A DNA stretch of 52,271 nt from Nitrospirota bacterium (lineage in GTDB: Bacteria; Nitrospirota; 9FT-COMBO-42-15; HDB-SIOI813). Under the pieces are notes generated by a model. The model was given only the letters and a program-made list of their open reading frames with translations. It did no database searches and was not told the DNA's origin. Positions 1 through 52,271 of the stretch are shown piece by piece; position 1 is the first letter of the stretch; the number at the start of each line of letters is the position of its first letter. The position numbers and the translations under genes are program-made. Where the stretch lies: the NCBI GenBank assembly GCA_016217665.1, contig JACRHF010000041.1:1-52271 (forward strand), given 5' to 3'.

Positions 1-32
1 ACTTCTTCAGGATATTGGGGTAGCCAGCTATT

Positions 33-341
33 TTACATGGACTGAAAGGTGTTTGGAATTTGACTTTCATGTTTGCGGTCAGGCCCCTTTGAGGGGCCAG
101 CAAACAACAAGCCTCCGGCTTTGCCGGAGGTAGCTGACTTAAGCCCCCCCCTGCTGACATAGGGCATGGGGCTTTTCACCTGAATCTCTGCATCCCCTGC
201 AACGAGCTTACCGGCCTTGTCTGTCAATATCCCGTCTACAGAGACATGGCCGGACAGGATGATGCCGCCGGCCTGCTGCTGGGTCTCTGCAAGCCCTCGA
301 TCTACCAGGAGCCTGTCCAACCGGATCTTACCTGTCTTCAC
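33..341 (-). CDS. S4 RNA-binding domain protein. It resembles the N-terminal ~68 aa of a TlyA-type rRNA methyltransferase, but the methyltransferase domain is absent (possible gene remnant).
   Basis: N-terminus IRLDRLLVDRGLAETQQQAGGIILSGHVSVDG...PYVSRGGLK matches the TlyA S4 region and sits in the usual position after dxs. After GGLK the ORF runs through two hairpins (82-98, 112-130) and no longer looks like TlyA. Confidence 0.45.
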   Translation of the reverse strand: MKTGKIRLDRLLVDRGLAETQQQAGGIILSGHVSVDGILTDKAGKLVAGDAEIQVKSPMPYVSRGGLKSATSGKAGGLLFAGPSKGPDRKHESQIPNTFQSM

Positions 342-371
342 ATCCGAAACACCACGAACGCGTCCCCCTCA

Positions 372-2306
372 TCATCCCGGCTTGCCCCCTTTGATGACCA
401 GCGGAGGGACCGTCGGAATCGCGCCCGAAGACCCCGAATTCTTCACAAAGGCCCCGACCTCCCGCGCGATCCCTTCTGCATCAAGGCCATAGACACGCTG
501 CAATTCCCGGATCGAACCGTGTTCAACAAATTTGTCCGGAATCCCTATCCTCTTCATGCAGATACCTGTTATCCCACTTTTTTCCAACACCTCCAGCAGA
601 GCGCTTCCAAAGCCCCCTGACAGGACGCCGTCTTCCACCGTAACGATCCTGCCATACCGGGAGGCAAGATCTAAGATCATCGATTCATCCAGCGGTTTGG
701 CAAACCTTGCATTGATGACCGCCGCCTCTATCCCATCCCTCTGAAGGATCTCTGCGGCCTTCATGGACGGATAGACCATGCTCCCCAGGGCGACGATTGC
801 CACATCTTCCCCTTCCAGCAGGATCTCCCCCTTTCCGGTCTTTAGGGTCCTGAAGGGGGAGGAGAGATCGGCTCCGATACCGGCCCCCCGAGGATACCGG
901 ATCGCAGAAGGACCCGGGAGATGGATAGAGGTATAGAGCATGTGCCGGAGTTCAGCCTCATCTTTCGGCGCCATCAAGACGATGTTCGGGATGTGCCGGA
1001 GATAGCTGATATCGAACGCTCCATGATGAGTCGGTCCGTCCTCGCCGACAAGGCCTGCCCGGTCTATGGCGAATGTCACCGGGAGGTTCTGGAGGCATAC
1101 GTCATGTACGATCTGATCATAGGCCCGCTGAAGAAAGGTGGAGTAGATGGCTACCACCGGATGAAAACCGCCGGTTGCAAACCCTGCAGAGAACGTGACC
1201 CCATGCTGCTCGGCGATCCCCACATCATAGAACCTGTCCGGAAATCTTTTTGCAAAATCGCTCAGCCCGGTCCCCTCAGGCATGGCGGCTGAGATGGCTA
1301 CAATCCTCTCATCCTTCTCAGCAAGCCTGATCAGTGTCTGGCCGAATATCTTCGTGTAGGAGGGGAGGGGAGACTTGTTTAATGGAACCCCTGTCTTGAT
1401 ATCATAGGAGGAAACCCCATGAAAGGATGCGGGGTCGTTTTCGGCCGGGGGGTAGTCTTTACCCTTCTTCGTCACGACATGCACCAGCACCGGGCCGTGC
1501 AGTCTCTTGATGTTCTCTAAGGTCGGGAAGAGGTGATCAAACCTGTGGCCGTCAATAGGCCCGATATACCGGAAGCCCAGCTCCTCGAACAAAGTGCCCG
1601 GCCCCACCAGACCTTTAACAGACTCCTCAGCCTTTTTGGCGACCTTGAGCATGGGGGTACCGATTCGGGGGATATTTTTTATCAACTGTTCTGTCTCTCT
1701 CTTGACCCTGGTGTAAAACTCGCCCGTGATGATCTTGCTCAGGTAGGATGAGATGGCGCCGACATTTCTGGATATGGACATCTCATTATCGTTAAGGACC
1801 ACAATGATATCCTTCTTGAGGTCTCCGGTATGGTTGAGACCTTCGAAGACCATGCCGGCGGTCATGGCGCCGTCACCGATGACCACAATGACCTTTTCTT
1901 TTCTGCACTTCTTATCCCGTGCCTCTACCATCCCTAATGCGGATGAGAGGGATGTCCCGGAATGTCCTACGTTAAATGTGTCATAGGGGCTCTCGTCAGG
2001 TTTTGGAAAACCGCTGATCCCCCCGTATTGCCGGAGTGTGTGAAACGCCTCCCTCCGGCCGGTCAGAAGCTTGTGCACATAGGTCTGATGCCCGACATCC
2101 CATACAAACCGGTCATCAGGGGCATCGAATATGTAATGGAGGGCGATCGTTAATTCGACGATCCCGAGATTGGACGCGAGATGACCCCCTGTCTGTGACA
2201 CGACCCCGATAATCCTCTCCCGGATCTCTCCTGCCAGTACAGGGAGCTCTTCTATGGGGATCTTTTTCAGATCTGCGGGACTGTTAATGGTGTCTAAATA
2301 TTTCAA
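372..2306 (-). CDS. dxs: 1-deoxy-D-xylulose-5-phosphate synthase
   Basis: 644-aa ORF with [18 protein letters not shown] and the TPP motif [16 protein letters not shown]. The transketolase-like architecture is full length, and the xseB-ispA-dxs gene order is conserved. Confidence 0.95.
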
Positions 2307-2312
2307 CGTATT

Positions 2313-3236
2313 TCAACTTCTCCTCTCCACAATATATCCGGCGATCATCCTCAGGGGGTCTGCCCCCTCGTCAAATTCATGGAGCGCCTCTATGGCCTCA
2401 GCGACAAGCCCCTTTTCAAGGGCCCTTGACTCGTCTAAGCCAATCAATGCCGGATAGGTGTTCTTATTCCGCACAATATCTTTGCCTGTGGCCTTACCGG
2501 CCACTTCGATACTTCCTTCCACATCCAGGATGTCATCGGCAATCTGAAAGGCGAGCCCTACCTTTGCGGCGTAACGTGTCAGAGCCAGCAATTGCGCACC
2601 GTCAGCGCCGCCGGCGATTCCGCCGGCCCTCACAGATGCCTGTATGAGCGCCCCGGTCTTTTTGCCATGCAACTGTTCCAGTCTCTTGAGCCCGATCCCT
2701 TTTCCTTCAGATTCGATATCCATCTGCTGCCCGCCCACCATGCCGTAAGGACCGGAACCAAGACCGATTTCATGGATGATCTCCAATACCCTGTCCGGCG
2801 GTGTCGCCTGATAGAGGGCAGGATCAGAGAGGATGCTGAATGCCGTGGTCAAGAGGGCATCTCCGGCAAGGATGGCCGTTGCCTCTCCAAAGACCTTGTG
2901 GTTGGTCGGTTTCCCTCTCCGTAAATCGTCATCGTCCATGGCAGGGAGGTCATCATGGATGAGCGAATAGGTATGGATCATCTCGATAGCCACGGCAACC
3001 GGGATAACGGCCCCGGTCTCACCGCCAACCGCCCCGGCCGCGGCAATGGCAAGGATAGGCCGTATCCGCTTGCCTCCTGCAAAGAGGCTGTAGTGCATCG
3101 CCTGATAGAGGGTGCGGGGATATTGCTCAGGCCTGCCTAACAGCCTGAGGAGGTTCTCTTCGAGGAGGGTCCTCTTCTCGTCAAGATATAACATCAGGCT
3201 GGAATCAGTCTTCAGATCTCTTATCTTTGTTTTCAT
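2313..3236 (-). CDS. ispA: (2E,6E)-farnesyl/geranylgeranyl diphosphate synthase (polyprenyl synthetase)
   Basis: Two Asp-rich motifs are present: LIHDDLPAMDDDDLRRG and FQIADDILD. The start may instead be the internal Met at 3194, since 3236 overlaps xseB by 32 nt. Confidence 0.9.
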   Translation of the reverse strand: MKTKIRDLKTDSSLMLYLDEKRTLLEENLLRLLGRPEQYPRTLYQAMHYSLFAGGKRIRPILAIAAAGAVGGETGAVIPVAVAIEMIHTYSLIHDDLPAMDDDDLRRGKPTNHKVFGEATAILAGDALLTTAFSILSDPALYQATPPDRVLEIIHEIGLGSGPYGMVGGQQMDIESEGKGIGLKRLEQLHGKKTGALIQASVRAGGIAGGADGAQLLALTRYAAKVGLAFQIADDILDVEGSIEVAGKATGKDIVRNKNTYPALIGLDESRALEKGLVAEAIEALHEFDEGADPLRMIAGYIVERRS

Positions 3237-3468
3237 CCCCGGCGGTCTCAGGGAGAAAGGGCTTTAACACGGTTTTGCCCTTCTCCTTCATCAATATCTC
3301 TACCTTTTTTTCTGCCTCATCCAGCTTTGCCATGCATACCTGGGATAATCTTATCCCCTCTTCAAAGATTTTGAGCGAGTCTTCAAGGGAGAGGTCCCCC
3401 TTCTCGAGACCCTGGACAATCTCTTCAAGCCTTTCCATCGCCTTTTCAAATTTGATATCCTTTTCCAT
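3205..3468 (-). CDS. xseB: exodeoxyribonuclease VII small subunit
   Basis: 87 aa; FEKAMERLEEIVQGLEKGDLSLEDSLKIFEEGIRL is typical of XseB. It lies directly upstream of ispA. Confidence 0.9.
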   Translation of the reverse strand: MEKDIKFEKAMERLEEIVQGLEKGDLSLEDSLKIFEEGIRLSQVCMAKLDEAEKKVEILMKEKGKTVLKPFLPETAGDENKDKRSED

Positions 3469-3520
3469 AAGGCTGGTTTATTATCATACAGGTCGGGATA
3501 TGACGTCAAGTAGGTAATAG

Positions 3521-3588
3521 GTAGTGAAAAAGGGGACAGATTTATTTTACATTTTCTTGTAAAATAAATCTGTCCCCTTTTTCACTAC
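3521..3588. repeat. REP-type hairpin: two inverted GGGGACAGATTTATTTT units extended to perfect 30-bp arms with an 8-nt loop
   Basis: GTAGTGAAAAAGGGGACAGATTTATTTTAC / ATTTTCTT / GTAAAATAAATCTGTCCCCTTTTTCACTAC; I checked base by base that the arms are exact reverse complements. Confidence 0.9.
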
Positions 3589-4204
3589 CCGGGACAAGGT
3601 ATCCGCCGTACCACTGATCCTTAAATAGCTCCATAGGTTGGCCTGCAGGGTTTATGAGGCTGTTGTTGGAAAAGGAGAGGGGAGTCTTTCCAGAGGGCGT
3701 CTTAAATTTCAATGTGACCAGAGGGATGATGCCGGTGAGCGGCTCTGTCCCCCTCCCCCTTGAGGCCCCAATGATCAGGGTGTCCTCCTGCCCTTCTTTG
3801 AGGGTGACGAAGAGATGTTTCCATATTGGCGGACCTTCCTGGACCAAGGGAAGGTCCGGGGGAGAGAAGTCAATGGACTGGTCTTCCTTCCGCGCTACCT
3901 TGACGACAGACGGGTCTAACGTCACATCAAAGGCGGCGCCAAAGACAGGGGAGTCTGCATTCAGACGGACATCGATTGCAATCATATCCCCTGTACTCTT
4001 GCCCTCGTTCCGGCACAGATAGACACTGTTGGACGGCGGTGAGGAACAATTAGGCACATTAGGAGAGAAACCGGCCTGGGTAACTCTGGTTTCTGTTGTG
4101 CCTGAGCCCGAGCCGCACGAGGTGGTGACCAGGCTGACACAGACCGCCCAGGCAATCACTCCTATCTTTCTGGAAAGGCATTTATTTAGGATAGGTACGT
4201 TCAT
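3542..4204 (-). CDS. secreted/lipoprotein with a cohesin-like beta-sandwich domain
   Basis: N-terminal signal peptide ends in ...LVTTSCGSGSG. The segment IAIDVRLNADSPVFGAAFDVTLDPSVVKV...LIIGASRG...IPLVTLKFK resembles a cohesin domain. The last ~14 codons are encoded by the REP hairpin. Confidence 0.55.
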   Translation of the reverse strand: MNVPILNKCLSRKIGVIAWAVCVSLVTTSCGSGSGTTETRVTQAGFSPNVPNCSSPPSNSVYLCRNEGKSTGDMIAIDVRLNADSPVFGAAFDVTLDPSVVKVARKEDQSIDFSPPDLPLVQEGPPIWKHLFVTLKEGQEDTLIIGASRGRGTEPLTGIIPLVTLKFKTPSGKTPLSFSNNSLINPAGQPMELFKDQWYGGYLVPGSEKGDRFILQENVK

Positions 4205-4215
4205 GACACCTCTGT

Positions 4216-4371
4216 TCAGGGTCCGTTTGATTTTCCAAAGTTCTCTTGCAGGATGGATAGATCAGCGTCATTAATGATCCCGTCCCCATTAAGATCCGCA
4301 AGCGGATTCCATTCTGGCGAACCTGCTGTCGTACCAAAGACGATATCCAGTGCAATCAGGTCATACCCTCC
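4216..4371 (-). other. dockerin-like C-terminal segment of the 4356-5786 gene, lying in a different reading frame (-1 relative shift)
   Basis: Frame-B translation ...GGYDLIALDIVFGTTAGSPEWNPLADLNGDGIINDADLSILQENFGKS has EF-hand-like dockerin repeats. Joining the frames near GTGGAGGGTATGAC (about 4365-4372) gives a continuous ...VNRVEGYDLIAL... Confidence 0.55.
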
Positions 4372-5786
4372 ACGCGGTTTACTGAGCCGGGGGTGGCGAA
4401 GTCCACGTTGCCGGGGGGGGTAGCCAGAATGACCCACTGATACGCTGTGGAGGAGGCGATCCCCAGGGCATCGGTCACCCGAATCGTAAAGGAATAGATG
4501 CCCGGCTTTGTCGGAGTCCCTGAGACGGCCCCGGTCTGAGTATTCAGAGTAAGGCCTTCAGGGAGGCCCCCTGAAGTTGTGCCCCAGGTGTAAGGAGAAA
4601 TCCCGCCGGTTGCCGTAAAGGTCACCCCCGGACCGGGACTCCCCTGATAGAGATTGCCGACAGAGGTAGCGGCGATAGCAGGGGTTGGGTGGACCATGAT
4701 TGCCAGCGTCTTGGCCGCAGAGGCGCCATACACATCCCTGACCGTGACGGTGAAACTCCAGTTGCCGGCCGTGGAGGCGATGCCGAGGATCTCTCCCGTC
4801 GAGGAGATCAGGCTCAGACCCGGAGGAAGACCTGAGGTGCTCGTCCAGGTATAGGGCGTGGCCCCTCCCTCCGCCTGAAGGGTGGCGCTATAGACAGCCC
4901 CTGCCGTTGTCTCAGGCAATGAGGGCGTGGTCACAGAGACAGCTTGATTGACCGTGATAGAGAGGGTTTTCGTTGCAGCGGCCCCATTGACATCCTGGAC
5001 CTGCACTGTAAAATTAAATGTCCCCGGTGTGGTTGGCGTCCCGCTGATCACCCCTGTGCTCGTATTTAAGACAACACCCGGCGGCAGGCTGCCTGTCGTG
5101 ACACTCCATGAATAAGGGGTCTTGCCGCCGGCAGCAGTCACTGTCTGGCTGTAGGCAGCCCTGGCTGTTCCATTGTTTAGTGATGTGGTCGTCAGGGATA
5201 GCGCTGTATAGATGGTGATAGACAGGGCCTTCGTCGCTGTTGCCCCATTGGCATCCGTCACCTGCACTGTAAAGTTATTGGTGGCGGCAATAGTCGGCGT
5301 CCCGCTGATCGTCCCGTTTGAGCCGTTTAAGCTTAGTCCTACCGGAAGGCTCCCTGAAGTGATAGACCAGCTAAGCGGTGACTTGCCCCCGGAGGCCGCC
5401 AGCGTCTGGCTGTAGGCTAAGCTCACCGTCCCGTCTGATAACGAAGCCGTAGTGATTCCCAGGATGATCTTATTGACCTCATTGGAAAACTGACTCTCAT
5501 TCCCCAAAAGATCATAGGCGGTCACAACAAAGTAGTAGAGGGATCCACCGGCGAGATTGGGTACAATCGCAGTGATGACATTCCCCACGTCGATCGTAAT
5601 TCCATAGACCCCGGGGGAAGTCCCATAATAGATTCGATAGCCGCTGAGATCCGTAAGAGGTGACCCATCGGCATTGGTGGCCGGCGGGTCCCAGGAAAGT
5701 ATAGCCTGACCTGCGGAGGCCAGCGGGGTGAGTGCCCATCCTCCTATGAAGAGAAAGAGGATTAGAACCGTACTTCTGATCCACAT
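4356..5786 (-). CDS. secreted surface protein: signal peptide, FN3 domain and four putative-Ig (He_PIG-like) repeats. The reading frame breaks just before a dockerin-like C-terminus.
   Basis: FN3 region: LSWDPPATNADGSPLTDLSGYRIYYG...YYFVVTAYDLLGNESQFSNEV. Four ~90-aa repeats follow the pattern (S/T)L..G....AYS.T..A.GG..PY.W....G.LP.GL.L....G.ISGTPT..G...FTV.V.D. The ORF ends ...GNVDFATPGSVNRVEGMT*. Confidence 0.8.
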   Translation of the reverse strand: MWIRSTVLILFLFIGGWALTPLASAGQAILSWDPPATNADGSPLTDLSGYRIYYGTSPGVYGITIDVGNVITAIVPNLAGGSLYYFVVTAYDLLGNESQFSNEVNKIILGITTASLSDGTVSLAYSQTLAASGGKSPLSWSITSGSLPVGLSLNGSNGTISGTPTIAATNNFTVQVTDANGATATKALSITIYTALSLTTTSLNNGTARAAYSQTVTAAGGKTPYSWSVTTGSLPPGVVLNTSTGVISGTPTTPGTFNFTVQVQDVNGAAATKTLSITVNQAVSVTTPSLPETTAGAVYSATLQAEGGATPYTWTSTSGLPPGLSLISSTGEILGIASTAGNWSFTVTVRDVYGASAAKTLAIMVHPTPAIAATSVGNLYQGSPGPGVTFTATGGISPYTWGTTSGGLPEGLTLNTQTGAVSGTPTKPGIYSFTIRVTDALGIASSTAYQWVILATPPGNVDFATPGSVNRVEGMT

Positions 5787-5869
5787 CGTCTAATGCCCTG
5801 TCAGAGTTGATCTCAAAGATGATGAATATCTATTGTGTAAGATGTTGATGTTGGATAAAATTAAATGAT

Positions 5870-7039
5870 ATGGATGACAGTATAGGGGTAAAAGATATTT
5901 TACGCAACAAGATTTTATCATCCGGCAGAATTACCTTTGCAGAGTTTATGGAGACTGTCTTGTACCATGACCCCTACGGATACTATTCCTCTGAACGGAC
6001 AAGGATCGGAAGGCGCGGTGACTACTACACCTCCTCGTCAGTCCATCCTGTCTTCGGAGAACTGCTCTGCAATCAGATCAGAGAGATGTGGCCTATTGCA
6101 GGAGGCCGGGAGTTCACGATCGTGGAAATGGGCGCCGGAGATGGCTCTCTGTCGTGCGATATCTTAAGATGTGTGAAGAGGGGATATCCGGATCTCTTCA
6201 GGTCCCTGAGATATGTCATTATCGAAGAGAGCAGACGCATGAGAAAGACACAGAGACAGAATCTCACCGGAGAAGGGTTGCTGAATGACGGTGTGCAGTG
6301 GGCCGGCTACTCAGATCCCCTGTTTGATCGAGGAATAACCGGATGTTTTTTCTCGAATGAACTTGTGGATGCCTTTCCGGTCCATGTCGTAGAAAAGAGG
6401 GGAGGGGAGTTGCAGGAGGTCTTTGTGGATTATCAGGATAATGCCTTTACAGAGGTACTGGATTCGCCATCGACCCCGGAGATAAGCAGATACTTTGACC
6501 GCCTGGGGATCGTATTGGAAGAGGGACAGCGCGGTGAGGTTAATCTCAGGGCAATTGAATGGATAAGATGGGTTGCAAAGGCACTCAAGAAAGGGTTTGT
6601 GATTACGATTGATTACGGATATCCTGCAGAGGAGCTTTATGATCCCAATAAGAGGGCGGGCACGCTCCTGTGCTATCACAGGCACCGGGTTGTTGAAGAC
6701 CCTTTCATCAATATAGGGGAGCAGGATATGACCACCCATGTTGATTTTACAACGCTGACAATGACCGGAGAAGAGACGGGTCTTCTGACCGCAGGGTTTA
6801 CAGATCAGATGCACTTTCTATTCGGCCTGGGGATCATAGAGAGGATAGGGGCTATCGGATCAGAGGTCATTGAAACTGGGGAGCCTGGGCCGGAAAGAGA
6901 GGCAGAGGCATTAAAGGAGAAGCTCAGGATCAAGACCCTCATCATGCCGGAGCGGATGGGGAACATCTTTAAGGTGCTGATCCAGTACAAAGGCCTTTCA
7001 GAGAAACCGGAACTCAGCGGCCTTAAGAAGATTTTTTGA
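5870..7039 (+). CDS. MidA/NDUFAF7-family (DUF185) class I SAM-dependent methyltransferase
   Basis: FAEFMETVLYHDPYGYYS, GDYYTSSSVHPVFGEL and the SAM-binding loop IVEMGAGDGSL. Confidence 0.8.
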   Translation: MDDSIGVKDILRNKILSSGRITFAEFMETVLYHDPYGYYSSERTRIGRRGDYYTSSSVHPVFGELLCNQIREMWPIAGGREFTIVEMGAGDGSLSCDILRCVKRGYPDLFRSLRYVIIEESRRMRKTQRQNLTGEGLLNDGVQWAGYSDPLFDRGITGCFFSNELVDAFPVHVVEKRGGELQEVFVDYQDNAFTEVLDSPSTPEISRYFDRLGIVLEEGQRGEVNLRAIEWIRWVAKALKKGFVITIDYGYPAEELYDPNKRAGTLLCYHRHRVVEDPFINIGEQDMTTHVDFTTLTMTGEETGLLTAGFTDQMHFLFGLGIIERIGAIGSEVIETGEPGPEREAEALKEKLRIKTLIMPERMGNIFKVLIQYKGLSEKPELSGLKKIF

Positions 7040-7040
7040 G

Positions 7041-7970
7041 AAAAGGGGACAGATTTATTTTCCCAGTTTCTTTGGTCTCCCGTGTCCACGAAATGCAACC
7101 CATTTTCCGGTCGTTTGAGCAACCTCTTCAATAAATTGTTTACTTCCCGTTAATTGACCCCTTTGGACTGCCTGACGTATTATCTCCCATTCCTTTTGAG
7201 GAATAGATGCCCTCACCCACTCCCGATATTGCTCCTCACGCTCACGCTTTGTTAATCCCAATCGTTGATAACACGGATCTAAATCTATCCATTCAAGAGT
7301 TTCCGCTCCCACCTTGTGTCTATAGCTCGACCAGGGGTAGTCTTCAGGATTTTTGACTATTTCAGCTCTTACAGGATTAAGCTCAATATAGCGACAACAG
7401 GCCAAAAGGTATTCATCCGTCTGGATAGGGCTGGACTTATAGCGACCTTCCCATAATGTGCCCGTTCGTCCAACGATCTTGTTTGCATATCGGGTTTGCC
7501 GCCCGGCGACTCTCTTCATGAGTAATCCCAGATTTTCTACTTTTCTGCCAGGGGCTACAATCAGATGTACATGATTTGTCATAAGACAATAAGCATAAAC
7601 CTCACATCCTAAATCCTCCTTCCATTCCTTGAGGTCTTTGAGATAGTGGAGATAATCTTTCTTAGTGGAAAAGACTGCCTGTCTGTTGTGTCCCCGTTGA
7701 ATAATATGATGGGGATAACTGGGCAATACGACTCTCGATCCCCTCGGCATAAGACAATCCTCTATAAAAAAATAAATCTGACGTCTTTTTTCTATTAGGA
7801 GAAGCTAAAAGGATGCCAGAAGGTTTTATACAATTACTTGGGTAAGATGAGAAGAAAACGGTAAGGATAGATATGCCAATAGATGCGGATGCCCAGGAAG
7901 CAGGGCAGGTGTGTTTAAAAACGTGTGCATCATCAAATTATTGAGTAAAATAAATCTGTCCCCTTTTTTT
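7041..7970. mobile_element. REPtron: a rayT gene bracketed by oppositely oriented REP units
   Basis: The forward unit AAAAGGGGACAGATTTATTTT (7041-7061) overlaps the rayT stop. A degenerate reverse unit lies at 7769-7790, just upstream of the rayT start. An intact reverse unit AAAATAAATCTGTCCCCTTTT lies at 7947-7967. Confidence 0.75.
7055..7750 (-). CDS. rayT: REP-associated tyrosine transposase (RayT / IS200-like Y1 HUH transposase)
   Basis: PSYPHHIIQRGHNRQAVF, the HUH motif MTNHVHLIV, and the Tyr helix CCRYIELNPVRA. Confidence 0.85.
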   Translation of the reverse strand: MPRGSRVVLPSYPHHIIQRGHNRQAVFSTKKDYLHYLKDLKEWKEDLGCEVYAYCLMTNHVHLIVAPGRKVENLGLLMKRVAGRQTRYANKIVGRTGTLWEGRYKSSPIQTDEYLLACCRYIELNPVRAEIVKNPEDYPWSSYRHKVGAETLEWIDLDPCYQRLGLTKREREEQYREWVRASIPQKEWEIIRQAVQRGQLTGSKQFIEEVAQTTGKWVAFRGHGRPKKLGK

Positions 7971-8187
7971 GTTGCACAGAAAACAGGGCATTACCAGGCA
8001 TCAAGTGCACAAAGACATAGAGAATGCCCAATATGGTGCGAGTAATAACACACATATTCTTCATACTCAGGGGGTTGATAGTCAACACTTGTGACCCCCT
8101 ATGGGAAACAAATTGAGGGACATATAAAGAAAGATCTTTCTGCCTTAGACTTCCCGTAATAAATTATTACTATTAAAAACAATTGAT

Positions 8188-8616
8188 TTAGCGAACCCAC
8201 CCAGTGCCTGAACATCTTCTGCATTTTATACTTTTCGAGGCACTTTTTATTGCTCCGTAACCATTACAGGTCGGGCAAAGACCAGAGGCATATTTATGGG
8301 TTTTAGGCTTTAGTAATTTACTTGCTGGGATATCGGAGGTATTGTTTTTAGAAACCTCTTTCTCTGGAGTGTATTCTCCAAGATCAGAATGCTTCCTTGA
8401 CCGCATTAAGAATGCTGCCAGGCTCATGCGCAATTTGAAATCCGCAAATTCTACACGAGGCAAGTCAGTAATCCCTTTGTAGGCTAAAAGCCTCGATAGC
8501 TGTTCATCTGTCAGTACCGCGCATGCTGCAAAAGTTTTTAACGTTTCTTCTGGCAAAGTCATAAGTTTATGACGCTCAATATGTTGCCTGAGCCTTTCCA
8601 CCTGCTCTCCCGTCAA
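8188..8616 (-). CDS. hypothetical protein with a C-terminal DnaJ-type CxxCxGxG zinc-finger pair
   Basis: CPTCNGYG...CRRCSGTG at the C-terminus. The apparent start is TTG, overlapping the upstream stop (TTGA); an ATG alternative lies at 8562. The coding sequence is AT-rich. Confidence 0.5.
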   Translation of the reverse strand: MTGEQVERLRQHIERHKLMTLPEETLKTFAACAVLTDEQLSRLLAYKGITDLPRVEFADFKLRMSLAAFLMRSRKHSDLGEYTPEKEVSKNNTSDIPASKLLKPKTHKYASGLCPTCNGYGAIKSASKSIKCRRCSGTGWVR

Positions 8617-8930
8617 GTTTGTACCTTTGGCAAGTTCCGCAAGAACTTCCAGGCTGTCACCATTAGACTATTATGGTTATCCATCTCGATACCATTGTTG
8701 TTTTCGAGCGCGGCCAAATAATCAAGATCCGCAGGGGTTAGACTACTCCGGCTACCTTTATTAATATTTCCATCATTTCGGGTTCTATTTCTCCATGACT
8801 GAAAATCGACCAAGAACCAAAACATTGCAATACCAATGGCAATGACTATGCTTACTACTGCATTTACCCCTAAAATTTGCATAAGAAACCACGTCAGGAT
8901 GCCAGCAATGAGGGAGCTTAAAAGTCCCAT
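8613..8930 (-). CDS. small two-TM membrane protein, unknown function
   Basis: Hydrophobic segments LLSSLIAGILTWFLMQILGV and VVSIVIAIGIAMFWFLV. The gene is translationally coupled to the downstream gene. Confidence 0.5.
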   Translation of the reverse strand: MGLLSSLIAGILTWFLMQILGVNAVVSIVIAIGIAMFWFLVDFQSWRNRTRNDGNINKGSRSSLTPADLDYLAALENNNGIEMDNHNSLMVTAWKFLRNLPKVQT

Positions 8931-8948
8931 AAGAACAATACCTCAATT

Positions 8949-9470
8949 TCAGTTTTGATCCTTTATTTGTTCAAGCTGTTTTATATAATTTTCAGGAAGG
9001 TGCCAATATTTAGCTCCTTCGACAATCAAACTTTTATATTCTGAATTAGGAAGAGGGGGGTTCTCCTGCTTGTTGGCAATGTATATAGTAACAAGTAAAG
9101 GCTTTTCCATATCACCTTCAGCGAACACATGGTATTCGGTTCTAAGATAAGCGTTTTCTTCCAGCTGCCGTCCGGGTCTAAATCCCTCGCTTTTGTCCAA
9201 TTGGCCGATATCACGCTCATCTATCTGGTAGACAACTCCCCAGACGTCATGCCCTTTAGTCGGAATTACATCTGCAACACCACATCCACGGTTTTTGGAT
9301 TTTCTTGTAAATTCAAGACGATGGTCATTAAATTTCGCTTTGCAAACAAATCTTGCAGAAGGACAACGCTCTATCATTTGATTCAAGTCCAGATTAGATC
9401 CATAAGCAAAGTACAACATTAATCCTTCATTAGGAAAATCAAAAAAACTGAGCCTCATCCTACTCTCCAA
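8949..9470 (-). CDS. gamma-glutamylcyclotransferase (GGCT/AIG2-like) family protein
   Basis: LYFAYGSNL motif; HDVWGVVYQIDERDIGQLDKSEGF contains the catalytic-type Glu. The true start is more likely the Met at 9419 (MLYFAYGSNL). Confidence 0.7.
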   Translation of the reverse strand: MESRMRLSFFDFPNEGLMLYFAYGSNLDLNQMIERCPSARFVCKAKFNDHRLEFTRKSKNRGCGVADVIPTKGHDVWGVVYQIDERDIGQLDKSEGFRPGRQLEENAYLRTEYHVFAEGDMEKPLLVTIYIANKQENPPLPNSEYKSLIVEGAKYWHLPENYIKQLEQIKDQN

Positions 9471-9532
9471 AATCTAAGGCGTCAAGGAGGTTTTTTAGGG
9501 TTTTTGGGGTCTTTCAAGGGGTATGAAAGTAT

Positions 9533-9580
9533 AAAAGGGGACAGATTTATTTTACAGCAAAAATAAATCTGTCCCCTTTT
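9533..9580. repeat. REP hairpin: two inverted 21-nt units with a 6-nt loop
   Basis: AAAAGGGGACAGATTTATTTT / ACAGCA / AAAATAAATCTGTCCCCTTTT. Confidence 0.9.
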
Positions 9581-9593
9581 TTCTTTAGCGGCC

Positions 9594-10004
9594 TCAGGAA
9601 GATTTTTTGAAACCAGTAGCCGTGAGATAGGCCATCAGGGCCATCGTGGCGATCAGGGATAACGCGCCGATGGGGGCCAGATTGACCGCAGCCTCTAATC
9701 CAAGTCCGGTGAGGTAGAGCATCCCTGAGTGGAATATGGCGCCCACTAAGAGGAGGATACTGACTATTTTGGCCAGTCCGGCAGGGACCTCTAAATGGCA
9801 GAGGATATAGCCTATGACGATATTCAAGACCGACTCAAGATTCCCATGGGCATGCGCCGTGCCAAGCCACTCATGCTGTTCGCTTTCATGCCACTCTGGT
9901 CCGCCGCTCTTGGCCTTAAAGGCTAAGAATAATCCGAGCAGCAGGGTCGTGATAAAATAGGAAAAGCCAAAGACCATATTCTTTTTACCGATCTCATTTT
10001 TCAT
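9594..10004 (-). CDS. four-TM membrane protein with a His-rich loop, unknown function
   Basis: 136 aa. The loop PEWHESEQHEWLGTAHAHGNLES lies between hydrophobic helices. I do not recognise the family. Confidence 0.5.
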   Translation of the reverse strand: MKNEIGKKNMVFGFSYFITTLLLGLFLAFKAKSGGPEWHESEQHEWLGTAHAHGNLESVLNIVIGYILCHLEVPAGLAKIVSILLLVGAIFHSGMLYLTGLGLEAAVNLAPIGALSLIATMALMAYLTATGFKKSS

Positions 10005-10040
10005 CTGATTTACCCTCCACTTAATTCTTTGGGTTTTTCT

Positions 10041-10083
10041 GGGGACACCCTACTTAATTTTTAGAATTAAGTAGGGTGTCCCC
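10041..10083. repeat. perfect 19-bp-stem hairpin in a divergent intergenic region
   Basis: GGGGACACCCTACTTAATT / TTTAG / AATTAAGTAGGGTGTCCCC. It shares the GGGGACA start with the REP family. Confidence 0.8.
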
Positions 10084-10204
10084 AAAACTATGTCATAGAA
10101 AAAGAGAGATTGTCAACAACTTTTGTCAGTCCTGCGGAGGCTGTTTACAAAATAACTTGATTTTTATGCCCCTGTTTCGTTAATATTTTGGCTAACAGAA
10201 TATT

Positions 10205-10594
10205 ATGGAAGAGCATAACGAGACAATAAAGCCAACGAAGCCCCCGGACCGGAGGAACGATCTACGGGAACCTATCATTGTATTCAAGGTTGTGGAGGAT
10301 AACAATCAGGAGCACCTCTTTGGCTATGCCAAAAATATCAGCCGCAGCGGACTTTTTATTGCATCGATAAATCCCCGTGAGCCCGGGGAGCAGTTTTATA
10401 TCACCTTCCAGATCCCCAAGACAGGTATCCGGGCGCGGTGTCAGTGCGAGGTAGTTTGGATCCGGCGGTACAAGCAGGGGAGTACGTTAGAACCGGGTTA
10501 TGGAATCAGGTTTCTCAATCTGACCGACGATATTGCGTTGGCCATTGATAACTGGATCGCCAGGGAAACGCTCGAAATGCTCAATGATGAATAA
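10205..10594 (+). CDS. PilZ domain protein (c-di-GMP receptor type)
   Basis: RxxxR motif (RRNDLR) and the D/NxSxxG motif (NISRSGLF). Confidence 0.8.
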   Translation: MEEHNETIKPTKPPDRRNDLREPIIVFKVVEDNNQEHLFGYAKNISRSGLFIASINPREPGEQFYITFQIPKTGIRARCQCEVVWIRRYKQGSTLEPGYGIRFLNLTDDIALAIDNWIARETLEMLNDE

Positions 10595-11504
10595 GCCGCA
10601 AGGCATCCACCGAGTCAAGGGGTGTCTTTCCATCAGCCCCACGCCCGCCTATCAGGTATAGGGTATCTCCTATGGGGATCATGCCCATCACAATCCTCCC
10701 TGTCTCTAAGGGGGCAAGTTCCGTCCATTGGTTGCGGTCAGGGTCATAGCATGTAATCCTGTTCTCTATCCTGCCTCCGCTGTTTCCTCCTGCGAGATAC
10801 AACCTGTTATTGTGGATGCAGGCGCCTGCACCCGCTGCACGCCAGGGGAGTCTAAACCCTGCCTCGCTCCATCGATCCATCGGGGGATCATAGGATTCCA
10901 CGACGTCGAAATTTTTAAAGCCATCTTCCCGAAGTCCTGCGCCTCCGAGGACCAGTATCCTGTCACCGAGCAGAACGGCCGCAGAGGCAAAGCGCGGGGT
11001 CGGCACCGGGGCAATCTCTCTCCAGGTGTCAATAGCCGGATCAAAGGCCTCGCAGAAGGAAAACCCCGGGTCTGTCATGGGGCCTCCCTTTGTAGCATCT
11101 GGGTGGTGTCCTCCAAACACATACATACAGTGGCCCATGACGGCAGAGACCGGGTAATCATGGGGCCTCAGCATGTCAGATCCCTGAGACCAGGTATCTG
11201 TCTCAGGGTCATAGATCTCTACTCTTCTGAAGAACTCAAACCGTCCGTCCTCATGCCTGAGGCCGCCGCCCATGACGTATATCCTGTCATTAAGAATGGC
11301 TGCCACAGCCCCGGAGCGGGTGGTCGGCATGTCACTGCCTTTGTACCAAATGTCCTTTTCCGGGTCGTATATCCCGGTGCTGTTCAGGCTCTTAAAGTCT
11401 TTACCCCCGCCGCCAAAGACATAGACCTTGCCTTTATAACCTGCCATTGCGAAGTGAGACCGTGCTTCATGCATTGGGGACCTTTTGGACCAGCCTGATG
11501 CCAT
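10581..11504 (-). CDS. Kelch-repeat beta-propeller protein
   Basis: Six repeats contain YVFGG / YVMGGG / YVFGGH / LVLGGA / YLAGG / YLIGGRG, followed by W-containing strands. Confidence 0.8.
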   Translation of the reverse strand: MASGWSKRSPMHEARSHFAMAGYKGKVYVFGGGGKDFKSLNSTGIYDPEKDIWYKGSDMPTTRSGAVAAILNDRIYVMGGGLRHEDGRFEFFRRVEIYDPETDTWSQGSDMLRPHDYPVSAVMGHCMYVFGGHHPDATKGGPMTDPGFSFCEAFDPAIDTWREIAPVPTPRFASAAVLLGDRILVLGGAGLREDGFKNFDVVESYDPPMDRWSEAGFRLPWRAAGAGACIHNNRLYLAGGNSGGRIENRITCYDPDRNQWTELAPLETGRIVMGMIPIGDTLYLIGGRGADGKTPLDSVDALRLIHH

Positions 11505-11520
11505 CTCTTCCCTCTCTCTC

Positions 11521-12144
11521 CTATTCCGTCTTCTGCTTCTGCTTCTTATTATCGCGCGGCACCCCTCTTTTCAGGATATCTTCCTTCCCCATCTTGATCT
11601 GACCAAACGACTTGATCGCGATATAGTTATCTGCCCCTAAATACAGGGCTGGGGTCACACTCTTCAGGTCAGGCATCTTGTCCTTCTTGTCGAAGGCATT
11701 TCCTTTGTAATGGACCGCCAGGACTTCACCTACGATGAAGACATGATCCCCGGTCTTATATTGTTTGACAATCCTGCACTCATACGCGGCATAGGCATCT
11801 TTGAGCACAGGGGTCTTGATCACAGTAGAAGGGAGGGTCTTGATCCGGTAGGCAGAGAATTTATTGATCTCTTTGCCTGAGGTCCTTCCGACCGTTGCGA
11901 TAACCCCCACATTGTCAAAGGTCAGGAAGTTTGCCGTGAACTCACCGCTCTTTTTCAATAGTTGATAGGAATGCCGTTTGGGGGCGATGGCCACCCCAAA
12001 GAGCGGTGGGTCAAAGGAGAGCGCCGTATACCAGGCACAGGTCAGGGCGTCCAACTGGTCGCCGGCCTTAACAGCAACCACGACCGGGACCACAGGATAG
12101 TAGTGATAGAAACCTGCTTTCTCAACTGATCTCTCAACCTTCAT
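11521..12144 (-). CDS. flavin reductase family protein (FMN-binding split barrel)
   Basis: PVVVAVKAGDQLDALTCAWYTALSFDPPLFGVAIAPKRHSYQLLKKSGEFTANFL is typical of the Flavin_Reduct domain. Confidence 0.75.
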   Translation of the reverse strand: MKVERSVEKAGFYHYYPVVPVVVAVKAGDQLDALTCAWYTALSFDPPLFGVAIAPKRHSYQLLKKSGEFTANFLTFDNVGVIATVGRTSGKEINKFSAYRIKTLPSTVIKTPVLKDAYAAYECRIVKQYKTGDHVFIVGEVLAVHYKGNAFDKKDKMPDLKSVTPALYLGADNYIAIKSFGQIKMGKEDILKRGVPRDNKKQKQKTE

Positions 12145-12237
12145 CTTGCACCTCCCGTAGATTTTTGTTGTCGGTGGAAAGTTTAGCAGAGGCGGTGGAA
12201 AAAGTCATCAGACTTTAAATGCAGGTACAGGGCAAGA

Positions 12238-14118
12238 TTAACTCACGATCAGCACCGGAATATTCACCCGATGTCTGACCTTGTAAACCGTTTCCCCGAA
12301 AATCAGATCCTTGAGGCCCCTGTGTCCATGTGCCCCCATCACCAGCAGGTCTGCCTCAAACTCTTTTACAATCGCGGGAATGGCCTTGATGGGTTCTCCA
12401 TAACCCAGACGGTATTCCATCTGGTATCCTCTTTCCACCAGCCTGGAGGCATATGTCTTCAAATTTTCTTCATCCGCCGCTGTTTCATAATCCATGATTT
12501 CACTCCCTAACATCCTGGAACCGGCTGTTTCAACGATATGAATCAACAAGAATTTTGCATCCGTTTCCCCTTGCGGCAAGGCGTGGGCAATTGTCCTGCT
12601 GTCCATCTCTGAGAAATCGAGGGCCACGGCAATCCGTTTGTATCCGGACTTTGTAACGTCACCTAAGACTTGCGCATATTGATGGGGGACCGGCATCCTG
12701 AATTCCTTTCTCCTCTTCACAAATGGATAAATGGCAATGTAGACCAACAGGGCCGCAACGGCAAGGCAAACCGGAAGCAAGGTCATCTGATACAACCACA
12801 CATAATCTCCTGCATTGCCAAACCACCCTCCAAGCGTGTCCATCACCAGTTTGACATTCAATGTGATAATGATCCCGGCTGAGATCCATGCGGCAGATTT
12901 AACCCAATCATTAATCGCGAATTTGCCCATTTTATTTTCATCGCTGACAAAATGGATCAGCGGGATAACGGCAAAGCCCAATTGCAGGCTCAGGATCACC
13001 TGGCTCAGCACCAGCAGTTCGCCCACTTTTCCTTCGCCTAAAAAAATAATAGTGAGGAATGCGGGGATAATCGCAAGCAAACGGGTGATCAATCTTCTCA
13101 ACCAGGGCCGGATCCTCAGATTCAAATATCCCTCCATCACGATCTGACCGGCCAGGGTCCCTGTCACTGTAGAGCTTTGGCCTGATGCAATCAGAGCGAT
13201 TGCAAACAAGATCGGGGCAAGCGCTGTTCCTAACACATCTTTTAATAGATGATGCGCATCCTCGATGCCGGCCACTTTATAAAATCCGTGCTGGTGAAAG
13301 GCCGCGGCCGCAAGGATCAGGATAGACGCGTTCACCAAGAAGGCGATATTCAAGGCAATGGACGTATCCACCAAATTATATTTCAGCCCTGAACGGATGC
13401 TTTCTTCATCCTGCCTGATCTTCCGCGTCTGCACCAGGGCAGAGTGCAGATAAAGATTGTGCGGCATCACCGTGGCCCCGATGATCCCGATCGCAATGTA
13501 TAAGGCAGACGCATCCGGGATGTGGGGGACAAAGCCGGATGCGATCTCCGTGAGCTTAGGGCTGGAAAAAAATATCTCCGCGCAAAAGGCCATGCCGATG
13601 ATGGAGATCATCCCAAGGATAAAGACCTCCATCTTTCGCATCCCATAGCCTTGCAGGATCAGAAATAGGAAGGTATCCAGCACGGTGATGCAGACGCCGA
13701 TGATCATCGGAAGGCCAAAGAGCAGTTTCAGACCGATCGCCATTCCCAGCACCTCTGCAAGGTCCGTGGCGGCGATCGCTATCTCAGCCAATATCCAGAG
13801 AAAAAAATTGACAGGGGACGGATAAGTTTCCTTGGATGCCTGTGCCAGATCCCTTGCACCCGCTAATCCCAGGCGGGCGCTCAGGCTCTGTAGCAGCAAG
13901 GCCATCAGGTTGGACATCAGCAATACCCAGATCAGCGTGTAGCCGAATTGGCTTCCGCCGGCAATGTCCGTTGCCCAGTTGCCGGGGTCCATGTAACCGA
14001 CGCTGACCAGGTAGGCCGGTCCGAAAAATGCGAAAAGCCTCTTCCAGAAATTATGGTGAGCCGTCGTGTCAACGCTTTCATAAACCTCTTCGAGCGACTT
14101 TCTGCTTGCTTCTGTCAT
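12238..14118 (-). CDS. mntH: Nramp-family divalent metal:proton symporter fused to a C-terminal universal stress protein (USP) domain
   Basis: Nramp motifs GYMDPGNWATDIAGG and ATVMPHNLYLHSALV. The C-terminal ~140 aa, RIAVALDFS...LLIHIVET...LLVMGAHGHRGLKDLIFGETVYKVRHRVNIPVLIV, is a USP fold. Confidence 0.85.
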   Translation of the reverse strand: MTEASRKSLEEVYESVDTTAHHNFWKRLFAFFGPAYLVSVGYMDPGNWATDIAGGSQFGYTLIWVLLMSNLMALLLQSLSARLGLAGARDLAQASKETYPSPVNFFLWILAEIAIAATDLAEVLGMAIGLKLLFGLPMIIGVCITVLDTFLFLILQGYGMRKMEVFILGMISIIGMAFCAEIFFSSPKLTEIASGFVPHIPDASALYIAIGIIGATVMPHNLYLHSALVQTRKIRQDEESIRSGLKYNLVDTSIALNIAFLVNASILILAAAAFHQHGFYKVAGIEDAHHLLKDVLGTALAPILFAIALIASGQSSTVTGTLAGQIVMEGYLNLRIRPWLRRLITRLLAIIPAFLTIIFLGEGKVGELLVLSQVILSLQLGFAVIPLIHFVSDENKMGKFAINDWVKSAAWISAGIIITLNVKLVMDTLGGWFGNAGDYVWLYQMTLLPVCLAVAALLVYIAIYPFVKRRKEFRMPVPHQYAQVLGDVTKSGYKRIAVALDFSEMDSRTIAHALPQGETDAKFLLIHIVETAGSRMLGSEIMDYETAADEENLKTYASRLVERGYQMEYRLGYGEPIKAIPAIVKEFEADLLVMGAHGHRGLKDLIFGETVYKVRHRVNIPVLIVS

Positions 14119-14120
14119 GG

Positions 14121-14552
14121 TTATTTATTAACCAGCCTGGCCTGCAGTTTAATCTCTGTACCTGTCAGGGCTTTGGATACGGGGCAGGTCTTTTTTGTAA
14201 TCTCAGCCTTCTCCATGAAGGCTTGTTCCCCTATCCCAGGGACCTGGGCCTCGGTATCAAGGGCAATAGATGTAATCTTAAAGCCGTCTTCTAATTTCTC
14301 AATTTTAACCCTGGCTGTGGTGTGAATCCGTTTCGGCGGGTAACCTGACTCTGCGAGCCCATGGGCCAGGGCCATGGAGAAGCAGCCTGCTAGTGCTGCC
14401 CCGATCAGCTCCTCAGGATTGGTGCCCGTACCCTCCTCAAATCGTGAAGAAAAGGAGTAGGCCCCGTCAAAGGCGCCGCTCCCCAGTTTCATGCGGCCTT
14501 TGCCGTCTTTCAGATTTCCTTCCCACATAGCATCTGCGATGCGTACCGGCAT
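14121..14552 (-). CDS. osmC: OsmC-family peroxiredoxin
   Basis: MPVRIADAMWEGNLKDGKGRMKLGSGAFDGAYSFSSRFEEGTGTNPEELIGAALAGCFSMAL. A GGGAGGTG Shine-Dalgarno lies 6 nt before the ATG at 14552. The longer ORF starting at 14612 would read into a repeat element. Confidence 0.85.
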   Translation of the reverse strand: MPVRIADAMWEGNLKDGKGRMKLGSGAFDGAYSFSSRFEEGTGTNPEELIGAALAGCFSMALAHGLAESGYPPKRIHTTARVKIEKLEDGFKITSIALDTEAQVPGIGEQAFMEKAEITKKTCPVSKALTGTEIKLQARLVNK

Positions 14553-14571
14553 GATAATCACCTCCCTTTCT

Positions 14572-14697
14572 GACGGCTTCGTAAAAAGGCTATCTGCGGC
14601 GTTGCGCTGCATCCTTCGTCATTGCGGCGTACCTAAAAAGTACGCCTCATTCCTCAGGATTTGCGCGCCTTGCATATAGCCTTTTTACGAAGCCGTC
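14572..14697. repeat. 126-bp MITE-like palindromic element with perfect 22-bp terminal inverted repeats
   Basis: GACGGCTTCGTAAAAAGGCTAT ... ATAGCCTTTTTACGAAGCCGTC. There is an internal hairpin GGCGTAC-CTAAAAA-GTACGCC. Confidence 0.8.
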
Positions 14698-14859
14698 CGC
14701 TGTTGAGATTTTTTACGAGGCTATTTTACATCCAATATAACCCTTGTAGTGCACGATGTCCAGACAAAGAATCACACCCAAAAAGCCATTGACAGACGGC
14801 CATCCGTCCTGCTATTCTTTCTATATAAATTTTCCTTTTTTTGAGGAGAGGAGAACGAT

Positions 14860-15099
14860 ATGAGCAAGATCAGCGATGCCCTTTCATTGATCGATATCCT
14901 CAAAGAGGCCATCCGGAGAGAACACGATTCATACGATTATTATCACAAGGCGGCATCCGTCGCTGTGAAACCGGCTTCAAAGAAGATGTTTCTTCATCTG
15001 GCAGAGATGGAGAGGGGGCATGCCAGTGAGCTGACGAGGCATCTTATAGACCTCGAGGCCCAGAACCACATTGACAAGGCACTGACGTCAAGCTTTTAA
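14860..15099 (+). CDS. small ferritin-like / rubrerythrin-family half-domain protein
   Basis: 79 aa with a helical ExxH motif: LHLAEMERGHASEL. Confidence 0.55.
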   Translation: MSKISDALSLIDILKEAIRREHDSYDYYHKAASVAVKPASKKMFLHLAEMERGHASELTRHLIDLEAQNHIDKALTSSF

Positions 15100-15101
15100 G
15101 G

Positions 15102-15167
15102 AAAAGGGGACAGATTTATTTTTCGGCCGGCAATGCCGGAAAATGGAAAATAAATCTGTCCCCTTTT
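15102..15167. repeat. REP pair: inverted 21-nt units separated by 24 nt that contain their own small hairpin
   Basis: AAAAGGGGACAGATTTATTTT ... CCGGCAATGCCGG ... AAAATAAATCTGTCCCCTTTT. Confidence 0.9.
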
Positions 15168-15186
15168 CCTCCCTGAGGAGAAGAAG

Positions 15187-16155
15187 ATGGACATCTCAAA
15201 AAATGACCTCCTCCAATTGTACTATTACCTTAAATTAACCCGCCGTATAGAAGATCGTGTTACCGCACTCTATCGCCAGGGGAGGATCCTCGGAGGCGCA
15301 TGGACGAGCAACGGGATGGAGGCCATCTCCGTGGGCTATGCCTATGCCCTTGAGAAGGAGGATGTCATCGCCCCCTATTTCAGGGATATGGGGGCATTCC
15401 TCGTAAGAGGGATTACGCCTCAGAGGGTTATGGCGCAGTACCTTGGCAAGAAGACCGGGATCACAGGGGGGAAGGAGGGGAATGTCCATGCCGGGGATAT
15501 CCATCTTGGCGTCTTTGGCTTCCCCAGTCATCTGGCGGACAATTATCCTGTCGCCGTGGGTGCCGCCCTTTCCTTCAAGATCCGGGGAGAGAGGCGCGTG
15601 GCAGCGGCCTGCACCGGGGAGGGGGGCACCAGCCGTGGGGACTTCCACGAGGCATTAAATATGGCCTCAGTATGGAAGGTCCCTGTGGTATTCTTTTGCA
15701 ATAATAACCAGTACGCCTATTCCACCCCCTTCAGGATTCAGATGGCGGTCAAAGATGTTGCAGAGCGTGCAAAGGCCTATGCGATCCCTTCAGAGATCGT
15801 AGATGGCAATGATGTGGTGGCTGTGTACAGTGCTGCCAAAAACGCATACGACAGGGCCAGGAAGGGGGAGGGGCCGACATTTATCGAATGTAAGACGATG
15901 CGGATGCATGGACATTCAGAGCATGATGCGGCCAAGTATGTCCCACGGGAATTGCTTGAAGAGTGGAAAAAGAAGGACCCCATCATGAATATGGAGAGAT
16001 ACCTCCTCTCGAACAAGACGGCGACGGAGGAGGAACTGAAGGGGATTGACGAGCGCGTCACGAAAGAGGTTGATGAGGCGGAGGCATTTGCAGAGAAGAG
16101 CCCCCTACCGGAAGGAAGAGACGCCCTGGAAGGGGTTTATGCCACGCCGGTTTAG
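15187..16155 (+). CDS. 2-oxoacid (pyruvate / branched-chain / acetoin type) dehydrogenase E1 alpha subunit
   Basis: TPP-binding region GEGGTSRGDFHEALNMASVWKVPVVFFCNNNQYA. Substrate specificity cannot be read from the sequence. Confidence 0.85.
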   Translation: MDISKNDLLQLYYYLKLTRRIEDRVTALYRQGRILGGAWTSNGMEAISVGYAYALEKEDVIAPYFRDMGAFLVRGITPQRVMAQYLGKKTGITGGKEGNVHAGDIHLGVFGFPSHLADNYPVAVGAALSFKIRGERRVAAACTGEGGTSRGDFHEALNMASVWKVPVVFFCNNNQYAYSTPFRIQMAVKDVAERAKAYAIPSEIVDGNDVVAVYSAAKNAYDRARKGEGPTFIECKTMRMHGHSEHDAAKYVPRELLEEWKKKDPIMNMERYLLSNKTATEEELKGIDERVTKEVDEAEAFAEKSPLPEGRDALEGVYATPV

Positions 16156-16172
16156 GCGGGGGGGAGACAGGC

Positions 16173-16218
16173 AAATCCCCCTTAATCCCCCTTTACTAAA
16201 GGGGGAAATAGGGGGATT
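16173..16218. repeat. G/C-run palindromic element (intergenic copy), family AATCCCCCTTAATCCCCCTTTACTAAAGGGGGAAA.AGGGGGATT
   Basis: Nested stems: AATCCCCCT..AGGGGGATT (outer) and TCCCCCTTT ACT AAAGGGGGA (inner). Copies also occur at 18836-18914 and 31973-32019. Confidence 0.85.
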
Positions 16219-16248
16219 AGAGGTAAGAAGTTAGAGGATAGGAGTCAG

Positions 16249-17223
16249 ATGGCTGAAGTGACCTATTTAGAGGCGATCAAACAGGCGCTGGATGAGGAGA
16301 TGACGCGGGATAACAATGTGTTCATCTTAGGGGAGGATGTAGGATACTATGGCGGCGCCTTTCGTGTCACCGAGGGGTTCTATGAGAAGTATGGTCAGTG
16401 GAGGGTCCTTGATACCCCCCTTTCGGAGTCCGGGTTTACCGGGGCAGCCATTGGGGCCGCCCTGATGGGGATGAGGCCTGTCGTCGAGATGCAGTTTGCC
16501 GATTTTATCTCCTGCGCCTTTGACCAGATTGTGAGTGTTGCGGCGAAGAATAACTACCGCTGGGGAGGGAAGACCCCGATGGTGATCCGGGCGCCGTTCG
16601 GAGGTTTTGTCCATGGCGGGGCATTTCACTCCGCGTGTCCGGAGACCTGGTTCTTCAATGTGCCGGGGTTGAAGATGGTGGCCCCATCCGATCCTTACGA
16701 TGCAAAAGGCCTGCTCAAGGCCGCTATCCGTGACGATGACCCGGTCATATACTTTGAGCACAAGTTTCTCTATAGGCGGATAAAAGGTGAAGTACCGGAA
16801 GGAGATTATCTGGTCCCTCTGGGCAAGGCGAAAGTCGTCAGAGAAGGGAAGGACATCTCGGTGATTACCTACTCGGCGATGGTGCACACGGCCTTAGAGG
16901 CCGCTCAGGCCCTGGAAGGGGAGGGGATTAGTCTGGAGATCGTAGATCTTAGGACACTACTCCCCTTGGATAAAGAGGGGATCTATGCGTCTGTTAGAAA
17001 GACCAACAGGGTGATCATCCTGTATGAAACCCCGAGGACCGGGGGTGTGGGGGCAGAGGTCGCCGCATTGATCTCCGAGGAGATGTTTGGACATCTTGAC
17101 GGCCCCATCCTCAGGGTAAGCGCCCCGGATACCCCTGTCCCCTATAGCCCCCCCTTCGAGGAGTTCTATCTGCCCAAGGCAGAAGATGTGATCAAGGCCG
17201 CGCGGAAACTGGCGGCCTATTAA
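16249..17223 (+). CDS. 2-oxoacid dehydrogenase E1 beta subunit
   Basis: Transketolase-like pyrimidine-binding and C-terminal domains: GEDVGYYGGAFRVTEGF, LDTPLSESGFTGAAIGAAL. Confidence 0.88.
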   Translation: MAEVTYLEAIKQALDEEMTRDNNVFILGEDVGYYGGAFRVTEGFYEKYGQWRVLDTPLSESGFTGAAIGAALMGMRPVVEMQFADFISCAFDQIVSVAAKNNYRWGGKTPMVIRAPFGGFVHGGAFHSACPETWFFNVPGLKMVAPSDPYDAKGLLKAAIRDDDPVIYFEHKFLYRRIKGEVPEGDYLVPLGKAKVVREGKDISVITYSAMVHTALEAAQALEGEGISLEIVDLRTLLPLDKEGIYASVRKTNRVIILYETPRTGGVGAEVAALISEEMFGHLDGPILRVSAPDTPVPYSPPFEEFYLPKAEDVIKAARKLAAY

Positions 17224-17235
17224 TACGAACACAAT

Positions 17236-17350
17236 AAATGGCTTTATACGGCGTTGGACTCCTCGGAAAATCGCAGACATAATACAAAAGACGTACTACC
17301 AAAGTACGCCTGCCGGTTTTCCTCGTCGTCCGCCTTGTCTAAAGCCATTT
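17236..17350. repeat. 115-bp palindromic element related to the one at 14572-14697
   Basis: Ends are AAATGGCTTTA ... TAAAGCCATTT. It shares the internal strings CGGCGTTG, AAGTACGCCT and CGCCTTG with the 14.6-kb copy. Confidence 0.6.
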
Positions 17351-17411
17351 CTTGCGTTCGTGGAAGTCACTTTTCCTACCCCAACTCCCTCTCTGAGGGA
17401 GGGGGAGTGAC

Positions 17412-18695
17412 ATGGAGGGAAGACCGATGCCCAAAGAAGTCATCATGCCGCAGATGGGAGAGAGTGTCGTGGAAGGGACGATACTCAAATGGCTGATCCA
17501 GGAAGGCCAGCGGGTTGAAAAGGATCAGTCGCTGGTCGAGATTAGTACGGATAAGGTAGATACCGAGATCCCTTCTCCGGTCTCAGGTCTGGTCACGAAG
17601 ATCCTGCACCATGCGGATGAGACGGTCCCTGTGGGCACGGTCATCGTTCTCATCGAAGAAGGGATAGAGGGGGTGAAGGTTCCCCAGGTCCCAGAGACCC
17701 TGCCGGCCGGATTGCCCCCTAAGAAACCGCGTGAGGAGGGAGTGGAGCAAAGGCCAGGTCTTGAGAAGAGATACTCCCCCCTTGTCAGGCGATTGGCCAA
17801 GGAATATGGCGTTGGTTTAGAGAAGGGTGATTTAGAGAGGGTTCGGGGGACAGGGACAGGAGGGAGGATCACCAAAGAGGACCTCCTCGGGTATATTGAG
17901 GCGACTCAGAAGACGACCCTCTCTGCCCGGCCAAAGATTGTTGAGACAAAAGAGGCAGAAGGATTAAAGGAAGAGGTCATCCCGGTCAGCTCGAAGCGAA
18001 AGATCATTGCCGAGCGGATGGTCCAGAGCAAGAGGACAGCCCCCCATGTGACCAGCACATTCGAGGTGGATATGGGCCGTGTGGCACGCTACCGGGATGC
18101 CAACAAGGATGCCCTTCTCAAAGGCCAGGGGGTACACCTCACCTATCTCCCCTTTATTCTCTCGGCTGCTGCATCCGCCCTGAAGGAGTATCCCCTCCTG
18201 AACTCCTCCTGGTCTGAAGACGGGACCGTGGTTAAAAGATATGTCCATATCGGGATTGCGGTTTCCATCGAGGATGGGCTTATCGTCCCTGTGATCAGGG
18301 ATGCGGACCGCAAGGGCCTGTTAGAGCTGGCTAAAGAAAGCCAGGACCTGGCAAAGAGGGCGCGGGAAAAGAAGCTCAAGGTGAATGAAGTCCAGGGCGG
18401 GACCTTTACAATCACGAATTACGGCATCGGGGGGAGCCTCTTTGGGACCCCGATTATACTCCAGCCGCAGACAGGCATCCTGGGGATCGGGGCTATCTGT
18501 AAGAGGGCCGTGGTGATTGAAGATGCCATTGCCATAAGGCCGATGGTCTATCTCAGCCTTTCTTTCGACCATCGCGTGATTGACGGCGCCCAGGCGGACC
18601 AGTTCCTCTCCAGGATCAGGGAGATCCTGGAGGGGTGGGGAGAAAAAGGTGAGAAGGTGTCAGGTACTGAATCTGGGTTTGGTGGAATATGGTAA
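17412..18695 (+). CDS. dihydrolipoamide acyltransferase (E2): lipoyl domain, E3/E1-binding domain and catalytic domain
   Basis: Lipoyl-Lys context EISTDKVDTEIPSP, PSBD SPLVRRLAKEYGV, and catalytic SFDHRVIDGA. The ATG at 17427 is an alternative start. Confidence 0.9.
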   Translation: MEGRPMPKEVIMPQMGESVVEGTILKWLIQEGQRVEKDQSLVEISTDKVDTEIPSPVSGLVTKILHHADETVPVGTVIVLIEEGIEGVKVPQVPETLPAGLPPKKPREEGVEQRPGLEKRYSPLVRRLAKEYGVGLEKGDLERVRGTGTGGRITKEDLLGYIEATQKTTLSARPKIVETKEAEGLKEEVIPVSSKRKIIAERMVQSKRTAPHVTSTFEVDMGRVARYRDANKDALLKGQGVHLTYLPFILSAAASALKEYPLLNSSWSEDGTVVKRYVHIGIAVSIEDGLIVPVIRDADRKGLLELAKESQDLAKRAREKKLKVNEVQGGTFTITNYGIGGSLFGTPIILQPQTGILGIGAICKRAVVIEDAIAIRPMVYLSLSFDHRVIDGAQADQFLSRIREILEGWGEKGEKVSGTESGFGGIW

Positions 18696-19422
18696 GGCCT
18701 GGGAGTTTCAGAGAGACCTCTTTCGGGCAAGGTCTCAGAATGAAATCATAGACACCTTCCTGATCCTCCAGCATCCCCCGACCTATACATTCGGCCGGTG
18801 CAGTCAGGGAGGGCGATCCATATTATCCGAGGAAAAAATCCCCCTTAATCCCCCTTTATTAAAGGGGGAAAGTTCTCTCACCCCCCCCTTTAGAAAAGGG
18901 GGGATGGGGGGATTTGATCGAAGCCTTTCGGGTGAAGATATTGAACATGCTGACATCTATTGGGTAGACAGGGGCGGAGGTGCAACATATCATGGTCCCG
19001 GCCAGATCGTCGGATATCCTATTATTGGACTGAAAGACTATACCACAGATCTCCATGCCTACCTCCGGATGCTGGAAGAGGTGATGATGGGGACGTTGAA
19101 AGGTTTTCAGATAGAGTCGCAGAGGTTGAAGGGTTATACCGGCGTATGGGTGGAGGGTGAGAAGATCGGCTCTATCGGTGTCAGGGTCATCAGGGGCGTG
19201 ACGATGCACGGCTTCTCATTGAATGTGAATAACGATCTTGCCCCCTTTGATAAGATCGTTCCGTGCAATATCCGGGGTGTCAGGATGACCTCCATGTCGC
19301 GGATACTCAGGAGTGAACTCATCATGTCAGAGGTGGAGGAGGGTGTGACAGATCACTTCGCCAGGGTCTTTGATGTGAAAATGGAGCGGGTCTCAAATCC
19401 TTTGCAACCCTGTCTGGTATGA
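18649..19422 (+). CDS. lipB: lipoyl(octanoyl) transferase carrying an in-frame repeat-element insertion
   Basis: LGLVEYGKAWEFQ, LILQHPPTYTFGR, VDRGGGATYHGPGQIVGYPI, GVWVEGEKIGSIGVRV, HGFSLNVN. The GTG start at 18649 with a GGAG upstream is inferred; the ORF is open from 18580. Confidence 0.8.
   Translation: MRRCQVLNLGLVEYGKAWEFQRDLFRARSQNEIIDTFLILQHPPTYTFGRCSQGGRSILSEEKIPLNPPLLKGESSLTPPFRKGGMGGFDRSLSGEDIEHADIYWVDRGGGATYHGPGQIVGYPIIGLKDYTTDLHAYLRMLEEVMMGTLKGFQIESQRLKGYTGVWVEGEKIGSIGVRVIRGVTMHGFSLNVNNDLAPFDKIVPCNIRGVRMTSMSRILRSELIMSEVEEGVTDHFARVFDVKMERVSNPLQPCLV
18836..18914. repeat. G/C-run palindromic element, composite two-hairpin copy inside lipB
   Basis: AAATCCCCCTTAATCCCCCTTTATTAAAGGGGGAAAG..CCCCCCCCTTTAGAAAAGGGGGGATGGGGGGATTT, translated as IPLNPPLLKGESSLTPPFRKGGMGGF. 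Confidence 0.85.
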
Positions 19423-19478
19423 TGGTAGAATTTGGTTCATAAAAATAGGCGCATGGGAATTAGAATTATGTCAATCAT

Positions 19479-19549
19479 GTCATCCTGAACTTGTTTCAGG
19501 ATCTCAAACGTAGCAAGGTTAGGAGATCCCGAAACGAGTTCGGGATGAC
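19479..19549. repeat. double-hairpin palindromic repeat: two inverted 25-nt units, each itself a hairpin
   Basis: GTCATCCTGAACTTGTTTCAGGATC ... GATCCCGAAACGAGTTCGGGATGAC. The second unit is the reverse complement of the first apart from 3 mismatches. Confidence 0.75.
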
Positions 19550-19611
19550 AATGGGGCATGACGGGGAGACGGTATTTTCGGATGAAAATAAACCAGGAGG
19601 GCCAGAAGAAA

Positions 19612-20199
19612 ATGATGAGGAAATGGAAATGGTATCTTGTCTTTGTGCTGATGCTTTCAAGTCTGTCAGGCTGTGGTTATAACAAAATGCAGGCCAATGA
19701 AGAGGGGGTCAAGGCGGCATGGGGTGATGTGGAGGCCTCCTATCAGAGGCGGAATGACCTCATCCCGAATCTGGTCGAGGTGGTTAAGGGATACGCGGCC
19801 CATGAGAAGGAGACCTTAGAGGCGGTCACTGAAGCGCGGGCAAAGGTCGGCACCATCCAGATGTCAAAGGACCTCCTGAGCGACCCCCAGGCATTCACCC
19901 GGTTTCAGGAGGCGCAGTCTGCCATGACCAGCGCCCTCTCAAGGCTGATGGTCGTAGTGGAGAGATATCCTGATCTTAAGGCCAATCAGAATTTCCAGGA
20001 CCTTCAGCACCAGTTAGAGGGGACTGAGAACAGGATCAATGTTGCGCGGACGCGCTATAACAAGGCGGTGGAGGTCTATAACACCTCCCTCAGGATATTC
20101 CCCAATGTGCTCACCAATAAATTCTTGCTCCACCTGACCCCGAGGGAGCCGTTCAAGGCCGAGGCAGGAGCTGAGAAGGCGCCCCAGGTGAAGTTTTGA
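19612..20199 (+). CDS. lemA: LemA family lipoprotein
   Basis: Signal/lipobox LMLSSLSGC; [17 protein letters not shown]; [25 protein letters not shown]. An AGGAGGG Shine-Dalgarno precedes the ATG at 19612. Confidence 0.85.
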
Positions 20200-21122
20200 G
20201 ATTGCTTCGCACCCTTTGGGTGCTCGCAATGACTCTTCTCCTTTTTCCTCTGGCTGCTTATGCCCTTGATGTCCCGCAGCTCAAGGGGCGTGTGAATGAC
20301 TACGCAGACATGATATCCGCCTCTGCAGAGGCAAGGCTTGAAGAGGAACTTAAGTCCTTTGAACAGTCTGATTCGACTCAGATCGTCATCCTGACCATCC
20401 CGTCCCTGGAGGGGGAGGTGATTGAAGACTTTGGGATCAGGGTTGCTGATGCCTGGAAGATCGGACAGGCAGGGAAGGACAACGGCGTTATCCTGATCGC
20501 GTCAAAGGAGGACAGGGAGATGCGGATCGAGGTGGGGCGCGGTCTTGAAGGGAGACTAACAGACCTGATGGCAGGGAGGATTATTGACTTAGTCATGAAG
20601 CCCCGTTTTAAACGGGGGGATTTTGACGGAGGTTTCATCGCAGGGGTCTCGGCATTGATCGATGCCAGCCGTGGAGAGTTTCAAGCAGTTCAGGGTGATG
20701 GGGGGACAGATTTTAAATCTGTCCCCTCTTCGCGGAGGGAGATCTCCCCCTTCTTTTCCTTTCTCATCTTCTGGGGGATCTTTTTAATCGCCCTTGGGGC
20801 AATCTCACGTATCCTGAGCAGTATCGCCGGGGCCATCGGACTTCCTGTACTGATCCACCTGACGATCTTCCCCTTAGGACTTGTCTCCTTCATCATCCTT
20901 GCCGTTATCGGGATGGGGATCGGGTTTCTTTTCCCCCTGCTGTCACCGGCCGGAGGCTCTCCGGGTTCTCATCGAAGGGGAGGCGTCTTTCCAGGCGGGC
21001 CAGGCGGGCCAGGCGGGGGCTTCTATGGGACAGGCAGGGGGGATTTTGGCAGCGGTGGTTTTGGTGGTTTCGGCGGCGGGGGCGGAGGCTTTGGAGGGGG
21101 CGGCGCCTCAGGGAAATGGTGA
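20196..21122 (+). CDS. TPM-domain (YgcG-like) membrane protein with a Gly-rich tail
   Basis: TPM region [39 protein letters not shown]; three TM segments; C-terminal [17 protein letters not shown]. Confidence 0.8.
20702..20726. repeat. REP-derived 25-bp perfect palindrome inside the TPM gene
   Basis: GGGGACAGATTT T AAATCTGTCCCC, read in frame as GTDFKSVP. Confidence 0.85.
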
Positions 21123-21763
21123 TGGGATATCCTGTGAAGGCAGAGGAGTTCTTTACTGAAGAAGAGATGGCGAGGATAACAGAGACCACCCGCTCTGTCG
21201 AATTGCGCACCATCGGGGAGGTGGCGGTCATGGTCGTTGACAGCAGTGACCGCTACAGCGAGGCAGAGGTGATTGGCGGCGTACTTGCCGGAGGCCTCTT
21301 GTCCCTCATCGTCTCAATATTGTTTTTCCACGCCTCCCTATGGGCGTATATCCCTCTGAGCTTTTTATTCTTTCTCCCGGCATGGATTTTCTTTAAGAAG
21401 ATCCCTCCGGCCAGGATGATGTTCATCGGGTTAAAGAGGAGAGAGGAAACAGTCAGGGAGAGGGCCGTGAGGGCCTTCTATGAAAAAGGGCTTTATAAGA
21501 CCAGAAAGAATACCGGGGTCCTTTTTTTCCTATCCCTGTTAGAACACAAGGTCTGGGTTCTTGCCGACAGGGGGATCTATGAAAAGATCGATCAGGAGAC
21601 GCTGAACCGGTTTGCAAAGAACGTCTCCCAGGGGGTCAGGGACAGCAGGGCCTGTGATTCCCTTTGTCAGGCCGTCAAAGAGGCCGGTGAATTGCTTGCC
21701 AGACACTTTCCCATAACACCAGGCGACACAGATGAGCTCTCCAATGAGGTGATGGTGGAGTAA
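21116..21763 (+). CDS. TPM-domain (TLP18.3/Psb32-like) membrane protein
   Basis: EEEMARITETTRSVELRTIGEVAVMVVDSS followed by two TM segments. It overlaps the upstream stop, and LemA-TPM-TPM is a conserved gene order. Confidence 0.75.
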   Translation: MVMGYPVKAEEFFTEEEMARITETTRSVELRTIGEVAVMVVDSSDRYSEAEVIGGVLAGGLLSLIVSILFFHASLWAYIPLSFLFFLPAWIFFKKIPPARMMFIGLKRREETVRERAVRAFYEKGLYKTRKNTGVLFFLSLLEHKVWVLADRGIYEKIDQETLNRFAKNVSQGVRDSRACDSLCQAVKEAGELLARHFPITPGDTDELSNEVMVE

Positions 21764-21764
21764 C

Positions 21765-21794
21765 CCCCCTCAGATCCTACGGAACCTGAGGGGG
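21765..21794 (+). terminator. possible terminator hairpin after the LemA-TPM-TPM operon
   Basis: CCCCCTCAG / 12-nt loop / CTGAGGGGG. There is no T-tract, so this call is weak. Confidence 0.3.
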
Positions 21795-21975
21795 ATTGGG
21801 GGGTGGGCATGAATCCTATCTTGTGAGTCCTATTATATTTACCCAAGATTAAAAGAAGATTAAGAAAAACCGTCAAATTTTGGTTAATCATCTATTTTGT
21901 GATAAGATGATCACATTCTGTCAATCCATCCAAATAATAGTTAATGAGCGAACTTGATGAAGCTACGGACATCTC

Positions 21976-24669
21976 ATGACTAAAAAAGAAGCCAAAAGAC
22001 CAAAAAAGAAGGGCCTCAGGAAAAAGATCATTATAACCATCCTGGTCATAGGGGTATTTCCTTTGGTATTTGGCATCTATCTCTCCTATCTCGAGGCAAT
22101 AGATGCACTGACAAAGAGCATAGGGACTAACTTTGCGGCCATGGCAAAGGAGACGGCAAACAAGCTGGAGATCATCCTGGAGGAGGAGTTAAGCGAGGCA
22201 ACGGCTATTTCACTGATGCCTGATATTACAGAGGTTATTGAAAGCTCAAATCTCCATTACAGGGGCCAGGGAGAAAAAAATATCCGGAAGGGAATCCAGA
22301 CACGAAGAGAGCGATGGAGCCGTGCCGCAGGAGAGGACCCTTTCATAAAAGATATCGTGAATAATAAGGCATCTCTCTATTTAAAAAGCCTTCCCCACTA
22401 TGTAGAGGAATATATCGCTATCCTCGTGATGGATGAGAGGGGCGCCTTAGTCGCGGCGACAGACAGGGGGTATGATTACTATCAGGGGGATCAGAAATGG
22501 TGGCAGGCCATCCATCAGGACCGTGAAAAGGGGGTCTTTATCAGCGATATCAACTACGATAAGGGAAAAAGACATTACCTGCTGGAGATCGCCTTTCCTG
22601 TTTACACCAAGGGAAGAGGCCATAAACAGGGAATAGGGGCCCTCCATATCCTATATAAGGCAGAGAAGATATTCACGATTGTCGGAGATGTCAGGATAGG
22701 CAGGACCGGACACGCAAACCTTGTGTCCGGGAATGGCGAAATTATTATCTGCCCCATCTTCCCTCCCAGGAGCCATAGTATCAATGAAAAGCTGATCAGG
22801 GAAATAGTGAGTCGGATCTCCGGTTGGGGCATTGCAGAGGATGATGGCCATGGCGGAAGAGATTCTATCGTTGGCTTCTACCCGCTCAGATTAAGTAATC
22901 AGTTGGTGAGGGAGAGTTTTTCCGGGAATAGCTGGTATGTGTTTATACGCCAACACCCCACGGAGACCTATGCCCCTATCCAGAGACTTCTCACCAAGGT
23001 GTCTTTCATGGTATTTTCCCTGATTGGGGTGCTGACACTTATGGGATTTTATGCATCAAAGAGGATCGTGGAACCCATCCTCCTCTTAAAAAAGGAGTCA
23101 GAACTGATCGGGGAAGGGAATCTGGATCACCGAGTGGAGGTCCGCACAGGGGATGAAATAGAGTCCCTGGCAGAAGAATTTAATTCCATGGCGGAAAGGC
23201 TTAAGACTTATCATACACAGCTTAAAACAGAGAGTTATAAATTAGAGCGTATCCTCCTTTCTGCCGGTGAAGGGATCGTGGTTGCAGATAATGAAAACAG
23301 GGTGGTGATGATAAACCCTGTGGCGGAGAATATCCTTGGGGTCACGATACAGGAGGTCAAGGGGAAATCCATATTCCCCTGTCACAAGAATCCCGAAAGG
23401 GTGCAACAGTTGCTCCAATTAGAGGGGGCCTTACCTGTTCAGATTACCATACCCGTTGGGTCGAAGATCGTGGAAATCAATGTGACCTTAATAAAATCGG
23501 ATGAAGAGATGATAGGCTCCATGATGATAATGCGGGACGTTACCCTTGTCAAATATATGGAAGAGGAATTAAGAAAACATAGTGAGCAATTAGAGAATCT
23601 CGTCTATCGGAGGACAAAGGAAATTAACGCGACGAAGAAGTATCTTGAAAATCTTCTTGAAAATGCGAATGATGTGATCTATACCCTCAACAGGGATGGA
23701 ATGTTTACCTATGTGAATCAAAAAGTAGAGATGTGGGGGTATGAGAAGGAGGAACTGGTTGGGCAACGTTTCCATGCCCTTTTAGTCACTGAGGAGGCCG
23801 TGGATAAGGGGGCTGTGGAAATGGCGGAAATAAAACCTACCAATGAGATAAGGATAAGGAATAAAAAGGGGGAGGTGAGGGACCTCCTGGTCAGGACATC
23901 CCCGCTGAAAGGGGATGAAGGGGCGGTCATCGGTGTCCTCGGGATAGCCACCGACATTACAGACAGAAAGAGGCTGGAAGAGCAGATGATGAGGACAGAA
24001 AAACTGTCGGCGATTGGCCAGCTCTCCATGGGGGTTGCCCATGAGATCAACAATCCCTTATCCGGGATGATGAACTGCGTCAGGACATTAACAGAGGAGG
24101 GGGAAGATGAATCCCTCAGGAAGAGATATCTGGTCCTTCTGGAGAAAGGGTTAGACAGGATAGAGTCTATTGTAAGGCAGCTTCTGGGATTTGCCAAGGA
24201 GTACAAGTTTGAATTTACCCCTTGTGAGATTGATGACCTGATCATGGACACCATCCGGCTGATAGATCATAAGATAAAGAGAGGGGATATCCGCCTTCAA
24301 CTGAATCTCAATTGTAAGGAAAAAAAGCATCTCCTCCCTGGAAATCATATCCAGCAGGTTATTCTGAATATCATAATCAATGCCATTCACGCCATGCCGC
24401 AAGGGGGTATCCTTACCATAGAGACTTATGAGGGCCATAAAAACCTGATTGTGAAGATCTCCGACACCGGGATTGGAATTCCCAGAGAAAACATAAGACG
24501 GATATTTGATCCCTTTTTCACCACGAAGGATGTCGGTGTAGGAACCGGCCTTGGTTTATCGTTGAGTTATGGTATCATTAAAAAACTCGGGGGTGAGATA
24601 GACGTAGAGAGTAAAGTGGGCAAGGGGTCCACATTTAAAGTGGTGATTCCCCATAAGCAGGGAGAATAA
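21976..24669 (+). CDS. sensor histidine kinase: TM, Cache-like periplasmic domain, TM, HAMP, two PAS domains, HisKA and HATPase
   Basis: H-box AHEINNPLS, N-box LNIIINAIHAM, G1 DTGIGI, G2 GTGLGLS. The PAS domains show the PAC-like ends RDVT and TDITDRK. Confidence 0.9.
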   Translation: MTKKEAKRPKKKGLRKKIIITILVIGVFPLVFGIYLSYLEAIDALTKSIGTNFAAMAKETANKLEIILEEELSEATAISLMPDITEVIESSNLHYRGQGEKNIRKGIQTRRERWSRAAGEDPFIKDIVNNKASLYLKSLPHYVEEYIAILVMDERGALVAATDRGYDYYQGDQKWWQAIHQDREKGVFISDINYDKGKRHYLLEIAFPVYTKGRGHKQGIGALHILYKAEKIFTIVGDVRIGRTGHANLVSGNGEIIICPIFPPRSHSINEKLIREIVSRISGWGIAEDDGHGGRDSIVGFYPLRLSNQLVRESFSGNSWYVFIRQHPTETYAPIQRLLTKVSFMVFSLIGVLTLMGFYASKRIVEPILLLKKESELIGEGNLDHRVEVRTGDEIESLAEEFNSMAERLKTYHTQLKTESYKLERILLSAGEGIVVADNENRVVMINPVAENILGVTIQEVKGKSIFPCHKNPERVQQLLQLEGALPVQITIPVGSKIVEINVTLIKSDEEMIGSMMIMRDVTLVKYMEEELRKHSEQLENLVYRRTKEINATKKYLENLLENANDVIYTLNRDGMFTYVNQKVEMWGYEKEELVGQRFHALLVTEEAVDKGAVEMAEIKPTNEIRIRNKKGEVRDLLVRTSPLKGDEGAVIGVLGIATDITDRKRLEEQMMRTEKLSAIGQLSMGVAHEINNPLSGMMNCVRTLTEEGEDESLRKRYLVLLEKGLDRIESIVRQLLGFAKEYKFEFTPCEIDDLIMDTIRLIDHKIKRGDIRLQLNLNCKEKKHLLPGNHIQQVILNIIINAIHAMPQGGILTIETYEGHKNLIVKISDTGIGIPRENIRRIFDPFFTTKDVGVGTGLGLSLSYGIIKKLGGEIDVESKVGKGSTFKVVIPHKQGE

Positions 24670-24677
24670 AGAAAAGA

Positions 24678-26051
24678 ATGGAAGACGGAATTTACAGGCC
24701 TGAGATCTTGCTGGTAGAAGATGATGAGATTATGCGGGTGACCGTCTCAGATCATCTGAGGAAAAAAGGGTGGACTGTGACCGTGGCAGAGGATGGGGTG
24801 ATCGGGATGGAGCAGTTGAAAAAGAAGGATTTTGACATCGTGATCTGCGATATCCGGCTGCCCAAAAAAAACGGCATGGAATTGCTCAGGGAGGCCAAAG
24901 AGACCTCATCCCAGGCTGAGTTTATTATGATGACTGCCCATGGCACCATCGGCGATGCTGTTGAGGCGATGAGGCTTGGGGCCAGAGATTACATCACAAA
25001 ACCTTTCCACGTAGATGAACTGGTCATCCGTGTTAAAAAGATCATTGAGCATCATGTTCTGCTTGCAAAGTATGAATTGCTCAAGGAGAGCGTAGAGGAA
25101 AGGTACTCTTATCAAAATATCATAGGAAGAAGCAAAAAGATGCAAGCGATTTTCAATGTGATTGAGAAGGTGAGCAGGATAGATACCAATGTGATCATCC
25201 TTGGTGAGAGCGGGACAGGTAAGGGGCTTGTCGCCAATGTAATCCACATGATGAGCAGCAGGAGAGACAGGCCCTTTGTCAAGGTGAATTGTGCTGCCCT
25301 GCCCGGGACCCTGTTGGAGTCAGAACTGTTCGGGCATGAGAAGGGGGCCTTTACAGGCGCCATCAGGAAAAAGAGCGGGAAATTTGAATTAGCCGACAGG
25401 GGCACCATATTTTTTGATGAGATAGGAGATATCCCTCCCTTTGTCCAGGCAAAGCTGCTCAGAGTTCTCCAGGAACATGAATTTGAACGGGTGGGAGGGG
25501 AAGAGACCATCAAGGTAGATGTCCGTCTCGTCTCCGCTACCAAGGAAGATTTAGAGAATCTGGTCGCCAATGGGAAGTTCAGGGAGGACCTCTATTTTCG
25601 TCTGAAGGTGATCTCAATCCATCTCCCCCCTCTGAGAGAGCGGAAAGAGGACATCCCCTTTCTGGTAGAGGAATTCCTAAAGAGGTTCAATAAAAAATTA
25701 AAGAAAAATCTTACCCTGTCCAATGAGGCCGTAAAGTGCCTGATGTCTTATGACTATCCTGGAAATGTCCGGGAGCTGGAGAATATTATAGAAAGGACAG
25801 CCGCCATGACAGACAGTGATGTCATCATGCCTAAGGATATCCTTCACTCTTTTGACAAGAATATCCGGATCTACTCTGATAAAGAAGAGGAGAATCTGAC
25901 TCTCAAAGAATTGCTGACCCGGATAGAAAGGGAACATCTGATAAAAGTCCTTGCAGAAACGGACGGGAACAAGGTAGAAGCGGCGAGGATCTTAGGGATC
26001 AGTAGAAAAAATCTTTGGGAGAAACTCAAGGTGTATCACTTGTTAAAGTAA
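24678..26051 (+). CDS. sigma54-dependent response regulator (REC, AAA+, Fis-type HTH; NtrC family)
   Basis: REC phospho-acceptor context DIVICDIRLP, Walker A GESGTGKG, sigma54-contact loop EKGAFTGA, Walker B FFDEIG, and HTH AARILGISRKNLWEKLK. Confidence 0.92.
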   Translation: MEDGIYRPEILLVEDDEIMRVTVSDHLRKKGWTVTVAEDGVIGMEQLKKKDFDIVICDIRLPKKNGMELLREAKETSSQAEFIMMTAHGTIGDAVEAMRLGARDYITKPFHVDELVIRVKKIIEHHVLLAKYELLKESVEERYSYQNIIGRSKKMQAIFNVIEKVSRIDTNVIILGESGTGKGLVANVIHMMSSRRDRPFVKVNCAALPGTLLESELFGHEKGAFTGAIRKKSGKFELADRGTIFFDEIGDIPPFVQAKLLRVLQEHEFERVGGEETIKVDVRLVSATKEDLENLVANGKFREDLYFRLKVISIHLPPLRERKEDIPFLVEEFLKRFNKKLKKNLTLSNEAVKCLMSYDYPGNVRELENIIERTAAMTDSDVIMPKDILHSFDKNIRIYSDKEEENLTLKELLTRIEREHLIKVLAETDGNKVEAARILGISRKNLWEKLKVYHLLK

Positions 26052-26057
26052 CACCGC

Positions 26058-26077
26058 CAGTTACCGCCCGGTAACTG
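26058..26077. promoter_or_regulatory. candidate enhancer (UAS) palindrome CAGTTACC-N4-GGTAACTG
   Basis: A perfect 8-bp inverted repeat centred about 106 bp upstream of the GG of the sigma54-type promoter at 26173. A near-identical palindrome lies at 29173-29190. Confidence 0.45.
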
Positions 26078-26172
26078 AGTGGTCATGCCTGTGTATCTCT
26101 TCAAATCCCTCTCATTCTTTTTTTCCTTTAAACCTTAACAGGTTACGAAGTTCTTCTTACGAATAAAACTAC

Positions 26173-26188
26173 TGGTATTCCTTTTGCT
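26173..26188 (+). promoter_or_regulatory. sigma54 (-24/-12) promoter for the cytochrome c-nirK-porin operon
   Basis: TGGTAT-TCCTT-TTGCT has the exact GG-N10-GC spacing of the TGGCAC-N5-TTGCW consensus. It lies ~53 nt upstream of the ATG at 26241, directly downstream of a sigma54 activator gene. Confidence 0.6.
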
Positions 26189-26240
26189 TAATAAAGAGTT
26201 TTGTAACTCGAATTCAATTTTACAGAAAGGAGGTGAGGTT

Positions 26241-26738
26241 ATGATCACGAAAACATGGACAAGAAGGGCATTCATAACAGCCCTGGTCGCCATCCCTTTA
26301 TTCTTCCTGATACTCCAGTATGTTGATATCACACCGGTATATTCCGCAGATGAACAGGCGTTAAAACCGAGGGTCCCTGCAGATAAACTGGCAGAAGTGC
26401 AGTCTTTAAAGAGTCCGATAGTGGCGAGCGAAAAGACCATTTCAACAGGCAAGGCCATCTTCCATGGAAAAGGGGTATGTGTTAACTGCCATGGCGAGGC
26501 AGGTAATGGGAAGGGTCCGATCGCAAACTCATTTGATCATCATCCGAGGGATTTCACGGATACGGATGATATTGGCTGGCAGAAGGCAAGGACAGATGGC
26601 GAGATATTCTGGGCCATTTCCAAGGGGACAGAATATGGCATGATTCCGTATGAGGATATGCTGAGTGAGGACGAGAGGTGGGCGCTTGTGGCCTATATCA
26701 GGAGTTTAGAAAATTCTGTAGTCGCGAATCATAAATAA
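26241..26738 (+). CDS. class I c-type cytochrome (monohaem), probable electron donor to NirK
   Basis: Signal anchor, then the haem motif CVNCH with the distal Met region [13 protein letters not shown] strong AGGAGGTG Shine-Dalgarno precedes the ATG at 26241. Confidence 0.8.
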
Positions 26739-26761
26739 GCCTTAATAAGGGAGGGTGGGTT

Positions 26762-27772
26762 ATGGCTAAGAAATATTTTTTTGGAGTGATGCTCCTGATC
26801 GGGGCAATGATTATCGGTACTCCTACGGGGAGTGATGCCGCAGATGAGGTTGCAAAACTGACGACAGCTCCTGAAGTGCCGCCGGCAATTACACGGCCTG
26901 GAGGGGCTAATGTCACTGTAGAACTGGAGACGACTGAAGTGAAAGGGCAATTGGCAGATGGCGTGGAATATACGTACTGGACATTTGGCGGAACAGTTCC
27001 AGGTCCAATGATCCGCGTTAAGGTGGGAGATAATATTACTTTCACCCTAAAGAACAGTGATGCAAGCAAAAATCCGCACTCGATAGATTTGCATGCTGTA
27101 ACAGGTCCTGGCGGCGGCGCTAAGGCCACCCTGACACTTCCGGGTGGGAAAACAGGGTTTTTCTTCAAGGCGCTGAATCCTGGTTTATATGTCTACCATT
27201 GTGCCGCTCCCCATATCCCGACCCATATTGCGAACGGGATGTACGGCCTCATCCTGGTAGATCCGGAAAAAGGTCTTCCCAAGGTAGACAAGGAATACTA
27301 TATCGTCCAGGGAGATTTCTATACGACCGGCAATACAGGTGAGAAAGGTGCGCAGGGTTTCTCTGTAGAGAAGGCAAGGGCAGAACAACCTACCTATGTT
27401 AAGTTTAATCCCATGGCTACCCCGGGTAATTTGAAGGCTAAAGTTGGGGAGAAGGTACGTCTCTATGTAGGCAATGGCGGCCCTAACCTTACATCGGCCT
27501 TTCATGTTATTGGGGAGATCTTTGACACGGTATATCAACTGGGCGCTGTAGGTTCTGACCCTGCCAAGAATGTCCAGACCACACTCATTCCACCGGGTGG
27601 TGCGGCGATTGTTGACTTCAAAGTGGATGTTCCAGGCAACTATATCCTTGTTGACCATGCCATCTTCCGGGCCATTGACAAGGGCGCTGTAGGGATCCTT
27701 GAGGTTGCAGGGCCCGATGTGCCGAATGTTTTCAAACCTCTCAAGACCGGGGGAGCTGATGCCGGGCATTAA
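26762..27772 (+). CDS. nirK: copper-containing nitrite reductase
   Basis: Type-1/type-2 Cu ligand pattern: HSIDLH (with the catalytic Asp), [18 protein letters not shown] (H-C...H...M), [10 protein letters not shown] (catalytic His) and LVDHAIF (third T2Cu His). A signal peptide is present. Confidence 0.85.
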
Positions 27773-27799
27773 TAGAGCAGGAATGTGAGGTAAAGGCAA

Positions 27800-29074
27800 A
27801 TGAAGCGAAAAAGATTATGGCTAATTCTGTTAACGATATTCGTTGTGGCAGGGTTGGTTAGTATCAGTTATGCCGAGGTGAAGTTAGGCGGAGAGCTGCG
27901 GGTACGGGGTGTTATGGTGGACAACAGTGACACGACCACTGCTGGCGCTAAGAAAGATGGAGGGTATTTTGAGCAGAGGACCCGGCTCAATGCAGATGCC
28001 TCGGTGGATGAGAATGCAAAGATCGTCATCCAGATTCAGGACAGCAGGAAGTGGGGAGAGAAAAAAGCTACTGGTGATAATACACTTGTAACTGGTCAGG
28101 ATGCCGAGGCCTTGGACCTTGCTCAGGGCTATGTGGAGATCGGAAAACTCTTCGATCAGCCGCTCTCAGTACGGTTGGGTCGCCAGGCCATGGCTTACGG
28201 CGAACACAGGCTTATCGGCACACTGGAGTGGAGCAACAATGCCAGGAGGTTTGACGCGCTGAAGTTTATCTACAAGCATGATGTCGTTGATGTGGATGTA
28301 TGGACGGCTAAGGTAGCAGAGAGTGGAGAAGACTGGGGGAACGATGATAATTTGAATGGCGTCTATGTGACTCTGAAGAGTATCCCCAAAAATGCTGTAG
28401 ATCTCTATCTGCTCCAGAAGATAGCAGGTGCTACTAACCTTAACTTCTATACTATCGGAGCCAGGGTAAAGGGTGGCGTTGAGAACGTCAACGTGGACTA
28501 TACAGCAGAGGTTGCCGTACAGACAGGTGATGCCAGCACTAATGTAGATAAAGGGGCTTCAGCCTATGCCATCAGGGCAGGTTATACAGTACCTAATGTT
28601 AAGGGATTAAGGGCAGGCGTAGAGTATGATGCCGCAACAGGGGACAAGTGTGTCACCTTTACTGGTACTACGTGTACCGACTCTGGCACTAAGAATGAGG
28701 CATTTGACAATCTCTATCCAACCAATCATTACCTCTATGGCTTTACAGATGATGTGAACTGGACCAATACGAATGCCTGGTCTCTCAATGTTAGCTTAAA
28801 GCCTATGGATAAGGTTAATCTCGCCGTTGAGTACTGGAACTATAAGACTGATCAGGAAAATTCAGCGGGTAAAGATGACAATGGAACGGAGATAAATGGG
28901 AAGCTTAATTATGAGCTGAGCAAGAATATTACATGTGAAGCGGCCTATGCGCTACGGGATGCTGGTGATTCAGCAGGACCAGCAAAAGCTTACGATAGCA
29001 GTACCTTTGGGAATATCCCGGCGGATAAAAGCGCATCCTTCGGTTATTTTTTGATTAATGTGAAGTTTAACTAA
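27800..29074 (+). CDS. outer-membrane beta-barrel porin, alginate-export-like family
   Basis: Signal peptide; LSVRLGRQAMAYGEHRLIGTLEWSNNARRFDALKF is characteristic of the family; the C-terminal residue is aromatic (KFN). Confidence 0.7.
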   Translation: MKRKRLWLILLTIFVVAGLVSISYAEVKLGGELRVRGVMVDNSDTTTAGAKKDGGYFEQRTRLNADASVDENAKIVIQIQDSRKWGEKKATGDNTLVTGQDAEALDLAQGYVEIGKLFDQPLSVRLGRQAMAYGEHRLIGTLEWSNNARRFDALKFIYKHDVVDVDVWTAKVAESGEDWGNDDNLNGVYVTLKSIPKNAVDLYLLQKIAGATNLNFYTIGARVKGGVENVNVDYTAEVAVQTGDASTNVDKGASAYAIRAGYTVPNVKGLRAGVEYDAATGDKCVTFTGTTCTDSGTKNEAFDNLYPTNHYLYGFTDDVNWTNTNAWSLNVSLKPMDKVNLAVEYWNYKTDQENSAGKDDNGTEINGKLNYELSKNITCEAAYALRDAGDSAGPAKAYDSSTFGNIPADKSASFGYFLINVKFN

Positions 29075-29133
29075 GTTGCCAAAAGACTCTACCTGGGCCT
29101 ATCTCTCATGGGTACGGTGAGCTTCTAATAGAA

Positions 29134-29158
29134 GGGGAAAGGGGCTTCCCCTTTCCCC
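29134..29158 (+). terminator. terminator-like GC hairpin after the porin gene
   Basis: GGGGAAAGGGG CTT CCCCTTTCCCC, an 11-bp stem. There is no clear T-run. Confidence 0.5.
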
Positions 29159-29172
29159 GCTTGGCACTGATC

Positions 29173-29190
29173 AGTTACCAGGCGGTAACT
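29173..29190. promoter_or_regulatory. second copy of the candidate UAS palindrome AGTTACC-N4-GGTAACT
   Basis: A 7-bp perfect inverted repeat, followed by direct GTAACTTCTT repeats at about 29185 and 29209. It is centred about 130 bp upstream of the TGGTAT element at 29310. Confidence 0.45.
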
Positions 29191-29309
29191 TCTTAAGTAA
29201 CCATACAGTAACTTCTTGCTCTATAAGAGAGATGTATTAAATGATGTACTCTTTTATTTTTCTCTTATGTATTGCCAGGTTATAAAGCTGATTTTCAATA
29301 TACATCTTT

Positions 29310-29325
29310 TGGTATCTGTCTTGAA
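29310..29325 (+). promoter_or_regulatory. possible sigma54-type promoter for the HCO-like/cyoE/sco/NOR-like operon
   Basis: TGGTAT-CTGTC-TTGAA has the same -24 hexamer as the 26173 promoter with correct spacing, but the -12 element is GA instead of GC. It lies ~61 nt upstream of the ATG at 29386. Confidence 0.35.
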
Positions 29326-29385
29326 TAAGTAATGACTACCTCGAGATCGTGATTCTAACCACAGAATGGAATAGAGGATAGATTT

Positions 29386-30810
29386 ATGATGCTAAAAGAG
29401 ATTGATGAAAGAACCGGCACTTTGTTATATGGATGGCTATTACTTGCCATCTCTTCTCTCGTATTTGCAGGGGTTTTTGCCTTTTTGATAGCCATGTCAA
29501 GGACCCCTCTGATTCAGGATTTTTTCTGGATAAAGGATTTTTTTCATAAAGGTCTTGTAGGCCATGTGATCCTGGCTTTTGTAATCTGGTTCCTCTCTTT
29601 TATGGGTGTGCTCTCGATAGTCTCTGCAGGATTAATTAGAAAAGGGAACTCCGGATTCAAGATGGGGTGGATAGGCCTTTTTAGTTCTTCAATAGGTACG
29701 TTTATGATAATAATCTCCACCCTCTCCGGATGGGGTTCTCCAAGACTTGCCAATTACATCCCTGTCTTGACCCATCCCATGTTTTATTTAGGGCTATTTC
29801 TTTTTGCTGCCGGCATATTTCTCCTTCTACTTGATATCCTACCAAATATCTTTAAGGACATTAACGAAAATGGGTCATCACTGATTGCCCATGGTATGGC
29901 CATAGCCGGGTTAACGGTCTTAATCGCCTTTATATGCTTTGGACTTGCATACTATTTTCTCCCCTCGCCGCAAATAGAAGGAGTTAATTTTGAGCTCCTC
30001 TTCTGGGGGGGGGGACATATACTTCAATTTACTAATACCATTTCGATGGTCGTTGTGTGGATTTTTTTGCTTCATTTAACCCTGGGGATTTTTCCCCTGC
30101 GGGAAGGCCTCATAAGAGTCCTTTTATGGGCCTATCTCTTATGTGTCCTTCCCGCCCCTCTTTACTTTTTCATTTATGACATCTCCACCCCGGAATATAA
30201 AAACAGCTTTACCCGTCTTATGGAATTTGGCATCGGTCCTCCAACAGGGATCATTATTATATCTATTATAGCGGCAATCATAAGACAGAGGATTCAGAAT
30301 AGAGAAAAACTCCCCTGGGGAAATCCCATGTTCTCTTCACTTGCCTTGTCTGTCTTAGTCTTTACACTGGGCGGGGTTATCTCCATGACCATAAGGGGTA
30401 GTAATGTGAAGATACCGGCCCACTATCATAGCGTAATAGGTGCAGTGACCCTTGCCTTTATGGGCATTACCTATCATCTCCTATCTTTGATAGACAGAGA
30501 GATCTATATGAAAAAGATTGGCAGGATTCAGCCTTATTTGTATGGTATGGGTGTATTAATATTTTCCCTGGGGCTCTTCTGGGCAGGTTCACACGGGGTT
30601 CCAAGAAAGACTGCCGGGGTTGCACAGAATCTTGATTCATACGGTAAGCTTGCTGGAATGGGTCTTATGGGACTCGGAGGGATTATTGCAATACTGGGAG
30701 GCGCAACCTTTGTCATTAATGCCATTTTCTCACTGTTAAAACGTAGAAAGACAGAAAATGTTGGGGCAGAAGAGGAGACTTATGGTAAAGAATATTCTGT
30801 CAATATTTAA
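29386..30810 (+). CDS. heme-copper oxidase subunit-I homologue lacking two of the three CuB histidines (paralogue A)
   Basis: 12-TM protein with the helix-II His (GLVGHVILAF), helix-VI LFWGGGHILQF and helix-X AHYHSVIG. Where B-family enzymes have HH, it has PLYFFIYDISTPEY. It is a paralogue of 44095-45492. Confidence 0.75.
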   Translation: MMLKEIDERTGTLLYGWLLLAISSLVFAGVFAFLIAMSRTPLIQDFFWIKDFFHKGLVGHVILAFVIWFLSFMGVLSIVSAGLIRKGNSGFKMGWIGLFSSSIGTFMIIISTLSGWGSPRLANYIPVLTHPMFYLGLFLFAAGIFLLLLDILPNIFKDINENGSSLIAHGMAIAGLTVLIAFICFGLAYYFLPSPQIEGVNFELLFWGGGHILQFTNTISMVVVWIFLLHLTLGIFPLREGLIRVLLWAYLLCVLPAPLYFFIYDISTPEYKNSFTRLMEFGIGPPTGIIIISIIAAIIRQRIQNREKLPWGNPMFSSLALSVLVFTLGGVISMTIRGSNVKIPAHYHSVIGAVTLAFMGITYHLLSLIDREIYMKKIGRIQPYLYGMGVLIFSLGLFWAGSHGVPRKTAGVAQNLDSYGKLAGMGLMGLGGIIAILGGATFVINAIFSLLKRRKTENVGAEEETYGKEYSVNI

Positions 30811-31639
30811 GATCAGGATAGGGATGCTGATCTCTTTCAGTGCTGTGGCAGGATATATTGTTGCTGAAAAGGGGACACCTTCTTTCCCCAGGATTTTCCT
30901 TCTTGCTGTGTTGACCCTTATGGCATCAGCCGGCGCAGGCGCTTACAATCAATACTACGACAGAGACATAGACGCGGTTATGAAAAGAACGGATAACCGC
31001 CCGTTACCATTGGGGGGAATCCGCTTAACTCATGGTGTAGCTTTTGCAGGAATCTTCCTCATCTTCCTGTCAGTTATCGGTGCCTTTTTCACTTTAAATT
31101 ACGTAGTATCACTGCATCTGTTTCTCGGTGCCTTTGTCTATGCAGTTATATACACAGTGTGGCTTAAGAGGCGAAGCTGGATCAATATAATAATCGGCGG
31201 GTTATCCGGCAGTTTTGCCGTACTTGCCGGAGGGGCGTCAGCGAACCCGGGGTTTTGTCTGCCTCCGATACTCCTTGCTGTTGTCTTATTTTTCTGGACT
31301 CCATCTCACTTCTGGAGTTTTGCTATAGTCCATAAAGAGGATTATCAAAAGGTCGGCATCCCAATGCTCCCTGTTATCCTCGATAATCATAAAAGCGCTT
31401 TATTGATACTATTAAACACCTTGTTCCTGTTTATCTCCTCACTGTTTCTTCTCTTTTTCGGCCATCTCGGTTTAATTTACGGTGTAATCGCCGTGTGTAC
31501 AGGAGTCTTTTTTATTGGAAGAAATCTTCAGCTCCTGATAAACCCAACAAAAGAAATCGCGTGGAAGAATTTTAAGGCATCTATAATCTATTTATCAATA
31601 ATCTTCATCGCTGTGATAGTAGACGTCAGTCTGAGCTAA
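30782..31639 (+). CDS. cyoE: protoheme IX farnesyltransferase (heme O synthase)
   Basis: UbiA-family motif NQYYDRDIDAVMKRTDNRPLP. A GAGGAG Shine-Dalgarno precedes the ATG at 30782. Confidence 0.88.
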   Translation: MVKNILSIFKIRIGMLISFSAVAGYIVAEKGTPSFPRIFLLAVLTLMASAGAGAYNQYYDRDIDAVMKRTDNRPLPLGGIRLTHGVAFAGIFLIFLSVIGAFFTLNYVVSLHLFLGAFVYAVIYTVWLKRRSWINIIIGGLSGSFAVLAGGASANPGFCLPPILLAVVLFFWTPSHFWSFAIVHKEDYQKVGIPMLPVILDNHKSALLILLNTLFLFISSLFLLFFGHLGLIYGVIAVCTGVFFIGRNLQLLINPTKEIAWKNFKASIIYLSIIFIAVIVDVSLS

Positions 31640-31641
31640 AG

Positions 31642-32553
31642 ATGATAAAAGGAATAAAAGGAATAAAAGGAATAATATTATCTATCCTGATCGTCTATTT
31701 TTATTTCACTACGATTACCCCTACCTTTTCCTCCGCCTTTGCCTCACAGCCTGAAGATTCAGAGGCGATCAGAGCAATGATGGCTGCTGAACAGTCAGTA
31801 GGGAAACAGATAGTGGATTATGTTTTTACAGACCAGGATGGAAACAGGTTTCATTTAAAGGATCTGTATAACAAACCTCTCATTATCAGTTTTGTCTACA
31901 CAAATTGTCCCCATACCTGTTCAACGATTACAGCAAGCCTGGCCGCTGCAGTAAAAGAAATCGAGAATCCACAACCCCCCCTTAATCCCCCTTTACTAAA
32001 GGGGGAAAGAGGGGGATTTGATGTTATGACCATAGGATTTGATTATGAGAGAGATACACCAGAGAGGATGCTGGAGTTTGGCAAGAGATTTACTAATGAC
32101 TTTAGCCACTGGAAGTTTGTAACTGCAGATAGAGATACCATCGAAAGATTCTCAAGGGATATTGGATTTTATTACACCAAAAGAGGGAATGATTTTAGTC
32201 ATTTAAATATGATCTCTATGATAGCAGGTGGGAAAGTATATCAACATATTTACGGGGTCAATATTAAGAGCAGTGATATTGTTACTCCATTAAATGAACT
32301 ATTGACAAAGAGAAGCGAAGGAAAAAGGCTGGCAAATCCTATAGGCTGGCGGGACAGGCTGATAACCATGTGTTCTTTGTACGATGAGTCTACTCAGACT
32401 TACAGGATCAATTACTACTATATAATCAGATTCTTTTTAGAACTTATGTCTCTCGCTGCTATCTTTTTCTTCATGTGGAAGAGGGAGGTCTATTCCCTTT
32501 ATACCCGTGTGATGATGACAATGGTAAGGATAAAAAGGAGAGGATATGCGTAA
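31642..32553 (+). CDS. SCO1/SenC copper chaperone with an in-frame repeat insertion and a C-terminal TM extension
   Basis: Thioredoxin-like CPHTC motif and conserved His (FSHLN). The insert is PQPPLNPPLLKGERGGFD. The N-terminus carries IKGIKGIKG from a 9-bp x3 tandem repeat (31645-31671). Confidence 0.8.
   Translation: MIKGIKGIKGIILSILIVYFYFTTITPTFSSAFASQPEDSEAIRAMMAAEQSVGKQIVDYVFTDQDGNRFHLKDLYNKPLIISFVYTNCPHTCSTITASLAAAVKEIENPQPPLNPPLLKGERGGFDVMTIGFDYERDTPERMLEFGKRFTNDFSHWKFVTADRDTIERFSRDIGFYYTKRGNDFSHLNMISMIAGGKVYQHIYGVNIKSSDIVTPLNELLTKRSEGKRLANPIGWRDRLITMCSLYDESTQTYRINYYYIIRFFLELMSLAAIFFFMWKREVYSLYTRVMMTMVRIKRRGYA
31973..32019. repeat. G/C-run palindromic element inside the SCO1 gene
   Basis: AACCCCCCCTTAATCCCCCTTTACTAAAGGGGGAAAGAGGGGGATTT, read in the same frame (PLNPPLLKGE) as the lipB copy. 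Confidence 0.85.
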
Positions 32554-32585
32554 TTAAAAACCCTTTGGAAGGAGGTGAAAAGATA

Positions 32586-32750
32586 ATGCCTGAAGAAAAA
32601 AAGATTTCCGGGTGGCAGGTTTTAATGGATGATATTTCTATGCTGTTTCTACTGGGGGTGGTAATTCCAACAGTGCTTTATGTTATATGGGGAGTTATGG
32701 AGTATGCATTTGCTCCGACATTTTCTCTTCCACCAGGTCCCACACCCTAA
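32586..32750 (+). CDS. small single-TM protein in the position of ba3-type subunit IIa
   Basis: 54 aa, MPEEKKISGWQVLMDDISMLFLLGVVIPTVLYVIWGV. An AGGAGGTG Shine-Dalgarno lies 7 nt upstream. The longer track ORF (from 32475) overlaps the end of SCO1. Confidence 0.55.
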   Translation: MPEEKKISGWQVLMDDISMLFLLGVVIPTVLYVIWGVMEYAFAPTFSLPPGPTP

Positions 32751-32781
32751 TCATTTAATTTAATCTAAATGGAGGAAAATT

Positions 32782-33306
32782 ATGCCGATAACATCTCCTG
32801 AAAAATACTGGTGGAAACCAGCAGATAAGGAAGAAAAAATATGGATTTCCATCGCATTATTATGGTGCCTTGTGCTGACGATCATGATGCCCCTTATGCA
32901 TCTAATAGGTACTCAGAACCCTTCAGTCAATCCGATGAAGATCAGACCACAGGATTACAGGACAGTGAGTGAGGCATTTATAGAAAAATATAAGGTTGGA
33001 GAAGAGCAGGGTATTCCTGTTGTTGAACCACCTGATGGCGCAGATGTGTACCTTAGGGCGCAGATGTGGACATGGACTCCTATACTGAAACTCAAGAAGG
33101 GTGTAAATTATAAGTTCCATATATCGTCAGTGGACCTGATGCATGGATTTTCACTGATGCCGCTTGTTATGAATTTTCAGGTAGTGCCAGGCCATGACAA
33201 TATATTAAACATGACGCCTACATCAGCCGGGACATTCCATATCATCTGTAATGAGTTTTGTGGGATAGGCCACCATACAATGGTAGGTAAAATAATCGTG
33301 AGTTAG
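32782..33306 (+). CDS. B-family-type HCO subunit II (single TM plus cupredoxin with a CuA site)
   Basis: VDLMHGF and CNEFCGIGHHTM give the H...C-x3-C-x3-H-x2-M CuA ligands. Size and layout resemble ba3 subunit II. Confidence 0.85.
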   Translation: MPITSPEKYWWKPADKEEKIWISIALLWCLVLTIMMPLMHLIGTQNPSVNPMKIRPQDYRTVSEAFIEKYKVGEEQGIPVVEPPDGADVYLRAQMWTWTPILKLKKGVNYKFHISSVDLMHGFSLMPLVMNFQVVPGHDNILNMTPTSAGTFHIICNEFCGIGHHTMVGKIIVS

Positions 33307-33369
33307 GGGAGGAACTGCCTCTTTCTGTGCAGCATTCTCTAACACTTTTGGAAAAGGGGGGTAGAAAAG

Positions 33370-34905
33370 ATGGCAAGTGAATTAGTGTTTAGAACCTGTC
33401 CCATTACAGGGAAAAAGGTTTATGCAGTCACTCAAAACCTGATATGGATAAATGCAGTAACAGCAGTAGTGTTTATCCTTGTAGGCGGGATAATGGCATT
33501 TCTGGTTGGGATGACACGCTGGCCTGCAGTCCATCTGCTGCCTGCTGACCTGTTTTATAGATTCCTGACAGCCCATGGACTGAATATGCTCATATTCTGG
33601 ATCATATTCTTTGAGATAGCAGGTCTATATTTCGGATCTTCAGTTTTGCTTAATTCAAGACTTGCGGCGCCAAAGGTTGCATGGCTGGCATATATCCTGA
33701 TGCTTGTTGGGGCAGTTCTGGTTGATATCATGGTATTCACCGGTAAGGCAGACGTAATGTTCAGCTCTTATGTCCCGTTGCAGGCTGATCCGAAATACTA
33801 CCTTGGGATTATCCTTTTTGCTGTCGGCGCCCTGATAGGATGCGGCATCTTTTTTGGGACATTGGCAATAGCCAAGGCAGAAAAGACCTATGAGGGGTCT
33901 GTTCCTCTGGTCACTTTTGGTTTAGCTGCGGCTGCCATCATTGCTGTTTTCACCCTCGCATGTGGCGCCATAATTTATATACCGACATTCCTGTGGTCTC
34001 TTGGGCTGATAACAAACTTAGACCCGGGTGTATACAGGTTAATCTTCTGGGGAATGGGCCATTCGTCTCAACAGATAAACGTAACAGCAATGGTCTCTAT
34101 ATGGTATCTCTTAGGAGCGTTGACTGTTGGGGCAAAGCCTGTTAATGAGAAGATATGCAGAAGCGCATTTTTCCTTTATATCTTGTTTATCAATCTTGCT
34201 TCAGAGCATCACCTTCTGACAGACCCTACTTTAAGTCCGTACCATAAGATGGTAAATACCTCTTACTTCATGTATCTGGCGGTGCTTGCCAGTATGATCC
34301 ATGCCCTGGCAATCCCAATGATGGTTGAGGTTGCCCAGCGGAAGAAGGGATTTACAAAAGGACTATTTGAATGGCTCACAAAGGCGCCATGGGGCGAACC
34401 TGGTTTTCCAGCCATGATCTTTTCCCTCTTCATATTCGGTTTTATAGGTGGTATCACAGGTGTGGTCTATGGTACAGAACAGCTCTCCATAAAGAGTCAT
34501 AACACATGGGCTATGACTGGTCATTTCCACGCTACTGTTGTAGGTGGAACCACCCTTGCCTTTATGGGCCTTACCTATTATGTGATTCCCCTCATCTTCA
34601 GGCGGGAGCTTATCGGGAAAAAACTGGCTGTCGTCCAGCCGTATATCTTTGGCATTGGAATAATTCTGATTGCATTAGGTATGGGAGGCGCTGGAACACT
34701 GGGTTCACCAAGAAGACACTGGGATATTACCTTTGCTCAGTCAGTTATTCCATTCTCATTTGACCCTGCTGTAATATTTTTTACAACAATAGCTGCCATA
34801 GGTGTATTAACCGCAGTGACAGGCGGGGCCATGTATGTTGGTGTGTCTGTGCTTTCAGTTTTCTTTGGCAGGAAGATGGCCGCCAATGAGGCCAAACTAT
34901 TATAG
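33370..34905 (+). CDS. B-family-like HCO subunit I lacking the His-Tyr cross-link tyrosine (candidate NO reductase or atypical oxidase)
   Basis: Helix VI reads FWGMGHSSQQINV (Gln where ba3 has Tyr). The CuB pair is retained (ASEHHLLTDPTLSPYHKM). Helix X reads TGHFHATVVGG. Confidence 0.8.
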   Translation: MASELVFRTCPITGKKVYAVTQNLIWINAVTAVVFILVGGIMAFLVGMTRWPAVHLLPADLFYRFLTAHGLNMLIFWIIFFEIAGLYFGSSVLLNSRLAAPKVAWLAYILMLVGAVLVDIMVFTGKADVMFSSYVPLQADPKYYLGIILFAVGALIGCGIFFGTLAIAKAEKTYEGSVPLVTFGLAAAAIIAVFTLACGAIIYIPTFLWSLGLITNLDPGVYRLIFWGMGHSSQQINVTAMVSIWYLLGALTVGAKPVNEKICRSAFFLYILFINLASEHHLLTDPTLSPYHKMVNTSYFMYLAVLASMIHALAIPMMVEVAQRKKGFTKGLFEWLTKAPWGEPGFPAMIFSLFIFGFIGGITGVVYGTEQLSIKSHNTWAMTGHFHATVVGGTTLAFMGLTYYVIPLIFRRELIGKKLAVVQPYIFGIGIILIALGMGGAGTLGSPRRHWDITFAQSVIPFSFDPAVIFFTTIAAIGVLTAVTGGAMYVGVSVLSVFFGRKMAANEAKLL

Positions 34906-34964
34906 GTACAGGCAATAGGGTTTCATAAATGATGAGATTGGAAAATTAATAGAGGAGGTTTGTT

Positions 34965-35099
34965 ATGGAAGAAAAACATGAGGATGACTTTCCAGCGCCA
35001 GGCACCTTTGTCATTATTATGATCTTTTTAGCTATGTTTGTTTTGTTCTATTTCTTAAACTGGAAGTGGTTGTCCATGGTCTGGAATATTGGAAAATGA
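34965..35099 (+). CDS. 44-aa single-TM peptide resembling ba3 subunit IIa (not in the ORF track)
   Basis: MEEKHEDDFPAPGTFVIIMIFLAMFVLFYFLNWKWLSMVWNIGK. An AGGAGG Shine-Dalgarno at 34953-34958 lies 6 nt upstream. From memory, the Thermus subunit IIa also begins MEEK. Confidence 0.55.
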   Translation: MEEKHEDDFPAPGTFVIIMIFLAMFVLFYFLNWKWLSMVWNIGK

Positions 35100-35140
35100 G
35101 GGGTATACCCTCGGGGCGCATATAGATAGTTTCTGAATGG

Positions 35141-35186
35141 GCAGTAATTTTATCATGATGCTATGATAAAATTACTGCTTTTTTTT
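35141..35186 (+). terminator. strong rho-independent terminator
   Basis: GCAGTAATTTTATCAT / GATGCT / ATGATAAAATTACTGC (16-bp stem), followed by T8. Confidence 0.85.
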
Positions 35187-35350
35187 CGAACAAGTTCCTT
35201 CCCCCCTTGTTTTAACACCTGATATGATGATTGTCATAGCTTTAAATGGCCGACTGAATTACCATGTTATTAGAGATAGAAGATAACAAATGAAATACCT
35301 ACAAAGCAATTGATGATGTCGTTTAAAGAACCTTAGAGGAGAATCGGCTT

Positions 35351-37465
35351 ATGGGTTCTTTAGGAAGAAGAATCGTACATACTATTGATGGTTGGACAGA
35401 TCGTATCATCCCGCCTAAATATAATCCATTATACTGGCTGGGCACACTATGTTTCGTTTCCCTGATGCTGATACTTATAACCGGTAGTTACCTGTTTTTA
35501 TTTTATAAGACCGGCGCCCCTTACGAATCAGTTCAGTACCTTACTGTCAACCAATGGTATATTGGCGGCTATTTGCGGAGTATACACCGCTATGCCTCTG
35601 ACGGGTTAATTTTGTTCATGACGCTTCACCTCGTGCGTGAGTTTCTTCTCGGCAGATACCGTCAGTGGAGATGGTTATCCTGGGTTTCAGGTGCTGCCCT
35701 CCTGGTTGCCTGTCTTATCCTTGGAATTATGGGATACTGGCTGGTTTGGGATGGACGGGCCCAGTTAATTGCCCAGAAGACCGCCCAATTACTTAATGAT
35801 ATCCCAATATTTGTTGAGCCACCTTCACGCTCATTTTTAAGTGGTGATACCATCAGCAAGATGTTGTTCTTTGTCCTCCTTCTGGGACATATAGGCATAT
35901 CACTGATAGGTATCAGCGCTTTAGTATTTATACATACATCGAGAAATGCCAGGCCAGTGCTTAAACCTCCGCGCGCAATTTCTGTTGCACTAGTGATTGT
36001 GCTCTCTGCATTATCCTTCATTGTCCCGGCTACTAATGCCCCAATGGCTGATCTGGCTAAGCTGCCAATTAATATTCCTTTTGATTGGTTCTTTTTATTT
36101 GTGTATCCATTAACCTCTGCCCTGTCGAAGCGGGCCTTCTGGTTCACATCCGCCAGCGGCGCCTTATTACTTTTTACAGCGCCATGGATTGGAAGATTCA
36201 GAAAGCCTCCGGCAGCACAGGTAATTCTGGAGAAGTGTGTCGGTTGTGAGCAATGCAATAAAGACTGTCCCTATGAAGCCATCAGAATGGTCCCCAGAAA
36301 AGACGGGAGGCCATATCTCCTGCAGGCAGAGGTGCTGGTTAACAGGTGTGCAAGTTGCGGTATCTGTGTCGGCTCATGTGATTCTAAAGCGGCTGACCTT
36401 CCTGACAGGACATTGGAGCAAACAGAAAAGGAGATAACCAGACTTTTAAATCTGCCGCAAAAGCAGGGTAGTGGGCCAAAGATACTGGGTCTGGTATGTG
36501 AAAAGAACATCAGGCTGGATAAGTTTATAAATGCAGAAAACAAAAGTCTTAAAGGGATGCCAAATGTTTTCGTTATTACATTCGTCTGTTCCGGTATGAT
36601 TCATCACTCCACGATTGAATATGCCCTTGCATCAGGTGCAGAGGGTGTATTTGTAAGCGGCTGTCAGATAGAGGAATGTTACTACCGTGAAGGTTCCAGG
36701 TGGTCGCATGCAAGGTTGATGGGAGAGAGGGCGCCTGTTGTCTTACCATTGAAAGGCACAACAAGCGACTACTCACGAATCCGTTCATACCGGCTATCTC
36801 CTCTCCGGGCCAAAGACCTCATAAATAAGATAGGTCTCTTTCAAAAAGAACTTGAGCAGAAAACTTCTGTCAGGGCCTACAGGCCTATAGAGACTATGAT
36901 ACCCGGGGAAGGGACATACAAGAAAGTGGCGGCACTTTGCATTATTCCACTGCTTTTGCTGCCTGCCTTCCTCATCTCCTTTCTGTCCACAAAACCAACA
37001 TACCCTTTCTATAGCAAAGACAACGCGTTAATAAAATTTACCTTCCAGCATTCTGGTAAACAGGAGGATTGTAAGGAAATAACTGAGAAAGAAACAGAGA
37101 GTAAACTTAAACATATGAGGAAGACAAACTCCCCTTATTCCCGCATGAGGATGGATTGTGCGAGAAAGAGGCTTCCCAGTTATGTAGAGTTAGATTTAGA
37201 CAGGAGAAATATATTATCCAGGGTCTATCACCCTACAGGCCTGAGCGGTGACGGGTCCACATTTGCCTATGAGGAAATACCTATAGCCCCAGGGACACAT
37301 GAAGTCACGGTCAGAATGAGGGATACCAAAGATGTCAGCAATTTTGACTATAACTTTGAAAAGAAAATAAACCTTGAAGCAGGACAAGTCGCTGTCATTG
37401 ATTTTGACAGTGATAACAATAAATTTCACATCATGGGGCAGAGTGAGGAGGAAAAAGGTGAATAA
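35351..37465 (+). CDS. fusion protein: dihaem cytochrome b6-like membrane domain, 2x[4Fe-4S] ferredoxin domain, MvhD/FlpD-like domain, an extra TM and a ~170-aa C-terminal domain
   Basis: Haem His pairs IHRYASDGLILFMTLH and GHIGISLIGISALVFIH. A PEWY-like PFDWFFLFVYP. CVGCEQCNKDCP and CASCGICVGSCD. FlpD-like VCSGMIHHSTIEYALASGAEGVFVSGCQIEECYYREGS. Confidence 0.8.
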   Translation: MGSLGRRIVHTIDGWTDRIIPPKYNPLYWLGTLCFVSLMLILITGSYLFLFYKTGAPYESVQYLTVNQWYIGGYLRSIHRYASDGLILFMTLHLVREFLLGRYRQWRWLSWVSGAALLVACLILGIMGYWLVWDGRAQLIAQKTAQLLNDIPIFVEPPSRSFLSGDTISKMLFFVLLLGHIGISLIGISALVFIHTSRNARPVLKPPRAISVALVIVLSALSFIVPATNAPMADLAKLPINIPFDWFFLFVYPLTSALSKRAFWFTSASGALLLFTAPWIGRFRKPPAAQVILEKCVGCEQCNKDCPYEAIRMVPRKDGRPYLLQAEVLVNRCASCGICVGSCDSKAADLPDRTLEQTEKEITRLLNLPQKQGSGPKILGLVCEKNIRLDKFINAENKSLKGMPNVFVITFVCSGMIHHSTIEYALASGAEGVFVSGCQIEECYYREGSRWSHARLMGERAPVVLPLKGTTSDYSRIRSYRLSPLRAKDLINKIGLFQKELEQKTSVRAYRPIETMIPGEGTYKKVAALCIIPLLLLPAFLISFLSTKPTYPFYSKDNALIKFTFQHSGKQEDCKEITEKETESKLKHMRKTNSPYSRMRMDCARKRLPSYVELDLDRRNILSRVYHPTGLSGDGSTFAYEEIPIAPGTHEVTVRMRDTKDVSNFDYNFEKKINLEAGQVAVIDFDSDNNKFHIMGQSEEEKGE

Positions 37466-38771
37466 TGTATCAGACCATAGGGTATTACTGACGAGGGATA
37501 TCCCTATGAGTGACTTCCCCTCTTTGGAAACAATCTTTATAGACATGTATGTTGCAAAGAATGGTTATAAGGCAGCGACTAAAGCCCTTCAGGAGATGAA
37601 GCCAGGAGATATTATCGAGGAAGTAAAGAAGTCTGGATTGCGTGGTCGTGGCGGCGGTGGATTCCCAACAGGAAAAAAATGGGAAATGGTGGCCGGAGCA
37701 GCAGGAGAGGAAAAGCATGTCTGCTGCAATGCCGCCGAGGGGGAACAGGAAACATTTAAAGACCGGTGTCTTATACGTTCAAACCCGCATCAATTAATTG
37801 AAGGAATCATTATTGCCTCCTATGCAGTCGGTGCCCATGTGTCTTATTTATATGTCAATGAAAACTATCGTGAAGAGATTACGTTGCTTGAGAAGGCGCT
37901 AAAAGAGGCTCAGGGAAAAGGGTATATCGGTAAAAAAATTCTGGGAACAGATTTCTCACTGGATATTCATATTCAGAAGTGTCCTGATCAATATGTTGCT
38001 GGCGAAGAAACGGCAATGATAGAGGTCATAGAAGGCAGGGCGGCCAAGCCATGGCAAAAGCCCCCTTATTATCCTGCTAACAGGGGCATCTATGGAAATC
38101 CGACCCTTGTAAATAATACAGGAACCTTGTCAAACATACCTCATATTGTCCTTAAAGGCGGCGATTGGTTTTCTCAAGTCGGCTCTCGACAGAACCCAGG
38201 AACAATGCTTTTTACCCTCACCGGTGATATAAACAGACCTGGTATATATGAGTTGCCACTGGGAACCACACTTAGCAAACTTATCAGCAATTGTGGTAAT
38301 GGTTTAAAGGATGGGAGAAGATTTAAGGCAGCCTTTCTGCCGGGTAATTCCCCTCTCACAGAATCACATCTTGAAATCCGCCTTGACTTTGAATCATTAA
38401 AAGAGGCCGGCTCAGGGCTCGGTTGTGCTGCTGTCACTGTCCTGGGGGATGGAACCTGTGCAGTAGCTACAACACTGAAATTTTCCAGGTTTTTTATGAA
38501 TGAGTCATGCGGACAATGCCCCCCCTGCCAGATGGGAACTGCCAATATGGCCATACTGCTTCAGAAAATTGAAGATGGTCATGGAAAAATAGAAGACCTT
38601 GCCGCCATTGAAAACATATGCAGCCTTTCAAAGGGGCAGGGCTACTGTCAGCTTCTATCAGGGGCTGTCTTTGTTGTTGAAGGTGCAATCAGACACTTCA
38701 GAAAGGAGTTTGAGGCCCACATCCATGAAAAGAGATGTCCTCTGCAAAGCAGTTCCGGCAATACGTTATAA
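37458..38771 (+). CDS. NuoF-like NAD(P)H-binding FMN / [4Fe-4S] flavoprotein
   Basis: GLRGRGGGGFPTGKKW (FMN/NADH site), GEETAMIEVIEG, and N3-type cluster ESCGQCPPCQMG...C. The GTG at 37458 has a GAGGAGG Shine-Dalgarno and overlaps the upstream stop (GTGAATAA). Confidence 0.8.
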   Translation: MNNVSDHRVLLTRDIPMSDFPSLETIFIDMYVAKNGYKAATKALQEMKPGDIIEEVKKSGLRGRGGGGFPTGKKWEMVAGAAGEEKHVCCNAAEGEQETFKDRCLIRSNPHQLIEGIIIASYAVGAHVSYLYVNENYREEITLLEKALKEAQGKGYIGKKILGTDFSLDIHIQKCPDQYVAGEETAMIEVIEGRAAKPWQKPPYYPANRGIYGNPTLVNNTGTLSNIPHIVLKGGDWFSQVGSRQNPGTMLFTLTGDINRPGIYELPLGTTLSKLISNCGNGLKDGRRFKAAFLPGNSPLTESHLEIRLDFESLKEAGSGLGCAAVTVLGDGTCAVATTLKFSRFFMNESCGQCPPCQMGTANMAILLQKIEDGHGKIEDLAAIENICSLSKGQGYCQLLSGAVFVVEGAIRHFRKEFEAHIHEKRCPLQSSSGNTL

Positions 38772-38783
38772 AATCTACTTAGA

Positions 38784-40274
38784 TTGAAGAAATTATCCCT
38801 CTATATTGAAGACTGGGCCAACAGGTGTTTCTCGCCCCGATTCAATCCCTTCTATTACCTTGGAGCAATATCCACCCTCTTTTTCATTATCCTGTTAATA
38901 AGTGGTATATACCTGTTTATATTTTACAGGACCAACAGCCCTTATCAGATAGTCCAGGATTTAACTGAAAAACAATGGTATCTGGGTGGCATTATGAGGA
39001 GTATTCATAGATATGCCTCTGATGGCCTGATAATCTCCCTCCTCCTGCATACCCTGCGTGAATATGTTAACGGTAGATACAGTCACTACAGATGGCTGGC
39101 CTGGGTCTCCGGCGTTATACTTTTTATTATCAGTTTGATATTAGGTATTTCAGGCTACTGGCTGGTATGGGACCAAAGGGCCCAGTTAATTGCCCTGAAG
39201 ACATCAGAACTGTTAAATGATGTGCCCCTTTTTATTGAACCTCCATCCAGGTCTTTTCTCAGCAATGAGTCCCTCAGTGGAATGCTCTTTTTCCTTTTGC
39301 ATTTTTTGCATTCAGCTTTACCGTTTGCCATGCTGATACTCATAGGCATACACATCATGAGATGTTCACGCCCGGTACTCAAGACACCTAAGGTTATAAC
39401 GATTGCTGTAATAATCATGCTGCTTATGGTATCTGTTATTAAGCCTGCCACCAGCGCCAAACCTGCAGACCTGAATAGATTACCCCTAACCCCCCCGTTT
39501 GATTGGTTCTTCTTTTTCATATACCCGGTGAAGTCTATTCTTTCAAAACCCATCTTCTGGTCGATGACTACAGGTGTAATCATGATACTCTTTATAATAC
39601 CCTGGATTAAAAGGCATAGGCCGCCTGTTGCACAGGTTGTATTAGAAAACTGCACAGGCTGTGACCAGTGTAATAAGGATTGTCCCTATGGGGCCATCCG
39701 TTTACAGCCCCGCACAGACAGGTTAGCCTATAAAATGGAGGCTGTTATTATGCCTGAGAGATGTGCTGCCTGCGGTATATGTGTAGGAGCCTGCGATTTT
39801 AATGCCGTCAATCTCCCTGGTATGAATGATGTACAGATTAAGGAAGATATAATCAATCTTTTATCTGGCATTCAACGGATAGACAAAAAACCAAAGATAC
39901 TGCTGTGGGTCTGCAAACAAAGCATAAGATTTAATGGTACATTGGATATCATAAAAAGGATGACAAATGTTAAAATTATATCATTGCCCTGTATTGGCAT
40001 GATTCAATCTGAGATGATAGAGGCAGGATTTAATGCCGGCGCAGACGGTATTTTTATCTGCAGTTGCGTGATGGGTGATTGTCAGTACCGTAAAGGCAAC
40101 ATCTGGCTGCAGGAAAGGCTGAGAGACAAAAGACCGCCGCTACTGAATAAAAGAGTTGACCGACGTAGAATCAGGGAATACTGGATGTCGCCTGTCCATA
40201 CTACAAGACTTGTTGCAGAAATAGATCTCTTTGAAGAGGAGCTTAGTGCCTATCATATATCCGGATCTACTTAA
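38784..40274 (+). CDS. paralogous cytochrome b6-like / 2x[4Fe-4S] / MvhD-like fusion (shorter; no C-terminal extension)
   Basis: IHRYASDGLIISLLLH, LHSALPFAMLILIGIH, PFDWFFFFIYP, CTGCDQCNKDCP, CAACGICVGACD, PCIGMIQSEMIEAGFNAGADGIFICSCVMGDCQYRKGN. The apparent start is TTG with no obvious Shine-Dalgarno. Confidence 0.75.
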   Translation: MKKLSLYIEDWANRCFSPRFNPFYYLGAISTLFFIILLISGIYLFIFYRTNSPYQIVQDLTEKQWYLGGIMRSIHRYASDGLIISLLLHTLREYVNGRYSHYRWLAWVSGVILFIISLILGISGYWLVWDQRAQLIALKTSELLNDVPLFIEPPSRSFLSNESLSGMLFFLLHFLHSALPFAMLILIGIHIMRCSRPVLKTPKVITIAVIIMLLMVSVIKPATSAKPADLNRLPLTPPFDWFFFFIYPVKSILSKPIFWSMTTGVIMILFIIPWIKRHRPPVAQVVLENCTGCDQCNKDCPYGAIRLQPRTDRLAYKMEAVIMPERCAACGICVGACDFNAVNLPGMNDVQIKEDIINLLSGIQRIDKKPKILLWVCKQSIRFNGTLDIIKRMTNVKIISLPCIGMIQSEMIEAGFNAGADGIFICSCVMGDCQYRKGNIWLQERLRDKRPPLLNKRVDRRRIREYWMSPVHTTRLVAEIDLFEEELSAYHISGST

Positions 40275-40740
40275 CAATCTCTCCACCTGAATTTATCCAG
40301 GCGGCTACACCCCCATCAAGGTTTTTAATTTTACTGAAACCGAGATTTGAAAGAACATCACTGATCTTTTTTGACCTTTCGCCATTCTCGCAATAGATAA
40401 CAATCTCCTTACCCTTGTCTTTGTTCAAAGCCCTGTCCATATTTTTGAGGCTTGTAAATGGAAGATTAACAGCCCCTTTCAGGTGGCCGTTTTTAAAATC
40501 TTCGCTCGTCCTTGAATCAACAATGATAAGCTCGTTATTCTGGCTCATCAGGTTCACAAGGTCTTTGGATGAGATTGTTTCATATTCATATCTGGGTTCC
40601 TTGCTTCGCCATATATCCGATGTTTTGAATAAAAAGTTTATAATTCCGAAGAGCATAATGAGAATAAAGATGGCCGCATATTGAAGGTATATCTTTTTTT
40701 TTCTATCCATTCTTAAAATCTCCTCTGTTAATTTAGCCAT
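40267..40740 (-). CDS. membrane-anchored single-domain rhodanese (sulfurtransferase)
   Basis: N-terminal TM; active-site loop IVIYCENGERS. It overlaps the upstream gene end convergently by 8 nt. Confidence 0.8.
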   Translation of the reverse strand: MAKLTEEILRMDRKKKIYLQYAAIFILIMLFGIINFLFKTSDIWRSKEPRYEYETISSKDLVNLMSQNNELIIVDSRTSEDFKNGHLKGAVNLPFTSLKNMDRALNKDKGKEIVIYCENGERSKKISDVLSNLGFSKIKNLDGGVAAWINSGGEIVK

Positions 40741-40885
40741 GAAAGCAATTTCATTTAATCGATCTTTCAGAGATTACTACAATTATAGAATTTAAACAAG
40801 CGAAATAGATTTCCATTGACACCAAAATGCCTTTTGGTTACGCTATCCTCCGGACACCAAATTCCCTATCCTATACCTCTGGAAG

Positions 40886-43807
40886 ATGAAGGCAGTGATG
40901 AGTCGTACGCGAAGTCAGGAACTTGTCAACGGGTCGCTGGTGAGGCATTGGGCCATCTGGTCCCTGATCTGGCTTACCATCTTTCCCCTGATGGGGCTCT
41001 TGGTCTCGATCAAATTTCACGAGCCTGACTTCCTCGGAGGTATCCCGTGGCTAACCTTTGGAAGGATGCGTCCTATCCATGTGAATGGGGTCATCTTCGG
41101 TGCATTTTCTACCAGTTTTTTCGCCTTGCTCTACTACTTTGTTCCCAGACTCTGTGGGGCCCGGATGTACAAAGAGGAGTGGGGATGGTGGCTGCTGTGG
41201 CTGTGGAACGCATTTCTTATCCTGGGTTCCATCTCCTTTATGATGGGATACAACTCGGGTGTAGAGGCCGCGGAGTATCGGTGGCCGCTTAACATCCTGC
41301 GTTTTGCCGTGTTGTCTCTGATTGCAATTCAGGTCCTGGGGACCATCTTACGCAGAACAGAAAAGCGATTCTACGTGGCCATGTGGTATACCACTGCCGC
41401 CGTCATCTGGACCCTGATGAATCTGATTCTGGGTAATGTCCTGCTCCCTTATGCCCAGGCCTTCACAGGGGTCAACAGTGCGGCTATGCACGGATTGTAT
41501 ATCCATTACATTGTAGGTCTGTGGCTCACACCGGGCGGGCTGGCAATCATCTATTATTTTCTCCCCCTGAGTGCAAAGAACCCGCTTTACAGCCACCGGC
41601 TTTCCCTTCTGGGTTTCTGGTCTCTGGCCTTCTTCTACCCCTTTGTTGGAATCCACCATTATCTCTACAGCCCGATTCCAATCATGTCGCAAACGCTCTC
41701 GATCGTCACCAGCATGCTCTTGATCATCCCGGTCTGGACGGTGACAGTGAATTTCTTCGGGACGATGAAGGGCCGTTGGGGAGCTGTCCTGGGAGGAGGG
41801 GGGGGTGATAACTACGCCGCCAAGTTCTTCATGCTGGGGGCCGTGTATTACCTGCTCGGTTGTTTTCAAGGTTCCACCGAGGCCCTTCGCCGGATCCAGC
41901 AACTGACCCATTTTAATGATTTCGTGATCGGCCACTCTCACCTCACTGTCTTTGGAACCATGGTCGTGTGGGCCATCGGCGGGCTTTATTATGTGTGGCC
42001 CAGGGTTACCGGAAGGGAATTATGGAGTGACCGGTTGGCAAGCTGGCATCTATGGTTGACCATCACGGGATTTAGTGTGATGACGATCGTCCTTACGACG
42101 ATGGGATTTGTCCAGGGTTCGATGCTGGAGTACCAGGCCAATTTTGTTGATACGGTTAAAGAGATGCAGGGCTGGTGGATTGCCCGGACCCTTTCCGGGG
42201 CCGTAATGGATATCGGGTTCATCCTGATGATGATCAATTGTTACAAGACGGTGCAGAAGGGAAAGGTCTTAAAGGGTGAAGTCCCTGAGGGTCCCCTTTG
42301 GGAGGAGGAAACCCCTGTTCGCACAACAGTCAGGGGACGTTGGATGGAGACCCCCTCTACAGTCTTCCTGGCGGCAGGGTTGGGTTTCTTCTTTCTGGCT
42401 GTCTTTGTTCAGGGAATCATTCCCTGGTTGATACCTGAGACCCGCGCGACCACGGTAGCAGATTCCGTGACCAGGAAGCAGATCCAGGTGGCCGACTACA
42501 CCCCTCTCGAACTTCGGGGGAGAAGGGTCTACATCCGGGAGGGATGCTGGTACTGTCATTCTCAATATACCCGCGCGGTTACGGGAGAATCCTTCCGGTG
42601 GGGACCGGTCTCCCAGGCGGGGGAATATGTCCATGATCTCCCTCATCTTTTCGGCACCCGGCGAATCGGCCCGGATCTGACACGCGTCGGGTGTAAATAT
42701 GGAGACGATTGGCATATTGCCCATCACTGGAACCCCCGTCAGATCGTCCCGGATTCGATTATGCCCTCGTTCCCCTGGCTGTTTGAGCCTTATAGGGGGG
42801 ATGCCCCGCCGCAGATGAACGAAGATGGAAAGGCCCTGGTGGCCTATATTCAACGATTGGGAACCTCCATTGGTGATTGGCGGGAGGGATTCACTCCAAC
42901 CCGGCTCTCCTCAGGGGGAGCGCTCAATCTGGACCCGGACGAAAGGGAGGAACTGATCTCACGGGGCAAAGCGGTCTTTGAACGGCGGTGTGCCGGCTGC
43001 CACGGCAATAAAGGGGATGGAAACGGGCCGGCGGCCCGCTTTTTGGACCCTAAACCCCGGGACTTCACCCGTGGCCTATTCAAATTCCGGTCCACGCCAG
43101 GCAAGGACTCTCTCCCCACAGATGCCGATCTCTTCATCACGGTCACTCATGGCCTGTGGGGGACCGCCATGCCACCCTGGCAGGACATCCCGGAGTCTGA
43201 GCGGTTTGCCGTGATCCAGTATATCAAGACCTTCTCTGACCGTTGGCAAAAGGAACCGGTGGATATCCCCATCCCTGTTCCGATAGAGCCCCTGGTCACA
43301 AAGGCCTCGATCGAGAACGGAGAGGCCCTCTTCCACGGCAAGGCCATCTGTTTCATGTGCCATGGGCCGGCCGGAAAAGGGGACGGTCTTCTGGCCGGGG
43401 GGCTCAAAGACACATGGGGTCATCCCATACGACCGGCTGATTTCACCCTCTCGGCTGGGGTCCATGGAGGTGTCAAGCTGGGTCATGATGGAGAACACAT
43501 CTTTAAGACGGTAATGACCGGTGTAGGGGCGACCCCCATGATCCCCTTCCAGGATCAGCTCACCCCGGAACAGGTGTGGGATGTCGTTCACTATGTCCAA
43601 TCCATCCGCATCCAGGCCCATGCATCTGAGTTGATTGCTGCAGGACTGAATACAAAGGATCGTGAAGAGGCGCTGTCCCGGATCTGGGCCTCGCTATCGG
43701 ATGCCGCGGCTCATAAACGCATTGATCAGGAAGTGATACAGATGCAGCTATCCCATCTCAGGGAGAAGGGGATTCACATAGCGGAGGGGAATACCCCGGG
43801 GAGGTGA
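40886..43807 (+). CDS. ccoNOP: cbb3-type oxidase with CcoN, CcoO and a dihaem cytochrome c (CcoP-like) fused in one 973-aa polypeptide
   Basis: CcoN part: RPIHVNGVIFG, YIHYIVGLWLT, VGIHHYLYSP, VIGHSHLTVFG. CcoO part: YIREGCWYCHSQYTR...GTRRIGPDLTRVG. Two further haem sites: CAGCHGNKGDG and CFMCHGPAGKGDG. Confidence 0.85.
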   Translation: MKAVMSRTRSQELVNGSLVRHWAIWSLIWLTIFPLMGLLVSIKFHEPDFLGGIPWLTFGRMRPIHVNGVIFGAFSTSFFALLYYFVPRLCGARMYKEEWGWWLLWLWNAFLILGSISFMMGYNSGVEAAEYRWPLNILRFAVLSLIAIQVLGTILRRTEKRFYVAMWYTTAAVIWTLMNLILGNVLLPYAQAFTGVNSAAMHGLYIHYIVGLWLTPGGLAIIYYFLPLSAKNPLYSHRLSLLGFWSLAFFYPFVGIHHYLYSPIPIMSQTLSIVTSMLLIIPVWTVTVNFFGTMKGRWGAVLGGGGGDNYAAKFFMLGAVYYLLGCFQGSTEALRRIQQLTHFNDFVIGHSHLTVFGTMVVWAIGGLYYVWPRVTGRELWSDRLASWHLWLTITGFSVMTIVLTTMGFVQGSMLEYQANFVDTVKEMQGWWIARTLSGAVMDIGFILMMINCYKTVQKGKVLKGEVPEGPLWEEETPVRTTVRGRWMETPSTVFLAAGLGFFFLAVFVQGIIPWLIPETRATTVADSVTRKQIQVADYTPLELRGRRVYIREGCWYCHSQYTRAVTGESFRWGPVSQAGEYVHDLPHLFGTRRIGPDLTRVGCKYGDDWHIAHHWNPRQIVPDSIMPSFPWLFEPYRGDAPPQMNEDGKALVAYIQRLGTSIGDWREGFTPTRLSSGGALNLDPDEREELISRGKAVFERRCAGCHGNKGDGNGPAARFLDPKPRDFTRGLFKFRSTPGKDSLPTDADLFITVTHGLWGTAMPPWQDIPESERFAVIQYIKTFSDRWQKEPVDIPIPVPIEPLVTKASIENGEALFHGKAICFMCHGPAGKGDGLLAGGLKDTWGHPIRPADFTLSAGVHGGVKLGHDGEHIFKTVMTGVGATPMIPFQDQLTPEQVWDVVHYVQSIRIQAHASELIAAGLNTKDREEALSRIWASLSDAAAHKRIDQEVIQMQLSHLREKGIHIAEGNTPGR

Positions 43808-43810
43808 TCT

Positions 43811-44020
43811 ATGGATGAAGATAAGCAGAAGACTGAAGATTCTTTGCACCCGCGCAAGGCCCCGGCCGACAGGAAACAGGACCCTGAAAGGGTTTATCTT
43901 TACAGGGATGCCGGTATTCAGGTTCGGACTGGGACCATCCCACTGTGGCTCAAGATCGTGGCGATTGGTTTGATGATCTGGGGAGTCTATTACACGATCC
44001 GTTACTGGAACACACCGTAG
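43811..44020 (+). CDS. small membrane protein resembling the N-terminal anchor of CcoP (FixP_N-like)
   Basis: YRDAGIQVRTGTIPLWLKIVAIGLMIWGVYYTIRYW compares with the DGI.E.dN.LP.WW + TM pattern of FixP_N. It starts 4 nt after the ccoNOP stop. Confidence 0.55.
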   Translation: MDEDKQKTEDSLHPRKAPADRKQDPERVYLYRDAGIQVRTGTIPLWLKIVAIGLMIWGVYYTIRYWNTP

Positions 44021-44094
44021 CTTTAAACATCTCCGTTTAACTCACGATTAGCGCCGGGCTGTCCGCTGTCGGGACTTTTTACACAGCTGATTAC

Positions 44095-45492
44095 TCACCT
44101 CTTGTTTCGGAGGAGTGAGGCGAGGGAATTTACAATAAACAGGATTCCCCCGAGGATGGCTATGCCGCCGCCGATGCCTACGAGGATCATCCCTGCCATT
44201 TTTGCGGCATTGTCCAGCTGCTGTGCCGCGCCAAAGGTCTTGCGGGCCACACCATGGGCGCCTGCCCAGTAGAGGCCGAGGACAAAGAGGGCTTGACCCG
44301 TTCCATAGATATAGGGCTGAATAGCCGCGAGCCTCCGGCTATAGGTCTCCCTTTCCAACAGAGAGAGGAGATGGTTTGTCAGCCCCATGAATGCAAGGGT
44401 GACCCCTCCGATAGCGCCGTGGTAGTGGGAAGGTATCTTTGTGTTATATCCGTATATCTTAAACGATATCAGGCCCCCGAGTCCAAAGAGGATCATTGAA
44501 ATAACCAGCGAAGAGAACTCAGGCCTGTTCCAGGGGAGACCTTTGAACCTCCTTGAGGCGATAAGGGCCAGGATGGCCATGGAAAAAATAGCGGTAGAGG
44601 GTCCGAGTCCGTACTCCATAAGGCCGGTGAAGAACCGGATGTATTCAGGGCTGGAAGTATCAAAGAAGAGGTATATGAACGGTGCCGGGAGAATAAATAT
44701 CAGATAAAGCAGATAGAGCCCCTTCGAATAGCTGTCCCTCATCGGGAACTTTTTAAAGACAAGGCTTGTAAGAAAAAGCCACACGGTCATCATGGTAATG
44801 GTATTGGTAAACTGGAGCACATGCCCCCCGCCCCAGAAGAGGAGTTCCAGATTAAGCGGCATCTTTTGGGATGGCGCCACAACCTGGAAGTAGTATGACA
44901 GCCCAAAGCAGGCGGCTGCGCTGAGGCCGGCTGTCCCTGAGATCGCCATCCCGAAGGTCAGCAAGGGGAGACGGCCCTCATAGCTCTTCTCCTGCCATGC
45001 CTTCCCAATGGTTAAGAAGGTATTGATCAGGGTCAGGATGATCCCTGAGGCCAGTAACAGGAGTCCTGTATAAAAGAGGGGGTGTGTCAAGACAGGGATG
45101 TAATTGATGAACTGCGGGTCGCCTGTGCCGGAAGCCGCGGCAATAATGACAAGCAGGGCGCCGGCAACCGAGAAGAGGAGCCCGCCCCAGCCTAACGTCT
45201 TATTAAACAGTGTGGTGTTTAGAAGAACAGTGCTGGTCCATGTCCATAAGAGCCCCTCAAATGCCAGGAACCAGATGCTAAAGGATAAGGTGACATGTCC
45301 CACTAAGGCGACGCGTATATAATCCGGCCGGGGGAGGAGGCTATGGACAAAGGGGGTTCTTGCCGCGACGATCATGAATGCAAATATCCCGGCAAACATC
45401 AGTGAGGCGACGGCAAAGGTTAGCCAGCCGTAGAGCAGTTTCCGCGTACCTTCATCCAGACTGTTTTTATCAGCATTCATCCTGATCATCAT
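44095..45492 (-). CDS. heme-copper oxidase subunit-I homologue lacking two of the three CuB histidines (paralogue B)
   Basis: Colinear with 29386-30810: LLYGWL, ALVGHVTLSF, NYIPVLTHP, ELLFWGGGHVLQFTNTI, PAPFIYLFFDTSSPEY (no HH), KIPSHYHGAIGGVTLAFMG, IQPYIYG. Confidence 0.75.
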   Translation of the reverse strand: MMIRMNADKNSLDEGTRKLLYGWLTFAVASLMFAGIFAFMIVAARTPFVHSLLPRPDYIRVALVGHVTLSFSIWFLAFEGLLWTWTSTVLLNTTLFNKTLGWGGLLFSVAGALLVIIAAASGTGDPQFINYIPVLTHPLFYTGLLLLASGIILTLINTFLTIGKAWQEKSYEGRLPLLTFGMAISGTAGLSAAACFGLSYYFQVVAPSQKMPLNLELLFWGGGHVLQFTNTITMMTVWLFLTSLVFKKFPMRDSYSKGLYLLYLIFILPAPFIYLFFDTSSPEYIRFFTGLMEYGLGPSTAIFSMAILALIASRRFKGLPWNRPEFSSLVISMILFGLGGLISFKIYGYNTKIPSHYHGAIGGVTLAFMGLTNHLLSLLERETYSRRLAAIQPYIYGTGQALFVLGLYWAGAHGVARKTFGAAQQLDNAAKMAGMILVGIGGGIAILGGILFIVNSLASLLRNKR

Positions 45493-45505
45493 TGTATAAA
45501 AAAAA

Positions 45506-45518
45506 GACTTGACAAGTC
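45506..45518. promoter_or_regulatory. candidate Rrf2-type operator GACTTG-A-CAAGTC
   Basis: The GACT-N5-AGTC core, as in IscR-type Rrf2 sites, lies in the 119-bp divergent region between the HCO paralogue B and the Rrf2 gene. Confidence 0.4.
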
Positions 45519-45611
45519 AATTTAAATAGGATAAATATAGTCCTGTTTGAATCAGGATTGATTTAGTCTTGTTTCTCTTTCAGGCTGCGAACCCATGGAA
45601 AGGAGTTGTGA

Positions 45612-46067
45612 ATGTTCAGACTGAGCAGGGCCGCAGAGTATGGCGTGAGGGGGATCCTTTATCTTGCCAGCAACTATTCTGAAGACAAGGTCTCTGTGAT
45701 CGAAGAGATATCAAAGGCGCAGGATGTCCCGTTGCCTTATATGGCGAAGCTGTTTCAGACATTGGCCAGGAAGGGGTTTGTTAAGTCGTTCAAAGGGCAG
45801 AAGGGTGGGTTTGTCCTTACCAGGCATCCGAAAGAGATCAGCCTGTTGGAGGTGATAGAGGCGATGGAAGGACCTATCTTCTTAAATGTCTGTCTTTTTC
45901 ATGAGGGTTATTGTCCAAGAGATAAGGTGTGTTCTGTCCATGAGGTATGGGCAGAGGCGCAGAAAAGGCTTGTAGATTATCTAAGGGGGTGTAACTTTGC
46001 AGAGATGGCAATCTCGGCAGCAAAGAAAACAAAAGCGTTTAATCAAAAGAAAGGAGGGCCAAAATGA
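45612..46067 (+). CDS. Rrf2-family Fe-S cluster transcriptional regulator (NsrR/IscR-like)
   Basis: N-terminal wHTH (RAAEYGVRGILYLA...ISKAQDVPLPYMAKLFQTLARKGFV) and cluster ligands CLFHEGYCPRDKVCSVH. Confidence 0.85.
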   Translation: MFRLSRAAEYGVRGILYLASNYSEDKVSVIEEISKAQDVPLPYMAKLFQTLARKGFVKSFKGQKGGFVLTRHPKEISLLEVIEAMEGPIFLNVCLFHEGYCPRDKVCSVHEVWAEAQKRLVDYLRGCNFAEMAISAAKKTKAFNQKKGGPK

Positions 46068-46094
46068 ACACTCTTAACCTCAGAAAGGAGGAGA

Positions 46095-46874
46095 ATGACC
46101 ATGAACGAATATGCAGTAGAACATGAGATCTCAGGCCATGAGCCGCATTGGGAGACAAGCCCTTGGCCCCTGGTGCTGAGTATGGCAATGCTGTTCGTCT
46201 TTCCCTTTGCCTTTTCCCTCTATTTTGTATACGGCAAGCCGATCATGGCGATCCTGTCATTAGGGATCGGCATCCCATTGACAGTACTGTCTGTGGCAGG
46301 CTGGATCAGCGAAGGGGTGGGACAGACGCGGGAACCTGGTTATAGCGTCAAGGCGATGCCCTTCTTCATCGTGGCAGAGGCGTTTATCTTTGTCGCCTTT
46401 TTTGTGGGCTACTGGGTGATGCGGCTGAGCGCCTCATCCTGGCCGCCGGCCGGGACGCCGGAGATCGCGCTCACGGTTCCCATCATTATGACCATTGTCC
46501 TGGTATCCTCCAGTTTTACGATCCATCTCAGTGAGCAAAAGATGGAACATGGCGACAGGGGCGGATTCCTGATGTGGCTCATTGTCACGATCATCCTCGG
46601 CACACTCTTTCTCGGTCTCTCCATGAATGAATATTCCCATCTCTTTGCCGAAGGCTTTAATTTTAAGACCAATGCCTACAGCACAGCCTTCTTTTCCATC
46701 ACAGGCTTCCATGCCTCTCATGTATTTGTCGGGATAGCGATGTTCATCTGCATCCTGATACCGGCGCTGATGGGGAAGATGAGCAAGAGCTTTGTGAAAT
46801 CGGCATCCATGTATTGGCACTTTGTGGATATTATCTGGTTTTTTGTAGTGACTCAGGTCTATTTTTGGTCATGA
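46095..46874 (+). CDS. ctaE: A-type cytochrome c oxidase subunit III
   Basis: 7-TM protein; FFSITGFHASHVFVG and YWHFVDIIWFFV are typical of Cox3. Confidence 0.85.
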   Translation: MTMNEYAVEHEISGHEPHWETSPWPLVLSMAMLFVFPFAFSLYFVYGKPIMAILSLGIGIPLTVLSVAGWISEGVGQTREPGYSVKAMPFFIVAEAFIFVAFFVGYWVMRLSASSWPPAGTPEIALTVPIIMTIVLVSSSFTIHLSEQKMEHGDRGGFLMWLIVTIILGTLFLGLSMNEYSHLFAEGFNFKTNAYSTAFFSITGFHASHVFVGIAMFICILIPALMGKMSKSFVKSASMYWHFVDIIWFFVVTQVYFWS

Positions 46875-46900
46875 TCTGAGGAGATGTAGGGGGGAAGGGC

Positions 46901-47722
46901 GTGAGAAAGTTAGCGATCGTTATCTCCTGGATACTCCTATTAATAACTCCGCAGGCCGCATCCGCTGAGTATGGGGTCATCCCGGAATCTGCGATGGATC
47001 CCTCGGTTGTAAAAATAGATGAGGAAAAATACTTGGGTACCCGGCTCTCAGGGGACTATATCTTAATCGATGAGAGCGGGAAAGAGTTTCAACTGAGGGA
47101 TATCACAGGAAGACCTGTCATTCTTCTCCTCTCCTATTTTTCTTGCAATGGTCTTTGCCCGACGGCCAATCAGGGGTTGAAGGACGCCCTTTCAGCCCTA
47201 AACAGGCTTAAGATCGGAGAAGATTTCAGGGTACTGACGCTCTCCTTTGATAAAAAGGACGACGCCCAGAGTATCCGGATGTTTTCCGAAATGGCCGGCC
47301 TGAAAGGATGGTCTGGTAAGGGTTGGAAGGTCGCTATCCTGAAAGATGGAGAGGATATTGAAAGACTGACCAGGGACGTGGGTTTCAAATTCTTCTGGTC
47401 ATCGAGGGATAAGATGTTTCTTCACCCCAATGTCTTCATCTTCCTGTCGCCCGAGGGGAGGGTCGTGAGATACCTCTATGGCACACCCCCCAAGACAAGG
47501 GATCTGGAGCTTGCCCTCACTGAGGCGGCTGAGGGGAAGGCCGCTGGCTCAGGAATCATCGACTTTGTCAGTATGGCCTGTTATAGTTTTAACTTCAAGG
47601 AGGGGAGATATACCGTCAACATCCCCATCTTCATTGGACTCGGTTCCCTGCTGTTGGGGATCTCCTCCATCGTGGTACCCATTGTAGTCTTAAGAAGAAG
47701 AAGAAAGGAGGCAGGGTCATGA
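46901..47722 (+). CDS. SCO1/SenC copper chaperone with a C-terminal TM extension
   Basis: CNGLC motif and conserved His (FLHPN). GTG start. The C-terminal CYSFNFKEGRYTVN + TM parallels the other SCO copy. Confidence 0.8.
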   Translation: MRKLAIVISWILLLITPQAASAEYGVIPESAMDPSVVKIDEEKYLGTRLSGDYILIDESGKEFQLRDITGRPVILLLSYFSCNGLCPTANQGLKDALSALNRLKIGEDFRVLTLSFDKKDDAQSIRMFSEMAGLKGWSGKGWKVAILKDGEDIERLTRDVGFKFFWSSRDKMFLHPNVFIFLSPEGRVVRYLYGTPPKTRDLELALTEAAEGKAAGSGIIDFVSMACYSFNFKEGRYTVNIPIFIGLGSLLLGISSIVVPIVVLRRRRKEAGS

Positions 47723-48390
47723 ATGAGGCATTTGCGTACGCAGAGAGGGGGGCTCCGGGACAGATCCCGGATGTCCCAGGCGGCTGGGATCACCTTTTTG
47801 GTGAGATGTTGATTGACATCACAATCATAGGGATCCTCTTTACCGTCATAACCGTGTACCTTTTGATAAGGTACAGACGCAGAGAGCAGGGGCAGGAGGG
47901 GAACCCTCCGAGGCTCACGACAGCCGCGGCTATAGGATGGGCCATTATCCCCGCATTTATCTTTATGGCGGATGACTTTTATCTTGCGGCAGAGGGCTGG
48001 ACCCTCTTTAACGAATACAGGAGGGTGCCTGAGAATGCCTATGAGGTGAAGGTCGAGGGCTCCATGTGGAGCTGGCACTTTATATATCCGGAAGGGGTTG
48101 AGAGCTTCGGTGAATTGCGGGTCCCTGCGGGGACGCCGGTCGTGGTCCGGATGACCAGTAAGGATGTGGTGCACAGCTTCTTCATCCCGGACTTTAGGGT
48201 CAAGCAGGATATGATGCCCGGCAGGATGACCTATCTGTGGTTTTATCCCAAAGCGCCTGGCGAACACCTGATCACCTGTGCAGAGTATTGCGGTCTGATG
48301 CACTCCGGGATGAAGGGGATGATAAAGGTCGTATCGCAGGATGAGTTTAACAACTGGATCGAGACAGAGAAGAAAAACAATAATACATAG
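47719..48390 (+). CDS. ctaC: A-type cytochrome c oxidase subunit II (CuA; no fused cytochrome c)
   Basis: Two TM segments, DVVHSFFIPDF and CAEYCGLMHSGM. Confidence 0.9.
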   Translation: MNEAFAYAERGAPGQIPDVPGGWDHLFGEMLIDITIIGILFTVITVYLLIRYRRREQGQEGNPPRLTTAAAIGWAIIPAFIFMADDFYLAAEGWTLFNEYRRVPENAYEVKVEGSMWSWHFIYPEGVESFGELRVPAGTPVVVRMTSKDVVHSFFIPDFRVKQDMMPGRMTYLWFYPKAPGEHLITCAEYCGLMHSGMKGMIKVVSQDEFNNWIETEKKNNNT

Positions 48391-48405
48391 AAGGGGGGTA
48401 GAACC

Positions 48406-50025
48406 ATGTATGCAACAGAAGAAGCATTGAGGCACAAGCCAGGTTTTGGCCAGACCCTCAGGGAATGGATCTTTACAATAGATCATAAGAGGATCGGCAT
48501 CCTCTATCTGATAGGTTCACTCGCTGCCTTTGCCGTTGCAGGTCTGATGGCCCTGCTGATCAGGATAGAGCTTGGATCTCTGGGGCCGACATTAACGTCC
48601 AATCCGGGGACGTACAATGTCTGGCTCTATTTTCATGGTGCGGCCATGATCCTTGCCTTTCAAATCCCGGCGCTGACCGGTTTCTTAGCCAACTATCTGG
48701 TGCCCCTGATGATCGGCGCCAGGGACATGGCCTTTCCAAGGCTCAATGCCCTGAGCCTCTGGCTCTACTGGGCAGGGATCATCCTGGCCCTGCTCACCTT
48801 TGTCATCCCGGATCCGCCCGATGTCATGTGGACAGGTTATCCCCCCTATTCGCTCAAGACTGGGGGGAATACCGCATTCTATGTCTTTACCGTACACCTG
48901 ATGGGCTTCTCATCCATCGTCGGCGGGATCAATCTGCTGACCACGATATTTTATATGCGCGCCCCGGGACTGAAGCTGAACAAGCTGAACATCTTTGTCT
49001 GGAGCACGATGGGGGCATTTGTCTTGCAGCTGGTTTTCATCCCGGTCCTGGCTGCTGCGGTTACTACGCTCCTCTTTGACAAGTATCTTGGCACCCACTT
49101 CTACGATCCGGCAAACGGCGGGGATGTCCTCTTATATCAGAACCTCTTCTGGTTCTACTCGCATCCGGCAGTCTACGTCATCCTCCTTCCTACCATCGGG
49201 ATGATCTTCGATATCGTGGCGACCTTTGCCAAGAACCGGGTCTTTAATTATAATATGGTCGTCTATGGCGGGATCGGCGGGGTGGTCCTCATGAGCGGCG
49301 AGGTCTGGATCCACCATCTCTTTACATCCGGGATGCCGGACTGGATCAGGATCGGTATGATGATCAGCACCCTCCTGATCAGTATCCCGGTGGGTCTCCT
49401 GATGATAGGCCTCTTAGGCACCCTGTACCGGGGGGCCATTCAGTACACCACACCCATGCTCTATGCCGTCGGTTTTATATTTCTCTTCCTGATCGGGGGA
49501 CTGACAGGGATCCCCAACGCCATGACCGCCATTGACCTCTACATCCACGATACCCATTTCGTTGTGGCCCATTTTCATTATGTAATGGCCGTGGCCACTA
49601 CGTTCGCCATCTTTGGAAGCGTCTATTACCTCTTCCCCAAGATGACCGGCAGGATGTACAGTGAGACCTTAGGGAAGATCGGATTTTTTATCCTGTTTGC
49701 CGGGGTCAACATTACATTTTTCACCATGTTTATTGTTGGATTCAAGGGGATGCCGCGGAGATACTATGACTACCAGCAGTTTCCGCAATTAGAAGGGCTG
49801 CATCACATTATCACGATAGGCGCCTATATTATAGGGATCGCTGCGCTCCTGATCCTCATCTCATGGATCCATGGGTTGATTGCAGGGAAGAAGGCCCCGG
49901 ATAATCCCTGGGGATCCAAATCCTTAGAGTGGACTACCAGCACACCGCCCCCGCCGGGCAACTTCCGGGAACTGCCCATTTTAACAGAGGAGTGGCATCC
50001 CTATGGATATGGGCGGTCAAAATAG
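48406..50025 (+). CDS. ctaD: A2-type cytochrome c oxidase subunit I
   Basis: FWFYSHPAVYVILLP (the YS motif instead of the helix-VI Glu marks A2 type), HHLFTSG and HFHYVMAV. Confidence 0.92.
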   Translation: MYATEEALRHKPGFGQTLREWIFTIDHKRIGILYLIGSLAAFAVAGLMALLIRIELGSLGPTLTSNPGTYNVWLYFHGAAMILAFQIPALTGFLANYLVPLMIGARDMAFPRLNALSLWLYWAGIILALLTFVIPDPPDVMWTGYPPYSLKTGGNTAFYVFTVHLMGFSSIVGGINLLTTIFYMRAPGLKLNKLNIFVWSTMGAFVLQLVFIPVLAAAVTTLLFDKYLGTHFYDPANGGDVLLYQNLFWFYSHPAVYVILLPTIGMIFDIVATFAKNRVFNYNMVVYGGIGGVVLMSGEVWIHHLFTSGMPDWIRIGMMISTLLISIPVGLLMIGLLGTLYRGAIQYTTPMLYAVGFIFLFLIGGLTGIPNAMTAIDLYIHDTHFVVAHFHYVMAVATTFAIFGSVYYLFPKMTGRMYSETLGKIGFFILFAGVNITFFTMFIVGFKGMPRRYYDYQQFPQLEGLHHIITIGAYIIGIAALLILISWIHGLIAGKKAPDNPWGSKSLEWTTSTPPPPGNFRELPILTEEWHPYGYGRSK

Positions 50026-50049
50026 CCGTAAAGGTAATACCTCGGTGGA

Positions 50050-50213
50050 GGGGGGGACGTTTTCCCTTCGCTCCTGGCCTTCGCAGTTGACCTATCTAAG
50101 GACTCGCAGGCGGGGAAGCCTTCCAGCCTCTAACGGGCTGGCTTTCCTCCACCTGCTCGCCTTGATAGGTGCCCAACTGCTTCGGCAAGTCGCTCAGGGA
50201 AAACGTCCCCCCC
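50050..50213. repeat. 164-bp imperfect palindrome with perfect 18-bp terminal inverted repeats
   Basis: GGGGGGGACGTTTTCCCT ... AGGGAAAACGTCCCCCCC, with a central hairpin CCAGCC-TCTAACG-GGCTGG. It lies between ctaD and ctaA. Confidence 0.8.
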
Positions 50214-50249
50214 TTCACAGTTGGGTTATCCGTAAAGGAGGGATAGACA

Positions 50250-51182
50250 ATGAAGAACGATAATGCAAGGTCCTTAAGCCTCAGCACAATGATAGATACC
50301 ACAAAGGTCAACACGATCCTGGGGGTTACGATTCTATTCCTGTATTTCCTGATGGTCATGGGGACGTTTGTCACCTCGACAGGGTCCGGGCTTGCCTGTC
50401 CTGACTGGCCCCTCTGTTATGGTTCTGTCACCCCGCCATTAAAGTTAAGCATCTGGTTTGAGTGGGGGCACAGACTCCTCGGCGGCATCACAGGGTTATT
50501 GATCGTCACCTCGACACTCCTTGTCTGGCGCCGGTATAGAGGGATCCCCCGTCTTCTGACAGGGATTGTAGTGGGACTGCTGTTAACGGCTGTCTTCATC
50601 GGAGGGGTTACCGTCCTGATCGAGGCGCCCTACCTTGACAGCCTTATCAGGATTGCGATCGTCTCCTCTCACTTGATCATAGCGACCCTCGTCCTGATTT
50701 CCCTCCTCTTTATCCTGAGAAGGATTGCGGAAGAGAGGCATGTCGGCGAAAGGGGATATCATTTTCTCCTCTTCTGTGCAGTCTATTTCCAGGTCATCCT
50801 TGGGATATTGGTCCGCTATTCAAAGGCCTCGCTGGCCTGTCCGGACTTCCCGCTTTGTCAGGGGAAGGTCATCCCGTCGTTTTCCAATTATGCCGTAGCC
50901 CTCCATTTTTCTCACCGGATTCTCGCGTTGACAGTCGTTCTCTTAACGACGATACTTCTTGTCAGGGCTATTCAGAAAAGAAGCGGGGTTGAGACTTCAT
51001 TCATTACCTTTACCCTTGTCCTCCTTCAGGCTCTATTTGGTATCCTGATCGTCTTAACCGGGATGTTTTTGCCCCTGATCATCATGCACGGGGCTACAGG
51101 CTTTCTCCTCTTAGGCTGGCTTGCCTATCAGGCGGCACCTTTTCTGCTCCGGAATATCGTTTGGAAGGGGGGTGCCTTATGA
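50250..51182 (+). CDS. ctaA: heme A synthase
   Basis: Duplicated CPDWPLCYG / CPDFPLCQG motifs and conserved His residues (WGHRLLG, HFSHRILA). Confidence 0.9.
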   Translation: MKNDNARSLSLSTMIDTTKVNTILGVTILFLYFLMVMGTFVTSTGSGLACPDWPLCYGSVTPPLKLSIWFEWGHRLLGGITGLLIVTSTLLVWRRYRGIPRLLTGIVVGLLLTAVFIGGVTVLIEAPYLDSLIRIAIVSSHLIIATLVLISLLFILRRIAEERHVGERGYHFLLFCAVYFQVILGILVRYSKASLACPDFPLCQGKVIPSFSNYAVALHFSHRILALTVVLLTTILLVRAIQKRSGVETSFITFTLVLLQALFGILIVLTGMFLPLIIMHGATGFLLLGWLAYQAAPFLLRNIVWKGGAL

Positions 51183-52066
51183 AAGGCTATGCATTAGAGA
51201 GCGCTGTTTCAAAAAGGTCTCTGATTGGCGACTACCTCCTCCTTGCCAAGCCGGGTATCGTCTCTCTGGTCCTGATGTCAGCCCTGACAGGCCTCTGCAT
51301 TGGCAGCCGGGGCCTGCCCGATGCGGAGTTGACCTTGTGGGTCATGTTAGGGGTGGGGCTGGCGACCGCGGGTTCAGCGGTCTTGAATAACTTTTTTGAC
51401 AGGGACATTGATTGCTTAATGGAGAGGACGCGTGCCAGGACTTTGGCCCTTGAGGCGGTCTCACCCGGAAATGCCGTTATGTTGGGGAGTCTGTTGACCG
51501 GATCAGGAATCCTGATCCTTGGGGTTGCGGTGAATCCGCCTTCGGCCATCCTGACGGCTTTTGCGGCATTGGGATATGTCGGCCTCTACACCATCTTCTT
51601 GAAAAGGAGGACCCCTTTTGCCAACCAGGTTGGTGGGATTGCAGGGGCCCTGCCGCCTCTCATAGGCTATGCGGCTGTAACGCAGCATATTGATGTTAGG
51701 GGAATGATCCTCTTCGGGATCGTTGCGGTCTGGCAGCAGCCGCATGCCCTGAGTATTGCCCTCAAGTATAAGGAGGAGTACCGAAGGGCATGTATACCGG
51801 TAGTGCCGGTGGCGAAAGGCGTTCGTTCCACCAAGACGCGAATTGTCATCTATACGGCCCTCCTGCTTCCGGCGAGCATCCTTCCCTATCTTTATGGGAT
51901 GGCCGGTCTGTTATACGCGGCTGTTTCTATCACGTTGGGCATCTTTTATTTGGTCATTGCAGGGAGGTTTATGCTATCGAAGAAAGAGTGTGATATGTTT
52001 CTCTTCTTCTATTCTCTCGTATATATTACAATGATATTTGCGGCAATGATTTTAAACATGACATAA
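51179..52066 (+). CDS. ctaB: protoheme IX farnesyltransferase (heme O synthase), second copy
   Basis: NNFFDRDIDCLMERTRARTL. The ATG at 51179 overlaps the ctaA stop (ATGA); the track ORF opens at a TTG at 51161. Confidence 0.88.
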   Translation: MKGYALESAVSKRSLIGDYLLLAKPGIVSLVLMSALTGLCIGSRGLPDAELTLWVMLGVGLATAGSAVLNNFFDRDIDCLMERTRARTLALEAVSPGNAVMLGSLLTGSGILILGVAVNPPSAILTAFAALGYVGLYTIFLKRRTPFANQVGGIAGALPPLIGYAAVTQHIDVRGMILFGIVAVWQQPHALSIALKYKEEYRRACIPVVPVAKGVRSTKTRIVIYTALLLPASILPYLYGMAGLLYAAVSITLGIFYLVIAGRFMLSKKECDMFLFFYSLVYITMIFAAMILNMT

Positions 52067-52271
52067 GATTCTCTTCCCCCTGAAGGGATTCTTCCTCGGA
52101 TTGAGTTGGGTATCATCATACCCTCCCCTTCAAGGCTGGTCTTTACCCACACTTAACGCCGTGGGTATCAGGGGCCGCCCTTGGGAGGGAGCAGGGCATA
52201 AGGATAGAACTTACGTATTAGAGGAAGCGGTAGATGTTTAAAAATAGCATACATATCTACAGCGGTGTCCA

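Follow-up and report, generated by a model that had tools for sequence, protein, structure and literature searches.

Two homologues of subunit I of haem-copper oxidases (HCOs) that lack ligands of the CuB site are encoded on a 52,271-nt contig of a Nitrospirota bacterium (JACRHF010000041.1), the whole of which was analysed here and is referred to as the window. One of them, paralogue B, is transcribed divergently from an Rrf2-family regulator that leads an A2-type oxidase operon. What may such a protein do, and could the regulator control it jointly with the oxidase? We use the name HCOx for the subunit-I paralogue family that contains both copies, A and B. The best joint explanation, to which we give roughly an even chance, is that HCOx is accessory to HCO gene clusters, that the Rrf2 protein is an iron-sulphur leader of its operon with a new operator, and that B, as we infer, is coupled to it.

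Gene clusters of the window

The relevant part of the window is laid out as follows:

29386..30810, plus strand, paralogue A (HCOx), opening an eNOR supercluster of low GC3
30758..40740, remainder of the eNOR supercluster after paralogue A, made up of the next eight entries
30758-31639, haem O synthase (UbiA)
31642-32553, SCO
32782-33306, eNOR II
33370-34905, eNOR I (GHSSQQ, EHH)
35351-37465, first CytB-Fer4-FlpD
37374-38771, NuoF-like
38784-40274, second CytB-Fer4-FlpD
40267-40740, minus strand, rhodanese
40886..44020, plus strand, ccoN-ccoO-dihaem-c fusion gene and a 69-aa ORF, between rhodanese and B
44095..45492, minus strand, paralogue B (HCOx), 465 aa, HCO subunit-I homologue with 12 TM segments
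45612..46067, plus strand, Rrf2-family regulator, 151 aa, leader of the cta operon
46095..52066, plus strand, whole A2-type oxidase operon, made up of the next six entries
46095-46874, plus strand, ctaE
46901-47722, plus strand, SCO-like
47719-48390, plus strand, ctaC
48406-50025, plus strand, ctaD (YSHPAV)
50250-51182, plus strand, ctaA
51161-52066, plus strand, ctaB

In the scheme that Pereira and colleagues are said to have put forward in 2001, A2-type enzymes carry a helix-VI YSHPxV motif that replaces the D-channel Glu motif. CtaD of the window has the A2-type signature FYSHPAVY, in the reading LFWFYSHPAVYV, and belongs to this type of the A family. The pair 33370-34905 (GHSSQQ, EHH) and 32782-33306 is an eNOR: the family is defined by Gln at the position of the cross-linked Tyr and three metal-binding His (PMC8756737), and assignment also asks for a CuA subunit II partner. 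A further denitrification gene, NirK, is present in the window. The two HCOx copies had been said to lie in regions of different composition, and they do: GC3 is 0.44 for A, similar to the eNOR cluster, and 0.66 for B, similar to ccoNOP and cta. The ccoN-ccoO-dihaem-c block is missing between rhodanese and B in two relatives (L082 and L085), and in the former B comes straight after the eNOR supercluster.

Paralogue B keeps its haem ligands and lacks two CuB histidines

The initial annotation described B as a 465-aa minus-strand reading frame colinear with A and sharing its substitutions. The two proteins are indeed colinear, with 50% identity over 460 residues, and the motifs GGGHVLQF and PAPFIYLFFDTSSPEY are found in B. 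Paralogue B matches Pfam COX1 (PF00115; 7.8e-21, 74.9 bits against a gathering cut-off of 34.8). It is 31% identical to eNOR I of the window over the full length (E = 6e-53) and 16–20% identical to CtaD, CcoN and ba3. Its AF2 model (pLDDT 93.6) has 12 helices and superimposes on ba3-type oxidases with a TM-score of 0.81. By both fold and profile, B is a subunit-I member of the HCO superfamily.

Alignment to known ligands shows that the low-spin bis-His and high-spin axial haem ligands, H66, H358 and H356, are invariant. The haem ligand set of an HCO subunit I is thus present in B, and haem binding is predicted. The haem-propionate-binding R417/K418 are also retained, and the distal pocket, WGGGH-x-LQF-x-NT, is strictly conserved in the HCOx family. 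The CuB/FeB site is different. Of the three histidines expected there, one in helix VI and the HH pair of helix VII, B has only H224; the HH found in CtaD, eNOR I, CcoN and ba3 is I274/Y275 in B, which has no His within residues 225–355. The active-site Tyr that is cross-linked in the O2-reducing A, B and C families is F228, a residue almost invariant across HCOx, so that with Phe at the Tyr position and one His B does not qualify as an eNOR either. No cupredoxin gene adjoins B as its own subunit II. Having lost two of the three CuB/FeB histidines and the cross-link Tyr, B cannot reduce O2 or NO in the canonical way.

The gene had been proposed to be intact and under selection despite its deficient CuB site. 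We found dN/dS values of 0.13–0.18 against four orthologues, indicating purifying selection, and the unusual residues are invariant family-wide.

HCOx is a widespread family that accompanies eNOR and cta genes

The genomes of at least 583 GTDB species encode HCOx, counted as species-level loci, and 711 clusters were obtained at 50% identity (E ≤ 1e-30). The hosts are Nitrospirota, Nitrospinota, Thermodesulfobacteriota-like MAGs and Beta- and Gammaproteobacteria. Across 80 loci a recurrent gene order was observed: eNOR II, eNOR I, (HCOx), UbiA, SCO, two CytB-Fer4-FlpD genes, (HCOx). HCOx-UbiA pairs are also found alone, HCOx also adjoins cta operons, and an HCOx-UbiA fusion occurs on a single contig. 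Thus, HCOx is a widespread, uncharacterised relative of respiratory oxidases, of which B is a conserved new member.

The closest catalytic relative of HCOx is eNOR subunit I (Rhodothermus marinus eNOR; Murali et al. 2024, PMC11214002), the 31% identical protein of the window. Both have a Gln in their H-x-x-Q segment, descend from the B family and have haem O synthase and SCO genes as neighbours. They differ at the metal site, where eNOR retains the full set of three His ligands, with Gln at the Tyr position, whereas HCOx has I/Y for HH and Phe at the Tyr position; HCOx, unlike eNOR, also comes without a dedicated subunit II. In structure and in profile comparison, B scored best against the ba3-type subunit I (T. 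thermophilus 1EHK; Aquifex 7DEG), with profile E-values of 1e-18 to 1e-22 and the same helix order and haem ligands; yet HCOx is only 18–20% identical to it, lacks the CuB site and the His-Tyr cross-link, and has 12 rather than 13 helices. The origin of HCOx lies among eNOR/B-type oxidases. In gNOR, too, an active-site His has been exchanged: one is Asp there, and the enzyme is proposed to be still catalytic; gNOR was called the first HCO family with such a replacement (Murali et al. 2024, PMC11214002). In HCOx, two are replaced.

In Ferrigenium straubiae, a COX1-like 'hypothetical' gene (K02274; IMG 2878407321) that occupies the corresponding place in an eNOR operon has been named 'eNOR scaffold protein of unknown function' (Becker et al., bioRxiv 10.64898/2026.01.22.701106). 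It is transcribed, and proteomics found its product at an abundance similar to that of the eNOR subunits. The operon there comprises eNOR II, eNOR I, haem o synthase, Sco1 and two cytochrome-b/Fe-S (FlpD) proteins; its gene order is that of proteobacterial HCOx loci and its gene content that of the window supercluster. By operon content and synteny, HCOx is probably this 'eNOR scaffold protein', and the same context recurs in the 80 loci and in three relatives of the window (L081–L083). The window differs in having two copies, with B outside the low-GC3 eNOR block, of cta/ccoNOP-like composition and divergent from Rrf2-cta. The term 'scaffold' is the preprint's name and was given without data on function.

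An Rrf2 regulator that leads the cta operon

The regulator scored 112.8 bits with PF02082 (cut-off 30) and 116.2 with TIGR00738 (cut-off 73.3). The label IscR/NsrR-like that it had been given does not hold at the level of equivalogs. As an IscR it reached 84.2 bits of the 207.55 demanded by TIGR02010 and 57.1 of 275 for NF008110; as an NsrR, 57.7 of 182 for NF008240. Comparison with the S. coelicolor NsrR structure gave 28.6 bits. The protein is a member of the Rrf2 superfamily only, neither an IscR nor an NsrR equivalog.

We checked it for the ligands of IscR (C-x5-C-x5-C-x2-H) and of NsrR (three Cys plus Asp8). The Cys3-His cluster noted initially is there, with the first spacing to be corrected from x7 to x6: C94-x6-C101-x5-C107-x2-H110. 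These residues, kept down to 38% identity, resemble C92/C98/C104/H107 of IscR. An acidic residue, E9, aligns with Asp8 of an NsrR reference sequence. The regulator shares the winged-helix Rrf2 fold with IscR (E. coli), NsrR, RsrR, RirA and CymR; unlike these characterised sensors, it falls under every equivalog cut-off and has no isc/suf context.

Its context is that of cta. The order Rrf2-ctaE-sco-ctaC-ctaD-ctaA is retained in orthologues at 62–95% identity, all of which have a cta context. The proposal that the regulator leads the operon is upheld by this synteny and by the 27-nt gap between its stop and the ctaE start, in which no terminator-like site was found. A precedent for the pairing, by family and gene context alone, is CtaR of Acidithiobacillus ferrooxidans, an Rrf2-family protein clustered with aa3 and haem A biogenesis genes, its targets according to bioinformatic prediction (Quatrini et al. 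2009, PMC2754497). CtaR lies 3′ of ctaABT whereas the window regulator leads ctaE-sco-ctaCD, and neither protein has been characterised. Divergent to orthologous regulators we found cyt c-nirDL/GH-nirS-nirJ genes at two loci (L089, L106) and cyt c-eNOR II at a third (L090), and Rrf2/HCOx/cta triads recur at three further ones (L012, L032, L038). The suggested link to NO and denitrification is therefore plausible. The regulator is best read, from its cluster motif and gene context, as a putative iron-sulphur-sensing (Cys3-His) leader of the aerobic A2-type cta operon.

A conserved inverted repeat is the best candidate operator

The region between B and the regulator measures 119 bp (45493-45611), as had been stated, and contains or overlaps the following elements:

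45491..45496, minus strand, TACAAT, predicted -10 box of B from a consensus scan only, overlapping the annotated start codon
45506-45518, palindrome GACTTGACAAGTC; holds the conserved plus-strand -35 element TTGACA (45509-45514), which an A-tract precedes
45520-45515, minus strand, TTGACT, predicted -35 element of B, overlapping GACTTGACAAGTC
45532..45538, plus strand, conserved TAAATAT block 17–18 nt after TTGACA, inferred -10 element of Rrf2-cta
45540..45558, inverted repeat GTCCTG-N7-CAGGAT directly after the inferred -10 element, spanning the inferred transcription start
45565..45571, plus strand, third half-site, direct copy AGTCTTG, between the inverted repeat and the ribosome-binding site

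The Rrf2-cta promoter is conserved as an A-tract, TTGACA, 17–18 nt and TAAATAT, and together with the inverted repeat it stands at a fixed position in every Rrf2 orthologue. The repeat has the family consensus GTCYTG-N7-CARGAY, and the third half-site reads GGTCTT in orthologues. In ~226 kb (the window plus loci L081–L106), exact matches to the repeat occurred only at the fixed promoter position; matches with one mismatch were few and fell in coding sequence or unrelated places. To our knowledge, the consensus is unlike published IscR and NsrR motifs. The repeat with its third copy (45540-45571) is thus the best candidate for the Rrf2 operator. Most likely, the regulator would bind both and occlude the transcription start. 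A 19-bp dyad at a regulator's own promoter is the geometry of autoregulation, as established for IscR, and suggests that the protein is probably an autoregulator of the cta operon, like characterised Rrf2 sensors.

The same repeat, with its third copy, might instead act in the mRNA leader as one or more hairpins that govern how the Rrf2-cta transcript is translated or how stable it is. It is probably transcribed, because it lies downstream of the inferred -10 element; one of its pairs covaries from T:A to C:G through G:T intermediates, which RNA tolerates and a DNA palindrome does not; the middle arm could form pairs with the GUCUUG copy on either side, and the copy downstream adjoins the ribosome-binding site. 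However, the stem has six pairs only, with a weak consensus energy of –5.8 kcal/mol and a single covarying pair, the loop sequence is conserved as well, an Rfam search matched no family, and a dyad at an Rrf2 gene's promoter is the textbook autoregulatory arrangement. We consider control by such hairpins improbable.

An earlier proposal placed the operator elsewhere: an IscR/NsrR-like Rrf2 protein would bind GACT-N5-AGTC (45506-45518) and jointly control B and cta in response to NO. GACTTGACAAGTC is a perfect 13-nt palindrome between the two genes that overlaps both predicted -35 elements, and at its core it is similar to the type-1 IscR core of E. coli, which we take to be ATASYYGACTRWWWYAGTCRRSTAT; the recurring triads and the denitrification genes divergent to orthologous regulators also favour this model. 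Yet the pattern is at chance level: the window has one copy where 0.53 would be expected, and 38 of 100 shuffles contain at least one. At 62–68% regulator identity only CTTGACA is conserved, the arms GAC/GTC being replaced by unrelated bases; the relative L081 already has GATTTGACAAGTC. TTGACAA on its own is a 7-nt palindrome, and GACTTGACAAGTC is mainly the conserved -35 hexamer. Against the model stand also the better-conserved repeat 22 nt downstream, the missed cut-offs (84 of 207 bits for IscR, 58 of 182 for NsrR) and the location of HCOx away from the regulator in the 62–68% orthologues. We give this one-site model little credence, and the preferred operator is the inverted repeat.

Possible coupling of B to the regulator

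Adjacency of B and Rrf2 is lineage-specific: it was found in Rrf2 orthologues of 93–95% identity (where B orthologues are ~89–92% identical) and was absent in those of 62–68%. B would be transcribed from a predicted promoter, TTGACT-18-TACAAT, back to back with that of Rrf2-cta and sharing its -35 region. This promoter has 10 of 12 consensus matches, and hits of that kind are no commoner than chance would give (2 found, 2.1 expected). Since the annotated ATG overlaps the predicted -10 box, the true start of B may be Met5 (ATG 45480). A regulator bound at the inverted repeat would sit ~60 bp upstream of the B start and could influence B, which is how we infer the coupling. The oxidase and B could be jointly controlled, given that their promoters stand back to back and that Rrf2, HCOx, cta and denitrification genes are repeatedly found together. 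B is better viewed as belonging to the respiratory neighbourhood of eNOR and cta genes than to an established Rrf2 regulon.

Possible roles of HCOx

We propose that B is a functional HCOx with an accessory role in clusters of respiratory HCO genes. The COX1 match, predicted fold, ligand map, dN/dS values and presence in at least 583 species-level loci agree with this, as does the position of HCOx in eNOR clusters and beside cta operons in the 80 loci. More specifically, HCOx may be a haem-loaded, non-catalytic partner that, with haem O synthase and SCO, matures or stabilises eNOR and/or the A-type oxidase, a role whose chances we put somewhat short of even. NifEN, a paralogue pair of a catalytic subunit, has lost its catalytic features and is a scaffold for cofactor maturation. 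The scaffold logic is alike and the protein family unrelated, so the comparison is one of principle and not evidence.

Several observations fit an enzyme or relay as well as an assembly factor, or better: the conserved pocket, stand-alone modules, a CytB fusion and the protein abundance in F. straubiae, comparable to that of eNOR subunits. HCOx might then be an autonomous copper-free, haem-only redox enzyme or electron relay, for example a haem O protein that reacts with NO or O2 and draws on a small cytochrome c or on CytB-Fer4-FlpD. Both haem sites and R417/K418 are kept. About nine loci carry HCOx-UbiA-cyt c modules with no eNOR, cta or other HCO gene within 8 kb, CytB is fused to HCOx on two contigs, and CytB-Fer4-FlpD adjoins HCOx in ~40 of the 80 loci. 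The haem O synthase encoded alongside might make the cofactor of HCOx itself, in the way that cyoE provides haem O for cytochrome bo3, and denitrification genes lie nearby (NirK in the window; NirS, NirN/F-like and NosR-like genes at other loci). On the other hand, characterised HCO reductases of NO or O2 all need the second metal, and those of O2 also the Tyr, both absent from HCOx; there is no dedicated subunit II or haem-c partner; and HCOx accompanies two catalytic HCO types, eNOR and A-type, plus biogenesis genes. An independent redox role thus seems rather doubtful.

A broader proposal, equally tentative, is that HCOx is an undescribed Cu-/Fe-free two-haem class whose expression would be reciprocal to that of the A2 oxidase through the Fe-S Rrf2 protein at the shared promoter. 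Such a class could take either of two forms: (a) a haem O/A hand-over scaffold, derived from a catalytic subunit, that couples haem O synthase to maturation of eNOR and aa3, or (b) an enzyme with haem alone that reacts with NO/O2 and is connected to cytochrome-b/Fe-S modules.

That B is a decaying, functionless duplicate, as loss of the canonical ligands and a second copy in the window might suggest, is extremely improbable and is contradicted by the intact, constrained ORF, the same substitutions fixed over hundreds of species, the high-confidence predicted fold and expression of the homologue in F. straubiae.

Implications

According to Murali et al. (2024, PMC11214002), gNOR is the only HCO family in which the active-site His are not fully conserved. 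HCOx lacks two of the three and is nonetheless widespread, under purifying selection and physically linked in genomes to eNOR, a family of NO reductases that matters for N2O emission. Whether maturation scaffold, electron relay or new enzyme, its role would change the annotation of eNOR-based denitrification. HCOx could bear on the supply of haem-A-type cofactors to eNOR near anoxia, and the hand-over scaffold form, if true, on how such cofactors reach NO reductases at very low O2. The Rrf2-cta promoter with its conserved dyad offers a clean testable case of a candidate Fe-S sensor over an aerobic oxidase beside denitrification genes.

Paralogue B is an intact HCO homologue without second-metal ligands

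Paralogue B was described in the initial annotation as an intact reading frame, colinear with paralogue A and altered at its metal ligands, and this description was largely correct. B and A (29386-30810) are colinear and 50% identical, and B matched Pfam COX1 above threshold in a profile search, while none of the NCBIfam equivalogs matched it.

Features of the window around paralogue B
26762-27772: NirK-like multicopper protein
29386-40740: eNOR supercluster, low GC3 (0.41-0.47)
40886-43807, plus strand: CcoN-CcoO-dihaem cytochrome c (CcoP-like) fusion, single 973-aa ORF, GC3 0.66
43811-44020, plus strand: 69-aa ORF weakly matching FixP_N, after the fusion
44095-45492, minus strand: paralogue B, intact ORF of 465 aa

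To map its ligands, B was aligned with the window's B-like HCO, CtaD and CcoN; ba3 oxidase and eNOR I were compared through profile and BLAST searches. B retains the helix-II histidine (H66), the helix-VI histidine (H224, within WGGGH) and the helix-X pair H356/H358. At the helix-VII HH, alignments to HCOs place I274/Y275, in agreement with the claimed substitution, and the cross-link tyrosine position is occupied by F228. An AF2 model of B (pLDDT 93.6, pTM 0.92) has 12 helices and is structurally closest to B-family oxidases (TM-score 0.81). The HCOx family, to which A and B belong, has the HCO fold and conserved haem-site residues, and has lost the second-metal ligands and the tyrosine. HCOx is under purifying selection, and the dN/dS of B (0.13-0.18 against four orthologues) rules out a pseudogene. 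A contrast in composition between the two copies was also confirmed: GC3 of A (0.44) resembles that of the whole 29.4-40.7 kb block, and GC3 of B (0.66) that of ccoNOP and cta.

HCOx is a widespread family related to eNOR

B is 31% identical to the protein encoded at 33370-34905 and 16-20% identical to other HCOs. The former carries GHSSQQ, in which Gln takes the Tyr position, together with EHH; this combination is the published diagnostic of subunit I of eNOR (PMC8756737), a family described in PMC11214002. Judging by these comparisons, HCOx is thus a paralogue derived from the eNOR/B-family that has lost its second-metal site.

A word-indexed search gave 823 HCOx relatives among 8000 candidates scored. 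A scan in which a single genome stood for each GTDB species gave at least 583 loci, and 711 clusters with E <= 1e-30 emerged when 1.84 billion cluster representatives were searched with a profile. Carriers in the species scan are 'Deltaproteobacteria'/Thermodesulfobacteriota MAGs, Nitrospinota, Nitrospirota, Burkholderiales, several gammaproteobacterial sulphur oxidisers and one MAG labelled Halobacteria. A comparison of 67 members showed little or no variation at the haem ligands, WGGGH-x-LQF-x-NT, P271, D278 and AG-x-HGV-x-RK. Among the family representatives (P0121, P0129/P0271, P0139, P0238), fusions of HCOx to UbiA (a singleton on one contig), to cytochrome b (two 761-aa proteins on two contigs) and to TPR (two representatives) were also observed. 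As a Rosetta-stone argument the UbiA fusion carries little weight, being a single protein on a single contig.

No description of the family was found in Murali et al. 2021/2024 (main text and preprint); the 2024 paper (PMC11214002) presents gNOR as the first HCO family with an active-site His replaced. An 'eNOR scaffold protein' has been named in Ferrigenium straubiae (Becker et al. 2026, bioRxiv 10.64898/2026.01.22.701106). The tables of that preprint list its gene as a 'hypothetical protein' under KO K02274 (COX1), located between two cytochrome-b/Fe-S genes; it is transcribed, and its product was detected in the proteome. The gene order is that of proteobacterial HCOx loci. The family has therefore already been noticed and named, and B is a new member of this recently noticed, uncharacterised group of HCO paralogues.

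HCOx genes lie among eNOR, cta and biogenesis genes

In the 80 best loci HCOx is linked to genes for haem O synthase, SCO, eNOR, cytochrome-b/Fe-S proteins and cta. The recurrent cluster reads eNOR II > eNOR I > (HCOx) > haem O synthase > SCO > two cytochrome-b/4Fe-4S/FlpD proteins > (HCOx). HCOx>UbiA(>small cytochrome c) also occurs as an isolated module, and in L032, L038, L042, L044, L070 and L077 HCOx stands beside or at the end of A-type cta operons.

Some neighbours are observations in their own right. CytB-Fer4-FlpD fusion proteins are conserved in ~40 of the 80 loci; a speculation in the Ferrigenium preprint is that such cytochrome-b/Fe-S/FlpD fusions make up a quinol:NAD+ module. In Nitrospirota MAGs (L023, L024) HCOx is followed by a SCO gene and a putative NorQ/CbbQ-like AAA+ ATPase (L023:2855-3667, same position in L024; Walker A GPTGCGKT, identified by eye). 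NorQ-type proteins serve non-haem iron insertion into cNOR. In 'delta' MAG loci (L005, L009-L011, L013, L014, L020, L022) divergent Nfu-like (75 aa) and Mrp/ApbC-like (~350 aa) Fe-S assembly genes, also identified by eye, precede HCOx>UbiA, and in L022 an IscR-like Rrf2 gene and a cysteine desulfurase follow it. A 1419-aa neighbour in the 'delta' loci looked on inspection like a BadF/BcrA-type activase fusion and was set aside as having no tie to respiration. Membrane proteins of 136-137 aa resembling the C-terminal helices of CcoN occur near HCOx/eNOR and form a cluster in 9 loci.

Small membrane proteins resembling the CcoN C-terminus
L001:3786-4196
L014:2079-2492
L022:6848-7261

Within the window the supercluster runs HCOx(A), haem O synthase, SCO, eNOR II, eNOR I, CytB-Fer4-FlpD, NuoF-like, CytB-Fer4-FlpD, rhodanese. 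The NuoF-like ORF, when taken from its listed TTG codon, shares 92 nt (37374-37465) with the end of the CytB-Fer4-FlpD gene before it; translation probably begins at a more downstream codon. Upstream of A (21976-29074) lie genes for a histidine kinase, a response regulator, a cytochrome c, the NirK-like protein and an alginate-export-type porin; a related kinase-regulator pair directly precedes Rrf2>HCOx in L012.

In two relatives, L082 and L085 (B orthologue ~89-92% identical), B directly follows the rhodanese gene, with which the supercluster ends, and is divergent from Rrf2-cta. In L083 (71% identical B orthologue) it also follows the supercluster, preceded by a small cytochrome c, and no Rrf2 gene was found within the 543 nt of available sequence. 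B is thus a junction gene, sharing its position at the eNOR block with relatives and its composition with the cta block. The ccoN-ccoO-dihaem-c block is absent between rhodanese and B in L082 and L085, so the fusion looks like an insertion in the present genome.

Possible function of HCOx

We infer that HCOx binds two haems and no CuB/FeB, and hence that it would not be a canonical reductase. Its setting among biogenesis genes, the two catalytic HCO types served and the lack of a subunit II lead us to favour, tentatively, an accessory maturation or stabilisation factor. The main rival, to which we give a somewhat lower probability, is that HCOx acts autonomously, as a haem-only enzyme or an electron relay; the stand-alone HCOx-UbiA-cytochrome c modules, the CytB-HCOx fusion on two contigs and the strictly conserved distal pocket speak for it. 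Substitution for the haem A synthase CtaA was rejected, since CtaA/COX15-like genes (C-x2-WP-x-CYG) co-occur with HCOx in 19 of the 80 loci and ctaA is present in the window.

The divergent regulator belongs to the cta operon

The gene divergent from B (45612-46067) encodes a 151-aa protein of the Rrf2 superfamily. Its proposed NsrR/IscR-like identity did not hold: it scores 84 bits against the IscR equivalog (cut-off 207) and 58 against NsrR (cut-off 182), stays below the RirA, CymR and SufR cut-offs too, and its genomic context also speaks against it. Its best solved relatives score at most 59 bits (Thermincola IscR), and NsrR scores 29. The cysteine cluster motif is present, but its first spacing is one residue shorter than the claimed x7 (C94-x6-C101-x5-C107-x2-H110). 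Conservation of these four residues, and of an acidic one at position 9, extends down to 38% identity. The gene indeed ends 27 nt before ctaE, and the A2 type of CtaD is borne out by its YSHPAV motif.

A metagenome scan yielded 73 regulator loci. Orthologues of 93-95% identity repeat the arrangement of the window. In most of those with 62-68% identity (L089, L095-L098, L100, L106) the order is Rrf2 > (small ORF) > ctaE > sco > ctaC > ctaD > ctaA, with no HCOx within 5 kb; in L091-L094 (63%) unrelated genes follow Rrf2, and the sequences of L090 and L099 stop short of the downstream genes. Divergent neighbours of 68%-identical regulators are cytochrome c-nirDL/GH-nirS-nirJ (L089:1-3427, L106:1-2434) or cytochrome c and eNOR II (L090:1-1097); an HD-GYP protein is encoded upstream in L097-L100. 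More distant Rrf2 genes (37-60%) adjoin HCOx, cta or both (L012, L032, L038). Going by this synteny, the Rrf2-cta association is firm, whereas that with HCOx and denitrification genes recurs and is looser. CtaR of A. ferrooxidans is a bioinformatic precedent for the former. The regulator constitutes a new subfamily within Rrf2, at the head of an A2-type oxidase operon.

A conserved dyad is the candidate operator

The B-Rrf2 intergenic region measures 119 bp, as annotated. Alignment of eleven orthologous upstream regions revealed a conserved order: A-tract, CTTGACA, a 17-18-nt spacer ending in ATAGGA, TAAATAT, the dyad GTCYTG-N7-CARGAY, a third GGTCTT(G) copy and a ribosome-binding site.

Elements of the intergenic region
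45498-45514: A-tract and CTTGACA (aligned promoters)
45532-45538: TAAATAT (aligned promoters)
45540-45558: conserved dyad GTCYTG-N7-CARGAY (aligned promoters)
45565-45571: third GGTCTT(G) copy (aligned promoters)
45520-45491, minus strand: candidate B promoter TTGACT-18-TACAAT, sharing the -35 region (consensus scan)

The palindrome GACTTGACAAGTC, earlier proposed as an IscR-type operator, is present at 45506-45518. Its GACT-N5-AGTC core occurs in the window at chance frequency and is missing from the other orthologous promoters, and its conserved part is the -35 hexamer; the palindrome coincides with the -35 element, and TTGACAA is palindromic by itself. The GAC/GTC arms are unconserved at 62-68% identity and already broken in L081, a 90% relative that has GATTTGACAAGTC instead. 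The palindrome is therefore most likely just the -35 box, and we assign the candidate operator to the dyad, which would overlap the inferred transcription start. L081 also carries a ~170-nt insertion with internal inverted repeats (~290-470), which separates the HCOx start codon from the conserved promoter block.

The dyad was searched for in ~226 kb (the window and related loci L081-L106), allowing at most 1 mismatch. It lies upstream of the Rrf2 gene in L082, L085-L090, L095-L100 and L106; L091-L094 have a 9-nt-spacer variant there, outside the pattern scanned. None was found at this position in the remaining loci, of which L081 ends before it. Exact matches occurred only upstream of Rrf2, and the few with 1 mismatch elsewhere fell in coding or unrelated places. 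Further copies upstream of A, eNOR, ccoNOP or NirK, as a sign of a regulon, were rejected as chance-level matches. The best of them, two weak look-alikes likewise at chance level, are GTCTTGAATAAGTAATGAC (29318-29336, 50 nt upstream of A, 2 mismatches) and GTTTTGCTTAATTCAAGAC (33643-33661, inside eNOR I and also in its L081 orthologue). One stem pair of the dyad covaries through T:G intermediates, as an RNA-level role would predict; we consider such a role improbable. The intergenic region matched no known RNA family in Rfam. A terminator was rejected, the T-rich tail being unconserved in orthologues.

The candidate promoter of B is a lead only, as sites of this kind were no commoner than chance in the scan. 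Its -10 element overlaps the annotated ATG, which suggests translation of B from Met5, in agreement with the N-terminal lengths of homologues. The initial interpretation is thus partly supported: its palindrome does not stand as the operator, and the dyad offers a better candidate. Joint NO-responsive control of B and cta is a hypothesis. Should the B promoter prove genuine, the centre of a dyad-bound regulator would lie ~60 bp upstream of the B start, a position compatible with activation, and reciprocal control of B and cta would become a testable possibility.
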